Source: Candidatus Methanoperedens sp. (GTDB lineage: Archaea; Halobacteriota; Methanosarcinia; Methanosarcinales; Methanoperedenaceae). From it: 32,000 nucleotides of DNA. The notes below the pieces were generated by a model. That model was not told the origin of the DNA and searched no databases. It was given only the letters and a program-made list of their open reading frames with translations. Below, piece after piece: positions 1 to 32,000 of the stretch (position 1 is its first letter; each line of letters begins with the position of its first letter). The stretch covers positions 30,001 to 62,000 of the forward strand of contig JAPZAR010000036.1 of NCBI GenBank assembly GCA_027460535.1, written 5' to 3'. The position numbers and the translations under genes are program-made.

Positions 1-1019
1 TTGTCGCTGTAATAGTACAGATAAATGCCTCCATAGTTGCTCAAAATATTGTTGTTACTCAATATGTTGTTGCTGGAAGACCACAAAGAAATGCCGTCAC
101 CGTTATTCAATACATTGTTGTTGCTTCTCAGCATGTTGTTGCTGGAAGAATACAGAAAAATGCCATTATAAAATTTATTGGCATTCAAATCCTTGATTGT
201 GACTTCACTTCTTCCCGAAAGATAAACACCATTACCCGTACCACTTCCTGTTATTGTGTGCCCATTGCCATCAAGGGTTATGCTATCATTATCTATTTGG
301 ATGTTGGAAGTCATATCCGTTGTCAGTGTGCAGGTCTTTGAGCTTATATTCCAAGTACCTATTAAGATACAGTCACCACCAGTTGCATTATCCTGAATAA
401 ATATTGTACTGGGGAGCATATCGGCGGGACTGATAGCGAGAGTATTGAGGTTATTTAACTTGCCTGTCTCAGGCTGAATGAAAACAAAATGCGGCTTTGA
501 AAGCTCCTGAGTATAAGTATAATTTCCATTACTATCTGTTTGGAAGGATAAAAAGTTATGGTAATTATCCTCGTATTTGTTGTATGTAGTTAGTGGGACA
601 AAACCACCCAGAGTTATCTTTGCTGCCAGGGGGCCAGAAGCTGATTCAAACTTAATTGTAACCATTTTCGGGGCTGACTCAAGAATTATATTAATGGTCT
701 CTGAGCTGTCCAGGGTTATGTTTAAATAATTGCTGTCATTAATTTCAAAATGCATGCCTTTAGCCTCAAGTCTTCCCGGAGATTTAAGCATGTCCTGATA
801 TCTGGAACCCGCTATATGGTCTGATGCTAGAATGGTGAGACCATCTGTTCCAGCAACTCCAAAACTTGGAGTTATTTCTGTGAATTTCGGTACTGCTGCA
901 CTTGCCGACCCTGCCATTATCCCTAAGAACAGCAGAATGACCGCTATAGGGATATTTTCAACAGCTTTTTTTACCTTTGTACAGAAACTCTGGCCTTTTA
1001 AGCCTTCAATTTTATCCAT
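1..1019 (-). CDS. Secreted right-handed beta-helix (PbH1/NosD-like) repeat protein, N-terminal part; the gene continues beyond the window start
   Basis: Manual minus-strand translation from the ATG at 1019-1017 is open to position 1: MDKIEGLKGQSFCTKVKKAVENIPIAVILLFLGIMAGSASAAVPKF... It then reaches repeats such as GIFLYSSSNNMLRSNNNVLNNGDGISLWSSSNNILSNNNI. It has a hydrophobic signal/anchor and an SD-like GGGTGAT upstream. It is missing from the ORF track, presumably because it is open at the window edge. Confidence 0.6.
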   Translation of the reverse strand, partial: MDKIEGLKGQSFCTKVKKAVENIPIAVILLFLGIMAGSASAAVPKFTEITPSFGVAGTDGLTILASDHIAGSRYQDMLKSPGRLEAKGMHFEINDSNYLNITLDSSETINIILESAPKMVTIKFESASGPLAAKITLGGFVPLTTYNKYEDNYHNFLSFQTDSNGNYTYTQELSKPHFVFIQPETGKLNNLNTLAISPADMLPSTIFIQDNATGGDCILIGTWNISSKTCTLTTDMTSNIQIDNDSITLDGNGHTITGSGTGNGVYLSGRSEVTIKDLNANKFYNGIFLYSSSNNMLRSNNNVLNNGDGISLWSSSNNILSNNNILSNYGGIYLYYYSD

Positions 1020-1138
1020 AATATCACCCTTATTTACCTGTATTTGATTAAAGTTTAGAGTATATTATTTGCATATAATAATTGTTACCCAGAAACCGGA
1101 ACAAATGGGATTATGTTACGGAAATGGAGTAACAAATT
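1020..1138 (-). promoter_or_regulatory. Conserved promoter cassette, copy a (tandem GTTAC/GTAAC dyads plus a TATA-like box), upstream of gene 1-1019
   Basis: Plus strand reads gttacccagaaaccggaacaaatgggattatgttacggaaatggagtaacaaa. Adjacent sequence is ttgcatataataatt, which is ATTATTATATGCAA on the minus strand. Four other copies exist in the window. Confidence 0.55.
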
Positions 1139-1370
1139 AGTTTCTCCAAAAAAGCGGTATGTATGGGCTTATCATCTGGTCCCGAATTGCCAATTTACTT
1201 TCGTATTTTATTTATTCCTTCAATTCTCTCAAGCCAGGAATTTCCTCTTTTTGATACTATGGTACTTTGCGAAAAGTATTAGAAATTATAAAACATTCAT
1301 CTGCTTGCGAAAATTGCAGATTTTATGAAACCTGACAGAAATGGAAGAATTATTGAAGAAACAGAAGGAT

Positions 1371-1754
1371 TTACCCCTTTTCGCTTGAACAATTGAGCAA
1401 TCTTTCTCTAAATTGAATATACCGTACAAGTTCATCCATATCAAAAACTATATGCATTTTCTTCATATAATCTGGCATATCATTTGATATGGGTATAACA
1501 TCACCATCTTCTGTAAACGTTTTGTTTAACATATCTTCATTACCAAATATCAGTACGGGGAAATACATAACACAAAATTTTCTCTTCATATCGTGATAAA
1601 TAAAAGTGTTAGGAAATTGAACCACAAATTTGCATTTCTGGCAGTGAAATATATAGATGCGTCCCTGAAATAGTTCTTCTTTTAATTCTGGATTAAGAGT
1701 TATATTCAGGGAATTCCAAATAGTTATTTTTACCTTTTCCCCACATTGGGGCAT
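1371..1754 (-). CDS. CpXC-type zinc-ribbon protein, copy 1, N-terminally damaged (possible pseudogene)
   Basis: The 127 aa ORF keeps the second motif, CQKC. Compared with copy 2, the ancestral start is ATT (1783-1781) instead of ATG. A 1-nt deletion in a T run near 1746 turns KCPKCGEK into MPQCGEK and removes the first Cys. Overall architecture is CPxC...CxxC with a length of about 130 aa, as in the CpXC domain family. Confidence 0.5.
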   Translation of the reverse strand: MPQCGEKVKITIWNSLNITLNPELKEELFQGRIYIFHCQKCKFVVQFPNTFIYHDMKRKFCVMYFPVLIFGNEDMLNKTFTEDGDVIPISNDMPDYMKKMHIVFDMDELVRYIQFRERLLNCSSEKG

Positions 1755-2687
1755 TTTAGATCCAGATTTTTAGAGTCGGTAATTTTGTTACAAAAGAGAA
1801 TATTTTTCGTATTTACAGATTCGCTAATTTTTTTAGCAATTTCCATATGTGCATTCCAGGCATCTAGTTACCTACAGGCTCTCAGGGAAGCAGGTGAAAA
1901 GCATCACGAAAATGCAGGTGGATCCCGAGAATTATCTGCTGTAGCAGCAGGGCATACTATGGTGATCAAGGAAAGGCATTATGAGAAGGTAAGGGAGGAT
2001 TTTGAGCAGATGCATGAGAGTTACAGGAGGTTTGATCCTGCTTTTGGGAGCATTGGTAATAATATGGGTTAAATAACATTCAGCAGTATAATCATTATCT
2101 AAAATATTCAGCAAAATACTATACATCTATCAGGTTTATATCCGAAGTATGAGAAGTTACCGACTTATTATATAGCACCACCTCACGCAATACTTATTTA
2201 TTAAAAAGGTTATAACTAAAATAGTTATTAATCTTAAGAAAAAGGCTTCTGTTATCAAAAGCATTTTTACTGGAGCTTTACAACATACAACTTATCCCTA
2301 TTGAAAGGATTTCTGTTATCAAAATCTTAGAGACTATCTGGAAGATATTAGTAATCATAGATTTAATTATCTTTGTAATTTTAATTGTTTATGCGCTTTT
2401 ATATAATTTTGAAGGTTTTTTGGACTGGCTTCTTTGTGTAATTATTTTTATTATATTAGCTACCATTGCTACAAAATTTGTAAAAGAAGAGTGCAATTCA
2501 TGATACTAAGGCCGAAGGTATAATGAGTTACAATAATCTCGCTCATATGCGCGCCTGAATTTCAGCATTTCATGAGGATTACTTCTGTTTTCAATTCAGG
2601 TGCAGGTGCAAGTAGCGTCTATAGACACCCAATATCTTGGTCAATATGCGTGTTTCAGAGAAAGCTTTTAACGTGCTCTGCTTTGCT

Positions 2688-3044
2688 TTAATGAAGCATA
2701 TTGCCTCTTACCACTGCTGCATTTCTTGCATCCTTGAGTTCCTCGGCTATTTCCAGAGCCTTCTTGAAGTATGCCAGCGCGTGCCCAAGGTTCTCCCATT
2801 GCTTGTACACGCTTCCAATGTTGTTCAGGTCTATTGCCTTTCCTATGTGGTCTTTTTGTTCTTCATCCACAGAAAGTGCCTCGATGAAATAATTAAAGGC
2901 TTCATCCAGCTTGCCAAGATAAAGTGCTTCCTTACCCAGAGCGCGCAGGATACTGGCATTTTTTACAGCTTTTCCTCTGGCTTTTGAATATTGCTCAACC
3001 TGCATCTCGCATATTGAAACCGACAAATTCTGGGCTACTCTCAT
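2688..3044 (-). CDS. Small cytoplasmic TPR-repeat protein
   Basis: 118 aa ORF with TPR-like helical pairs: ALYLGKLDEAFNYFIEALSV and IGSVYKQWENLGHALAYFKKALEIAEE. No signal peptide. Confidence 0.6.
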   Translation of the reverse strand: MRVAQNLSVSICEMQVEQYSKARGKAVKNASILRALGKEALYLGKLDEAFNYFIEALSVDEEQKDHIGKAIDLNNIGSVYKQWENLGHALAYFKKALEIAEELKDARNAAVVRGNMLH

Positions 3045-3112
3045 AGATAATCCTTAGTTCGTGCAAAAATCGTTCTCGGATACAGCCTGCCTTCAAGCTA
3101 TCCCAGGACACT

Positions 3113-3463
3113 TCAATTAGAAAAGGGATTATATCCAGAACTATACATACTCGCTACCATTAGTGCGATTAAACCAGGCCACATTTTGGCCTTCCATGCA
3201 AAACCGATGAAATATAAACCGAAGAATGATCCGAGCAATAAGCCTGCTATGCCCAGCACCAGAGAATGAACAAAAACAAATGTCTCCGTTGGTATGCTAT
3301 CAATTGCATCAAGTGTAGTTATTTCAGTCCCAGTGGGTATGCTATCAACTGCATTAAGTGTAGTTATTTCAGTCCCTGCAAATAATCTTGCCAAAGGCAA
3401 TGCAACAACATAAGTCAATATCCACAACACGGTTGTTCCTATAATTAAACCTAATATATCCAT
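3113..3463 (-). CDS. Small membrane protein with an internal 15-aa tandem duplication
   Basis: 116 aa ORF with hydrophobic N- and C-terminal segments flanking GTEITTLNAVDSIPT/GTEITTLDAIDSIPT. The start lies 2 nt after the stop of a 16-codon leader ORF (3466-3516). Confidence 0.55.
   Translation of the reverse strand: MDILGLIIGTTVLWILTYVVALPLARLFAGTEITTLNAVDSIPTGTEITTLDAIDSIPTETFVFVHSLVLGIAGLLLGSFFGLYFIGFAWKAKMWPGLIALMVASMYSSGYNPFSN
3291..3380. repeat. 45-nt tandem repeat, 2 units, inside CDS 3113-3463
   Basis: Unit ggtatgctatcaattgcatcaagtgtagttatttcagtcccagtg is followed directly by ggtatgctatcaactgcattaagtgtagttatttcagtccctgca. Confidence 0.85.
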
Positions 3464-3516
3464 CTTTATTTCCTATTTGTTTGTCTTATTAATTTTAAGC
3501 CTTCAATTTTATCCAT

Positions 3517-3635
3517 AATATCACCCTTATTTACTTGTATTTGATTAAAGTTTATAGTATATTATTTGCCTATAATAATTGTTACACAGAAACCGGAACA
3601 AATTGGATTTTGTTACGGAAATTGTGTAACAAATC
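3517..3635 (-). promoter_or_regulatory. Conserved promoter cassette, copy b
   Basis: Plus strand reads gttacacagaaaccggaacaaattggattttgttacggaaattgtgtaacaaa, with a TATA-like ataataatt block. It is followed on the minus strand by the conserved ATGGATAAAATTGAAGG. Confidence 0.55.
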
Positions 3636-3975
3636 AGTTTCTCCAAAAAAGCGGTATGTATGGGCTTATCATCTGGTCCCGAATTGCCAATTTACTTTCG
3701 TATTTTATTTATTCCTCCAATTCTCTCAAGCCAGGAATTTCCTCTTTTTGATACTATTGTACATTGCGAAAAGTATTAGAAATTATAAAACATTCATCTG
3801 CTTGTGAAAATTGCAGATTCTATGAAACCTAACAGAAATAGAAGAATAATGAAGAAACAGAAGGATTTACCCCTTTTCGCTTGAACAATTGAACAATCTT
3901 TCTCTAAATTGAATATACCGTACAAGTTCATCCATATCAAAAACTATATGCATTTTCTTCATATAATCTGGCATA

Positions 3976-4281
3976 TCATTTGATATGGGTATAACAATCA
4001 CCATCTTCTGTAAACGTTTTGTTTAACATATCTTCATTACCAAATATCAGTACGGGGAAATACATAACGCAAAATTTTCTCTTCATATCGTGATACATAA
4101 AAGTGTTAGGAAATTGAACCACAAATTTGCATTTCTGGCAGTGAAATATATTGATGCGTCCCTGAAATAGTTCTTCTTTTAATTCTGGATTAAGAGTTAT
4201 ATTCAGGGTATTCCAAATAGTTATGTTTACCTTTTCCCCACATTTGGGGCATTTTAGACCCAGATTTTTAGAGTCGGTCAT
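3976..4281 (-). CDS. CpXC-type zinc-ribbon protein, copy 2, truncated by a frameshift relative to copy 1 (possible pseudogene)
   Basis: The likely start is MTDSKNLGLKCPKCGEK at 4281, and both motifs CPKC and CQKC are intact. One extra A near 3996 (ggtataacaatcacc versus ggtataacatcacc) shifts the frame. The C-terminal ~40 aa seen in copy 1 would continue in another frame to a stop at 3867-3869. Confidence 0.5.
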   Translation of the reverse strand: MTDSKNLGLKCPKCGEKVNITIWNTLNITLNPELKEELFQGRINIFHCQKCKFVVQFPNTFMYHDMKRKFCVMYFPVLIFGNEDMLNKTFTEDGDCYTHIK

Positions 4282-4434
4282 TTTGTTATAAAAGAGAATA
4301 TTTTTCGTATTTATAGATTCGCTAATTTTTTTTTTGCAATTTCCATATGTGCATTCCAGGCATCTAGTTACCTGCAGGCTCTCAGGGAAGCAGGTGAAAA
4401 GCATCACGATAATGCAGGTGGATCCCGGAAATTA

Positions 4435-6069
4435 TCATCCTTTTTTTCTCAATAAATGCGCTATCATGAACAACCCGGCGATTGCAACTATTATTTCAAA
4501 TCCTGGTGTTTTTTGCAACTTCGATGCTTCATCATAGGCTTTAGTTGCTTCATCGTTTCTTCCCAGTTTCCCAAGAGCATCTCCTTTGTTATTCCACGCT
4601 TGAGCATACTGTGGATTAATCTTCAAGGCTTCATCATAGGCTTTAATTGCTTCATCGTTTCTTCCAAGAGTCTCAAGAGCAACTCCTTTGTTATTCCACA
4701 CTTGAGCATACTGTGGATTAATCTTCAATGCTTCATCATAAGCTTTAATTGCTTCATCGTATCTTCCAAGAATGGAAAGAACAAGTCCTTTATCATGCCA
4801 TGCTTCTGCATATTGTGGATTAATCCTTAAGGCCTCATCTAATGCCTTAACTGCATCTTCGTATTTCCCAAGATTAGAAAGAGCGAATCCTTTTTCATAC
4901 CATGTTTGAGCAATTTGTGGATTAATCTTCAAGGCTTCATCATATGTTTTAATTGCATCCTCATTTCTTCCAAGTTTAACAAGAGCCCATCCTTTGTTAT
5001 ACAATGCTGCATCCAATTGTGGATTGATCTTCAAGGCTTCATCATATGCTTTAATTGCATTTTCGTTGTCCCCAATATCGTTAAGAGCATTTCCTTTATT
5101 ATTCCACGCTTCAGCGAGTTGTGGATTAATCTTCAAGGCTTCATCATAGGCTTTAATTGCTTCATCGTATCTTCCAAGATTCTTAAAAGCAATACCTTTG
5201 TTATTCCACGCATCAGCATCCTGTGGATTAATCTTCAAGATTCCATCATAAGCTTTAATTTTGCTATACCATGCTTCAGCAAGTTGTGGATCAATCTTCA
5301 ATGCTTCATCGTAAGCTTTAATTGCATCATCGTATCTTCCAAGAATGTAAAGAGCACTTCCTTTGTTATTCCACACTTGAGCAAACTTTGGATTAATCTT
5401 CAAGGCTTCATCCCATGCTTTAAATGCTTCATCATTTCTCTTCAGATTGATAAGAGAAAATCCTTTTTCATTCCACGATAGAGCATATTGTGGATTAATC
5501 TTCAATGCTTCATCTAATGCTTTGATTGCATCATCGTATCTTCCAAGATTGTTAAGAACAAAACCTTTGTTATACCATGCTTCAGCGAGTTGTGGATCAA
5601 TCTTCAAGGCATCATCATATGCTTTAAATGCTTCATCGTATCTTCCAAGACTGATAAGAACACTTCCTCTGTTATTCCACGCATCAGCATCCTGTGGATT
5701 AATCTTGATTGCTTCATTCAATGCTTTAAATGCTTCATCGTTTCTTCCAAGACTGTAAAGAGCAGTTCCTTTGTTATACCAGGCTTCAGCATATTGTGGA
5801 TCAATCTTCAATGCTTCATCTAATGCTTTGATTGCATCGTCATTTCTTCCAAGGTCAGAAAGAGTTTTTCCTTTTTTATTCCACGCTTTAGCATCCTGTG
5901 GATTAATCTTTAAAGCTTCATCATAGGCTTTGATTGCTTCTGTGTAATTTCCTGCTTGACCCAATTCAATACCTTCAGCAACCCATTCATCAGCAGTTTT
6001 TGCCTCTACTACTTGGGCCATAAATGAAAAGAATATCAAACAAATAATTAAAATATTTATCCCGCTCAT
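4435..6069 (-). CDS. Extracellular TPR-repeat protein (about 15 units) with signal peptide and PGF-CTERM sorting signal
   Basis: A regular 34-aa/102-nt unit recurs: AIKAYDEALKINPQYAQAWNNKGxALxxLGRNDE. The C-terminus TPGFEIIVAIAGLFMIAHLLRKKG matches the PGF-CTERM pattern (PGF, TM helix, basic tail). I prefer the start at 6069 (MSGINILIICLIFFSFMAQVVEA) because AGGAGGTG lies 7 nt upstream. The ORF track start at 6111 lacks this. Confidence 0.8.
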   Translation of the reverse strand: MSGINILIICLIFFSFMAQVVEAKTADEWVAEGIELGQAGNYTEAIKAYDEALKINPQDAKAWNKKGKTLSDLGRNDDAIKALDEALKIDPQYAEAWYNKGTALYSLGRNDEAFKALNEAIKINPQDADAWNNRGSVLISLGRYDEAFKAYDDALKIDPQLAEAWYNKGFVLNNLGRYDDAIKALDEALKINPQYALSWNEKGFSLINLKRNDEAFKAWDEALKINPKFAQVWNNKGSALYILGRYDDAIKAYDEALKIDPQLAEAWYSKIKAYDGILKINPQDADAWNNKGIAFKNLGRYDEAIKAYDEALKINPQLAEAWNNKGNALNDIGDNENAIKAYDEALKINPQLDAALYNKGWALVKLGRNEDAIKTYDEALKINPQIAQTWYEKGFALSNLGKYEDAVKALDEALRINPQYAEAWHDKGLVLSILGRYDEAIKAYDEALKINPQYAQVWNNKGVALETLGRNDEAIKAYDEALKINPQYAQAWNNKGDALGKLGRNDEATKAYDEASKLQKTPGFEIIVAIAGLFMIAHLLRKKG

Positions 6070-6245
6070 TCTTAACACCTCCTGCTCTCTAAATAATTTC
6101 ACTGCTTTCATATAGTTTTCTCCAAGTTTATTTAAATTGCTGTTTCTTGAATGCCTATCAGTCTATTGAAATTTCTTATCTACATTGAGGCGCAGAAGAT
6201 CGCAAATTCGATGCAATATGCTCTTCTTATACTTCTTGCAGTCTT

Positions 6246-7370
6246 TTATCTTCCAAGAGCATATGCCGCTCCCTCTCGAACACCTTTGTTTTCATCCTTT
6301 AAATCCTGAACAAGAAGCTCGATGACCCTATCACCCCCTATTTCACCGAGGGCATCAGCCGCTTTCCAATGAATATTTAGAAAGACATTATCCTCATCCT
6401 TCAATGCCTCAATAAGTGGCTCTACTGCTCTTGCATCTCTTATCTTACCAAGTTCATCAGCTGCATTCATTCTGATATTGTAGTCTTTATCCCTCAAGAC
6501 CTTAATAAGTGGCTCTACTGCTCTTGCATCCCTTATCTTGCCAAGTGCATCCGTTGCATTCATTCGAACAGGGAGGTCTTGATCCTTCAATGCCTCGATA
6601 AGTGGCTCTACTTCTTTTACATCTTTTATTTCTCCAAGCTCCTCTGCTGCATTCCTTCGAACATTGTAGTCTTCATCCTTCAAAGCCTCAATAATTGGCC
6701 CAACTTCCATTGGCACCTCACTTACATCTGCAATTAGATGACAAGCGACATCTTTATTCTTGATGAGCATTTTTTGTAATTTCATGATATTTGAGATTAT
6801 TTTCTCTGGTTTTTTCTTTAATACCCCCTCACATATACTGAATGCCAGTTCAAACTGGCACGATCGTCTCAGCAAATCAACAATTATAACTTCTTCTACA
6901 CCATCCTGTTCAGCGAACTTTTGATTATTTTCTTTTGCTTTTCGAAATAAAGACACAGCTCTCATTCTGCATTTCTGTGCACTGGTCTCATAATCAGCAT
7001 CATCGCATACCCATGCCGCATGAACACTACTCCATCCTGCTCCCAAATATTCACAGTTGTTTTCTTGAATTAATGAAAAACAAAGAAATGCATTTGCTAA
7101 TTTGGGATATTCCGGGCTGTCTATTTGTTCTTGGTAAGAATCTGTAAATATAACATCTAACGCTTTTTCATTTCCCTCAGATATGTCCGCGGAAGAATAT
7201 CCGCATGATGGGCACATTTGTACCCACATATCAATAGTTGATCGTTCCATTTCAGGGGGCCTTGTATCTAAATCAGGCGAACCAAAGGTAATTGTAGACC
7301 CAATTTCTTTATGTATGCTTGCCTTATTACATGCATAACATTTCTTGGTTATTGCGTGAAATGTAGTCAT
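6246..7370 (-). CDS. Zinc-ribbon (CxxC...CxxC) N-terminal domain protein with C-terminal HEAT/PBS-lyase-type repeats
   Basis: The N-terminus has CYACNK...CPSCGY. The C-terminus has four to five repeats of the type VRxNAAxALGKIxDARAVEPLIxALKDxD. SD GAGGTGAG lies upstream of the ATG. Confidence 0.7.
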   Translation of the reverse strand: MTTFHAITKKCYACNKASIHKEIGSTITFGSPDLDTRPPEMERSTIDMWVQMCPSCGYSSADISEGNEKALDVIFTDSYQEQIDSPEYPKLANAFLCFSLIQENNCEYLGAGWSSVHAAWVCDDADYETSAQKCRMRAVSLFRKAKENNQKFAEQDGVEEVIIVDLLRRSCQFELAFSICEGVLKKKPEKIISNIMKLQKMLIKNKDVACHLIADVSEVPMEVGPIIEALKDEDYNVRRNAAEELGEIKDVKEVEPLIEALKDQDLPVRMNATDALGKIRDARAVEPLIKVLRDKDYNIRMNAADELGKIRDARAVEPLIEALKDEDNVFLNIHWKAADALGEIGGDRVIELLVQDLKDENKGVREGAAYALGR

Positions 7371-7429
7371 ATTTTACTCACCTCACGAATCAATTAACAT
7401 CCCTGCCAAAGCTACCTCTTTGAGCATAA

Positions 7430-8917
7430 TTATCTCCCAAAAGGAAAAAGCCTAGGGACTTTTTTCATATACTCCCCATATTCATCGCCAATTCTTGTTC
7501 TTGAGTCTTCTTCTTCATATTCAGCTATATAGGACAGAATTAAAGCAAGAATCAATGAATATATTAAACCAATTAATGAATTCGCTGATAATGCGAGTCC
7601 TAGGGTTCCAATAATCCAACCGAGATACAAGGGATGACGAACGAATTTATAGGGACCTCTTTCTATCAATTTGTTTCCATGAATAAAAACCTCTTTTATT
7701 AGAAGATATATACTCCAGAATATGATGAATACTCCCAGTACAAAAATAAGTAATCCAATAAATGCCAATATTATTAAAATAGTTAGATTGAAAACATTCA
7801 TTATCGGCATAAAGTTTTGTGATATCAACTCTAGATAAAGAAGTATATTTATTATTATAATAAAAACTTGAAATCCAGTTATAGATTTTCTTGATAAATC
7901 ACCAAAACGTGAAAAATGTCTTCTATATCTAAAGGCTACATACAACATTGCCAATAATCCAGCGAATGAAAAAACTATTTCAAATAATGGTAGTGGATAG
8001 GTTACATTGTAGATGTTCTCTTTATTATCTATAAAATTATTCGAGTCGATAATGCTGTCAGACGAAAACATATAAATTCCATAATTATTGCTCGATAAGG
8101 TGGTGTTTTGTAATCTGTTATTTCTCGATTTATCGAGATAGATACCATTATGAGTTTTCGAGATAGCGTTGTTTTGTAACAGGTTATCTCCCCCCAAAAG
8201 GAGATAGAAACCGTTGTTTTTATTTGAGTCAGCATTGTTACCTGAAAGAGAATTTTCACTCGAATCCCACAAATAGACACCCCGGTCATTGCCTGATGCG
8301 GTGTTGTTTACGATCATGTTGTTGTTCGAGCCCCAAAGTTCGATGCCGCTAACATTATTAAAGTTCACGATGTTATTTATTATCGTATTATTATCACTTA
8401 TAGAAACAACGAAAATGCCAATGTTTTCGTTTGAGTTTGCAATGTTATTTGCAATGATATTATTGCCCGAATTCCAGAGCCATATCCCATCACCATTATT
8501 TGATACGTTGTTATCAGAAATATTGCAATAATCCACGCCCAATTCAAGATATATTCCGGCGGCAAATTCAGTGAGTTTATTGGATGTTGTTCCTGTGATC
8601 GTAAGCCCTTTAATATTCACATAATCCGCTGTTACTGTAAATACATTGTTTTTGGGATTTGCTGCTATGATCTTCGAAAATGCAGATCCATTTTCAGATC
8701 GAATGGTCAATCTCTTGTTCACCTTAATATTCTCGGAATAAGTTCCATCCCTGACAATAATCATATCCCCACCATTTGAAGCATTAACTGCTTCCTGAAT
8801 AGTTATGTGATTATCAGGCACATAAATCGTTGATGCACTGGTTATCGTTGCGGAAGCAACAAAAAATAATATTGTTCCAATTGTGACAAATGCAATCAAA
8901 CCAAATTTCTTATTCAT
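7430..8917 (-). CDS. Fusion protein: signal peptide, NosD-like right-handed beta-helix, and C-terminal multi-TM ICMT/PEMT-family methyltransferase domain
   Basis: Beta-helix repeats are present (NNxIxxNxxGIxLWxSxNN). Several hydrophobic helices follow, then GPYKFVRHPLYLGWIIGTLGLAL...AEYEEEDSRTRIGDEYGEYMKKVP, which fits the ICMT-type RHPxY and EE..L..FG..Y..Y signature. The start at 8917 (MNKKFGLIAFVTIGTILFFVASA) forms an ATGA overlap with the upstream small ORF. The ORF track alternative is 8941. Confidence 0.7.
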   Translation of the reverse strand: MNKKFGLIAFVTIGTILFFVASATITSASTIYVPDNHITIQEAVNASNGGDMIIVRDGTYSENIKVNKRLTIRSENGSAFSKIIAANPKNNVFTVTADYVNIKGLTITGTTSNKLTEFAAGIYLELGVDYCNISDNNVSNNGDGIWLWNSGNNIIANNIANSNENIGIFVVSISDNNTIINNIVNFNNVSGIELWGSNNNMIVNNTASGNDRGVYLWDSSENSLSGNNADSNKNNGFYLLLGGDNLLQNNAISKTHNGIYLDKSRNNRLQNTTLSSNNYGIYMFSSDSIIDSNNFIDNKENIYNVTYPLPLFEIVFSFAGLLAMLYVAFRYRRHFSRFGDLSRKSITGFQVFIIIINILLYLELISQNFMPIMNVFNLTILIILAFIGLLIFVLGVFIIFWSIYLLIKEVFIHGNKLIERGPYKFVRHPLYLGWIIGTLGLALSANSLIGLIYSLILALILSYIAEYEEEDSRTRIGDEYGEYMKKVPRLFPFGR

Positions 8918-9060
8918 TCTGTATCCATTGATATAAGCCATACAGCAAGTCCTGCAAATGTTCCTATCAAGAGCCAGGATTCACCAGCATCCCTTGCCCT
9001 AAGTGTTGCAATTATGAATAGCATCCCCAATCCTTTGGTGATTATATATTTCAAACTCAT
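8914..9060 (-). CDS. Putative 48-aa membrane micro-protein
   Basis: Manual translation gives MSLKYIITKGLGMLFIIATLRARDAGESWLLIGTFAGLAVWLISMDTE. Its TGA overlaps the ATG at 8917 of the downstream gene (ATGA). It is too short to appear in the ORF track. Confidence 0.3.
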   Translation of the reverse strand: MSLKYIITKGLGMLFIIATLRARDAGESWLLIGTFAGLAVWLISMDTE

Positions 9061-9175
9061 ACTGATAATTTCGATCTCCAAAAGTTAAACTGAATCCCAA
9101 GAAATTTTAAGAATATATCAAACATATTTTATCCCCTCTCTTTTTATCATTTAAATTCAAACCGCAATTTTCCAT

Positions 9176-9333
9176 GATAAATCACTTCTTATCTAACTTC
9201 ACTATCTGTTTTCCAATTCTTTGATTGAATTTTACAGTAGATTATTTGTATATAATAATTGGTAGTTTATAATATCTGTTACCTGAAAACCGTAATAAAA
9301 GGGGTTTTGTTACGGAAATAGTGTAACAAATCT
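9176..9333 (-). promoter_or_regulatory. Conserved promoter cassette, copy c
   Basis: Plus strand reads gttacctgaaaaccgtaataaaaggggttttgttacggaaatagtgtaacaaa, preceded by ttgtatataataattggtagtttataata. On the minus strand a 22-codon ORF (9175-9107) follows, then genes 9060-7430. Confidence 0.5.
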
Positions 9334-9408
9334 GTTTTTAAATGATTGGGGTCTTCGCGGAATCCTTGTTGAAAAAGGAATAAGACCTTCAATCCTTATC
9401 TTGAATAT

Positions 9409-10029
9409 TTAAAGGTCTTCGTCTTGACCTTGAAATATAGATGGAAATATTAATGGCAATAGCATTATTAAAATACCCAGATACCCAGAAAACTCGGGGT
9501 AAGTGCAGACAAAAGAGCCTTTATATACGGGATCGCCATTAAGATTTTCCCCGCATGTCCCAGGCGTGTCCACTGCCTCTCCTATATGATATGTTCCCAC
9601 TGTGATGGGTGTGCCCGTGACTGTATTGGTCATGGGGTAAATCCCCGATAACGTGTTGCCATACGGATTCACCGACATCCCAGCCGTGTTCACTCCAAAA
9701 CCGATTTGATTTGTTCCCGCTGTGAAGGGTATGGCCGTGACTGTATTGGTCGTCGGGTAAATCCCCGATACGGTGTTGCCATAAAGATTCACCGACATCC
9801 CAGCCGTATTCACTCCAAAACCGATTTGATTTGTTCCCACTGTGATGGGTGTGCCCATGACTGTATTGGTCATCGGGTAAATCCCCGATACGGTGTTGCC
9901 ACCATAATTCGTTACGTAAGTATACGTTTCCGCCTGCGCTGGCAATCCTGACCCAAGTAGGATCGTCATAGTTATTATTATTGAAACTATAATGAGTTCA
10001 TAACTTTTATGTGGTTTATTCTTGGTCAT
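9409..10029 (-). CDS. Secreted, membrane-anchored protein with three degenerate YVTN-like repeats
   Basis: A signal peptide (ILLGSGLPAQA) is followed by YVTNYGGNTVSGIYPMTNTVMGTPITVGTNQIGFGVNTAGMS, present about three times. This aligns with the YVTN repeat of genes 22217/23730 (YVTN..GG..VS.I...TNTV..T..VG.....G..VN.AG). The C-terminus has a hydrophobic segment, GYLGILIMLLPLIFPSIF. SD AAGGAGGC is present. Confidence 0.6.
   Translation of the reverse strand: MTKNKPHKSYELIIVSIIITMTILLGSGLPAQAETYTYVTNYGGNTVSGIYPMTNTVMGTPITVGTNQIGFGVNTAGMSVNLYGNTVSGIYPTTNTVTAIPFTAGTNQIGFGVNTAGMSVNPYGNTLSGIYPMTNTVTGTPITVGTYHIGEAVDTPGTCGENLNGDPVYKGSFVCTYPEFSGYLGILIMLLPLIFPSIFQGQDEDL
9559..9900. repeat. 120-nt tandem repeat, about 2.8 units, inside CDS 9409-10029
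   Basis: Near-identical units start at 9900, 9780 and 9660 on the minus strand, each beginning ggcaacac (GNT). Confidence 0.8.
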
Positions 10030-10190
10030 TTTGCCTCCTTATTAAACCATCTACTTGTATTTGATATAATTTTACAGTAGATTAATTGTGGATAAGAATT
10101 AGTTGTTTATAAGATCGGTTACAGAAAACTGGGAACAAATGGGATTTTGTTACGGAAATGGCGTAACAAATCTTTTTAACCTGACTTTAT
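10030..10190 (-). promoter_or_regulatory. Conserved promoter cassette, copy d (best exemplar)
   Basis: Dyad 1 is tttgttacggaaatggcgtaacaaa at 10146-10170. Dyad 2 is gttacagaaaactgggaacaaa at 10118-10139. TATA-like sequences and the SD AAGGAGG lie before the ATG at 10029. Confidence 0.55.
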
Positions 10191-10412
10191 TCATTCGAAG
10201 TTCATCACCCAGCCCGGCAGGCATGTGTCTCTTCGTCCGTTAACAGCGACGCAGGACAGCGACCTGGTCATTATTCATGCACTGTTGTATCATCTTTGAA
10301 AGATGCAAATCTGGCAAGATCACTTGCTTAAACCGAAACATTGATAAATAATCATGATAATTTCATGTTAACACCTGAAGGTTTGGTGTCAAAATAGAGG
10401 ATTATTTATAAA

Positions 10413-12155
10413 ATGGCAGTTAATGCAGCATTAATACTTGTTGTAGGTATCCTAATATTTATTCATGTATATTATTTACGTATAAAAAAAATTGATAGAT
10501 ATGTAATGAAATGTGACCCTTCTATACGTACTCCTGCGGATAGATATAATGATGGGGTGGAATTTTTCCCCACAAATAAAAACGTCCTTTTTGGTTTCCA
10601 GTTCAAAAGCATAGCAGGACTCGCACCTGTCGTGGGCGCTATCGTAGCCGGCTTGCTGTGGGGTTGGCTTCCTGCGCTTATCTGGATACTTGTGGGGAAT
10701 ATTTTTATTGGCTGGGTGCAGGATTATTTTTCATGCATGATGTCAGTCAGGAAGGATGGCAAGAGCTTGGGTCCGCTTTCTTATGAGCTAATAAGCCCGC
10801 GCACACGGAACATCCTTCTGATATTCCTTCTTTTCTACCTGATACTCCTTATGGCAGCTTTTTCAAGTCTGGCAGCAGTGATGCTATCAAAAAATATCAA
10901 CTACATCATACCCACAGCTACAGTACTTTTAGCAGGTGTACTTGTGGGATTGAAGATGTACCGGTTGAAGATGGACCCAATCATAGCAACAAGCGCAGGC
11001 ATAGTATTGATCGTAGGTGGAATATGGGCAGGTTCTTTGAATATGATCCCTAACCCGATTGGCGGAAGATGGGTGATCGATTTCCCATATTTCGGTACCT
11101 GGGGGATCCAAGTTCCGAATATCTGGCTTACAGTTCTACTTGCGATCTGCCTTGTAGCGGCTCTAACTTCCATCTGGAAATTTACCCAGCCCACGATTTA
11201 CATGTTCTTTTATGTAGTGTTGTTCGGAATCATAGCCCTCGCAGCCACTCTCATATTCGGGAATCATGTTTATTTAATGCCTGAATATACAGAATTTTTC
11301 GCTGGAATGTCAGGCACAGCAGCAATGCCGCTATGGCCGCTTCTTTTTGTAACGATCGCCTGCGGCTCTATATCTGGCTGGCACAGCCTTGTGAGCAGTT
11401 CAGCTACCTCTAAGCAAATAGACAAAGAGACAGATGTTGCACCTGTGACTGCGGGCTCCATGCTTGCAGAAGGTATGCTTGCGCTCCTTGCGCTGTCAAT
11501 AGTTGCCACGCTATCAGTTGCGGATACGACTGATGCACATGGAAATCCACTCTCAGCAGCAGACATTTTCTCAAAGGGAGCAGCAAATCTTCTTGGCGGA
11601 AGCGATACTGCGAACGCTTATGTCGGGCTCATATTCGTTGCTCTTGCGCTTGCTGTGATGATTCTTATTGTGCGACTTGGAAGGTTAACAATCCACGAAA
11701 TCGGGGGAGAGAAAATACCACTCCTTAGGAATAAGATAATAGCTTCTGTGCTTTTCCTTGCTGCGACTTTTTTTCTTGCATCTCCCAATTTCGGAGGTAC
11801 ATGGATATATATCTGGGTGCTGTTCGGGGGATCAAACCAGCTCATGGCAGGACTTTCACTCATGATAATTACGTTATGGCTTATTGATACAAAGAAAGGT
11901 TGGATGATATCTGGAATCCCCGGTGTATTCATGATCGTGACATCGATAGCAGCTCTCAGTTATGTAAGCTACCAGTCGCTAACCAGGGGATTTACTTCCC
12001 TTCTGGTCTCTTCCGAAACTTTTGATACACCTTCCGGAAACATTGTTGCAGGTATTATAGGGATAATCTTGATAATCGCAGCTATTATCATGTGCTATGA
12101 TATATTCATGGCATTCAAAAGGAGAAAAGACGGAATTAATTCGGGAATGTCCTGA
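10413..12155 (+). CDS. cstA: Carbon starvation protein A family transporter (CstA/BtsT-type peptide/pyruvate transporter)
   Basis: 580 aa polytopic membrane protein. The N-terminal motif FGFQFKSIAGLAPVVGAIVAGLLWGWLPALIWILVGNIFIGWVQDY resembles the CstA signature (HF.AIAGAGPLVGP...GWLP..LWI..G.V..G.VHD). Confidence 0.8.
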   Translation: MAVNAALILVVGILIFIHVYYLRIKKIDRYVMKCDPSIRTPADRYNDGVEFFPTNKNVLFGFQFKSIAGLAPVVGAIVAGLLWGWLPALIWILVGNIFIGWVQDYFSCMMSVRKDGKSLGPLSYELISPRTRNILLIFLLFYLILLMAAFSSLAAVMLSKNINYIIPTATVLLAGVLVGLKMYRLKMDPIIATSAGIVLIVGGIWAGSLNMIPNPIGGRWVIDFPYFGTWGIQVPNIWLTVLLAICLVAALTSIWKFTQPTIYMFFYVVLFGIIALAATLIFGNHVYLMPEYTEFFAGMSGTAAMPLWPLLFVTIACGSISGWHSLVSSSATSKQIDKETDVAPVTAGSMLAEGMLALLALSIVATLSVADTTDAHGNPLSAADIFSKGAANLLGGSDTANAYVGLIFVALALAVMILIVRLGRLTIHEIGGEKIPLLRNKIIASVLFLAATFFLASPNFGGTWIYIWVLFGGSNQLMAGLSLMIITLWLIDTKKGWMISGIPGVFMIVTSIAALSYVSYQSLTRGFTSLLVSSETFDTPSGNIVAGIIGIILIIAAIIMCYDIFMAFKRRKDGINSGMS

Positions 12156-12300
12156 ATTTACTAAATTATTGTCTATGCTATATAATCTCTCTCTGTGATA
12201 ATCTGCGCAATCTGTGGATAATATTTCAGAGGAAAATCCGCAGATTTCACAGATTGAACTCTTTTTCATCTACCCAGTAAAGGGATAAAGTGGAAAGTGG

Positions 12301-14121
12301 TTACAAATCCCTCACAAGACGAAAGCCGAGAAAGTTGCTGGGGTGGTCAGATTTTTCATGGTTGCGAAGCGCCGACCGGCATCCTCCTGCGCTTCTGTTC
12401 CAGCTACCGCCCCTAATAATCCGATAAGAGCCATCTACACTTTCCCATGAACTTCCATCTGCTGGAGCTCCATTGTAATTTTCATGCCAACTGTCCTGCA
12501 CCCATTCCTGAACATTGCCATGCATGTCATACAAACCCCATGGATTGGGCTTTTTCTGACCAACATCGTGGGTTTTGCCCCCTGAGTTTTCTTCATACCA
12601 TGCATAAATGCCAAGTTTTGATTCATCTTCACCAAATGAATATCGTGTTGTCTTCCCGGCGCGCGCTGCATATTCCCATTCAGCTTCTGAAGGCATGCGG
12701 TACTTGTTTGTACCTTCTTTTTCATTGAGTTTTTTTATAAATTCCTGAACATCTTTCCAGGATACTCTTTCTACAGGCAAGTTTTCGCCCTTGAAATTTG
12801 AAGGATTGTTTTTCATAACTGCTTTCCATTCCTGCTGAGTCACAGGATAGACGCCAAGATAGAACGCCTTGCTTATTGTTATTTTATGAACAGGTTTTTC
12901 CCGATCAGATTCATTCGAACCCATCATGAAATTGCCTGCGGGGATGAGCGCGAACTTCATGCCTTTTATTTCCTGCTGAGCCTTTAGTCTATCTTGCTCT
13001 TCTTTGGCTTTTTTCTCATCATCTTCTTTTTCCTTCTTCTCCTTCTCTTTTATTGATTTGTTTTTTTCTTTATTTTCCGTTTCAACTATTTCAAGGAAAG
13101 GCAGGGCTTCTGTTGTCTGCTCTTTATCAGCGAAATATGAGCTATTTTTTTTTGCCCAATCTACATGTTTATCCACATCTTGATTTGTTACTGTACCATT
13201 TATACTCGCTAAAGCTTTTTTGAAATCTGAATTATTTAGCGACCTTATTATAGGAGAAATTGGATCTATAATTCCTTTATTTAGTTCATTCCACATGTTC
13301 CAGTGCGCTTCCGTGCAAAGTGTTGCGATATCGCGTCCTGAAAATAATTTCGAGACACAGCTTTTCGCTATCTCCTGCATATCCCCGTCGAACTCTAAAT
13401 CATGTTTATGTATATACAGTTTAATCATTTTCATAACAGCCTGCGGATCAGGCAGAGGGATGTAAATTCGCTTTTGGAACCGGCTGAGCACTGCAGAGTC
13501 AATATCCCATGGAGTATTGGTTGCGCCCATTGTCACAATATGCCGGCTTGAATTCTTATTATGCAATCCATCCATTTCTGAAAGCAATGTGGACAATATT
13601 CTTATCGAAGCTTCAGATTTCTCAGTATTACGGATACTCACAATAGAATCGATTTCGTCCAGAAAAATGATAGACGGGGCTCTTTTCCATGCACAATCAT
13701 ATAAAGCAGAGATGATCTTTGAAGACTCACCGAAATATTTTGATAATATATCGCTTATTTTTACATTAAAAAAAGTAGCTTTAAAAGAGCCGGCAGTTGC
13801 CGCAGCAAGCATTGTCTTACCAGTTCCGGGAGGTCCAAAAAGAAGAATGCCTTTCCATGGGTCAGGTCTTCCCTTAATTTTACTAAAAGTAACGGACTCA
13901 TTGATAGCTTTCTTAGCATTATCAATACCTGCAATATCTTCCCAGGTTACTTTGGTTGAGGTTATCATAACCTTAATTCTTTCATCACAATCCCCTTCTC
14001 TTATTGCAGTATCATTATCTCCAGCTTCACGAGCCGTCCCTGCAGGGTTATTTTGCTTTGTGTACTTTTTCTTTATCGCTTCTAATTCATCAGATAAATC
14101 CTTTAAATCATCTGGGTTCAT
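12301..14121 (-). CDS. Fusion protein: Vps4/katanin-like AAA+ ATPase, Lys/Glu-rich linker, and FGE/SUMF1 (formylglycine-generating-enzyme-like) domain
   Basis: Walker A is GPPGTGKT and Walker B is IIFLDEIDS. GATNTPWDIDSAVLSRFQKRIYIPLPD is typical of the Vps4/spastin clade. The linker is KEKEKKEKEDDEKKAKEEQD. The C-terminal domain reads PVHKITISKAFYLGVYPVTQQEW...VSWKDVQEF...YRMPSEAEWEYAARAG...GLYDMHGNVQEWVQD...RGGSWN...GFRLVRDL. A strong SD, GGAGGGGG, is present. Confidence 0.8.
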   Translation of the reverse strand: MNPDDLKDLSDELEAIKKKYTKQNNPAGTAREAGDNDTAIREGDCDERIKVMITSTKVTWEDIAGIDNAKKAINESVTFSKIKGRPDPWKGILLFGPPGTGKTMLAAATAGSFKATFFNVKISDILSKYFGESSKIISALYDCAWKRAPSIIFLDEIDSIVSIRNTEKSEASIRILSTLLSEMDGLHNKNSSRHIVTMGATNTPWDIDSAVLSRFQKRIYIPLPDPQAVMKMIKLYIHKHDLEFDGDMQEIAKSCVSKLFSGRDIATLCTEAHWNMWNELNKGIIDPISPIIRSLNNSDFKKALASINGTVTNQDVDKHVDWAKKNSSYFADKEQTTEALPFLEIVETENKEKNKSIKEKEKKEKEDDEKKAKEEQDRLKAQQEIKGMKFALIPAGNFMMGSNESDREKPVHKITISKAFYLGVYPVTQQEWKAVMKNNPSNFKGENLPVERVSWKDVQEFIKKLNEKEGTNKYRMPSEAEWEYAARAGKTTRYSFGEDESKLGIYAWYEENSGGKTHDVGQKKPNPWGLYDMHGNVQEWVQDSWHENYNGAPADGSSWESVDGSYRIIRGGSWNRSAGGCRSALRNHEKSDHPSNFLGFRLVRDL

Positions 14122-14627
14122 GTTCCCCCTCCGCTATCATTTTTCATTTTGCTTTTTGAGAATATCTTTCATCCATTTGCCAAAGCCCACAATCACATCC
14201 ATTTAATTTAGTCTATTGATAGATAGGAAAGAAACTTTATTTATAAATAAGCTAATTTTTATTATATTATCCACATTTCTTAAATTCATAGGCACTGCTA
14301 TGTATCTATGATCAGCATATATAATAAACTTCAGCACATCAGTCTGAAAATAAAGAAAAAAGATGGAGATTTTGGTTGGGTAAACTGATAAAAAAGGATA
14401 TAGTTCAAGCTACCTGTTTAGATCAAATACAGCACCCCGCGAATTGCAGTCAATTAAATTGGGTTTCTACTGTATCTCGATAGTTATTACTTGCTGCTTG
14501 TAAAGTTGGTAGATATGATTTGATAAGAGCACCAAGTGCTTTCAGGCGATTATGTGTTTGAGTATTTATACAACATTTTCATCGTTTTGAGCTTTGGATA
14601 AGATATATTTTTGAATCTCGGGATGTT

Positions 14628-14798
14628 TTATGTTTTTGCCCGCGGCTCAACTAACTTCTTGATGTCAAAAAGCGATATGTGATATTCGTTAGATACATCA
14701 AGTTCTGCTTTTATCAAGGCGTCTTGCTCGTCCACACCGCTATTCATGATTGCTTTCTTTCTCTTTAAGATAGCGTTTAGTACTTCGAATATATCCAT
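14628..14798 (-). CDS. Hypothetical 56-aa helical protein
   Basis: Manual translation gives MDIFEVLNAILKRKKAIMNSGVDEQDALIKAELDVSNEYHISLFDIKKLVEPRAKT. A strong SD, AGGAGG, lies 8 nt upstream. It sits 17 nt downstream of the zinc-finger ORF. Confidence 0.45.
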   Translation of the reverse strand: MDIFEVLNAILKRKKAIMNSGVDEQDALIKAELDVSNEYHISLFDIKKLVEPRAKT

Positions 14799-14815
14799 TG
14801 TTACTCGCCTCCTTT

Positions 14816-14953
14816 TTATTTGCTTTTTTGAACAAATTCATGCTCATCTCTCATGTGGCTAAACACGGAATCCATTGAAGCGAACTCCTTTTTGCAGAAA
14901 GTGCAGACATAAACTCTTGGCCAATCTTCTTCAATACCTCTATAGTTTTTCAT
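14816..14953 (-). CDS. 45-aa stand-alone C2H2 zinc-finger micro-protein
   Basis: Manual translation gives MKNYRGIEEDWPRVYVCTFCKKEFASMDSVFSHMRDEHEFVQKSK. This is an exact C-X2-C-X12-H-X4-H spacing. Confidence 0.5.
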   Translation of the reverse strand: MKNYRGIEEDWPRVYVCTFCKKEFASMDSVFSHMRDEHEFVQKSK

Positions 14954-15034
14954 TCTGAATCCTCATTTGAATAATGAACAGGAAAACATTGAGCTACTTT
15001 GTAGTTTATATTTTTCAAATTCATGCCCATAATT

Positions 15035-15115
15035 TCAATCCCCAGATGTAAAACTGGATTTGTTGTAGTTTTTGTTGTATTCTTTTTTTACATTTGTACG
15101 GAAACTTTTATCCAT
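15035..15115 (-). pseudogene. 5-prime remnant of a beta-helix-type gene (26 codons) attached to cassette e
   Basis: MDKSFRTNVKKEYNKNYNKSSFTSGD*. The first ~45 nt are homologous to the start of gene 1-1019 (MDK[IEGLKGQ]SFCTKVKKA), after which the sequence diverges to a stop. Confidence 0.5.
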
Positions 15116-15268
15116 ATTATCACCCTTATTTACTTTATTGACTGAATTTTACAATAGATTATTTGTATATAATAATTGGTAGTCTATAATATTTGTTACC
15201 TGAAAATCGGAACAAATTGGGTTTTGTTCCGGAAATGTCGTAACAAATCTTTTTAACCTGACTTTATA
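15116..15268 (-). promoter_or_regulatory. Conserved promoter cassette, copy e
   Basis: Plus strand reads gttacctgaaaatcggaacaaattgggttttgttccggaaatgtcgtaacaaa, with ttgtatataataattggtagtctataata. The distal flank aacaaatctttttaacctgactttat is shared with copy d. Confidence 0.5.
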
Positions 15269-15405
15269 TTAGCACCAAATGACATGTATTATGAGCGATT
15301 TGGAGGCTTCCCTTTTACCGTTGATTTTGCCCCTCAATCCATCATTGGATTCTCCTTTTTTCTCCATAACAATTTTTATTTACTTTTATCACATAAGACA
15401 CAGGT

Positions 15406-15999
15406 ATGGACTCTGAATTGATCGATGAATGGGAAAAGATCGTAGGACATGATAGGATGAAAATGATCTCAAACAAATATTTTAACAGCAGGTTCGATTT
15501 AGAGTTCCCTGATCTCCAGGAGGGCAATTTTAAACATAAAAAATTGAGCATACATTCTGAACTCGAAAATAATGCAAATATGCTAAAAGAATTTGAAAAA
15601 AATGGTTTATTGACCCATAATGAAGTTTCAAGAATGATTGATGTATCAACCCGGAATATTATAAATAAGAGCATGCCTGGTGCGATTTTTGAGAATGTCC
15701 GCAAAACGTTAGATGATGAAATATTGAGAACTATTAAGATTGGGCTGATAGAAATTGAACGAAAAGGTTTACTGACCCACGATGAAGTCTCAAGAATTAT
15801 TAAAGTATTATCCTGGAATCTTGCAGATGAGAGCATGCCTGGTGCTCTTTTTGAGTATGTCCGCATTCTACTGGATAATGAGAGATTTAAGGATCAGGGA
15901 GAGACCAAGCGTCTTGAATTGGTGATCAGGTACATCAGAGAGAGTCTGGTCATTGAGGAGGAAAAACTTGTCAATGAGGAGGAAAAAAGGTTAGAGTAG
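15406..15999 (+). CDS. Hypothetical acidic protein with two ~55-aa internal repeats
   Basis: The repeats are KNGLLTHNEVSRMIDVSTRNIINKSMPGAIFENVRKTLDDE and KGLLTHDEVSRIIKVLSWNLADESMPGALFEYVRILLDNE, with a 165-nt period. I prefer it over the antisense ORF 15342-15866, which is low-complexity. Confidence 0.5.
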   Translation: MDSELIDEWEKIVGHDRMKMISNKYFNSRFDLEFPDLQEGNFKHKKLSIHSELENNANMLKEFEKNGLLTHNEVSRMIDVSTRNIINKSMPGAIFENVRKTLDDEILRTIKIGLIEIERKGLLTHDEVSRIIKVLSWNLADESMPGALFEYVRILLDNERFKDQGETKRLELVIRYIRESLVIEEEKLVNEEEKRLE

Positions 16000-16569
16000 T
16001 TATTTTCGAATCAATTTTATGTTGAAACTGCAATTGGCGTGATCTCCTTTTTCAAATTGGTCAACACTCCCAAATCGTTTTACTATGTTTTTGATCACAG
16101 GTTCGCAGGTGATCTCACAATTTTTCTTCTCACACGGAGTTCTTTTTTCTATGTCCATGTTGATCCTGATCCCTTCCTTGATTTTTCTTGCATTATGATT
16201 TACTTTGAAATCAGCTTCTAGACAATAATTTAAAATATATCCAATCCCATCCCCGAAATCCCTGATCTTTTCAGGAACTTTTCCTTTGATTGAATCCAGC
16301 TTATCACTAATGTCCAGAATTTCGCTCCCGAAAGGAGATATCACATATATTGAGTGTGGTTCGACGATAATGGCTTCGCTTTCAAACTTAATAACCAGAC
16401 GAGATGAAACAAGGTCTGTAAGCGCCTCTGAGATTCTTTCTTTGCTGATATCCAGATCATCTGATAGATCGCGGACCCGACAGGATTTCATGCAAAGCTT
16501 TTCTAAAATGTCTACTCTGCTATTCCTGCTGAGTTTTTTGGAGAGGTCTATCAGGGATTCGGTGGACAT
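16000..16569 (-). CDS. Putative winged-helix (ArsR/MarR-like) transcriptional regulator with a Cys-containing C-terminal domain
   Basis: The N-terminal region RVDILEKLCMKSCRVRDLSDDLDISKERISEALTDLVSSRLV looks like a wHTH. The stop codon abuts the stop of the convergent gene at 15999. Confidence 0.5.
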   Translation of the reverse strand: MSTESLIDLSKKLSRNSRVDILEKLCMKSCRVRDLSDDLDISKERISEALTDLVSSRLVIKFESEAIIVEPHSIYVISPFGSEILDISDKLDSIKGKVPEKIRDFGDGIGYILNYCLEADFKVNHNARKIKEGIRINMDIEKRTPCEKKNCEITCEPVIKNIVKRFGSVDQFEKGDHANCSFNIKLIRK

Positions 16570-17253
16570 GATGTTGTGGATATAATATGAGTTTTTGGTA
16601 TATATACCGATGATGTTGATATAGATTGCCGGGATACATTTGATAGTAGAATCGTTTCAATATATTTAGGAGCGAACACCATATGATCCGTACCCTGCGA
16701 CAGATAGTTCTGATGGCTTATGACAGAGACCTGGCGGGTATCGTTTTGGGGCATCTCGCCCGCATAATAACTATAAATAATCCCCTCGCAGTGCCCCAGT
16801 TGACCCAACTGGGCGCCCAGGCAGTGAGCAACTGCAAGCATCAGGGAAATAAGCTAACCGACGGTTGTCGGAGCAGAGCGACGACTACCGCCCAGGCAGC
16901 AGGCGAATTACCGCAGGAGGTGGTTATTCACCGTGAACTAAACCCCTGGCAATTACGCCCGGAGGGCGCGCTGGTCATGTCGAGGTCAGGTTTTAATGAA
17001 TGATTCTTAAGATAGATGACACAATTAAGAGGGAGATTGAAGCAAGGTGAGTGGAGAAGTATTCGAGGGGGCGGCGACCCTTATTATGACAGGAATATAA
17101 TTTTTGTATTGTTTAGCTCAGACACAATTCCTGTCTGAGTAGCTTTTCAAGGTTTTCAAACCCATTCTTGCCCTGCAACCTGCAAAGTAGCTAATAAGGA
17201 TGCAATATACTGATAATTCTCAGCCCATTTTCCGACCGGAAACACAATGATCT

Positions 17254-17435
17254 TTCCGCGCCCCCCTAGTAGAATCCGCGGCACATATCATCGTGGCCCA
17301 TAATCACCCATCTGGGCGATACCAGGTCGATCAGAGAAGATGTGGCTCACCAAGATGCTGGTAGAGACAGGCATCGATGTGCTTGATCATGTGGATATCT
17401 GCGATGGCATGCACTTCAGCATGAAAGGAGGCTGG
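17254..17435 (+). pseudogene. RadC-like JAB/MPN-domain gene remnant with at least two frameshifts and an upstream stop
   Basis: Manual translation across three frames gives FRAPLVESAAHIIVAHNHPSG / DTRSIREDVA / LTKMLVETGIDVLDHVDICDGMHFSMKGG. This matches the RadC signature HNHPSG..PS..D...T..L......I.vLDH.I.g....S. HNHPSG is at 17299-17316. Confidence 0.6.
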
Positions 17436-17752
17436 GCATGTATGACCAGGACGACATCAACAAACATTGTGAGTGCAGCACCTTGTTTTGTGCAGAGTGC
17501 GCATATTCTTCCGACCCCAATATTTCATAATCAGGTTGACACGCAGGGGTCATGAAGGCTGAAGCAGGCTTTTTAAAGAGCTGCTCTTGGCGTGAAGATA
17601 ATGAATTTTGGGATAGTGGCATTTATCTAGAAGTCCTTTAGAAATTATAACAGCCAAAAAGCAGATTTGCTTCCCCCAAATATGGGGATTAGACACTAAT
17701 CTTAATACTTCGCAAACACACGTTATACGCCATTGCAGGCAAGTAGGAAAAC

Positions 17753-18589
17753 ATGAGATCAGTAATCTTTCAGGTAGATGCATTCACAGATAAACCATTT
17801 ACAGGCAACCCTGCTGCGGTTTGCATACTGCCCGAACCGCGAGATGAATGTTGGATGCAGAAAGTAGCGCAAGAAATGAACGTATCAGAGACTGCTTTCC
17901 TTTATAGGCAAAAAGATAGCTTCAATCTGCGCTGGTTTACCCCGGCAGTTGAAGTTGACCTCTGTGGTCATGCAACATTGGCAAGTGCGCATGTATTATG
18001 GGAAGCAGGTTACATGAAGCCAGACCAGCAAGTGCGCTTTTATACACGCAGCGGGCTTCTGACGGCTGAACACAATGGCGATTGGATCGAACTTGATTTC
18101 CCAGCCGAACCAGAAGAGCAGGTAGCTCCTCCACTCGGTCTTGCCAGAGCATTGGGAGTTACGCCGAAATATGTCGGTAAAAACCGATTTGGTTATCTTG
18201 TGGAAGTAGACTCAGAGGAGACAGTACGGAACTTGAAGCCGAACTTCGGTTTACTCAGCGAAATTTCAGCCGAAGGGGTCATAGTTACTAGCCTTGCTGC
18301 TACCCAAAGCTATGATTTCGTCTCCCGTTTTTTCGCGCCGAAGTTAGGGATTAATGAGGATCCAGTCACGGGATCTGCTCACTGCTGCTTAGGCCCCTTT
18401 TGGAGGAAACATCTTAATAAAAATGAGTTCATAGCCTATCAAGCTTCTGGACGTGGTGGTGTCGTGCGTGTTCGCTTGAGTGGGAAGCGGGTTTATCCCG
18501 GGGGACAGGCAGTCACGGTTCTTCGTGGAGAGCTCACACGATCGCTGTCACGGACTGCCGGAATGAGTTCCGATGCATCAGAGCGCTGA
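17753..18589 (+). CDS. PhzF-family isomerase (phenazine biosynthesis-like protein, YddE/PhzF superfamily)
   Basis: 278 aa: FQVDAFTDKPFTGNPAAVCIL...ETAFL...LRWFTPAVEVDLCGHATLASAHVLWE...DPVTGSAHCCLGPFW. The last ~14 codons and the stop lie inside dispersed repeat copy A. Confidence 0.8.
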   Translation: MRSVIFQVDAFTDKPFTGNPAAVCILPEPRDECWMQKVAQEMNVSETAFLYRQKDSFNLRWFTPAVEVDLCGHATLASAHVLWEAGYMKPDQQVRFYTRSGLLTAEHNGDWIELDFPAEPEEQVAPPLGLARALGVTPKYVGKNRFGYLVEVDSEETVRNLKPNFGLLSEISAEGVIVTSLAATQSYDFVSRFFAPKLGINEDPVTGSAHCCLGPFWRKHLNKNEFIAYQASGRGGVVRVRLSGKRVYPGGQAVTVLRGELTRSLSRTAGMSSDASER

Positions 18590-18599
18590 TTGCTCGAGG
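18547..18599. repeat. Dispersed ~53-nt palindrome-containing repeat, copy A (diverged)
   Basis: gtcacggactgccggaatgagttccgatgcatcagagcgctgattgctcgagg aligns with copies B and C at roughly 80 percent by eye. Confidence 0.6.
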
Positions 18600-18814
18600 G
18601 TTTGGCGTCTCTGGTAATTTGCTGGGATTCTGTGTTTTTATTCAGGCGTAGGTTAATAAAATAAAAAAGATGCTTTTTTATACAGAATAAACCTTAGGTT
18701 GTTTATCTAATCGGTAGTGATAATACGGCTTGGTATGAAAAAGAAAAACAAGAAAAATCTGAATTATCTAATGAAATAGGGAAAACTCAAGAATCTACCG
18801 ATAAAACTGGGGAA

Positions 18815-19693
18815 TTGGAGAAAGAAAAGAATGGAGTAATTTCTAAAATCAAATATCTTGAAAAAAATTATTCTTCTGGAGACCTACTTGATGAAGAATA
18901 TGAAGAACTTAGGAAACCGCTTGTTGACACGGTTAAAAAGCTCGATGAAGAGCTAAAAATATTTAGCGGGAAAGAATCAGAAGATCCAACTTTGTTATGG
19001 ACTTATAAACAAGGTTACGATATTGTTCGCATAATTTTTTCTATGATTTTTGGTGCTTTTATATTTGTTATTATCATTATTCCTTTTATCGCCTTTATAA
19101 GTGGTGGTTCCAATGAAATAATTAACAAATTAGCACCAATTATCTCTTTTATAGGAGCTTTAATTGGAGCTTTTTTGGCAGTTGATCACCGTATTTCATT
19201 TACTTCTATCTCTTCTGATGGCAAATATATAGCAGCAACATATGCTAAAGGAAGTTTCTATGACGATGCCCTCATCTTCAACAAAGATGGAAAGCTCTTG
19301 TGGTGGGATGATGTTTACCGAACCTCCATTTCTCATTCTTCAGATGGCTCTAGCATAGCTATAGGCACTCAAAATAATCTAAAATTATTCGATATTAATG
19401 GTAAACTCTTATGCAAATATATGCGACAAGGCTTCGTACAATGTATCTCTATATCTTCTGATGGTAGCTTTATAGCGGCGGTTTTTAATCTTGGTGGAGA
19501 AGAATGTGATAAGAATAAGATTTTTCTGTTTGATCGACAGGGAACTAGCTTATGGGACTACGATATTATCTCACTTAAAGAAACTGTAGTATCAATTCCA
19601 TCTGATGGTTCATTTGTAGCTGTAATCTCTGGTAATGATATTTACTTATTTGATAGACAAGGAAGGGTTCTATGGAAACATAAAACAGATTGA
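18815..19693 (+). CDS. Membrane-anchored beta-propeller repeat protein (PQQ/WD40-like SSDG..I..G repeats), N-terminal half with blades 1-4; ends at an in-frame TGA
   Basis: It has a coiled-coil N-terminus and two hydrophobic helices. Four repeats of the type ISSDGSxIAxxxxxxxIxLFDxxGxxLW follow. The only available start is TTG at 18815. An in-frame TAG lies about 32 codons upstream of that TTG, with no ATG or GTG in between. Confidence 0.55.
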   Translation: MEKEKNGVISKIKYLEKNYSSGDLLDEEYEELRKPLVDTVKKLDEELKIFSGKESEDPTLLWTYKQGYDIVRIIFSMIFGAFIFVIIIIPFIAFISGGSNEIINKLAPIISFIGALIGAFLAVDHRISFTSISSDGKYIAATYAKGSFYDDALIFNKDGKLLWWDDVYRTSISHSSDGSSIAIGTQNNLKLFDINGKLLCKYMRQGFVQCISISSDGSFIAAVFNLGGEECDKNKIFLFDRQGTSLWDYDIISLKETVVSIPSDGSFVAVISGNDIYLFDRQGRVLWKHKTD

Positions 19694-19705
19694 GACGTTC
19701 ATTTA

Positions 19706-20164
19706 ATGGCCATCTCTTCAGATGGCACCCGCATAGCAGCAGGTTCTGAAAGGGAAGTTCTTTTATTCAGTGATAAAGGTGCACATTTGTGGAGCTATCT
19801 TGCAGAAAGCCGGATGCTATGTATTTCTATCTCCTCTAATAGTTCATATGTAGTAGTTGGGTCACAGGATAATAACATATATCTATTTAATAAAAAAGGA
19901 GAAATTCTATGGAAATACAAAACAGGTGACATGGTTAATAGTGTCACAATTTCATCTGATAGCTCATATATAGTAGCCGGATCTAAAGACAGAAGCATTT
20001 ATTTTTTTAATAAAAATGGAGAGCTTCTATGGAAATACAAAATAGGTGGGAACGTTCATAGCGTTTCAGTTTCGTCAGATGGTTCATATATAGTAGCAGG
20101 GTCCCAAAAAGGGATTTACTTTTTCAAATTCGACATAGAGAGAGCCAGGAAATTAAAGACTTAG
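19706..20164 (+). CDS. Beta-propeller repeat protein, C-terminal half with blades 5-8; same frame as 18815-19693
   Basis: Four further repeats are present: ISSDGTRIAAGS..., ISISSNSSYVVVGSQDNNIYLFNKKGEILWKYKTG, and similar. It sits in the same reading frame as the upstream ORF, separated only by TGA plus four codons. Confidence 0.55.
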   Translation: MAISSDGTRIAAGSEREVLLFSDKGAHLWSYLAESRMLCISISSNSSYVVVGSQDNNIYLFNKKGEILWKYKTGDMVNSVTISSDSSYIVAGSKDRSIYFFNKNGELLWKYKIGGNVHSVSVSSDGSYIVAGSQKGIYFFKFDIERARKLKT

Positions 20165-20264
20165 TACAGGTTTTTCCATTATCCAAAGTGCGCTGAATTT
20201 TGGGATTTGGAAAGTTGTGCAGGCTGCCTATAGTCTTTTATGAGCATGAAAACTAATTGCCTTC

Positions 20265-20318
20265 AGTCACAGATCGCCGGAATGAATTCCGAACGCATCG
20301 GGTGAGGATGCTCGATGG
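20265..20318. repeat. Dispersed ~53-nt repeat, copy B
   Basis: agtcacagatcgccggaatgaattccgaacgcatcgggtgaggatgctcgatgg. It contains the palindrome CGGAATgaATTCCG and the hairpin GCATCgggtgagGATGC. Weaker similarity extends about 20 nt upstream (agcatgaaaa...). Confidence 0.7.
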
Positions 20319-20458
20319 TTCAGGATTCAAGATGCAGCTAACGTTTTTTCGATTTTTTTGCGGCGCCGGACTTCATACGGAAAGGTCTCTGAACGCTAGG
20401 ATGGCCATAATCTCTAAATATTATATGAAATATTCTGCAAAGGTGAGGCTATAGAATT

Positions 20459-21181
20459 GTGACAGAATTCAATAAATCTAAGTGGGCAAAAGCTGAGTTT
20501 TCTCAAGAATACATAGAAAATTCGGATATCTATATCGTAGAGCGGAGGAGGTTGCTTGAGATTCTGAGATCTTTTTACAACCATTTCATTAACAACAAAC
20601 CAAAAATTAACATTCTTGATCTTGGATGTGGAGACGGGATTATTACTCATGAGCTTTTGAAAGTTAATAACTCGATATCAACCACTCTGATAGATGGTTC
20701 GGAGGATATGCTCAATAAAGCTAGAAAGCGTCTAAATGGTTTTAATCATACTCATTTTATTAAAGCAAGTTTTCAAGAGATTATTGATAAAAACCTTGTG
20801 CAAGGGAATTTTGATTTTATAGTTTCTTCACTCGCAATACATCATTTAACAATGGATGAGAAAAAAGCAATATTCAGGAGTATCTATTCCCATTTGGATA
20901 CCGATGGGTACTTTCTAAACATTGATGCAGTCCTTGCTCCAGCAAAAGCCCTTGAGCGATGGTATCTCTTGCTTTGGAAAGAATGGATTGATGAAAGAAA
21001 AACCTTCTTAAAAATAGAAGGTAATTATTTTGAGGAGATCATCCAAAGATATAAAGACCTTGTGGAAAACAAACCTGATACTTTGGATGCTCAGATTGGC
21101 GCTTTAAAATTTATCGGCTTCAAAGATGTGGATTGCTTCTATAAATATGGAATATTTACAATGTATGGTGGCAAAAAATAG
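20459..21181 (+). CDS. Class I SAM-dependent methyltransferase
   Basis: 240 aa with motif I ILDLGCGDGIITHELL, then LIDGSEDML and a post-I acidic residue pattern. It uses a GTG start with SD AGGTGAGG upstream. Confidence 0.75.
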   Translation: MTEFNKSKWAKAEFSQEYIENSDIYIVERRRLLEILRSFYNHFINNKPKINILDLGCGDGIITHELLKVNNSISTTLIDGSEDMLNKARKRLNGFNHTHFIKASFQEIIDKNLVQGNFDFIVSSLAIHHLTMDEKKAIFRSIYSHLDTDGYFLNIDAVLAPAKALERWYLLLWKEWIDERKTFLKIEGNYFEEIIQRYKDLVENKPDTLDAQIGALKFIGFKDVDCFYKYGIFTMYGGKK

Positions 21182-21433
21182 TATGCAGGATCTTCAGATA
21201 ACTAATTTTATCGACTGAACAATAATATCAGCGCAGAAGAAAATGACCGTTTCAATTCATGACGACATGTTAATGCCTCCATAATCTTTTTTGGGTAGCG
21301 TGGTAACGGTCCGATTACCAACATGACCACCTCGGTCGACTTGGTGACTGGACCTTTCCGCGCAGCTGTCGATGTGCATAAAACAACATGCGAATGGCTG
21401 TATGCAGCGAAAAACCCCCAGAGAGGTAAAACA

Positions 21434-21873
21434 ATGGAGAAAAAATACGTTGGAATAGACATCCATCGAGACTATTGAGTAGCCTGTGTCCAGGATCAGA
21501 AAGGAGAAATAGTATGAATTTCGGTTTGGAAACAATATAGAAGCAATAAATAAAGTCAAAGAGAAGCTGGGGAACAACAATTCACATATCGCAATAGAAT
21601 CCACCGGGAACATGTGGGTAGTATTGTGGGATAAGCTTGAGGAGATCGAATCTGATCTTCATCTTGTCCATCCTCTCAAGACAAAGGCGATAGCATCGAA
21701 CAAATTAAATAACGATAAACTTGATGCTAAGTTGTTCGCAAAATTGTTAAGAGGCGATATGTTGGTATGCTCGTATGTTCCTCACCGAAGACGTGCGGGA
21801 TAAGAGAGAAACTGTCAGGCTCAGAGCTTCATTAGTAAGGATGAGAACGCAAGCAACAAACAAGATATGGTCT
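21434..21873 (+). mobile_element. Decayed and truncated IS110-family (DEDD) transposase gene, N-terminal domain only
   Basis: Reading across frames gives MEKKYVGIDIHRDY* / EFRFGNNIEAINKVKEKLGNNNSHIAIESTGNMWVVLWDKLEEIESDLHLVHPLKTKAIASNKLNNDKLDAKLFAKLLRGDMLVCSYVP / EDVRDKRETVRLRASLVRMRTQATNKIW. This fits the IS110 N-terminal pattern (vGIDv.K, E.TG, K.D..DA, vP....lR.L.R.R..L). There is one in-frame stop and two frameshifts, and the C-terminal domain is absent. Confidence 0.7.
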
Positions 21874-22216
21874 TTTCTTATTGGTGTTTTGGGTCTGGCA
21901 CTATTCGGATTGTCTTTTTACGCGGGGAGGCAGCTATTGAAAGGCACGTCCGAAGGGGTCAAACTGTCCATGTGGGCACTGCCTGCCGGTTGTAATTTTG
22001 AAAGGATTTTAATTGAAATTGAATCAAAAATGGTACAAAAAAAAAGTAACAATTGTTATATTCATATATATTATCTATATCATAATGGTTAACACCGTTA
22101 ACCGTGGAATGGATGCCTCATAATAGCAGAGGCAGGCTATAACATACTGCAGAAGTAGTGGTAGATTACCTTTGCCGAGCATCTAACGAAATACGAAATG
22201 AATAGGAGGTAAAAAA

Positions 22217-23587
22217 ATGAAATATTTAGTCCGGTTGCTAGCAGTACTGGCAATCTTATTGTTGGCAGGAAGCGCAGGCGCGGCGCCGTTTGCATATATC
22301 ACGAACCTTGGCGGCCACAGTGTCTCTGTGATTGACATAGCAACGAACACTGTTACAGCCACCATGACTGTAGGACCCAGTCCTTATGGAGTTGCAGTCA
22401 ACCCGGCGGGAACAAAGGTATATGTGACGAACGAAAACGACCACAATGTCTCTGTGATTGATACTGCCACGAACACTGTTACAGCAACCGTGAATGTAGG
22501 AAGCACTCCTTGGGGAGTTGCAGTCAACCCGGCGGGAACAAAGGTATACGTGGCGAACTATAACAGCAACAGCGTCTCTGTGATTGATACAGGCACGAAC
22601 ACTGTTACAGCCACCGTGCCTGTAGGAAGCGGTCCTTATGGAGTTGCAGTCAACCCGGCGGGAACAAAGGTATACGTGGCGAACTATAACAGCAACAGCG
22701 TCTCTGTTATTGATACAGGCACGAACACTGTTACAGCCACCGTGCCTGTAGGAAGCGGTCCTTATGGAGTTGCAGTCAACCCGGCGGGAACAAAGGTATA
22801 CGTGACGAACAATAACAACAACAGCGTCTCTGTGATTGACATAGGCACGAACACTGTTACAGCCACCGTAAATGTAGGAAGCTATCCTTCTGGAGTTGCA
22901 GTAAACCCGGCTGGAACAAAGGTATACGTGACGAACGAATTTAGCAACAACGTATCTGTTATTGACACAGCCACGAACGCTGTTACAGCAACCGTGAAAG
23001 TAGGAAGCTATCCTGTTGGAGTCGCAGTAAACCCGGCGGGAACAAAGGTATACGTGGCGAACTATTTCAACAACAATGTCTCCGTTATTGATACTGCCAC
23101 GAACACTGTCACAGCCAGCGTGAATGTAGGAGGACAGCCTATTGCTTTCGGTCAGTTTATAGGTCCTGAGGCAGGCTCGACTGTGGGCTACAGCGCCACT
23201 GTCGTAGGCGGACAGAACACTTATGTCCAGGCATCCAACGGCAACTTTGGCACAATACTTGCAGGACAGAGCAAAATAATCAATAACTCTGTTACCCTGA
23301 ACAACACGGGCGATGCGACCGCCACCGTTGATGCAAGGTTGAGTGACAATGCTGGCGGTGTGTATGGACTTGTAAGTGGAAGCAACGTTCTCGGAGGTTC
23401 TAACTTTTCCCTTGCAATCACCAATACTGGAAACTGGACATCATTAAATGATGCCGGGACGAATGCCAGGGTTGCAACTGCGCCTGGCTTTGGCGCTTTA
23501 ACAATACTTAACGCAAGACTCTTCGTGCCTCAAATGCAGCCGGGAGGAGCGTACAGCGGAACCGTGATTCTGACCTTTGGAAATTAG
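22217..23587 (+). CDS. Secreted 7-blade YVTN beta-propeller protein with an unassigned ~140-aa C-terminal beta-rich module
   Basis: The signal peptide is MKYLVRLLAVLAILLLAGSAGA. Seven 42-aa repeats follow: VYV(T/A)Nxxxx(N/S)VSVIDTATNTVTATVxVGSxPxGVAVNPAGTK. The C-terminal module starts GSTVGYSATVVGGQNTYVQ and ends AYSGTVILTFGN. SD AGGAGGT is present. Confidence 0.85.
   Translation: MKYLVRLLAVLAILLLAGSAGAAPFAYITNLGGHSVSVIDIATNTVTATMTVGPSPYGVAVNPAGTKVYVTNENDHNVSVIDTATNTVTATVNVGSTPWGVAVNPAGTKVYVANYNSNSVSVIDTGTNTVTATVPVGSGPYGVAVNPAGTKVYVANYNSNSVSVIDTGTNTVTATVPVGSGPYGVAVNPAGTKVYVTNNNNNSVSVIDIGTNTVTATVNVGSYPSGVAVNPAGTKVYVTNEFSNNVSVIDTATNAVTATVKVGSYPVGVAVNPAGTKVYVANYFNNNVSVIDTATNTVTASVNVGGQPIAFGQFIGPEAGSTVGYSATVVGGQNTYVQASNGNFGTILAGQSKIINNSVTLNNTGDATATVDARLSDNAGGVYGLVSGSNVLGGSNFSLAITNTGNWTSLNDAGTNARVATAPGFGALTILNARLFVPQMQPGGAYSGTVILTFGN
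22283..23167. repeat. 126-nt coding tandem repeat array (7 YVTN blades); units 22541-22666 and 22667-22792 differ at 1 nt
   Basis: Direct reading shows the two adjacent units are identical except gtgattgat versus gttattgat. Confidence 0.85.
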
Positions 23588-23611
23588 GTGTAACAGCACC
23601 TGATTTCCATA

Positions 23612-23618
23612 TTTTTTT
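23612..23618 (+). terminator. Oligo-T run (T7) 25 nt after the stop of gene 22217-23587; candidate archaeal terminator
   Basis: taggtgtaacagcacctgatttccatattttttt. The same 3-prime flank is duplicated after the paralog. Confidence 0.35.
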
Positions 23619-23729
23619 AGGTGAGAGTATGAGAAAAATCTCGACATATCTATTGTGCAGGGTGAGCATATGGGAATTACAGCGGGATGGTAATAGTGAC
23701 GTTTCGAATAATGTTTAGGAGGTAAAAAA

Positions 23730-25100
23730 ATGAAATATTTAGTCAGGTTGCTAGCAGTGCTGGCAATATTATTGTTGGCAGGAAGCGCAGGCGCGGCGCC
23801 GTTTGCATATATCACGAACGATGACAGCAACAGTGTCTCTTTGATTGACACTGCAACAAATACTGTTACAGCTACCGTGCCTGTAGGAAGTTTTCCTTAT
23901 GGAGTCGCAGTAAACCCGGCGGGAACAAAGGTATATGTGACGAACCAAAACAGCAACAAAGTCTCTGTGATTGATACTGCCACAAACACTGTGTCAGCCA
24001 GCGTGATTGTAGGAAGCTCTCCTTATGGAGTTGCAGTCAACCCGGCGGGAACAAAGGTATACGTGGCGAACTTAAACAGCAACAACGTCTCTGTGATTAA
24101 TACTGCCACAAACACTGTGTCAGCCAGTGTGATTGTAGGAAGCTCTCCTTATGGAGTTGCAGTAAACCCAGCGGGAACAAAGGTATACGTGGCGAACTAT
24201 AACAACAAAAGCGTCTCTGTGATTGATACTGCAACAAACGCTGTTACAGCCACCGTGAATGTAGGAAGCTATCCTCTTGGAGTTGCAGTAAACCCGGCGG
24301 GAACAAAGGTATACGTGGCGAACTATAACAACAACAGCGTCTCTGTGATTGACACAGCCACAAACACTGTTACAGCAACCGTAACGGTAGGAACCGGTCC
24401 TTTTGGAGTTGCAGTCAACCCGGCGGGAACAAAGGTATATGTGACGAACCAAAACAGCAACAGCGTCTCTGTGATTGATACTGCCACTAACACTGTTACA
24501 GCTACTGTAACTGTAGGAAGCGGGACTTTAGGAGTTGCAGTAAACCCGGCGGGAACAAAGGTATACGTGGCGAACGTTGGCAGCAAGAACGTCTCTGTGA
24601 TTGACACTGCCACGAACACTGTTACAGCCACAGTGCCTGTCGGAACCAGTCCTGTTGCTTTCGGTCAGTTTATAGGTCCTGAGGCAGGCTCGACTGTGGG
24701 CTACAGCGCCACTGTCGTAAGCGGACAGAACACTTATGTCCAGGCATCCAACGGCAACTTTGGCACAATACTTGCAGGACAGAGTAAGATAATCAATAAC
24801 TCTGTTACCCTGAACAACACAGGCGATGCGACCGCAACCGTTGATGCAAGGTTGAGTGACAATGTTGGCGGTGTGTATGGACTTGTAAATGGCAGCAACA
24901 TAATCGGCGCCTCCAACTTTTCGCTTGCAAAAACAAATACGGGAAACTGGACATCATTAAATAATGCCGGGACGAATGCCAGGGTTGCAACTGCGCCGGG
25001 CTTCGGGGCATTGACAGTACTTGACGCAAGACTCTTCGTGCCCCAGGCGCAGCCGGGAGGAGCGTACAGCGGAACTGTGATTTTGACGTTTGGAAATTAG
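23730..25100 (+). CDS. Secreted 7-blade YVTN beta-propeller protein with C-terminal module (tandem paralog)
   Basis: It has the same length (456 aa), the same signal peptide and the same C-terminal module as 22217-23587. The 5-prime ~90 nt, the 3-prime ~420 nt and the 3-prime flank are almost identical, whereas the blade sequences differ. Confidence 0.85.
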   Translation: MKYLVRLLAVLAILLLAGSAGAAPFAYITNDDSNSVSLIDTATNTVTATVPVGSFPYGVAVNPAGTKVYVTNQNSNKVSVIDTATNTVSASVIVGSSPYGVAVNPAGTKVYVANLNSNNVSVINTATNTVSASVIVGSSPYGVAVNPAGTKVYVANYNNKSVSVIDTATNAVTATVNVGSYPLGVAVNPAGTKVYVANYNNNSVSVIDTATNTVTATVTVGTGPFGVAVNPAGTKVYVTNQNSNSVSVIDTATNTVTATVTVGSGTLGVAVNPAGTKVYVANVGSKNVSVIDTATNTVTATVPVGTSPVAFGQFIGPEAGSTVGYSATVVSGQNTYVQASNGNFGTILAGQSKIINNSVTLNNTGDATATVDARLSDNVGGVYGLVNGSNIIGASNFSLAKTNTGNWTSLNNAGTNARVATAPGFGALTVLDARLFVPQAQPGGAYSGTVILTFGN

Positions 25101-25124
25101 GTGTAACAGCACCTGATTTCCATA

Positions 25125-25130
25125 TTTTTT
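25125..25130 (+). terminator. Oligo-T run (T6) after gene 23730-25100; candidate archaeal terminator
   Basis: taggtgtaacagcacctgatttccatatttttt. Confidence 0.3.
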
Positions 25131-25152
25131 AACGCGCAGGAATGAACCGCAT

Positions 25153-25451
25153 ATGAACGCAGATAAAAACAGATGCATAAACGACCTCGCTGCTAAAGTC
25201 GAGGCGCGCTTCAACGACAGCACAGCAAGAGTGTTCGGATTAATCAGCGGCGCCAATGTGCTCAACGCCACAAACTTCGCTTTAGGAATTCCAGGCGTGC
25301 CTGTTGCTTAAGATAACAGCGGCGCCGATGTGCAGGTAGCGGTCGCGCCGCCGGGTGTGACTGCGATGGATGCGAGGCTGGGTGTGCCTGTGGATGCGGT
25401 TGCTGGGGATTATAGCGGGACTATGATATTGACGTTTTCGAATAATATATG
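25153..25451 (+). pseudogene. Decayed copy of the C-terminal module gene (distal two thirds only, in-frame TAA)
   Basis: Manual translation gives MNADKNRCINDLAAKVEARFNDSTARVFGLISGANVLNATNFALGIPGVPVA*DNSGADVQVAVAPPGVTAMDARLGVPVDAVAGDYSGTMILTFSNNI*. This aligns with ATVDARFNDS...YGLVSG..VLNASNFAL...ARLSVPQAQPAGDYSGTIILTFSN of gene 25462. Confidence 0.65.
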
Positions 25452-25461
25452 AGGTGGTAAA

Positions 25462-25971
25462 ATGAGAAACATGGGTAGAGCAAAAATATTGCTTGCAGTA
25501 ATAGTTACTGCAAGTTTTGCAAACACAGGTGCGGCTGAAACCAACTCAATCGGCTACAGCGCCACCGTTGCTACTGGTCAAAACACATACGTTCAATCCT
25601 CCAACGGCACCTTCGGCACAATATTGGTGGGACAGAGCAAGATAATCAATAACTCTGTGACACTGAACAACACTGGTGATGTGAACGCAACAGTAGATGC
25701 GAGATTCAATGATAGCAGAAATGGCACATACGGGCTTGTAAGCGGTCGCTTTGTGCTCAACGCTTCTAACTTTGCATTAGCAAGAACCAACGAAAACTTG
25801 GCTGTCGAAAACATGAATGTCTTGAGCGACTCGGGCTCTGATGTCAGAATTACGATTGCACAAGCCTTTGGTGCCATAACAAGATTGGCTGCACGACTTT
25901 CCGTGCCTCAAGCCCAACCAGCAGGTGATTACAGCGGCACTATTATATTAACATTCTCCAATTCAGAATAG
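25462..25971 (+). CDS. Secreted stand-alone copy of the C-terminal module (169 aa)
   Basis: A signal peptide (MRNMGRAKILLAVIVTASFANTGAA) is followed by IGYSATVATGQNTYVQSSNGTFGTILVGQSKIINNSVTLNNTGDVNATVDARFND...AGDYSGTIILTFSNSE. It is collinear with the C-terminal ~140 aa of both YVTN proteins. SD GAGGTGGT is present. Confidence 0.75.
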   Translation: MRNMGRAKILLAVIVTASFANTGAAETNSIGYSATVATGQNTYVQSSNGTFGTILVGQSKIINNSVTLNNTGDVNATVDARFNDSRNGTYGLVSGRFVLNASNFALARTNENLAVENMNVLSDSGSDVRITIAQAFGAITRLAARLSVPQAQPAGDYSGTIILTFSNSE

Positions 25972-25982
25972 GTGTCAAAATT

Positions 25983-26843
25983 ATGGAAAAAATGATAAAA
26001 ATTGTTTATGCATTGTTATTTTTCATCCTCATGATAAACAGCGCCAGCGCCCTCGGCATATCGAGCGCCAACTTCGGCGATGTGGAGCAGGGCAAGACCT
26101 ATAACCAGACTGTCACGCTGGAAAATTCCCAGTATGATTTCGATAACCATTTCGTGGTTACGATTGACGGAAACATAAAAGGCTGGACAAAAGTCACACC
26201 AGTCGAGTTTGATCTCGCAAAAGGGAATGTAATGCAGATAACCCTCGACCTTGAAGTGCCTCAGGATGCCGGTCTTGGCGAGCTCACAGGTACTGTAACT
26301 GCTGAAGGTAAAAAGACTGTGCCTACTTCTGGCGGTGGCGGAGGCGCAAATGTTGGATATGCGGTAGCTACGAAGGGAAATATCTATGCCAATGTGATAA
26401 AACCTGGAGCTGTTGCTTCGGTTGAAATAACAGGAGCTGAAGTTCCCGCAACCGTGTCGGCAGGCAGTGTCGCTAGGTTTGCAGTTACAGCAAAGAATAA
26501 CGGAAATGTAGCCACTTCTGCCAGCTTTAAACTGGAGGTCAAAAAGGATGGCAATGTTATGGCAAGCATTCCGAGCACTCCTGTTGATTTTGCTCTCGGT
26601 GAAGAAAAGACCGTTAAGCTTTTCTGGGACACTCAAGGGATAACAGATGGTAATTATGATGTGTATGTCGAAGCCGCAACAATTGCTAAAGGCTCGGAGA
26701 GGACAACATCGGCTGCGTATAAGCCCGTGCCTTTGATCATAGGTGAAGAAAAAGGAGGGAGCAACAGCACTCTGATTGCAGCCGCCGGAATAGTCGTTCT
26801 ATTTGTAGTTCTCTTAGTAGTGGTCTTAAAGCGACGAAAATGA
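25983..26843 (+). CDS. Secreted, C-terminally membrane-anchored protein with two Ig-like (NEW3/CARDB-like) domains
   Basis: It has a signal peptide. Domain 1 reads GKTYNQTVTLENS...GWTKVTPVEFDLAKGNVMQITLDLEVPQDAGLGELTGTVTAEG. A Gly linker, SGGGGGAN, follows. Domain 2 reads ARFAVTAKNNGNVATSASFKLEV...GNYDVYVEA. The C-terminus is a TM helix plus KRRK. Confidence 0.65.
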   Translation: MEKMIKIVYALLFFILMINSASALGISSANFGDVEQGKTYNQTVTLENSQYDFDNHFVVTIDGNIKGWTKVTPVEFDLAKGNVMQITLDLEVPQDAGLGELTGTVTAEGKKTVPTSGGGGGANVGYAVATKGNIYANVIKPGAVASVEITGAEVPATVSAGSVARFAVTAKNNGNVATSASFKLEVKKDGNVMASIPSTPVDFALGEEKTVKLFWDTQGITDGNYDVYVEAATIAKGSERTTSAAYKPVPLIIGEEKGGSNSTLIAAAGIVVLFVVLLVVVLKRRK

Positions 26844-27286
26844 GATTGTATTGGCTCATTCCTCTCATTTTTTTATTTTTCTTCTTAGCTATTATATGGA
26901 ATATTCCGGTTGGGAAATTCAGTGAGACACTGCCTGTTGTAATAACAATAAGCGAGCCAGGACAAATCGGAGTGTATACAACAAAGGAGCCCCAGAGGAT
27001 GTTCAACTTTGGAACCACATTCCCGGGAACCAAGGTTCAAAAAACAATGAATCTGACAAGGGGAAATGAGCCGCCAGCGAAGATTCATATCACCGTAAAC
27101 GGGACGATACAGAACTGGACCATCTTAAATAGGAACGACTTTGTCTTGGATGAGCCTACTCAGGTAGAAGTAACAATTGCAATTCCAGATAATGCGGAGA
27201 AAGGGACATATGGCGGAAATATATCAATAGATTATATTACTACCTACGGTATGCATGCAATTAAGTATTTTCATACTTTAAAATAA
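26840..27286 (+). CDS. Small N-terminally anchored protein with one Ig-like (NEW3-like) domain
   Basis: It has an ATGA overlap with the upstream gene. An N-terminal TM helix is present, then TKVQKTMNLTRGNEPPAKIHITVNGTIQNWTILNRNDFVLDEPTQVEVTIAIPDNAEKGTYGGNISIDYI. Confidence 0.6.
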   Translation: MRLYWLIPLIFLFFFLAIIWNIPVGKFSETLPVVITISEPGQIGVYTTKEPQRMFNFGTTFPGTKVQKTMNLTRGNEPPAKIHITVNGTIQNWTILNRNDFVLDEPTQVEVTIAIPDNAEKGTYGGNISIDYITTYGMHAIKYFHTLK

Positions 27287-27641
27287 TTATAATTTAGTGT
27301 AAATTTAAATCCTTTTCCGTTAATTCTTCGTTAATTCCAGAAGCTTCGGTTGAGGTCATAGTTGTATGCTTGAACTACGACTTTATTAACAAAACTCACT
27401 GAGTTTTATAGGCATTTCCACGCCTAATAATCACCTAAACTGGGACTATGAATAAGCTCCTTTCTTTATGCCTACTTTGTGGTTTTAACCATACCCAATT
27501 TTAGCGCCTTAATTATTATTTGATAAGAGATACCGCTATGGATGCACGAGAACGCCTATTGTCTTTAGTCTCCCGTTAGAAGCGGGAGGCATCACAGGGA
27601 TGCTCATGGATTTTAAAATTTATATTTTTAATTTATTTCTC

Positions 27642-28223
27642 TCATGGTTCAATCTTTGTCCCTAGTACATCAAGAAACTTAGCCAGCCATTCAGGATGTG
27701 CAGGCCATGCCGGTGCAGTTACCAAGTTACCATCTATGTGAGCCTGGTCCAAAGCTATGTCTACCCATTTGCCACCGGCACAATTTATTTCGGGTCCAAC
27801 AGCTTGATATGCTGCACAATTTCTTCCTTTTAGAATGTTGGCAGCGGCTAATACCTGTGGACCATGACAGATGGCAGCGATTGGTTTATTTCTTTTAGCA
27901 AAATCTTGTACAATTTGTATTACTTTTTTATTTAAACGAATGTATTCTGGTGCTCGTCCACCTGGAATTACCAGTGCATCATAATCTTCAGCATTGATAT
28001 CATCAAAAGTGGTGTTCAGAGTAAAGTTATGACCACGCTTTTCGCTATATGTTTGATCTCCTTCAAAGTCATGGATTGCAGTTCGTATCTGTTCACCAGC
28101 TTTCTTACCTGGACACGCAGCATGCACAGTATGTCCAACCATTTGTAGTGCCTGAAATGGAACCATCATTTCATAATCTTCTACGTAGTCACCTGTTATT
28201 ATCAAAATCTTCTTTGCAGTCAT
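27642..28223 (-). CDS. DJ-1/PfpI family protein (PfpI/YhbO-type, class I glutamine amidotransferase-like fold)
   Basis: 193 aa: KILIITGDYVEDYEMMVPFQAL...DALVIPGGRAPEYIR...KPIAAICHGPQVLAAA. The nucleophile-elbow Cys sits in the AICHGP motif. Confidence 0.85.
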   Translation of the reverse strand: MTAKKILIITGDYVEDYEMMVPFQALQMVGHTVHAACPGKKAGEQIRTAIHDFEGDQTYSEKRGHNFTLNTTFDDINAEDYDALVIPGGRAPEYIRLNKKVIQIVQDFAKRNKPIAAICHGPQVLAAANILKGRNCAAYQAVGPEINCAGGKWVDIALDQAHIDGNLVTAPAWPAHPEWLAKFLDVLGTKIEP

Positions 28224-28568
28224 ATGTTCACCTTTCCGTTTTTTGTATTTCTTCTTTTATTGCAGTTTTTGATTTGAGGGTTTACCTTTGCAAAAGGGTT
28301 ATTGTACCATTGCCTGCTTAATGTTAGTATCACCATTGATCTCACAACCTTTCCAAAGGCAAATACTCATATCAGGAGAAGATATTTTTTATTTGATATA
28401 ACCCTTCCGATTATATAATCAAATGATTTAATAGTAAATTATCTGAAAGCTAATGAGAATATATTTTATCTGCTTTTGTTGACGATATTCGACGCGTCCA
28501 ATTAAGATTCAAAGTCTATTGCTTTTACCTCTTTTCGCCTTTCCAAGCATGAAAAATCAATCGTTTAT

Positions 28569-28621
28569 AGTCACAGACCGCCGGAATGAATTCCGAGCGC
28601 ATCAGGTGAGGATGCTCGAGG
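28569..28621. repeat. Dispersed ~53-nt repeat, copy C
   Basis: agtcacagaccgccggaatgaattccgagcgcatcaggtgaggatgctcgagg. Only about 4 mismatches to copy B. The upstream agcatgaaaa similarity is also shared. Confidence 0.7.
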
Positions 28622-28882
28622 TCTTGACATTTTAAAATGCTTTACAAGAATCTTTCTTTTTGCACATACAACGCTCAAACAGAGCATAATAAAACCCGCT
28701 ATTGAGATGATCAAGGTTTAATCTGTAAACGGACCAGCTTTGGTGCCAAGAAAACCCATTCTGTTATTTCACTCCCCCGCGATACAGCCTACGGAATATT
28801 TTTGAGGATGCTGGAAAAAGATATACATTCACTGCAATAAAAATCCTGCGGCTCAAACTCTTTCTTCGATAAATCCAAACTG

Positions 28883-29530
28883 TCACTTGCACAGCTCTTT
28901 GATCTTCTCAAGAACAAGAATGGCGTCTTCCCTCTTTACATCCACTTCATTTCCCTTGAAAAAATCTAACACTCTTTCCTTTTCAGGATCTGCAATGATC
29001 CCCTTTTTTGCACATTCATTGATTATACTCCTGAAATTCCTGTCAGGATAGAATATTTTCCTGGTGATGTCCAGGATGCCGGCTGTCTCTTCTGCGGTCA
29101 ATATCCCCTTATCCTGTGCAAGCCTGAGCGTCAGCCGGAGATTTACAAGCGGCACTGACAGTGGCTGCATCGTTTCCGGGTCAAAAGTCAATGCAACTTC
29201 GTCGTCCGATTCGATAACACCGCTTCGGTACATTTCATATATCCTCCCTACGCCTATCATCCCGTAGGGCTCAAGTTCATATGCGCGAAGCGCCCCCATG
29301 CTTCCCCCGCCCACCACGATAATGCCCATTTTAAGGGCTTCGATTATCTCGCGGTGCGCTACTGCAGCGCTGTCGAAAAAAACCCCGTCGATTATCCCGA
29401 TAATTTCCGGCGCCGATCTTAAGAGCCTCCTGATATCTTCACGCCTTACGGGCGGGCGATAATCTGCATCCAGTATCTTTCCTGCATCGCGGTGGCTTAT
29501 GCTCGTGCCCGTGTATACCACGGCCTTCAT
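28883..29530 (-). CDS. tfuA: TfuA-like protein (partner of YcaO in peptide backbone thioamidation)
   Basis: 215 aa: IIGIIDGVFFDSAAVAHREIIEALKMGIIVVGGGSMGALRAYELEPYGMIGVGRIYEMYRSGVIESDDEVAL, which is typical of the TfuA domain. It has a 4-nt ATGA overlap with ycaO. Confidence 0.85.
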   Translation of the reverse strand: MKAVVYTGTSISHRDAGKILDADYRPPVRREDIRRLLRSAPEIIGIIDGVFFDSAAVAHREIIEALKMGIIVVGGGSMGALRAYELEPYGMIGVGRIYEMYRSGVIESDDEVALTFDPETMQPLSVPLVNLRLTLRLAQDKGILTAEETAGILDITRKIFYPDRNFRSIINECAKKGIIADPEKERVLDFFKGNEVDVKREDAILVLEKIKELCK

Positions 29531-30777
29531 TTAGCCACTCTCTTCTTTTTCTTCTTGATGCGCTCACCCTTTCTCTCGCGGTCAAGGGTATAGAGTTCAA
29601 ATGCGGGGATTATCGCCCTGATAACGGGGACGTCAACGCCTCTTGAAAGGTCAACGATTATTGTCCCGTCAGCGATCCCTTCCAGACGCTCCACCACTGT
29701 TCTGATGTTTGCAGAGGGCGTGTTGCCTGAACTGTCCTCCATCTCATCCATGCTTGTGGATGGAAGCTCTTCATACCAGTAGCTGTTCATTTTCTTCATG
29801 TGTTCATAACCAAAGGTGCGCACCACGCGCTCCCTGTCCGTATCCTCACGCGCCCCATGTATCTGGACCACGCGGCTCTGGGCTGCCTCGGTAAGAGCCC
29901 GAGTGACCGCTATCTCAGGCGACAGGTGCGCTCCAGCTCCCATCACGAGAAGCGCAGGGTCCTTCAGAACTGTATCATCAAGCGCTGTAACCACGGTTGG
30001 AATATCCACATCAGAATCGAGGAGCCAGATTTTGACCTTTATCCCCGTTTCTTCCATTCTCCTCTTGAGTTCATAATTCAGGCCGTCGCTTTCTGAAAGC
30101 ATGATCTCTTTCCCGGGATTGTGGGTGTACTCGGCAATGCTGAGGGCATCCCTTTCTATCACTTCGAGCAGGCCGTGGAGCACGGCTTCCTCGATGGTAT
30201 TCCCGGATGCAAGCCCGTTGGTGTTGCTCCGGAAAAGCTTACTTGCGCCCTGGGGATTGTACGGATGGAAAACTGCATTGGCAGGGACGAAAACTTCAAT
30301 GTCGTTCATGAAATCATACCCCATGACCCATTCGAGGCTTGTAAACTCAGAGACTGGCTGTGGCAGGAGGAGGGCATCTGGGTATAAAGTGGGATAGTTC
30401 TCACTGAGCGACTCATAAGTATCAACGGTCCTCTCCGCCTTGAGCGGAACGCCGCTCAGGTTGATGCTGACCTCGGGCTGCTCCGCAAGACAGCGCTCAA
30501 AGCTTTCCATGATCGCAGAGATCCTTGCATTGGTCTCGGTGGCGCCTTTTCCGGAATATATGGATATAGCACCCTCCGCTGCGCTCGGTCTTATGGCTGA
30601 GAAAACCGGAATGCCCACACGGTCAAGGTCAGTGATATTGGCTATTCTGGTCACGCCGATCCTGGGGAGGAGCTTTGTTGTATTGGCAAGCGTGGTCTCT
30701 GGGTCGAGCACGCGCTGGGTACCTTCGATGTATTTGATATTGGGGTCGAGGTTTATCTTGCTCATTGATTCCTGCAA
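29527..30777 (-). CDS. ycaO: YcaO-family ATP-dependent cyclodehydratase/thioamidation enzyme
   Basis: 416 aa: [44 protein letters not shown]...[27 protein letters not shown], which are YcaO signature regions. It lies immediately upstream of, and is translationally coupled to, tfuA. Confidence 0.85.
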
Positions 30778-30869
30778 ACTTATTGGATAAAGGTTATATA
30801 TCTTGTGATAAGGGAATATACAAAATATTAAAAAGTACGAAAAGTACGATCGAAATATAGAGGGATTTT

Positions 30870-31847
30870 ATGACACTTGATTCAAGAATTTCTGAGCTTG
30901 CAAAAGCTGCAAAACCCACCGTGGCGATCATCGGTCTGGGCGGCGCAGGCTGCAATATCGTTTCGTGGATAGCGCAAAAAGAAATGGTTGGAAGCAGGAT
31001 TATTGCGGCTGATACTGATGCGACGCATTTGATGGGCGCAAAGGCGGATGCGAAGGTCCTCCTCGGTGAGCAAACCTACCAGGGAAAGGGATGCGGTGGC
31101 TTCGCCGAGCGCGGCACTGAAGCAGCCAGGGAAAGCCTCAAGGAAATTAAGGAGGAGCTAAAGGATTCAAACCTTATATTCATCATAGCAGGCCTGGGAG
31201 GCGGCTCAGGAACAGGCGCTGCGCCTGTAGTGGCGGAAGCAACACGCGAAGCAGGGATACTTACCATAGGGTGCGTGATGTTGCCTTTCAGTTATGAGCT
31301 TACACGGCGCAAGAAAGCGATCGCGGGAATAAAGGCACTTGCGGCGAGATGCGACTCACTTGTGGTCATAGACAATTCCAAGCTCCGGGCCATCGCAGGC
31401 AGTCTGCCGCTCCGTGAAGGTTTCGCAGTAGCGAACGAATTCGTAGGCGCCTTTATCAGGAACATAACAGAAACCATAACGCAGCCCAGCCTTGTGAACC
31501 TCGATTATTCCGACCTTCGAAGTGTTGTCGAGCGCGGTGGGATATCGGCGATCGGTATCGGAGATGCTGAGGGTGAGAACCGCATAGAGAAAGCAATGGA
31601 ACAGGCACTTTCGACGCCCCTGCTTGATGTTGCGGATATTTCGGGTACTTATGGGGTTCTTGTCCATATAGCGGGCGGCGAGGATATGACCCTTGGCGAA
31701 GTCACCCAGGCGGGCGAGATCATCCTCCAGAAAGCGCCGAATACCGGGCGCATCGTATGGGGTGCGAAAGTGGATGAGTCGCTTGCAGGACGTGTGAAGG
31801 TGACTGCGGTGCTGACTGGCGTCACGGATCCGAACAAATTGAAGTAA
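30870..31847 (+). CDS. ftsZ: FtsZ-family tubulin-like GTPase (short, 325 aa, without the long C-terminal tail)
   Basis: Motifs seen are VAIIGLGGAGCNIV, TDATHL, IFIIAGLGGGSGTGAAPVVAE (a variant tubulin signature), LTIGCVMLPFSYE, VVIDNSKL, LVNLDYSDLRSVV, LSTPLLD and VTAVLTGV. The paralog assignment (FtsZ1/2 versus FtsZ-like) was not determined. Confidence 0.75.
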   Translation: MTLDSRISELAKAAKPTVAIIGLGGAGCNIVSWIAQKEMVGSRIIAADTDATHLMGAKADAKVLLGEQTYQGKGCGGFAERGTEAARESLKEIKEELKDSNLIFIIAGLGGGSGTGAAPVVAEATREAGILTIGCVMLPFSYELTRRKKAIAGIKALAARCDSLVVIDNSKLRAIAGSLPLREGFAVANEFVGAFIRNITETITQPSLVNLDYSDLRSVVERGGISAIGIGDAEGENRIEKAMEQALSTPLLDVADISGTYGVLVHIAGGEDMTLGEVTQAGEIILQKAPNTGRIVWGAKVDESLAGRVKVTAVLTGVTDPNKLK

Positions 31848-31906
31848 TTTGCATATACAAGACCGCAGATGAACGCCGAAACCCTGCGGGTTCTCGACTC
31901 CCCACA

Positions 31907-31929
31907 CACGCATGGCTGCGCCATGCGTG
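31907..31929 (+). other. Perfect 10-bp stem, 3-nt loop hairpin downstream of the FtsZ-family gene
   Basis: CACGCATGGC tgc GCCATGCGTG. It is preceded by a second hairpin, CCGCAG...CTGCGG, at about 31863-31889. Confidence 0.3.
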
Positions 31930-32000
31930 GATACCCGCTATGGTTTTTTCTCTAGTCCAATATCAGCAGCTAAGAATTAATATATCTTTGCGTCTTTTGT

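Follow-up and report, generated by a model that had tools for sequence, protein, structure and literature searches.

The window, that is, the 32,000-nucleotide stretch of DNA that we analyzed, is chromosomal DNA from a Candidatus Methanoperedens MAG. A repeat search identifies a single family, with five copies (1027-1156, 3524-3653, 9221-9350, 10061-10190, and 15138-15267). Alignment of these five minus-strand copies defines a non-coding block of 125-160 nt (the cassette) with a sharp 5' start ~8 nt before its first inverted repeat (dyad 1, D1) and a 3' end that reaches the ATG; both analyses bear out the five-copy recurrence described in a sequence-only reading of this DNA. The copies (a-e) all have the same orientation, are grouped within 15 kb, and contain no called ORFs (0/5); none is found in the 10-kb flanks of the window. 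The same reading placed an ATG directly 3' of every copy; this holds for copies a, b, d, and e, in which the Shine-Dalgarno (SD) sites (GGGTGAT, AAGGAGG) and ATGs match its description, but not for copy c, in which the ATG opens a mere 9-codon ORF. The features are as follows (D2, dyad 2; TATA boxes are putative).

1020-1145, minus strand: cassette copy a (sequence, alignment), short form, 17 nt shorter; D1 1112-1136, D2 1084-1105, single TATA (TTATATGC) 1071-1078, SD 1023-1029, ATG 1017-1019
3517-3642, minus strand: cassette copy b (sequence, repeat search), short form, recent duplicate of copy a; D1 3609-3633, D2 3581-3602, TATA (TTATAGGC) 3568-3575, SD 3520-3526
9228-9339, minus strand: cassette copy c (sequence), long form; D1 9306-9330, D2 9278-9299 (left arm TTTATTAC), TATA-1 9265-9272, TATA-2 9248-9255
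9371-9419, minus strand: terminator-like hairpin (AAGACCTT...AAGGTCTT) followed by a T-run, read from the sequence, with a putative function
10030-10179, minus strand: cassette copy d (sequence, repeat search), long form
10146-10170, minus strand: copy d D1, TTTGTTAC-GCCATTTCC-GTAACAAA, a perfect 8-N9-8 palindrome with arms that are invariant or nearly so in eight independent copies; proposed distal, high-affinity site
10118-10139, minus strand: copy d D2, TTTGTTCC-N9-GTAAC, imperfect, located by pattern search and ending 5 nt before TATA-1; proposed proximal site
10105-10112, minus strand: copy d putative TATA-1 (TTATAAAC)
10088-10095, minus strand: copy d putative TATA-2, degenerate (TTATCCAC)
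10034-10040, minus strand: copy d SD AAGGAGG, with the ATG at 10027-10029
15116-15256, minus strand: cassette copy e (sequence), long form, with orthologous copies in L036, L043, L044, and L045; D1 15223-15247 (right arm GGAAC), D2 15195-15216, TATA-1 15182-15189 (TTATAGAC), TATA-2 15165-15172, SD 15119-15125, 26-codon ORF beginning MDK 15035-15115
15406-15999, plus strand: gene for a 197-aa protein, the convergent partner of the next gene in every homologous locus
16000-16569, minus strand: gene for a 189-aa candidate regulator with an N-terminal ArsR/MarR-like winged helix-turn-helix (wHTH) domain (sequence, predicted structure)

Searched with at most three mismatches, the pattern TTTGTTAC-N9-GTAACAAA has ten matches in the window, all of them in the cassettes and exactly two in each; 0.18 are expected by chance, and none of 100 shuffles reaches ten. 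When a cassette is read toward its gene, a short A-run stands before D1 (ATTTGTTAC-N3-ATTTCC-GTAACAAAA); D2 (TTTGTTCC-N9-GTAAC), a weaker palindrome, follows after a 6-nt spacer. The coordinates that had been given for copy d are correct (D1 10146-10170; D2 10115/10118-10139; 6-nt spacer), as is the 31-nt distance between the dyad centers, which is 31 bp, or three helical turns, in all copies. D1 is palindromic as expected for a dimer site in an archaeal operator (10 of the 15 copies now known have a perfect 8-N9-8 palindrome there, whereas D2 is imperfect), and its symmetry is far above that of shuffles in a folding control.

Downstream of D2, the long form has a TATA octamer (TTATAAAC) and a second octamer 17 nt further on, both recognized by consensus; the short form has a single octamer (TTATATGC) and lacks 17 nt (TATA-1) relative to the long form. 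The element GTAAC-N5-TTATAWRC, in which TATA is assigned by consensus only, is present in both forms; its geometry is kept across the indel, that is, an octamer lies 5 nt past D2 in both length variants, which agrees with the TATA-like boxes noted earlier. This consensus would place TATA and the transcription start; the TATA box would be followed by an initiator region and then by a leader of ~25-50 nt with an SD site, which would often end in a short leader ORF beginning MDK. In copies a, b, and e, the homology runs ~35 nt into such an ORF, and it also includes MDK codons in L023 and L036. The 56-aa MDK ORF of L036 was considered as a protein family and rejected, because its sole match is itself and it is thus not a conserved protein; none of the proteins homologous to the N-terminal part of the 1618-aa protein encoded downstream of copy a starts MDK, and no new cassette was found.

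The genes downstream of the window copies are varied. The MDK start of copy a forms an in-frame fusion with the signal peptide of the 1618-aa beta-helix protein; in copy b, a 16-codon uORF (3466-3516) stops 2 nt before the ATG of a 116-aa membrane protein (3113-3463). The first plausible genes after copy c begin at 9126, 9060, and 8941, that is, small TM ORFs (9126-, 9060-) and a 503-aa beta-helix/ICMT protein (7430-8941). The terminator-like hairpin and T-run lie at the end of the gene for a 206-aa protein, just upstream of copy c; if they function as a terminator, copy c starts its own transcript. Copy d is located in a divergent intergenic region beside CstA and probably drives the 206-aa signal-peptide/TM protein (9409-10029). 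Copies d, L001, and L036_3 are in divergent intergenic regions and so must hold their own promoters. Copy e is divergent from the 197-aa gene, whose start faces its D1 from a distance of 158 nt. A ZnF/56-aa operon was examined as the target of copy e and rejected: it has its own conserved promoter, and M. nitratireducens contigs contain the operon without the cassette.

Ten further copies are found in six other Methanoperedens assemblies (L001, L012, L019, L023, three in L036, L043, L044, and L045); for six of the ten, called genes or contig ends are consistent with Methanoperedens. A double-dyad pattern scan of 185,579 species genomes, a collection in which the source MAG is not included, yielded one contig with a true copy (L001). 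It carries the label of a Ruminiclostridium MAG; a neighboring gene product that is 87% identical to its L036 counterpart makes it almost certain that this is mis-binned DNA of Methanoperedens. A metagenome scan yielded 16 loci, only three of which are homologous (L012, L019, and L023); the others were rejected as 31-nt tandem repeats or as a double dyad, unrelated to the cassette, that precedes an XRE-like gene. Three scans of 2.9 million viral contigs found no real copy; the two matches lie within genes from a large phage. The L019 copy adjoins an IS6-like transposase, and the IS interrupts L019.

In all 15 copies, a same-strand ORF is located downstream, so the proposal that the block is a promoter-proximal module is upheld; this ORF usually encodes a secreted or membrane protein, and the tendency noted for the window thus extends to the additional copies. 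The downstream genes are non-homologous (e.g., the 1618-aa beta-helix protein, the 116-aa TM protein, the beta-helix/ICMT fusion, the 206-aa repeat protein, small ORFs, a DUF-like secreted protein, a 489-aa beta-helix protein, and a 56-aa ORF); that is, near-identical upstream sequence precedes unrelated genes, as is characteristic of a reused promoter.

A short, repeated, palindrome-containing block could instead be a mobile or recombination element, either an insertion of the MITE type or two core sites for a recombinase, that happens to carry an outward promoter. The sharp 5' boundary is common to many different contexts, the 8-N9-8 shape of the dyads is one that we take to resemble a recombinase core site, and the L019 copy is beside a transposase. 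However, the check for a MITE that the sequence-only reading had called for was performed: terminal inverted repeats are absent (the internal dyads are the only inverted repeats), target-site duplications are not evident, and all 15 copies have the promoter orientation, with those in the window all direct. The 3' boundary is gradual, the 2.9 million viral contigs contain no real match, and no integrase or transposase is associated with the copies except the IS that interrupts L019. We regard this explanation as very improbable.

The conservation profile, scored over eight independent copies, is strongly uneven. The dyad arms are highly conserved (left and right arms, 1.00 and 0.94 for D1 and 0.86 and 0.91 for D2), as are the ATTTCC of the D1 spacer (0.96), TATA-1 (0.93), and TATA-2 (0.88-0.95); the N3 loops (0.58-0.62), the spacer between the dyads (0.68), and the A-run before D1 (0.61) are weakly conserved, and conservation falls to 0.34 in the 5' flank and 0.43 more than ~22 nt past TATA-2. 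A comparison of the orthologous locus in L001 and L036_3, where the rSAM/SIR2 proteins encoded alongside share 87% identity, provides the same result: identity is 89% in the core but 43% (upstream) and 36% (downstream) in the intergenic DNA. Thus, both within the cassette (arms versus loops, spacer, and flanks) and at the orthologous locus, the sites are more conserved than neighboring non-coding DNA, as expected for an operator.

This profile bears directly on the possibility that the cassette is a neutral relic, that is, a recently duplicated fragment of a promoter and the 5' end of a gene that is homogenized by gene conversion, with dyads that have no selected role beyond that of the ancestral promoter. 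Several observations are in accord with such a relic: copies a and b belong to a 0.94-kb segmental duplication that is recent (96-99% identity) and in which copy b carries the first eight codons of the copy a gene, its donor; MDK codons are part of the homologous sequence in a, b, e, L023, and L036; the window copies are grouped in 15 kb; and the e lineage shows decay (D2, TATA-1, or D1 arms in L043 and L036_2). The dyads are also confined to the cassette: in 152 kb of Methanoperedens DNA they always occur inside a whole homologous cassette, an nhmmer profile search found full copies only and no degenerate or partial ones, and the site does not recur independently in unrelated promoters of co-regulated genes. 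The surface-protein regulon that had been suggested is therefore not borne out in the usual sense, because any such regulon rests on copying and not on independent sites, and the dyads alone receive no independent, convergent evidence as functional sites. Nonetheless, invariant arms lie beside near-saturated triplets, the 89% core identity is maintained across assemblies and environments versus 36-43% in adjacent intergenic DNA, and D1 is kept in 14 of the 15 copies and both dyads in 13. The earlier caveat that recent duplication explains the similarity is largely answered by the uneven profile and by the L001/L036_3 footprint. Gene conversion among paralogous copies could have helped to conserve the cassette. 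We consider the neutral explanation unlikely.

If transcribed, the dyads might act as RNA, that is, as one or more leader hairpins, possibly mutually exclusive, that control stability, processing, or translation. The D1 hairpin is stable (z about -6; as DNA, -4.4 to -6.5 kcal/mol), copy e in its entirety adopts a fold (z = -2.6) with nested pairing of D1-left with D2-right and D1-right with D2-left, and D2 of L019 has one change on both sides. However, covariation is not above that of shuffles (213 of 500 reach the observed score), D2 barely folds (-0.2 to -1.4 kcal/mol), and one of its pairs (63-75) is a C·U mismatch in eight of nine copies; arm changes in copies a and e are uncompensated. 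The half-site changes, A to C at one and the same position of the D2 left arm and the mirror change in the D1 right arm of copy e, go without compensation and fit degenerate protein half-sites (TTTGTT[A/C]C). Also, both conserved TATA octamers are downstream of the dyads, the shared sequence starts ~8 nt before D1, so there is no common promoter upstream, and no Rfam match at the gathering threshold is found in the whole window. With no covariation and a conserved D2 mismatch that contradicts pairing, the mutually exclusive hairpins proposed earlier are not borne out, and we judge an RNA element to be quite unlikely.

Read on the plus strand, where TCTGTTTTT comes after it, D1 resembles a hairpin with a T-run, so the cassette might be an antisense terminator or insulator that stops transcripts arriving from the downstream-gene side; indeed, a terminator scan flags 10146-10170 plus TCTTTTTAAC on that strand, and the A-run before D1 is partly conserved. 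However, no part of the core is less conserved than the A-run, oligo-T suffices for archaeal termination, and D2, the TATA boxes, and the 31-bp spacing are left unexplained; we give this explanation hardly any weight.

We conclude that the cassette is probably a portable archaeal promoter module with a putative two-site operator, specific to Candidatus Methanoperedens. Two dimers of one winged-helix regulator would occupy D1 and D2 cooperatively from one face of the DNA, and the dimer on D2 would abut or overlap the BRE, where it could either recruit TBP/TFB (activation) or block them (repression). The position of the sites upstream of the BRE slightly favors activation, for which Ptr2/LysM/Ss-LrpB promoters provide a precedent (PMC2995911), so we lean slightly toward it. 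The ATTTCC that makes up the conserved half of the D1 spacer argues against this promoter module in its simplest form; it is asymmetric, and a simple symmetric dimer does not explain it. The module would have been copied before unrelated genes by segmental duplication and recombination, as suggested by the a-to-b copy that still holds eight donor codons, and this copying would have wired mostly secreted and membrane proteins (beta-helix, beta-propeller-like, small TM) to one input.

The linked wHTH gene (16000-16569) is a candidate for the regulator. The C-terminal alpha/beta domain of its 189-aa product contains four invariant Cys, the protein is limited to Methanoperedens-like sequences, and the gene is syntenic with cassette e or cassette L036_1, which indicates linkage only. 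Structure prediction and a fold search of the protein identified a generic wHTH only, with no informative match for the C-terminal domain; the matches are weak (E at least 2.8e-3, TM about 0.3 over the whole protein). A more specific scenario is tentative: one genus-specific, Cys-rich (redox- or metal-sensing) wHTH might control a variable set of secreted beta-helix/beta-propeller proteins in ANME-2d through a copy-and-paste operator-promoter-leader module, with the MDK leader ORF adding translational coupling. If so, the cassette would be a surface-proteome switch whose membership varies between strains through promoter duplication.

To our knowledge, Candidatus Methanoperedens has no genetic system, and in the searchable literature we found no description of a Candidatus Methanoperedens promoter or operator or of the dyad motif. 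The clear parts of the cassette (putative operator, TATA, and leader) and its conservation across strains make it a concrete, testable cis-element for Methanoperedens and a clean archaeal case of regulatory rewiring by promoter duplication.

The cassette is of a known kind and reveals no new type of mechanism. It is short, multi-copy, intergenic, and palindrome-containing, as are MITEs and REP-like repeats, but differs from these in its lack of terminal inverted repeats and target duplications, its strict promoter orientation, and its graded 3' end. Dimeric wHTH proteins of the ArsR/SmtB and MarR types bind imperfect inverted repeats near promoters, and the linked candidate gene encodes such a wHTH; however, the candidate has an uncharacterized C-terminal domain with four Cys, and synteny alone ties it to the cassette. 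EarA boxes are short direct repeats at a single operon, in contrast to the 25-bp palindromes of the multi-copy cassette. EarA, a euryarchaeal activator of Methanococcus maripaludis, is reported to be required for the fla operon, which encodes a cell-surface structure, and to act just upstream of the BRE (PMC5512572).

The closest operator architectures are of the Ptr2/LysM/Ss-LrpB type. In archaeal activator operators, adjacent palindromic dimer sites are two or three helical turns apart, so placed that they share one DNA face, and the activator site is a few bp upstream of the BRE; an extra upstream site aids cooperative binding, and the position of the proximal site is constrained (PMC2995911). 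Similarly, the palindromic sites of the cassette are just upstream of the putative core promoter with centers 31 bp apart, within the two-to-three-turn range, and in the long and short forms alike 5 nt separate D2 from a putative TATA octamer. The sites do not match Lrp boxes, which are 13-15 bp palindromes with an A/T-rich center (PMC2715240, PMC2995911); the dyads span 25 bp (8-N9-8), their spacer contains G/C, and no Lrp/AsnC gene is linked to the cassette. In its mode of spread, the cassette resembles the reused or 'putative mobile' promoters of Nijveen, Matus-Garcia, and van Passel, for which the survey describes highly similar upstream regions before non-homologous genes, both inside one genome and between related genomes, so that copying of the promoter rewires regulation (PMC3575422); copies a-e and the ten external copies fit this description. 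The survey is similarity-based and mostly bacterial, whereas the cassette combines a recognizable, putative operator of two sites with archaeal TATA boxes and a leader ORF, and its copying mechanism is visible as a segmental duplication with donor codons.

The window belongs to the chromosome of a Candidatus Methanoperedens MAG. Its proteins match the NCBI entries MCZ73583xx exactly (locus tags O8C66_), it encodes YcaO/TfuA (McrA thioamidation) and FtsZ, and it lies between an S7/S12/NusA/L7Ae/RpoA'' cluster and a thermosome gene; no tRNA genes or Rfam families were detected in it. A repeat search recovered a single repeat family with five members over the regions named by the sequence-only reading, and alignment of the copies on the minus strand also bore out the proposed five-copy block, which starts abruptly ~8 nt 5' of the distal dyad (D1) and extends to the start codon. 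The dyad pattern TTTGTTAC-N9-GTAACAAA, with ≤3 mismatches allowed, occurs 10 times in the 32 kb, that is, twice in each copy and nowhere else (0.18 expected; 0/100 shuffles reach 10); the dyad coordinates previously assigned in copy d are correct. All five copies lie together in 15 kb, and the 10-kb flanks on either side of the window contain no further dyads.

Cassettes and what lies downstream of them
1020-1145, minus strand: copy a (short form); 1618-aa beta-helix protein, signal peptide
3517-3642, minus strand: copy b (short form); 16-codon uORF, then 116-aa membrane protein
9228-9339, minus strand: copy c (long form); small TM ORFs, then 503-aa beta-helix/ICMT fusion
10030-10179, minus strand: copy d (long form); 206-aa repeat protein, signal peptide and C-terminal TM
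15116-15256, minus strand: copy e (long form) and orthologues; 26-codon MDK ORF, upstream of a ZnF/56-aa operon
L001, L012, L023 and L036_1, in other assemblies: signal-peptide proteins
L036_3, third cassette on a sediment contig: unique 56-aa ORF
996-1936 and 3493-4436: dispersed recent duplication, 96-99% identical; CpXC-domain gene, cassette and 8 beta-helix codons

The claim that an ATG directly follows the block fails to identify the gene for copy c, where the adjoining ATG opens only a 9-codon ORF and the likely genes begin further downstream (at 9126, 9060 and 8941). Copies a and b are 17 nt shorter than the others and belong to the duplicated 0.94-kb segment, in which they are accompanied by the CpXC gene lying upstream and by the 1618-aa gene's first 8 codons (MDKIEGLK); the CpXC frame is broken in the duplicate at 3976-4407 (143 aa plus a 45-aa fragment).

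Parts of the cassette in gene direction, with mean pairwise identity among eight independent copies
5' flank: 0.34
A-run: AAAAACAG; 0.61
D1: ATTTGTTAC-NNN-ATTTCC-GTAACAAAA; left arm 1.00, first three spacer nt 0.62, ATTTCC 0.96, right arm 0.94
Between D1 and D2: 4-6 variable nt; 0.68
D2 (nearer TATA): (A)TTTGTTCC-NNN-TTTCAG-GTAAC, then 5 nt; left arm 0.86, spacer 0.58-0.69, right arm 0.91
TATA-1, assigned by consensus: TTATAAAC, then TACY-AATTA; 0.93
TATA-2, assigned by consensus: TTATATAC; region 0.88-0.95
Putative initiator region after TATA-2: AAATAATCTACTGTAAAATTC
22 nt after the TATA-2 region: 0.78
Beyond those 22 nt: 0.43
Leader of ~25-50 nt, SD GGGTGAT, ATG GAT AAA

The 17 nt absent from copies a and b are those with TATA-1, and TATA-2 thus takes the position that TATA-1 has in the long form (GTAAC-AGATA-TTATAAAC in the long form vs GTAAC-AATTA-TTATATGC in the short); the indel thus leaves the spacing between D2 and a TATA octamer unchanged. 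D1 and D2 also form a direct repeat of a 31-nt unit, with half-sites that read TTTGTT[A/C]C in a single orientation (strong in D1, weaker in D2) and a mirrored A/C degeneracy that would be expected for a protein half-site. The conserved core stops ~22 nt past TATA-2, where a transcript from this consensus-assigned box would be expected to start.

The genome scan identified one true copy, L001 (VEPD01000261.1), filed under a MAG that is labelled Ruminiclostridium and comes from a manganese-dependent methane-oxidising reactor; because the radical-SAM/SIR2 gene beside it has an 87% identical counterpart on the Methanoperedens-like contig L036, L001 is probably mis-binned, a binning error in the public record. 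The metagenome scan identified true copies in L012, L019 and L023; the other 13 loci were rejected as tandem repeats or a double dyad, neither of them related to the cassette. Following the neighbourhoods of conserved small proteins and of local wHTH homologues led us to L036, a sediment contig with three copies, and L043, L044 and L045, with one each. This brings the count to 15 across at least seven assemblies, and all 15 point toward a downstream ORF on the same strand. A profile HMM made with 11 of them matched full-length cassettes only and found no degenerate ones. In 152 kb of non-redundant Methanoperedens DNA, a biased sample in that its loci were chosen via the cassette or its neighbours, all dyad matches lie within cassettes except for one 3-mismatch chance match.

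Three observations concern these loci. In L019 an IS6-like transposase ORF is inserted in the cassette directly after ...CTGCAAAATTCAGG (927-1940 and 1905-2065), which is incidental; the IS is followed by a gene for a 179-aa protein whose C-terminus holds a wHTH, and this may be the original downstream gene. In L012 a repeat resembling a tRNA T-arm plus acceptor fragment (GAATTAACTGGGTTCAAGCCCCAGAGGTGCAATCGCCC; ~900-940 and 1163-1200) stands on both sides of an ORF (55 aa, signal peptide) that lies downstream of the cassette. Six loci from other metagenomes (L008-L011, L013, L021) carry a double dyad, CTTGTTAC-N9-GTAAC-N10-TTATTAC-N9-GTAAA, also with 31-nt spacing, that precedes an XRE-like gene (MDNKVRELRIQ...); it was rejected as a cassette for having no homology beyond the pattern.

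The caveat that the similarity reflects mere recent duplication is largely answered by the segment identities and by an orthologous locus. The L001 and L036 cassettes are both divergent from the same radical-SAM/SIR2 gene (proteins 87% identical); the 100-nt core is 89% identical, whereas the intergenic DNA 5' of D1 is 43% and the sequence past the core 36% identical, and the block has therefore been held while its surroundings were randomised. This constancy points to purifying selection, possibly aided by gene conversion among copies.

If the dyads were transcribed, they could instead act as RNA hairpins, and single-stranded D1 does fold well, but D2 scarcely folds. The two hairpins show no covariation beyond shuffles in the 9-copy alignment (213/500 shuffles score as high as the real data), 8/9 copies have C·U at one D2 pair, and arm changes in copies a and e are uncompensated. 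Both TATA octamers come after the dyads, and conservation begins only 8 nt before D1, so no shared promoter could transcribe the dyads. A hairpin and T-run separate the 206-aa gene from copy c, and copies d, L001 and L036_3 are in divergent intergenic regions; these four would therefore have to start their own transcripts. The hairpin alternative was thus judged unlikely, and we concluded that the dyads are putative double-stranded DNA sites. The block was likewise rejected as a MITE: the terminal inverted repeats that would mark one were looked for and not found (only the internal dyads are inverted), the 3' boundary is graded, and every copy is oriented as a promoter would be. No cassette was found in viral contigs.

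The bias of downstream genes toward secreted or membrane proteins holds (~8/11 independent units); the regulon proposed from it survives only as one module copied before several genes, and no independent dyad sites were found in the 152-kb sample. In copies a, b and e the similarity runs ~35 nt on into an ORF beginning MDK, which is ruled out as a protein family; it is fused in frame, stands as a uORF of 16 to 32 codons, or is lost. The uORF ends 2 nt before the next ATG in copy b and overlaps it in L023 and L036_1; between the latter two the frame is kept over a 3-nt indel with the peptide only ~55% identical, which weakly suggests translation. The ZnF/56-aa operon downstream of e has a separate conserved promoter of its own.

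Candidate regulator and partner
16000-16569: 189-aa protein, ArsR/MarR-like wHTH (Pfam HTH_5, E = 4.7e-6; NCBIfam ArsR/SmtB below cut-off)
15406-15999, plus strand: 197-aa partner, internal 48-aa duplication (15582-15725 / 15744-15887)

The 189-aa protein has a C-terminal alpha/beta domain with four invariant cysteines; its structure model (pLDDT 74) matches generic wHTH proteins only. Its homologues form 33 clusters (50-89% identity), and where source names give an organism it is always Candidatus Methanoperedens. In all homologous loci the partner, which has no match in Pfam or NCBIfam, converges on the Cys-rich wHTH gene and abuts it, in forms of 185-197 and 136-138 aa. The pair adjoins cassette e in the window and its counterparts in L043, L044 and L045, and in L036 the wHTH gene is one gene from L036_1; no cassette lies within 10 kb of the more distant homologues, which show 63-69% identity and have a shorter partner. 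The tie is one of linkage, making the protein a candidate regulator only.

Elsewhere in the region, an AAA ATPase (CdvC/Vps4-like) fused to one or two FGE-sulfatase/SUMF1 domains (12301-14121, minus strand; L036 2957-5476) is syntenic with the wHTH gene and cassettes in two genomes, near AAA-HEAT and radical-SAM/SIR2 genes. A second repeated non-coding element (20249-20315 and 28553-28619, plus strand; 85% identical over 67 nt) has the nearly identical core GTCACAGAyCGCCGGAATGAATTCCGArCGCATCrGGTGAGGATGCTCGA, with the palindrome CGGAAT-GA-ATTCCG and T-runs ~40 nt downstream; it has no Rfam match even at E ≤ 1 and may be a further operator or else a small RNA. A beta-propeller (YNCE/NHL-like) gene encodes 456 aa at 22217-23587 vs 414 aa in L027 (1474-2718; an ENA assembly of the same population), a difference of one blade (42 aa, 126 nt) in repeat number; two tandem paralogues share 126-nt repeats.

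The best-supported reading, which we consider moderately probable, is that the cassette is a promoter-operator module, of practical value in an organism without genetics. Two winged-helix dimers would bind D1 and D2 cooperatively on the same DNA face, and the D2-bound dimer would abut the BRE. A site upstream of the BRE would lean toward activation and good TATA boxes toward repression; the two are not separable from sequence. For the archaeal regulators Ptr2, LysM and Ss-LrpB, a dimer site is positionally constrained a few bp upstream of the BRE, additional upstream sites provide cooperativity, and the spacing is two or three turns (PMC2995911). The layout is alike, but the 8-N9-8 site shape is not Lrp-like, so the Lrp family offers a functional analogy only. 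On this reading the cassette is a new lineage-specific case of two kinds already known: an archaeal operator beside BRE/TATA, and promoter reuse (PMC3575422).

What the first reader, a model, noticed from the sequence alone, without database searches (positions are those of the whole stretch)
12301..14121. Cytoplasmic Vps4-like AAA+ ATPase fused to an FGE/SUMF1-like domain that lacks one catalytic cysteine
The N-terminal half is a complete AAA+ module of the Vps4/katanin/spastin type. It has GPPGTGKT, IIFLDEIDS, SRFQKRIYIPLPD and a Vps4_C-like tail, but no MIT domain. A highly charged K/E linker connects it to a full FGE-sulfatase fold.

In canonical FGEs two cysteines near RGGS(F/Y)xC....C.RYR form the active site. 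Here the region reads RGGSWNRSAGGCRSALRN, so only the second Cys is present. This argues for a binding or sensing role rather than formylglycine generation.

No signal peptide is present. FGE-like domains have been proposed as ligand-sensing modules in NTPase-based prokaryotic conflict systems. A fusion to an unfoldase-type AAA+ would fit that logic, but I have not seen it described.

Upstream on the same strand lie two micro-ORFs: a C2H2 zinc finger and a 56-aa helical protein.
Basis: partly seen in the sequence, partly recalled or inferred. Interest (0 to 1): 0.65.

Follow-up and report, generated by a model that had tools for sequence, protein, structure and literature searches.

The report
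Vps4-like ATPase with lectin-fold tail
An archaeal (Methanoperedens-type) gene really does fuse a Vps4/katanin-type protein-remodelling ATPase to a non-enzymatic, lectin-like "FGE-fold" binding domain; it is a rare new variant of the known "NTPase plus FGE-fold sensor" design, not a new kind of system.

Summary
ORF 12301-14121 (-) encodes one 606-aa protein. It has an intact meiotic-clade AAA+ module with a Vps4_C helix and no MIT domain, a ~45-residue charged helical linker, and a C-terminal FGE-sulfatase-fold domain.

- **Real fusion.** The identical protein occurs on 7 contigs from 6 samples. A 70-73% identical syntenic ortholog (P0002) is also fused, through a different linker.
- **Not a formylglycine-generating enzyme.** The FGE domain holds a single Cys (C581, aligned to human C341), and Arg576 replaces C336. 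Its nearest solved relatives are PvdO and the DGR variable protein TvpA. No sulfatase gene lies nearby.
- **Loss of that Cys is normal.** It is typical of this TvpA-like subfamily. Such "FGS" domains are already described as C-terminal sensors on STAND, MoxR-vWA, GTPase, TIR and caspase proteins.
- **What is new.** The NTPase partner is new: a Methanoperedens-lineage clade of Vps4-like ATPases. This clade lost the MIT-like N-terminus and a conserved 202-aa neighbour, and gained swappable C-terminal binding modules (FGE or HEAT).
- **Sister clade.** In the sister clade (AAA-DisA_N), FGE-domain proteins are encoded in the same operon.

The most likely function is an ATP-driven remodeller targeted by the FGE-fold domain. 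An immune role is plausible but unproven. The upstream micro-ORFs are independent genes.

Verdict: new variant of a known kind, moderate interest.

The parts
12301..14121 (-). Whole AAA+-linker-FGE-fold gene (606 aa plus stop)
   Evidence: Single ORF. The identical product is on 7 contigs from 6 samples. A fused ortholog, P0002, exists.
14125..14132 (-). Ribosome-binding site GGAGGGGG, ending 3 nt before the ATG (spacer AAC)
   Evidence: Read directly from the sequence.
13972..14121 (-). N-terminal stub (residues 1-50): one or two helices, the remnant of the MIT-like region that clade-A relatives keep
   Evidence: There is a ~73-column gap relative to P0025. Helices 3-23 and 26-32 appear in the model. 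Pfam gives no MIT hit. P0025's N-terminus gives a weak KATNA1_MIT hit, E 0.0036.
13138..13971 (-). Meiotic-clade AAA+ ATPase module (residues 51-328): Walker A GPPGTGKT, pore loop 1 SKYFGES, Walker B IIFLDEID, SRH VLSRF
   Evidence: Pfam AAA 1.3e-37. Motif census. pLDDT ~90. Foldseek top hits are FIGL-1, katanin, Vps4 and spastin, TMt 0.75-0.86.
13150..13242 (-). Vps4_C-type C-terminal helix (residues 294-324)
   Evidence: Pfam Vps4_C scores 22.8 bits against a 21.3 cut-off. Katanin, CdvC, Vps4, fidgetin-like and spastin chains align through it.
12958..13116 (-). Charged K/E-rich linker (residues 336-388), predicted as a single long helix
   Evidence: 62% EKDRQ. Helix 341-383 in the AlphaFold2 model, at low pLDDT. 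Similar charged linkers precede the FGE domain in 19 of 98 relatives.
12310..12951 (-). FGE-sulfatase-fold (C-type-lectin-like, 'FGS') domain, residues 391-604, of the TvpA/PvdO type
   Evidence: Pfam 2.8e-51. PDB: PvdO 2.2e-35 and TvpA 1.1e-33, against ~1e-11 for true FGEs. Foldseek gives the same order on a low-confidence model.
12328..12411 (-). Active-site / variable-region equivalent (residues 571-598): GGS573-W-N-R576-S-A-G-G-C581-RSALR plus the following loop. It contains the two hypervariable patches 575-580 and 586-598.
   Evidence: Alignment to human SUMF1. Entropy profile over 97 relatives. The hFGE triad lies in the DGR VR segment (PMC6328139).
14628..14798 (-). orf56, a conserved 56-aa helical micro-protein in a separate transcription unit; not an obligate partner
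   Evidence: 87-91% identical copies lie upstream of AAA-HEAT genes in L010 and L097. It is absent from L001 and L008. It is found upstream of rpl3 in L098 and of an HTH gene in L100. A 506-bp gap with oligo-T runs separates it from the AAA gene.
14816..14953 (-). 45-aa C2H2 zinc-finger micro-protein, translationally coupled to orf56
   Evidence: Pfam zf-C2H2 family hits around E 3e-5, all below the gathering scores. Copies 80-89% identical lie next to orf56 in L010, L097, L098 and L104.
15406..16569 (.). Conserved flanking pair: orf197 (15406-15999, +; internal 54-aa repeat) and an ArsR-type HTH protein (16000-16569, -). The pair marks the locus in all relatives.
   Evidence: tblastn synteny across L001, L008, L010, L011, L095 and L105. 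HTH_5 Pfam hit.
10413..12155 (+). CstA transporter gene, convergent with the AAA-FGE gene; a synteny marker shared with the P0002 locus
   Evidence: Pfam CstA 6.4e-99. 84% identical, in the same convergent position, in L001.

Best explanation
The gene encodes a cytoplasmic, catalytically competent Vps4/katanin-type (meiotic-clade) AAA+ protein-remodelling ATPase. Its target recognition has moved from the N-terminus to the C-terminus.

It belongs to a Methanoperedens-lineage clade ('clade B') derived from the ordinary ~400-aa euryarchaeal Vps4-like ATPase. Clade B has lost ~70 residues of the MIT-like N-terminal region and also the conserved 202-aa neighbour gene. In their place it carries a C-terminal binding module on a long charged helix. 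Here that module is a non-enzymatic, TvpA/PvdO-type FGE-fold (C-type-lectin-like, 'FGS') domain; in sister genes it is HEAT repeats.

Inferred mechanism: the protein forms a hexameric ring. Six FGS domains on ~45-residue helical arms bind a specific macromolecular ligand through the loops flanking the conserved C-R-S-A-x-R motif. The bound target is then handed to, or switches on, the pore-loop-driven ATPase for unfolding or disassembly.

The same FGS cassette, 60-75% identical and often with the same charged linker, sits behind TIR, caspase and kinase domains in ANME and Methanoperedens proteins. It varies mainly in those loops. The most likely biological setting is therefore non-self or stress sensing, with the AAA+ ring as the output. 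That last step is the least certain.

Shown: the architecture, the intact ATPase motifs, the non-FGE nature of the domain, the clade relationships, the synteny and the module swapping. Inferred: hexamer formation, ligand binding by the FGS domain, delivery to the pore, and the immune role.
For: - **Architecture and genuineness:**
- **ATPase competence:** Walker A, pore loop 1 and Walker B are intact. The single-Arg VLSRF motif is the norm for the whole euryarchaeal clade, in 111 of 138 sequences.
- **Meiotic-clade identity:** CdvC is the best NCBIfam hit. Katanin, CdvC, Vps4 and spastin align through the C-terminal helix. The Foldseek top 30 are FIGL-1, katanin, Vps4, spastin and Msp1.
- **Non-catalytic FGE fold:** there is one Cys only, with R576 at the C336 position. 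The nearest solved relatives are PvdO and TvpA. No sulfatase gene is nearby.
- **Binding-site signature:** across 97 relatives the scaffold is conserved (mean 1.14 bits). Entropy peaks at residues 575-580 and 586-598. These fall in the segment that holds the hFGE triad and the DGR variable region (PMC6328139).
- **Cassette behaviour:** the FGE domain is C-terminal in 85 of 98 relatives, and 19 of 98 have a charged linker. N-terminal partners include TIR (about 40 of the 120 top hits), caspase, kinase and zinc ribbon. This matches the 'always C-terminal' FGS syntax of PMC7159879.
- **Retargeting story:** the NJ tree separates long-N-terminus clade A (standalone and DisA_N) from short-N-terminus clade B (FGE and HEAT). 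The 202-aa partner sits next to clade-A genes in L011, L093, L095 and L105. It is absent from every clade-B locus searched for it (window, L001, L008, L010, L097).
- **Module swapping:** at syntenic loci the C-terminal module is FGE, HEAT, or an ISAzo13 truncation.
- **Independent AAA-FGE link:** in 3 genomes the clade-A AAA-DisA_N gene is followed by FGE-sulfatase-bearing membrane proteins. One of those FGE domains is 69.5% identical to the window's.
Against: - No biochemical data exist for any member.
- No recognised defence gene, effector-associated domain, reverse transcriptase or template repeat is in the window or in related loci. PADLOC gives only generic AAA/IetA, TPR and HEAT similarity.
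- The locus is stably syntenic with housekeeping-type genes such as CstA and an ArsR-type regulator.
- The FGE domains of the two orthologs are 86% identical. That is higher than their AAA halves (73%), and the putative ligand loops are nearly the same. This points to a conserved, possibly endogenous ligand and not an arms race.
- The FGE domains encoded next to clade-A genes sit behind a TM helix and are probably extracellular, so the two situations may not be mechanistically equivalent.
- Both AlphaFold2 models are poor for the FGE half (pLDDT <50). No structural statement about the ligand site or about domain docking is possible.
- The tree is a single NJ tree without support values.
Confidence: 0.5

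Rival explanations
1. Housekeeping or envelope-homeostasis remodeller. The FGE-fold domain binds an endogenous client, for example a glycosylated or envelope-destined protein or a cytoplasmic precursor. The AAA+ ring remodels or extracts that client as part of normal physiology or stress response, related to the clade-A system that couples a Vps4-like ATPase, a diadenylate cyclase domain and membrane proteins carrying FGE domains.
For: - There is stable chromosomal synteny with CstA and the HTH189/orf197 pair in two species.
- The FGE domain, including the variable-loop region, is 86% conserved between the orthologs.
- The protein is identical in 6 samples.
- There are no defence neighbours.
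- The clade-A operon [202-208 aa]-[AAA-DisA_N]-[ABC2_membrane_3-like/FGE membrane protein] is conserved in 3-4 genomes.
- According to PMC8970359, euryarchaeal CdvC homologs are thought to have roles outside cell division.
Against: - The closest FGE-domain relatives are overwhelmingly fused to TIR, caspase and kinase domains that are typical of conflict systems.
- Module swapping (FGE, HEAT, IS truncation) at one locus among close relatives is unusual for a housekeeping gene.
- The architecture is very rare: 2-3 clusters.
Confidence: 0.3
2. The FGE-fold domain is an enzyme with another chemistry, for example a PvdO-like oxidative maturation step or a thiol-dependent reaction using the conserved Cys581. 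The AAA+ module would unfold or present its protein substrate.
For: - PvdO is the best solved and NCBIfam relative.
- Cys581 and Ser573, the equivalents of hFGE C341 and S333, are retained. Cys581 is at least 90% conserved in the family.
Against: - The positions around the would-be active site are the most variable in the family. That is the signature of a binding surface, not a catalytic pocket.
- According to PMC5758913, TvpA, an equally close relative, has no FGE activity and is thought to have a binding role instead.
- The PvdO model score of 152 bits is far below its 500-bit cut-off.
Confidence: 0.08
3. It is an ordinary formylglycine-generating enzyme (sulfatase maturase) that happens to be fused to a chaperone.
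For: The Pfam family name FGE-sulfatase; Ser333 and Cys341 equivalents are present.
Against: - Only one Cys exists in the domain, so the Cys336/Cys341 pair cannot form.
- True FGEs are about 24 orders of magnitude weaker hits than PvdO and TvpA.
- There is no sulfatase gene in 32 kb or in any related locus.
- From established knowledge, aerobic FGEs need O2 and Cu(I), and the relatives are anaerobic methanotrophs (inference).
Confidence: 0.01
4. Assembly or annotation artefact, or a decaying chimera: two genes joined by a frameshift or a recent non-functional fusion.
For: The low-complexity K/E linker is the sort of place where assemblies err. The sister locus P0018 shows that rearrangement (an IS insertion) does happen here.
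Against: - The protein is identical on 7 contigs from 6 samples and two assemblers.
- The ortholog is fused through a non-repetitive linker.
- All catalytic and fold motifs are intact in both orthologs at 70-86% identity.
Confidence: 0.02

Closest known systems
NTPase-FGS (FGE-fold / C-type-lectin) sensor proteins of prokaryotic conflict systems (Kaur, Burroughs, Iyer & Aravind 2020/2021; STAND-FGE sensors in the 2026 STAND survey; DGR targets)
   Same: The FGE-fold domain is at the extreme C-terminus, behind an NTPase. It is non-catalytic and varies in the loops equivalent to the DGR variable region. The same cassette is shared with TIR, caspase and kinase proteins.
   Different: The NTPase is a classical meiotic-clade (Vps4/katanin-like) AAA+ with a translocating pore loop. 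It is not a STAND, MoxR-vWA or GTPase switch. There is no DGR, no effector-associated adaptor domain and no linked effector gene. The host is archaeal.
Vps4 / CdvC and the ~400-aa euryarchaeal Vps4-like ATPases
   Same: A single AAA+ module with Walker A/B, a K-[YW]-x-G-E pore loop and the Vps4_C C-terminal helix. The best NCBIfam model is CdvC, and the best structural matches are FIGL-1, katanin, Vps4 and spastin. It is 46-55% identical to the standalone euryarchaeal proteins.
   Different: No MIT domain, with the N-terminal region about 70 aa shorter. There is no ESCRT-III/Snf7 gene and no 202-aa partner gene nearby. There is no beta-domain insert and only one SRH arginine. It carries an extra C-terminal FGE-fold domain. 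The CdvC model score of 195 bits is far below the 650-bit cut-off.
TvpA (Treponema denticola DGR variable protein, PDB 2Y3C) and PvdO (PDB 5HHA)
   Same: These are the closest solved relatives of the C-terminal domain (E 1e-33 and 2e-35). They share the GGSW...C/x...R motif region, and neither is an FGE (PMC5758913).
   Different: Both are single-domain extracytoplasmic proteins. TvpA is diversified by a DGR. Here the domain is cytoplasmic, fused to an ATPase, and there is no DGR in the window.
AAA-HEAT proteins of Methanoperedens (e.g. P0021, P0023, P0048) - sister subclade
   Same: They have the same short-N-terminus AAA cassette (58-63% identity) and the same locus, flanked by HTH189/orf197 and often by zf-C2H2/orf56. 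They follow the same logic of a C-terminal binding module.
   Different: The C-terminal module is an alpha-solenoid (HEAT repeats) instead of the FGE-fold lectin-like domain.
IetA/IteA anti-phage AAA+ ATPase (IetAS system)
   Same: It is the best PADLOC hit (8e-30) and an NCBIfam hit, and it is a classical AAA+ ATPase.
   Different: The similarity is generic to the AAA core: 96.6 bits against a 510-bit cut-off. There is no IetS protease partner and the domain architecture differs.

Membership tests
Formylglycine-generating enzyme (SUMF1/FGE, sulfatase maturase) | FGE-sulfatase (PF03781) fold | tested here: met
   Pfam E 2.8e-51, covering 6-255 of 255 profile positions.
Formylglycine-generating enzyme (SUMF1/FGE, sulfatase maturase) | Catalytic cysteine pair (human C336 and C341), which binds Cu(I) | tested here: not met
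   C581 is the only Cys in the domain. It aligns to C341, and R576 occupies the C336 position.
Formylglycine-generating enzyme (SUMF1/FGE, sulfatase maturase) | Closer to characterised FGEs than to non-FGE paralogs | tested here: not met
   PvdO 2.2e-35 and TvpA 1.1e-33, against 2e-11 to 4e-10 for human, Streptomyces and Thermomonospora FGEs. Foldseek gives the same order.
Formylglycine-generating enzyme (SUMF1/FGE, sulfatase maturase) | Genomic association with sulfatase (PF00884) substrates | tested here: not met
   No sulfatase was found among the window ORFs scanned or among the genes called in related loci.
Vps4 / CdvC (meiotic-clade AAA+) | Single AAA+ module with Walker A/B and an aromatic pore loop 1 | tested here: met
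   GPPGTGKT, IIFLDEID and SKYFGES are present. Pfam AAA 1.3e-37.
Vps4 / CdvC (meiotic-clade AAA+) | C-terminal helix (Vps4_C) after the small subdomain | tested here: met
   PF09336 scores 22.8 bits, above the 21.3 cut-off. Katanin, CdvC, Vps4 and spastin align to residue ~325.
Vps4 / CdvC (meiotic-clade AAA+) | N-terminal MIT domain | tested here: not met
   There is no MIT hit. Only ~50 residues precede the AAA module, and there is a ~73-column gap relative to P0025, whose N-terminus gives a weak KATNA1_MIT hit.
Vps4 / CdvC (meiotic-clade AAA+) | ESCRT-III (CdvB/Snf7) substrate gene in the neighbourhood or genome | tested here: not met
   There is no Snf7 hit in the window. The 202-aa partner of clade-A relatives is absent from the window, and that partner itself shows no ESCRT-III/PspA similarity. 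The rest of the genome could not be examined.
Vps4 / CdvC (meiotic-clade AAA+) | Reaches the curated CdvC equivalog score | tested here: not met
   NF041006 scores 194.9 bits against a 650-bit cut-off.
NTPase-FGS conflict-system sensors (Kaur et al.) | FGS domain at the C-terminus with all other domains N-terminal | tested here: met
   The FGE domain ends 2 residues before the stop codon. It is C-terminal in 85 of 98 relatives. The syntax is described in PMC7159879.
NTPase-FGS conflict-system sensors (Kaur et al.) | NTPase of STAND, MoxR(+vWA) or GTPase type | tested here: not met
   The NTPase is a classical meiotic-clade AAA+. There is no vWA or MoxR gene in the window.
NTPase-FGS conflict-system sensors (Kaur et al.) | Association with a DGR (reverse transcriptase, template repeat) | tested here: not met
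   There is no repeat of the gene's 3' end and no RT in the 32-kb window. The protein is identical in 6 samples. A remote DGR cannot be excluded.
NTPase-FGS conflict-system sensors (Kaur et al.) | Linked effector or adaptor (EAD, TIR, caspase, etc.) genes, or location in a defence island | tested here: not met
   PADLOC finds only generic AAA, TPR and HEAT similarity.
NTPase-FGS conflict-system sensors (Kaur et al.) | Diversification concentrated in the ligand-binding (VR-equivalent) loops | tested here: met
   Entropy peaks at residues 575-580 and 586-598 on a conserved scaffold, across 97 relatives. However, the two AAA-FGE orthologs are nearly identical in those loops.
IetA/IteA anti-phage ATPase | Reaches the curated family score and has an IetS protease partner | tested here: not met
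   NF042959 scores 96.6 bits against a 510-bit cut-off. No protease gene is adjacent.

The most novel reading that the evidence does not exclude
Clade B is a previously unrecognised archaeal immune or quality-control effector class. It would be a Vps4-derived unfoldase that gave up its MIT/202-aa-partner interaction. It is now aimed by interchangeable C-terminal recognition modules (FGE-fold lectin or HEAT solenoid) at invader-derived proteins or assemblies, for example virus or Borg/ECE structural proteins, and it mechanically dismantles them. In that reading the output of an FGS sensor is ATP-driven unfolding of the recognised molecule itself, and not cell suicide through TIR or caspase.
Probability: 0.15. 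Interest if true: 0.8.

Novelty: new variant of a known kind. Interest (0 to 1): 0.45.

Why it matters
FGE-fold ("FGS") domains are emerging as intracellular pattern-recognition modules in prokaryotic immunity, but none has been shown to feed a mechanical unfoldase. If the FGS domain here recruits targets to a Vps4-type ring, that would add a new output to this sensor class: direct ATP-driven dismantling of the recognised molecule.

It would also give a clean natural example of how an AAA+ machine is retargeted. The N-terminal MIT-like domain and its partner gene are lost, and C-terminal recognition modules that can be swapped (FGE or HEAT) are gained.

The finding also draws attention to an uncharacterised, conserved gene pair in methane-cycling archaea (a 202-aa protein plus a Vps4-like ATPase, sometimes fused to a diadenylate cyclase). 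That bears on the open question of what Vps4/CdvC homologs do in FtsZ-dividing Euryarchaeota.

If the function turns out to be housekeeping, the finding is a modest annotation correction: "FGE family protein" here does not mean sulfatase maturation.

Tried and rejected
1. **True FGE.** Rejected: one Cys only, PvdO and TvpA are nearest, and there is no sulfatase gene.
2. **Frameshift or assembly chimera.** Rejected.
3. **Local DGR target.** No template repeat or RT in the window.
4. **Micro-ORFs as functional partners.** They recur upstream of AAA-HEAT genes. However, they are missing from the P0002 and P0018 loci. Elsewhere they precede rpl3-rpl4-rpl23 or an HTH gene. A 506-bp gap with oligo-T runs separates them from the AAA gene. 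Treated as an independent gene pair.
5. **The 202-aa clade-A partner as ESCRT-III/Snf7/PspA.** No support from Pfam, NCBIfam, PDB phmmer or a 19-sequence profile against the PDB. Left open.
6. **Exhaustive search for more AAA+FGE fusions.**
   - The representative search was swamped by tandem-FGE giants. Only P0002 appeared at 448 bits or above.
   - Distant fusions therefore cannot be excluded.
   - The fragment P0269 (297 aa, cut by the contig end) groups with the FGE subclade and may be a third member.
7. **Structure of the FGE half.** Two AlphaFold2 runs gave pLDDT below 50 for its C-terminal part. They were used only as a sanity check.
8. **IetA/IteA defence ATPase membership.** The similarity is generic to the AAA core only.
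9. **Extra AAA genes near clade-A loci** (AAA312 in L095; AAA356 plus a Ricin-B lectin gene in L105). These belong to a different RPGRF-type family at ~33% identity and are not relevant.
10. **The window's own HEAT-repeat gene (6246-7370).** Only ~30% identical to the HEAT modules of AAA-HEAT proteins, which is generic repeat similarity.
11. **Paul et al. 2017** (AAA-CLec DGR targets in CPR bacteria) could not be read.

Full report
**1.

- The minus-strand ORF 12301-14121 is uninterrupted and encodes 606 aa. A strong Shine-Dalgarno-like GGAGGGGG ends 3 nt before the ATG.
- Pfam finds AAA (92-223, E 1.3e-37), Vps4_C (294-324, 22.8 bits against a 21.3 cut-off) and FGE-sulfatase (391-604, E 2.8e-51). 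There is no MIT hit.
- The region between the two halves (about 336-388) is 62% E/K/D/R/Q. AlphaFold2 models it as one long helix, 341-383, at low confidence.
- No 19-residue window exceeds a Kyte-Doolittle mean of 1.0 and the N-terminus is hydrophilic. The protein therefore has no signal-peptide-like start or TM segment. As a positive control, a related 704-aa FGE protein scores 2.72 at its TM helix.
- The fusion is not a sequencing artefact.
  - The identical 606-aa product is called on 7 contigs from 6 samples in ENA and Logan assemblies.
  - A second protein, P0002 (636 aa), is 73% identical in the AAA half and ~70% over the rest. Its FGE domain alone is 86% identical.
  - P0002 is also fused, through a different, non-repetitive linker. 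It lies in the same position, convergent with an 84%-identical CstA gene.

**2. The AAA+ half**

- All catalytic elements are intact: Walker A GPPGTGKT, pore loop 1 SKYFGES and Walker B IIFLDEID. The second region of homology reads VLSRF, with a single arginine.
- That single arginine is the norm for the entire euryarchaeal clade, in 111 of 138 sequences. It is not a lesion of this protein.
- The best NCBIfam model is CdvC, at 195 bits, far below the 650-bit equivalog cut-off.
- Among single-module PDB chains, katanin, CdvC/Vps4, fidgetin-like 1 and spastin align all the way through the C-terminal helix.
- The confidently modelled AAA part (pLDDT about 90) finds FIGL-1, katanin, Vps4, spastin and archaeal Vps4 as its nearest structures. 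Target-normalised TM is 0.75-0.86 and rmsd 2.5-3 Å.
- "Vps4/katanin/spastin-type, no MIT" is therefore correct.
- The closest sequence relatives are ~400-aa standalone ATPases of Methanosarcinales (about 55% identity), Thermococci and Methanococci (45-50%). The literature regards these euryarchaeal CdvC homologs as having unknown, non-division roles (PMC8970359).

**3. The FGE-like half**

- I wrote a human SUMF1 C-terminal fragment from memory and verified it against PDB chains. It has one mismatch, outside the motif.
- In the BLASTP alignment the stretch GGS-W-N-R-S-A-G-G-C aligns without gaps to GGS-Y-M-C-H-R-S-Y-C. This gives S573 = S333, R576 = C336 and C581 = C341.
- C581 is the only cysteine in the whole domain, so the Cu-binding Cys pair cannot exist.
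- This is not a peculiarity of this protein.
  - The nearest solved relatives are PvdO (2e-35) and the Treponema DGR variable protein TvpA (1e-33), followed by ToxD and PorK/GldK.
  - Bona fide FGEs score only about 1e-11. Foldseek on a low-confidence model gives the same order.
- Across 97 close relatives the scaffold is highly conserved, with mean column entropy 1.14 bits.
- Two patches are hypervariable: residues 575-580 and 586-598. They flank the conserved C581-R-S-A-x-R586 motif.
- This is the segment that carries the hFGE Ser-Cys-Cys triad and the variable region of DGR-diversified FGE-type C-type-lectin-fold proteins (PMC6328139). TvpA has no FGE activity and is thought to be a binding protein (PMC5758913).
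- No sulfatase gene occurs in the window or in any related locus.
- From established knowledge, aerobic FGEs need O2 and Cu(I). The relatives named by sources are Methanoperedens, ANME-1 and Methanosarcinales, which are anaerobes. The window itself carries YcaO-TfuA and FtsZ. The organism assignment is an inference.

**4. How the pieces move**

- The FGE cassette is C-terminal in 85 of 98 relatives. In 19 of 98 it is preceded by a similarly charged linker.
- Its N-terminal partners among the top 120 hits include TIR domains (about 40 proteins), a caspase, protein kinases and zinc ribbons.
- This matches the "FGS always C-terminal" syntax and the sensor role proposed by Kaur et al. (PMC7159879, PMC8195603). 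It also matches the FGE-type sensors on STAND NTPases (PMC13581612).
[quoted passage not shown] According to Wu et al. those NTPases are P-loop NTPase/AAA_16/midasin-type (PMC5758913). I could not read the primary paper.
- No paper in the searchable library combines FGE-sulfatase with Vps4, or Methanoperedens with formylglycine.

**5. The AAA cassette has a history that explains the architecture**

- *Tree.* An NJ tree of AAA cores, indicative only and without support values, shows two sister clades.
  - Clade A has a long N-terminus, with Walker A at residue ~162-188. It is either standalone (~408 aa) or fused to a DisA_N diadenylate-cyclase domain.
  - Clade B has a short N-terminus, with Walker A at ~64-97, and always carries a C-terminal module. 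An FGE subclade (window protein, P0002 and the contig-truncated fragment P0269) is sister to a HEAT-repeat subclade.
- *N-terminus.* Relative to P0025 the window protein lacks ~73 alignment columns of the N-terminal region. That region gives a weak katanin-MIT hit in P0025 (E 0.0036, below the cut-off).
- *Synteny.* All of these genes sit next to the same ArsR-type HTH (189 aa) and orf197 pair.
- *The 202-aa partner.* Clade-A genes are immediately preceded by a conserved 202-208-aa coiled-coil protein in L011, L093, L095 and L105.
  - This family has 93 members, all in Methanosarcinales, ANME-1 or Methanoperedens-type sources, and no annotation.
  - The gene is absent from the window and from the other clade-B loci searched for it: L001, L008, L010 and L097.
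  - Loss of the MIT-like region and loss of this neighbour therefore go together.
  - I tested whether the 202-aa protein is ESCRT-III/PspA-like and found no support.
- *Module swapping.* At the syntenic clade-B locus the C-terminal module differs between relatives.
  - It is FGE in the window and L001, and HEAT in L010 and L097.
  - The "AAA-only" P0018 is followed directly by an ISAzo13 transposase N-terminus (NF033519, 2.3e-11) and nests inside the HEAT subclade. It is a truncation.
- *Operon link.* In three genomes the clade-A AAA-DisA_N gene is followed in the same orientation by FGE-sulfatase-bearing membrane proteins.
  - One of those FGE domains is 69.5% identical to the window's.
  - This is an independent gene-neighbourhood link between this ATPase family and FGE-fold domains.
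  - In at least one of those proteins, however, the domain follows a TM helix and is probably extracellular.

**6. Surroundings**

- The two micro-ORFs are real genes. They are 80-91% identical across loci whose AAA genes are ~60% identical.
- They form a tightly coupled pair and are separated from the AAA-FGE gene by 506 bp containing oligo-T runs. A TATA-like A/T box lies ~110 nt upstream of the AAA-FGE start.
- They are absent from the P0002 and P0018 loci. In other contigs they precede the rpl3-rpl4-rpl23 operon or an HTH gene. I do not treat them as partners.
- The window has no DGR template repeat or reverse transcriptase. PADLOC finds nothing beyond generic AAA/IetA, TPR and HEAT similarity.

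**7. Interpretation**

- Best-supported reading (confidence about 0.5): a Vps4-type AAA+ remodeller has had its target recognition moved from an N-terminal MIT-like domain with a 202-aa partner to a C-terminal, non-catalytic FGE-fold binding domain on a helical spacer.
- Hexamer formation, ligand capture by the variable loops and hand-over to the pore are inferred from family knowledge. They are not shown.
- The immune context is suggested by two things: the company the FGE cassette keeps (TIR, caspase, kinase) and module swapping at the locus.
- Several observations weaken it: no defence neighbours, stable synteny, and near-identical putative ligand loops in the two orthologs. These fit a conserved, possibly endogenous ligand, which is the housekeeping or envelope-related rival (about 0.3).
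- An alternative enzymatic role for the domain is unlikely (about 0.08). True FGE activity and an artefact are effectively excluded.

**8. Novelty and score**

- The general design, an NTPase followed by a C-terminal FGE-fold sensor, is known. The loss of the catalytic Cys is routine for this branch of the family.
- Three things are new.
  - The NTPase type is new: a pore-loop unfoldase of the Vps4 lineage, where known examples use a STAND, MoxR or GTPase switch.
  - The setting is archaeal.
  - The evolutionary context is new: MIT-like domain and partner loss, followed by FGE/HEAT module swapping.
- The architecture is rare. Only P0002, and possibly the fragment P0269, share it among close relatives, in searches of 5.8 billion clusters and 1.84 billion representatives. 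More distant fusions could have been missed.
- I rate it a new variant of a known kind, interest 0.45.

Noticed in passing
L011 5303-9922; L093 259-7623; L095 4297-10774 (related loci, not the window): A conserved operon in Methanoperedens-type genomes: an unannotated 203-208-aa coiled-coil protein, then a Vps4-like AAA fused to a DisA_N diadenylate cyclase, then an ABC2_membrane_3-like membrane protein that either carries or is followed by an FGE-sulfatase domain. A Vps4-like ATPase fused to a c-di-AMP synthase is itself unusual.
   Followed up: partly
L105 4302-6227; protein family P0385-P0477: A tight family of 93 unannotated 202-aa proteins (Methanosarcinales, ANME-1, Methanoperedens). Members lie directly upstream of the standalone or DisA_N-fused Vps4-like ATPase in the four loci examined, and contig lengths suggest more shared contigs. 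The N-terminus is basic and the C-terminus acidic. There is no Pfam, NCBIfam or PDB similarity, even with a profile. It may be the native partner of euryarchaeal Vps4-like ATPases.
   Followed up: partly
window 14628-14953 (-); L010, L097, L098, L104: A zf-C2H2 (45 aa) plus orf56 micro-gene pair is conserved at 80-91% identity. That is more conserved than the neighbouring large genes. In L098 it sits upstream of the ribosomal L3/L4/L23 operon. It looks like a small regulatory module of unknown function.
   Followed up: partly
window 1027-1156, 3524-3653, 9221-9350, 10061-10190, 15138-15267: Five copies of a ~130-nt intergenic repeat, 60-82% identical to the reference copy. One copy lies just upstream of the zf-C2H2/orf56 pair. 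It could be a MITE or a shared promoter or regulatory element.
   Followed up: no
window 20249-20315 and 28553-28619: A 67-nt repeat (85% identical) containing the palindrome CCGGAATGAATTCCG. It has no Rfam match at gathering threshold.
   Followed up: no
window 996-1936 vs 3493-4436: A segmental duplication of about 0.95 kb, 89-99% identical. It includes two copies of a CpXC-domain gene (1371-1754 and 3976-4407).
   Followed up: no
window 22217-23587 and 23730-25100: Two tandem 456-aa paralogs built from 126-nt (42-aa) repeats, of the NHL/YncE-like beta-propeller type. They are followed by a CARDB-domain protein (25983-26843).
   Followed up: no
P0002 residues ~262-346 (locus L001): The AAA-FGE ortholog carries an insert of ~85-90 aa (SWGEIPGNDSLRLIDFLKQKF...KLNIYF) in the small AAA subdomain. 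From memory, eukaryotic Vps4 has its beta-domain at about this position. The insert is absent from the window protein.
   Followed up: no
L008 7078-7317: An ISAzo13-family transposase gene starts 52 nt after the stop codon of the 341-aa 'AAA-only' protein P0018. This probably explains the loss of P0018's C-terminal HEAT module.
   Followed up: yes
window 15406-16569: orf197 contains an internal 54-aa direct repeat (15582-15725 / 15744-15887). It is always paired tail-to-tail with an ArsR-type HTH protein (the two genes abut at their stop codons). The pair flanks every Vps4-like ATPase locus examined, in either orientation.
   Followed up: partly
L105 1-3105: A different classical AAA+ gene (RPGRF type, ~33% identical to the window's AAA) overlaps by 20 nt a 709-aa protein with two Ricin-B lectin domains. 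This is another ATPase-plus-lectin pairing in the same genome region.
   Followed up: partly
window 28883-31847: TfuA (28883-29530) and YcaO (29527-30777) lie next to an FtsZ gene (30870-31847). From established knowledge, this pair thioamidates McrA in methanogens and ANME. That is consistent with a methane-cycling euryarchaeon as the source.
   Followed up: no

Follow-up and report, generated by a model that had tools for sequence, protein, structure and literature searches.

A conserved archaeal gene set around an unnamed C-terminal beta module, a candidate cell-surface assembly by beta-strand complementation

What might a compact array of secreted proteins that share one C-terminal beta module do at the surface of an archaeal cell? 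The question is raised by positions 22217-27286 of a 32,000-nt stretch of DNA (the window) from the methane-cycling archaeon Candidatus Methanoperedens sp., where an earlier note had read six units and proposed a candidate undescribed surface assembly whose parts recall the subunit, adhesin and anchor logic of a pilus. All six units lie where that note had placed them, with all five ORFs on the plus strand and gaps of 142, 52, 10, 11 and -4 nt between consecutive units. The features are as follows.

22217-23587, plus strand: fusion protein A, 456 aa (ORF; TIGR02276 x7; module profile)
23594-23617, plus strand: conserved 24-nt element, copy 1 (exact repeat; T-run at its end)
23672-23716, plus strand: relic of a module 3' end, 'GNYSGMVIVTFRIMF' (spacer translation, judged by eye)
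23730-25100, plus strand: fusion protein B, 456 aa, paralog of A (ORF; TIGR02276 x7; module profile)
25107-25130, plus strand: conserved 24-nt element, copy 2 (exact repeat; after the fusion B stop codon)
25153-25451, plus strand: decayed module gene (module-profile fragments; in-frame TAA)
25462-25971, plus strand: stand-alone module protein, 169 aa (ORF; alignment to fusion modules; AlphaFold2; Foldseek)
25983-26843, plus strand: p286, 286 aa (ORF; Pfam CARDB; AlphaFold2 model; conservation)
26840-27286, plus strand: p148, 148 aa (ORF; start overlaps the p286 stop, ATGA)

Neither Pfam nor NCBIfam gave a sortase, peptidase or usher match for any of the six cluster products, in line with the earlier note, and none was found among the neighbouring ORFs scanned. 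Fusion proteins A and B are paralogs (85% identity, zero gaps), each with a signal peptide, seen as a hydrophobic N-terminal sequence, and seven YVTN repeats (TIGR02276, E 1e-113 for A and 2.5e-112 for B), read as a 7-blade propeller. The module occupies residues ~316-456 of fusion A (nt 23162-23584; the module profile matches residues 314-461 of the stop-to-stop frame with E 3.8e-69) and nt 24675-25097 of fusion B (E 3.1e-70). The gene described as decayed is indeed a module gene, in which segments 25117-25308 and 25312-25449 match profile positions 69-103 and 115-160 (E 2e-13 and 1e-15, respectively). These fragments share one frame that is broken by the TAA at 25309-25311, and the gene has neither a signal peptide nor the N-terminal half of the module. 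The relic at 23672-23716 directly precedes the ribosome-binding site of fusion B, and module relics detected by HMM in other genomes also lie upstream of, or adjoin, module or fusion genes. A comparable truncated module ORF was seen in another genome (P0170). The 24-nt element has two exact copies in the window where 0 are expected by chance, and copy 1 starts 6 nt past the fusion A stop codon. Near-identical elements lie 3' of module genes in two related loci (L001 and L003), and the element is possibly a terminator or attenuator.

The 169-aa protein consists of a signal peptide and the shared module and carries seven N-glycosylation sequons; its residues 23-167 align with residues 316-456 of a fusion paralog at 61% identity (E 2e-56). 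We recovered 182 family representatives of this ~140-aa module, 112 of them stand-alone and 70 fusions. The placement of the module is strictly C-terminal, as 66 of the 70 fusions end no more than 2 residues after it, and the N-terminal partners vary widely (YVTN and FG-GAP propellers, NosD beta-helix, DUF2341/LamG, subtilase and a glycosidase-like domain). A swapped N-terminal domain on a constant C-terminal module agrees with a logic in which a binding domain is joined to an assembly domain. Fusions to subtilase and glycosidase-like enzymes are unusual for pilus tips. Stand-alone and fusion modules tend to find their nearest neighbour within their own type (96/107 and 48/66, respectively). 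Some loci (L007, L011) encode two or three stand-alone paralogs; another (L012) has three fusions and a stand-alone module only as a relic, which indicates that a dedicated major subunit is not encoded in every locus. In the window, the stand-alone protein is a candidate core or major subunit. Its N-terminal strand (xGYxATV, with alternating Y-x-A-x-V) starts right behind the signal peptide, and the strand tyrosine is conserved in 81% of stand-alone modules. Since most fusions also keep this strand, it may be an ordinary structural strand and no donor.

No Pfam or NCBIfam family matched the module above threshold. The module family is real and has no name. The word "undescribed" is right for this family but not for the type of system, which has analogues in Csc/WxL clusters and archaeal pili. 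The sole sequence family that the module touched repeatedly was DUF4402 (PF14352), which was reached by 15/36 and 11/67 members (best E 1.4e-7) and by the window module protein with 19.7 bits and E 0.0014, under the gathering cut-off of 25.2. The match spans profile positions 10-126 of 129, nearly the whole profile, and differs in that it begins past the first two strands of the module. Judged from these matches, the module family is probably a distant branch relative to DUF4402. As DUF4402 is uncharacterised and no publication on it was found in the literature searched, this likeness gives no functional information.

For p286, the AlphaFold2 model shows two beta-sandwich domains and a helix at 261-284, and the tandem-Ig and membrane-anchor build claimed earlier is borne out by this model. 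The order is signal peptide, Ig domain 1, Ig domain 2 (CARDB-like), the TM helix and then KRRK. CARDB matched residues 151-231 above the cut-off (E 4e-5), and the NEW3 match was weak (E 0.018). Ig domain 1 has a long hairpin (strands 99-112 and 125-139) with a disordered, Gly-rich tip (113-124), and the strand behind the tip, VGYAVATKxNxYANVxKPG, is the best-conserved segment of the protein. The protein is a candidate membrane anchor and strand donor. Foldseek placed WxLIP structures at ranks 2, 6 and 8 and FimC at rank 28, and CsuC was also matched. The same model has 623 PDB matches at E<0.001, so its likeness to WxLIP or to PapD-like chaperones is generic. There was no Pfam match to DUF916 or DUF3324 at E<=1, and the PapD-like Pfam match was weak (E 0.16).

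The start of p148 overlaps the stop of p286 by 4 nt (ATGA, 26840-26843), as read straight from the sequence. Residues 1-28 of p148 are hydrophobic and form its N-terminal anchor, and its single Ig domain is paralogous to domain 1 of p286. The module, p286 domain 1 and p148 have a weak Ig-like signature in common (hhalign E 0.0046, probability only 7.6%). The "xVGY" motif common to the module and p286 was not above shuffled controls.

The earlier note had proposed a survey of other archaeal genomes for the joint presence of the module gene and the genes of the two Ig-like anchors. Where the flanking DNA was long enough, nearly every locus had all three genes, arranged as in the window. The triad of module gene, p286 (~286 aa) and p148 (~148 aa) occurs in Ca. 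Methanoperedens, in Methanophagales and in one Methanomicrobiales genome, and its order is that of the window in L001, L003, L009, L012, L013, L014, L020, L023 and L026, among others. Among p286-seeded loci with at least ~375 nt upstream, 11 of 12 have a module gene directly upstream of p286. Of 17 loci with sufficient downstream DNA, 15 have p148 after p286. The 4-nt overlap recurs in five loci (L001, L003, L009, L012 and L013). The gene set is widely conserved, and its adjacency and order span at least three archaeal orders.

The AlphaFold2 model of the module is all-beta (pLDDT 81.9). A Foldseek search with this model gave no assignment to a known non-assembling domain, an outcome in favour of the assembly proposed for it. 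The best matches were donor-strand-complemented filament subunits, namely AbpA (7UEG, E 1.3e-4), self-complemented FimA (5NKT, E 1.4e-4), Saci_0406 (7PNB, E 3.7e-3) and CanA (9H8B, E 2.3e-2), and CupE, PapE and the pilin domains of FimH and PapG were matched as well. Strand-complemented filament subunits make up about half of the top 50 matches, with modest TM-scores of 0.36-0.45 in a fold class, the beta-sandwiches, that matches promiscuously. The model thus predicts a pilin-like fold. At the sequence level, profiles A1 and A3 gave only chance hits against PDB chains (E<=10) and no similarity to solved filament subunits, and no Pfam or profile match linked the module to TasA/Peptidase_M73 (PF12389), AbpA or TafE.

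Taken together, these results point, with moderate confidence, to a cell-surface assembly by beta-strand complementation in which module proteins are tethered to, and possibly polymerised on, a platform of p286 and p148. The most likely role of the gene set is to attach module-ending proteins to the cell surface or to link them into a fibre. Every product would be exported by Sec. A membrane platform would be made of p286, held by its C-terminal helix, and p148, held by its N-terminal helix, at a ratio that translational coupling could keep fixed. The module beta-sandwich would have a groove bordered by the N-terminal strand xGYxATV and the C-terminal strand YSGTVxLTF, which would finish at the free C-terminus. 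The strand that fills this groove may come from the same module, from another module or from the conserved hairpin of p286. Such filling would tether the stand-alone module and the module-ending proteins to the platform, and it might also polymerise them into a short or long fibre. The cargo would be two YVTN propellers here and, elsewhere, FG-GAP, beta-helix and LamG domains, proteases and glycosidase-like enzymes. In this way, binding or catalytic domains would be displayed outside the cell. We infer the physical contact of the parts, the strand exchange, the polymerisation and the end that faces the cell from genes and models.

How far such an assembly extends is a matter of two versions. 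In a true pilus or fibre, an extracellular filament would form by head-to-tail polymerisation of the stand-alone module through donor-strand complementation, as in ABP, threads, cannulae or Tafi, with the propeller fusions as tip or lateral adhesins and with p286 and p148 nucleating and anchoring the base. We regard this version as possible, with low confidence. It draws on the predicted fold, whose top neighbours are filament subunits built in just this way, on the stand-alone modules being the majority class with several paralogs in L007 and L011, and on the order of N-terminal binding domain and C-terminal pilin domain, as in FimH and PapG. The part list of Tafi pili is the same (PMC12337348), and archaeal strand-donation filaments can assemble without chaperone or usher, as stated there with reference to work on cannulae. 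Against it stand the low TM-scores, an N-terminal strand that is mostly kept in fusions, unlike FimH, the enzyme fusions within the family and the locus L012 without an intact stand-alone module; no filament report for these organisms was found in the literature searched. The fold search and the synteny survey, both proposed in the earlier note, came out in favour of its interpretation, which is partly supported; a non-fibrous parallel is equally live. In that parallel, an archaeal analogue of the Firmicute Csc/WxL clusters, one small and at least one large module protein would dock side by side on p286, with p148 helping, and the resulting fixed complex would present binding or catalytic domains at the surface. 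This version is possible as well, with the same low confidence. All four parts of the Csc/WxL list have a counterpart here (PMC1534035, PMC9772566, PMC10599100), WxLIP structures are among the leading matches of the p286 model, the partial separation of stand-alone and fusion modules by sequence resembles that of WxL1 and WxL2, and surface display fits the enzyme and LamG fusions. However, similarity to WxL, DUF916 or DUF3324 is absent at E<=1, the module is without the two Trp-x-Leu motifs, and no WxL chain is among its top 50 Foldseek matches although the library includes one WxL complex. In addition, the peptidoglycan ligand of the WxL-like domain is absent from these archaea, and p286 resembles tandem Ig proteins generically.

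It is improbable that there is no assembly, with the module as an ordinary Ig-like stalk, or a domain that binds glycans or the S-layer, at the C-terminus of surface proteins and p286 and p148 as merely co-regulated Ig-superfamily neighbours. Surface proteins of Methanosarcinales commonly carry YVTN, beta-helix and PKD-type domains, and such a reading could also account for the weak Ig-like signature and cross-hits among the module, p286 domain 1 and p148, and for weak module matches to HYDIN/VesB-type Ig and GH123 N-terminal domains. A passive stalk, however, need not end exactly at the C-terminus (66/70 fusions), would not be expected mainly as a stand-alone secreted protein (112/182), and gives no reason to expect strict adjacency and order with p286 and p148 over at least three archaeal orders.

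Closest to the proposed strand-complementation assembly, among known systems, are the Csc/WxL clusters of Firmicutes and, in archaea, the Tafi, ABP and thread pili; the locus belongs to none of these at the sequence level. Chaperone-usher pili are also similar. FimH and PapG are two-domain adhesins with an N-terminal binding domain and a C-terminal pilin domain, and the carboxylate at the pilin C-terminus is gripped by the chaperone. The fold matches of the module include PapE, self-complemented FimA and, from FimH and PapG, the pilin domains; the function of the module appears tied to a free C-terminus, and p286 is a two-Ig protein that matches FimC and CsuC. In contrast to chaperone-usher pili, there is no usher (none in the Pfam/NCBIfam scans of the cluster products or in the Pfam annotation of related loci) and no outer membrane. 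Moreover, p286 is membrane-anchored and is matched better by many tandem-Ig proteins than by FimC, most fusions retain the N-terminal strand, and sequence homology is absent.

The archaeal filaments (ABP AbpA/AbpB, threads Saci_0406/0405, CanA, and Tafi TafA/E, TafC and TafF) share with this locus a secreted, beta-rich subunit of ~150-200 aa, an N-terminal strand straight after the signal peptide and the lack of chaperone or usher genes, and AbpA, Saci_0406 and CanA are among the best fold matches of the module. Their loci include accessory secreted or membrane-anchored beta-sandwich proteins (PMC9245690, PMC9715654), and the parts of Tafi pili are a pilin, a tip protein of two domains and a pair of jelly-roll anchors with a single TM helix each (PMC12337348). 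Unlike Tafi, the signal peptide here is of the Sec and not the Tat type, and a dedicated signal peptidase is absent. The solved subunits have no sequence similarity to the module, and the assembly is proposed here from genes and models. We found no description, in the literature searched, of an archaeal filament subunit fused wholesale to many N-terminal domains, including enzymes.

The most exact architectural parallel, by analogy, is the Csc/WxL system of Firmicutes. Its complexes are not fibres, so a pilus is just one of the two readings in play. The differences are that no module protein matches the WxL Pfam family at E<=1, that the module alignment contains no conserved Trp-x-Leu pair, that the fold neighbours of the module are pilins and that the hosts are archaea without peptidoglycan. 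In addition, p148 is anchored via an N-terminal helix and not LPXTG, and is a paralog of the first domain of p286. The WxL domain has ~140-190 aa and occurs alone behind a signal peptide or, in large proteins, always at the C-terminus (PMC1534035, PMC9772566, PMC10599100), and a hairpin strand of WxLIP is predicted to complete its beta-sandwich (PMC10599100). Part by part, CscB, the small WxL protein with the domain alone, resembles the 169-aa module protein; CscC, a large protein with a C-terminal WxL domain and a variable lectin-, adhesin- or enzyme-like N-terminus, resembles the fusions; CscA/WxLIP, with a signal peptide, two Ig-like domains and a C-terminal TM helix, resembles p286; and CscD, a very small anchored protein, resembles p148. 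As in a Csc/WxL cluster, the locus holds one p286 with one small and two large module proteins, in which the shared domain is C-terminal.

All six co-oriented units that an earlier note had drawn in this cluster were found where it placed them. They are listed here with the features around them (positions in the window).

21323-22092: frameshifted ORF fragments directly upstream of the cluster, weak IS110 transposase match (E 0.01)
22217-23587 (+): fusion A, 456-aa propeller-module protein
23594-23617 (+): 24-nt element CAGCACCTGATTTCCATATTTTTT, 6 nt past the stop codon of fusion A
23672-23716: short relic of a module 3' end
23730-25100 (+): fusion B, 456-aa propeller-module protein
25107-25130 (+): identical copy of the 24-nt element, 6 nt past the stop codon of fusion B
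25153-25451: decayed module gene
25462-25971: 169-aa protein, the module alone
25983-26843 (+): p286, 286-aa protein with two Ig domains and a C-terminal TM helix
26840-27286 (+): p148, 148-aa protein with an N-terminal anchor and one Ig domain
28883-30777 (-) and 30870-31847 (+): TfuA-YcaO pair (Pfam E 1e-45 and 1e-83) and FtsZ gene, downstream of the cluster

The two 456-aa paralogs are 85% identical without gaps, and each has a hydrophobic signal sequence at its N-terminus and seven YVTN repeats (TIGR02276, E about 1e-113). The module, a C-terminal beta domain of ~140 aa, is indeed common to these proteins and the 169-aa protein, since residues 23-167 of the latter match the last 141 residues of the fusions at 61% identity (E 2e-56). 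The gene at 25153-25451 is a real relic, without a signal peptide and without its N-terminal half; two fragments in one frame match module profile positions 69-103 and 115-160, and an in-frame TAA at 25309 splits it. A hypothetical protein from a Candidatus Methanoperedens MAG matches p286 at 100% identity. Of the two Ig domains proposed for p286 as NEW3/CARDB-like, domain 2 gives a CARDB match above threshold and domain 1 gives weak Ig-type matches. The AlphaFold2 model of p286 (pLDDT 83.7) opens with a signal helix, followed by two beta-sandwiches, and its last helix (residues 261-284) agrees with the C-terminal anchor. The start of p148 falls inside the p286 stop codon (ATGA, 26840-26843), and p148 carries a hydrophobic N-terminal anchor and a single Ig domain that is a paralog of p286 domain 1.

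The genes flanking the cluster (methyltransferase, PfpI, TfuA-YcaO, FtsZ) are unrelated to it. TfuA-YcaO and FtsZ are ordinary chromosomal genes, and they point to a chromosomal location of the cluster. At the position of the ORF fragments at 21323-22092, three other Methanoperedens genomes have a divergently oriented gene for a 326-aa secreted, sequon-rich protein. This protein is absent from the window, and therefore it was not counted as a core part. Elsewhere in the window, the ORF at 7430-8941 (-) is unusual in that a NosD/beta-helix region is joined to a membrane methyltransferase of the PEMT/ICMT type at the C-terminus. The adjacent ORFs at 18815-19693 and 19706-20164 (+) both match a WD40/PQQ-like beta-propeller (DUF5711) and may represent a single gene that a frameshift or a stop codon has broken in two.

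The module family is real, unnamed and undescribed. A word-indexed search returned 37 relatives, all annotated as hypothetical, and an exhaustive profile search (E<=0.001) returned 181 representatives. The family set (n=182) comprises 112 stand-alone modules (proteins of 200 aa or less) and 70 fusions, and the last residue of the module lies no more than 2 residues from the C-terminus in 66 of these 70. On their N-terminal side the fusions carry, among others, YVTN and FG-GAP propellers, NosD-type beta-helix, DUF2341/LamG, DUF3344 plus CARDB, fn3, S8 subtilase and an apiosidase-like glycosidase domain. A T9SS-type C-terminal sorting domain was considered and rejected: Pfam and NCBIfam scans of the cluster products gave no T9SS-related family, most family members are the domain alone, and these archaea have no outer membrane. 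Stand-alone modules without the first strand were also considered as possible cap subunits, with one or two credible cases only. The only recurrent Pfam signal is DUF4402, which is matched by 15/36 and 11/67 module relatives (best E 1.4e-7) and, below threshold, by the window module protein (19.7 bits vs a cut-off of 25.2). A literature search for DUF4402/PF14352 found nothing relevant, and sequence comparison of the module with solved structures (one protein, two profiles) gave nothing or chance matches alone.

A survey of synteny had been proposed earlier, with its absence elsewhere named as part of a refutation, and the gene order proved to be conserved in other genomes. Three further Methanoperedens contigs (L001, L003 and L005) carry a stand-alone module and then one or more module-ending fusions, which are of the FG-GAP type in L001, DUF2341 in L003 and NosD beta-helix in L005. 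After the fusions come a ~285-aa p286 ortholog and, with a 4-nt overlap, a ~148-aa p148 ortholog; the L005 contig stops short of the p286 position. A contig scan from the module alignment recovered a single known locus because its patterns were too narrow, and therefore a metagenome scan was seeded from p286, which also made it an independent check. Among the p286-seeded loci with at least ~375 nt upstream, a module gene lies directly upstream of p286 in 11/12; p148 follows p286 in all seeded loci with sufficient downstream DNA. When all loci with sufficient downstream DNA are pooled, p148 follows p286 in 15/17, the exceptions being L007 and L011.

Module genes and partner genes at five more distant loci
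L007: one detected fusion, three stand-alone modules; p286-like present; p148-like not detected
L009: one stand-alone module; p286-like present; p148-like present
L011: two stand-alone modules; p286-like present; p148-like not detected
L012: three propeller fusions plus relic; p286-like present; p148-like present
L013: one detected fusion, one stand-alone module; p286-like present; p148-like present

The system is found in Ca. Methanoperedens, a Methanophagales (ANME-1) archaeon and a Methanomicrobiales archaeon. The last is L012 (GCA_964551875.1 contig, 5693-11322), assigned by the PolB gene of its contig, and therefore the system is not confined to methanotrophs. Here, three tandem ~460-aa propeller-module genes are followed by p286-like and p148-like genes. 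The only stand-alone module is a 68-aa relic, which shows that the stand-alone subunit is not always encoded at the locus.

The 24-nt element occurs in two exact copies in the window vs none expected by chance, and in two other Methanoperedens genomes a near-identical element lies behind the stand-alone module gene (L001 10487-10511, L003 10499-10523). It closes with a T-run and, as a possible terminator or attenuator, may set subunit ratios. Short relics of module 3' ends sit upstream of, or beside, module and fusion genes in several genomes, in addition to the one at 23672-23716:

L001, 10565-10663
L005, 10518-10610
L012, 5203-5406
L014, 1099-1224
L028, 2925-3050

A truncated ORF in another genome (P0170) resembles the truncated gene at 25153-25451. 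Together with the relics, this suggests old, repeated cassette turnover via recombination between module-coding sequences.

The module model is all-beta (pLDDT 81.9 overall, >90 in the core), with lower confidence in the first strand (residues 30-36). Its best Foldseek matches in the PDB are AbpA from the bundling pilus of Pyrobaculum (E 1.3e-4), self-complemented monomeric FimA (six entries), Saci_0406 from the threads of Sulfolobus, rod and tip subunits of type 1 pili, a TasA-like protein, subunits of the Pyrodictium cannulae, CupE, PapE, Csu and the pilin domains of FimH and PapG. About half of the top 50 matches are subunits that assemble by donor-strand complementation. TM-scores are modest (0.36-0.45, with the disordered signal peptide making up 26/169 query residues), and these model-based matches are evidence of fold class, not of homology. 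As the module resembles self-complemented FimA, its N-terminal strand may occupy the donor-strand position. This strand starts directly after the predicted signal-peptide cleavage site and shows an alternating Y-x-A-x-V pattern; its tyrosine is present in 81% of stand-alone modules vs 53% of fusions. A mean-field coupling analysis of the module (Neff ~125) was set aside because gap artefacts dominated, and weak couplings between the first and the C-terminal strand were judged not trustworthy.

The p286 model gave 623 matches at E<0.001, many of them tandem-Ig proteins, including CEP192 PapD-like domains, HYDIN, RbmA, transglutaminase barrels and the chaperones FimC and CsuC; WxLIP of Enterococcus faecium takes ranks 2, 6 and 8. 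Domain 1 closes with a long hairpin (strands 99-112 and 125-139) whose tip is variable, Gly-rich and disordered, and the returning strand is the best-conserved stretch of the protein (VGYAVATKxNxYANVxKPG). Residues 122-126 of p286 and residues 28-32 of the module (its mature N-terminus) both open with xVGY or xIGY over ~5 residues. Mimicry of the module N-terminal hairpin by the p286 post-loop strand was dropped as evidence, as "xVGY" is all that the two share and the scores were not above shuffled controls. The hhalign comparison of the module with p286 (E 0.0046, probability 7.6%) suggests that both may belong to a common Ig class, homology not being proven by it.

On balance, the cluster is somewhat more probably than not a strand-complementation surface assembly. 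p286 and p148 would form a membrane platform, held at a fixed ratio through translational coupling, and the platform would tether module-bearing proteins via a groove beside the module C-terminal strand, which would account for the need of the module to end in a free C-terminus. That there is no assembly seems quite improbable; both the positional rule of the module and the conserved synteny would be left unexplained. Such an assembly has two possible versions, each less probable than not and neither preferred to the other. The first is a true fibre of module subunits, in favour of which are a fold like that of pilins, stand-alone modules in excess and the presence of more than one paralog per locus. 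The second is a WxL-type complex with fixed docking; the four-part match to Csc/WxL clusters, the enzyme fusions in the family, the partial separation of stand-alone-type and fusion-type modules and the lack of an intact stand-alone module in L012 speak for it. It is unlikely that p286 is a membrane-tethered PapD- or WxLIP-like strand donor that primes and anchors a donor-strand-complemented module fibre into which any module-ending protein is spliced. If so, propellers, lectin-like domains, proteases and glycosidases could all be displayed on a programmable filament of methanogens and methanotrophic archaea, for adhesion and extracellular catalysis, and archaea would for the first time be seen to prime such a fibre in a chaperone-like way.

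Anaerobic methane oxidation rests on aggregation, yet little is understood of how Methanoperedens, ANME-1 and many methanogens attach to minerals, to partners or to one another; a literature search for Methanoperedens pili found nothing relevant. The cluster is a conserved, compact and testable candidate for attachment, with a pilin-like universal C-terminal handle, which would serve binding proteins and enzymes alike, and two dedicated membrane partners. If confirmed, a strand-complementation assembly would extend this mechanism to a new archaeal protein family, the Firmicute WxL "small plus large plus two-Ig anchor" design would be independent in archaea or very ancient, and the module would be a defined tag for spotting surface-displayed proteins in uncultured archaeal genomes.

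To date, ABP, threads, cannulae and Tafi have been described as archaeal strand-donation filaments; none of them uses a chaperone-usher pair, and several of their loci include accessory beta-sandwich or membrane proteins (PMC9245690, PMC9715654, PMC12337348). By part list, the closest is Tafi, which combines a pilin with a tip protein of two domains and a pair of single-TM jelly-roll anchors (PMC12337348), although its Tat export and dedicated signal peptidase are absent here. The earlier interpretation as a fibre- or pilus-like assembly is supported in part: the fold search and the synteny speak for it, but the system that lies closer is not a fibre. In architecture it is the Firmicute Csc/WxL clusters that match most exactly, with a small protein consisting of the WxL domain alone, large proteins in which lectin-like or adhesin domains vary and WxL is always C-terminal, a partner in which a signal peptide precedes two Ig-like domains and a C-terminal TM helix, and also a very small anchored protein (PMC1534035, PMC9772566). 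The WxL sandwich is predicted to be completed by a hairpin strand of the partner (PMC10599100). A Pfam scan of the cluster products gave no match to WxL, DUF916 or DUF3324, the module has no Trp-x-Leu motifs, and no WxL chains are among its top structural matches. WxL membership thus fails, and what we propose is a cluster that functions in the manner of these systems rather than one that belongs to them; the kind of system to which it compares is already known.
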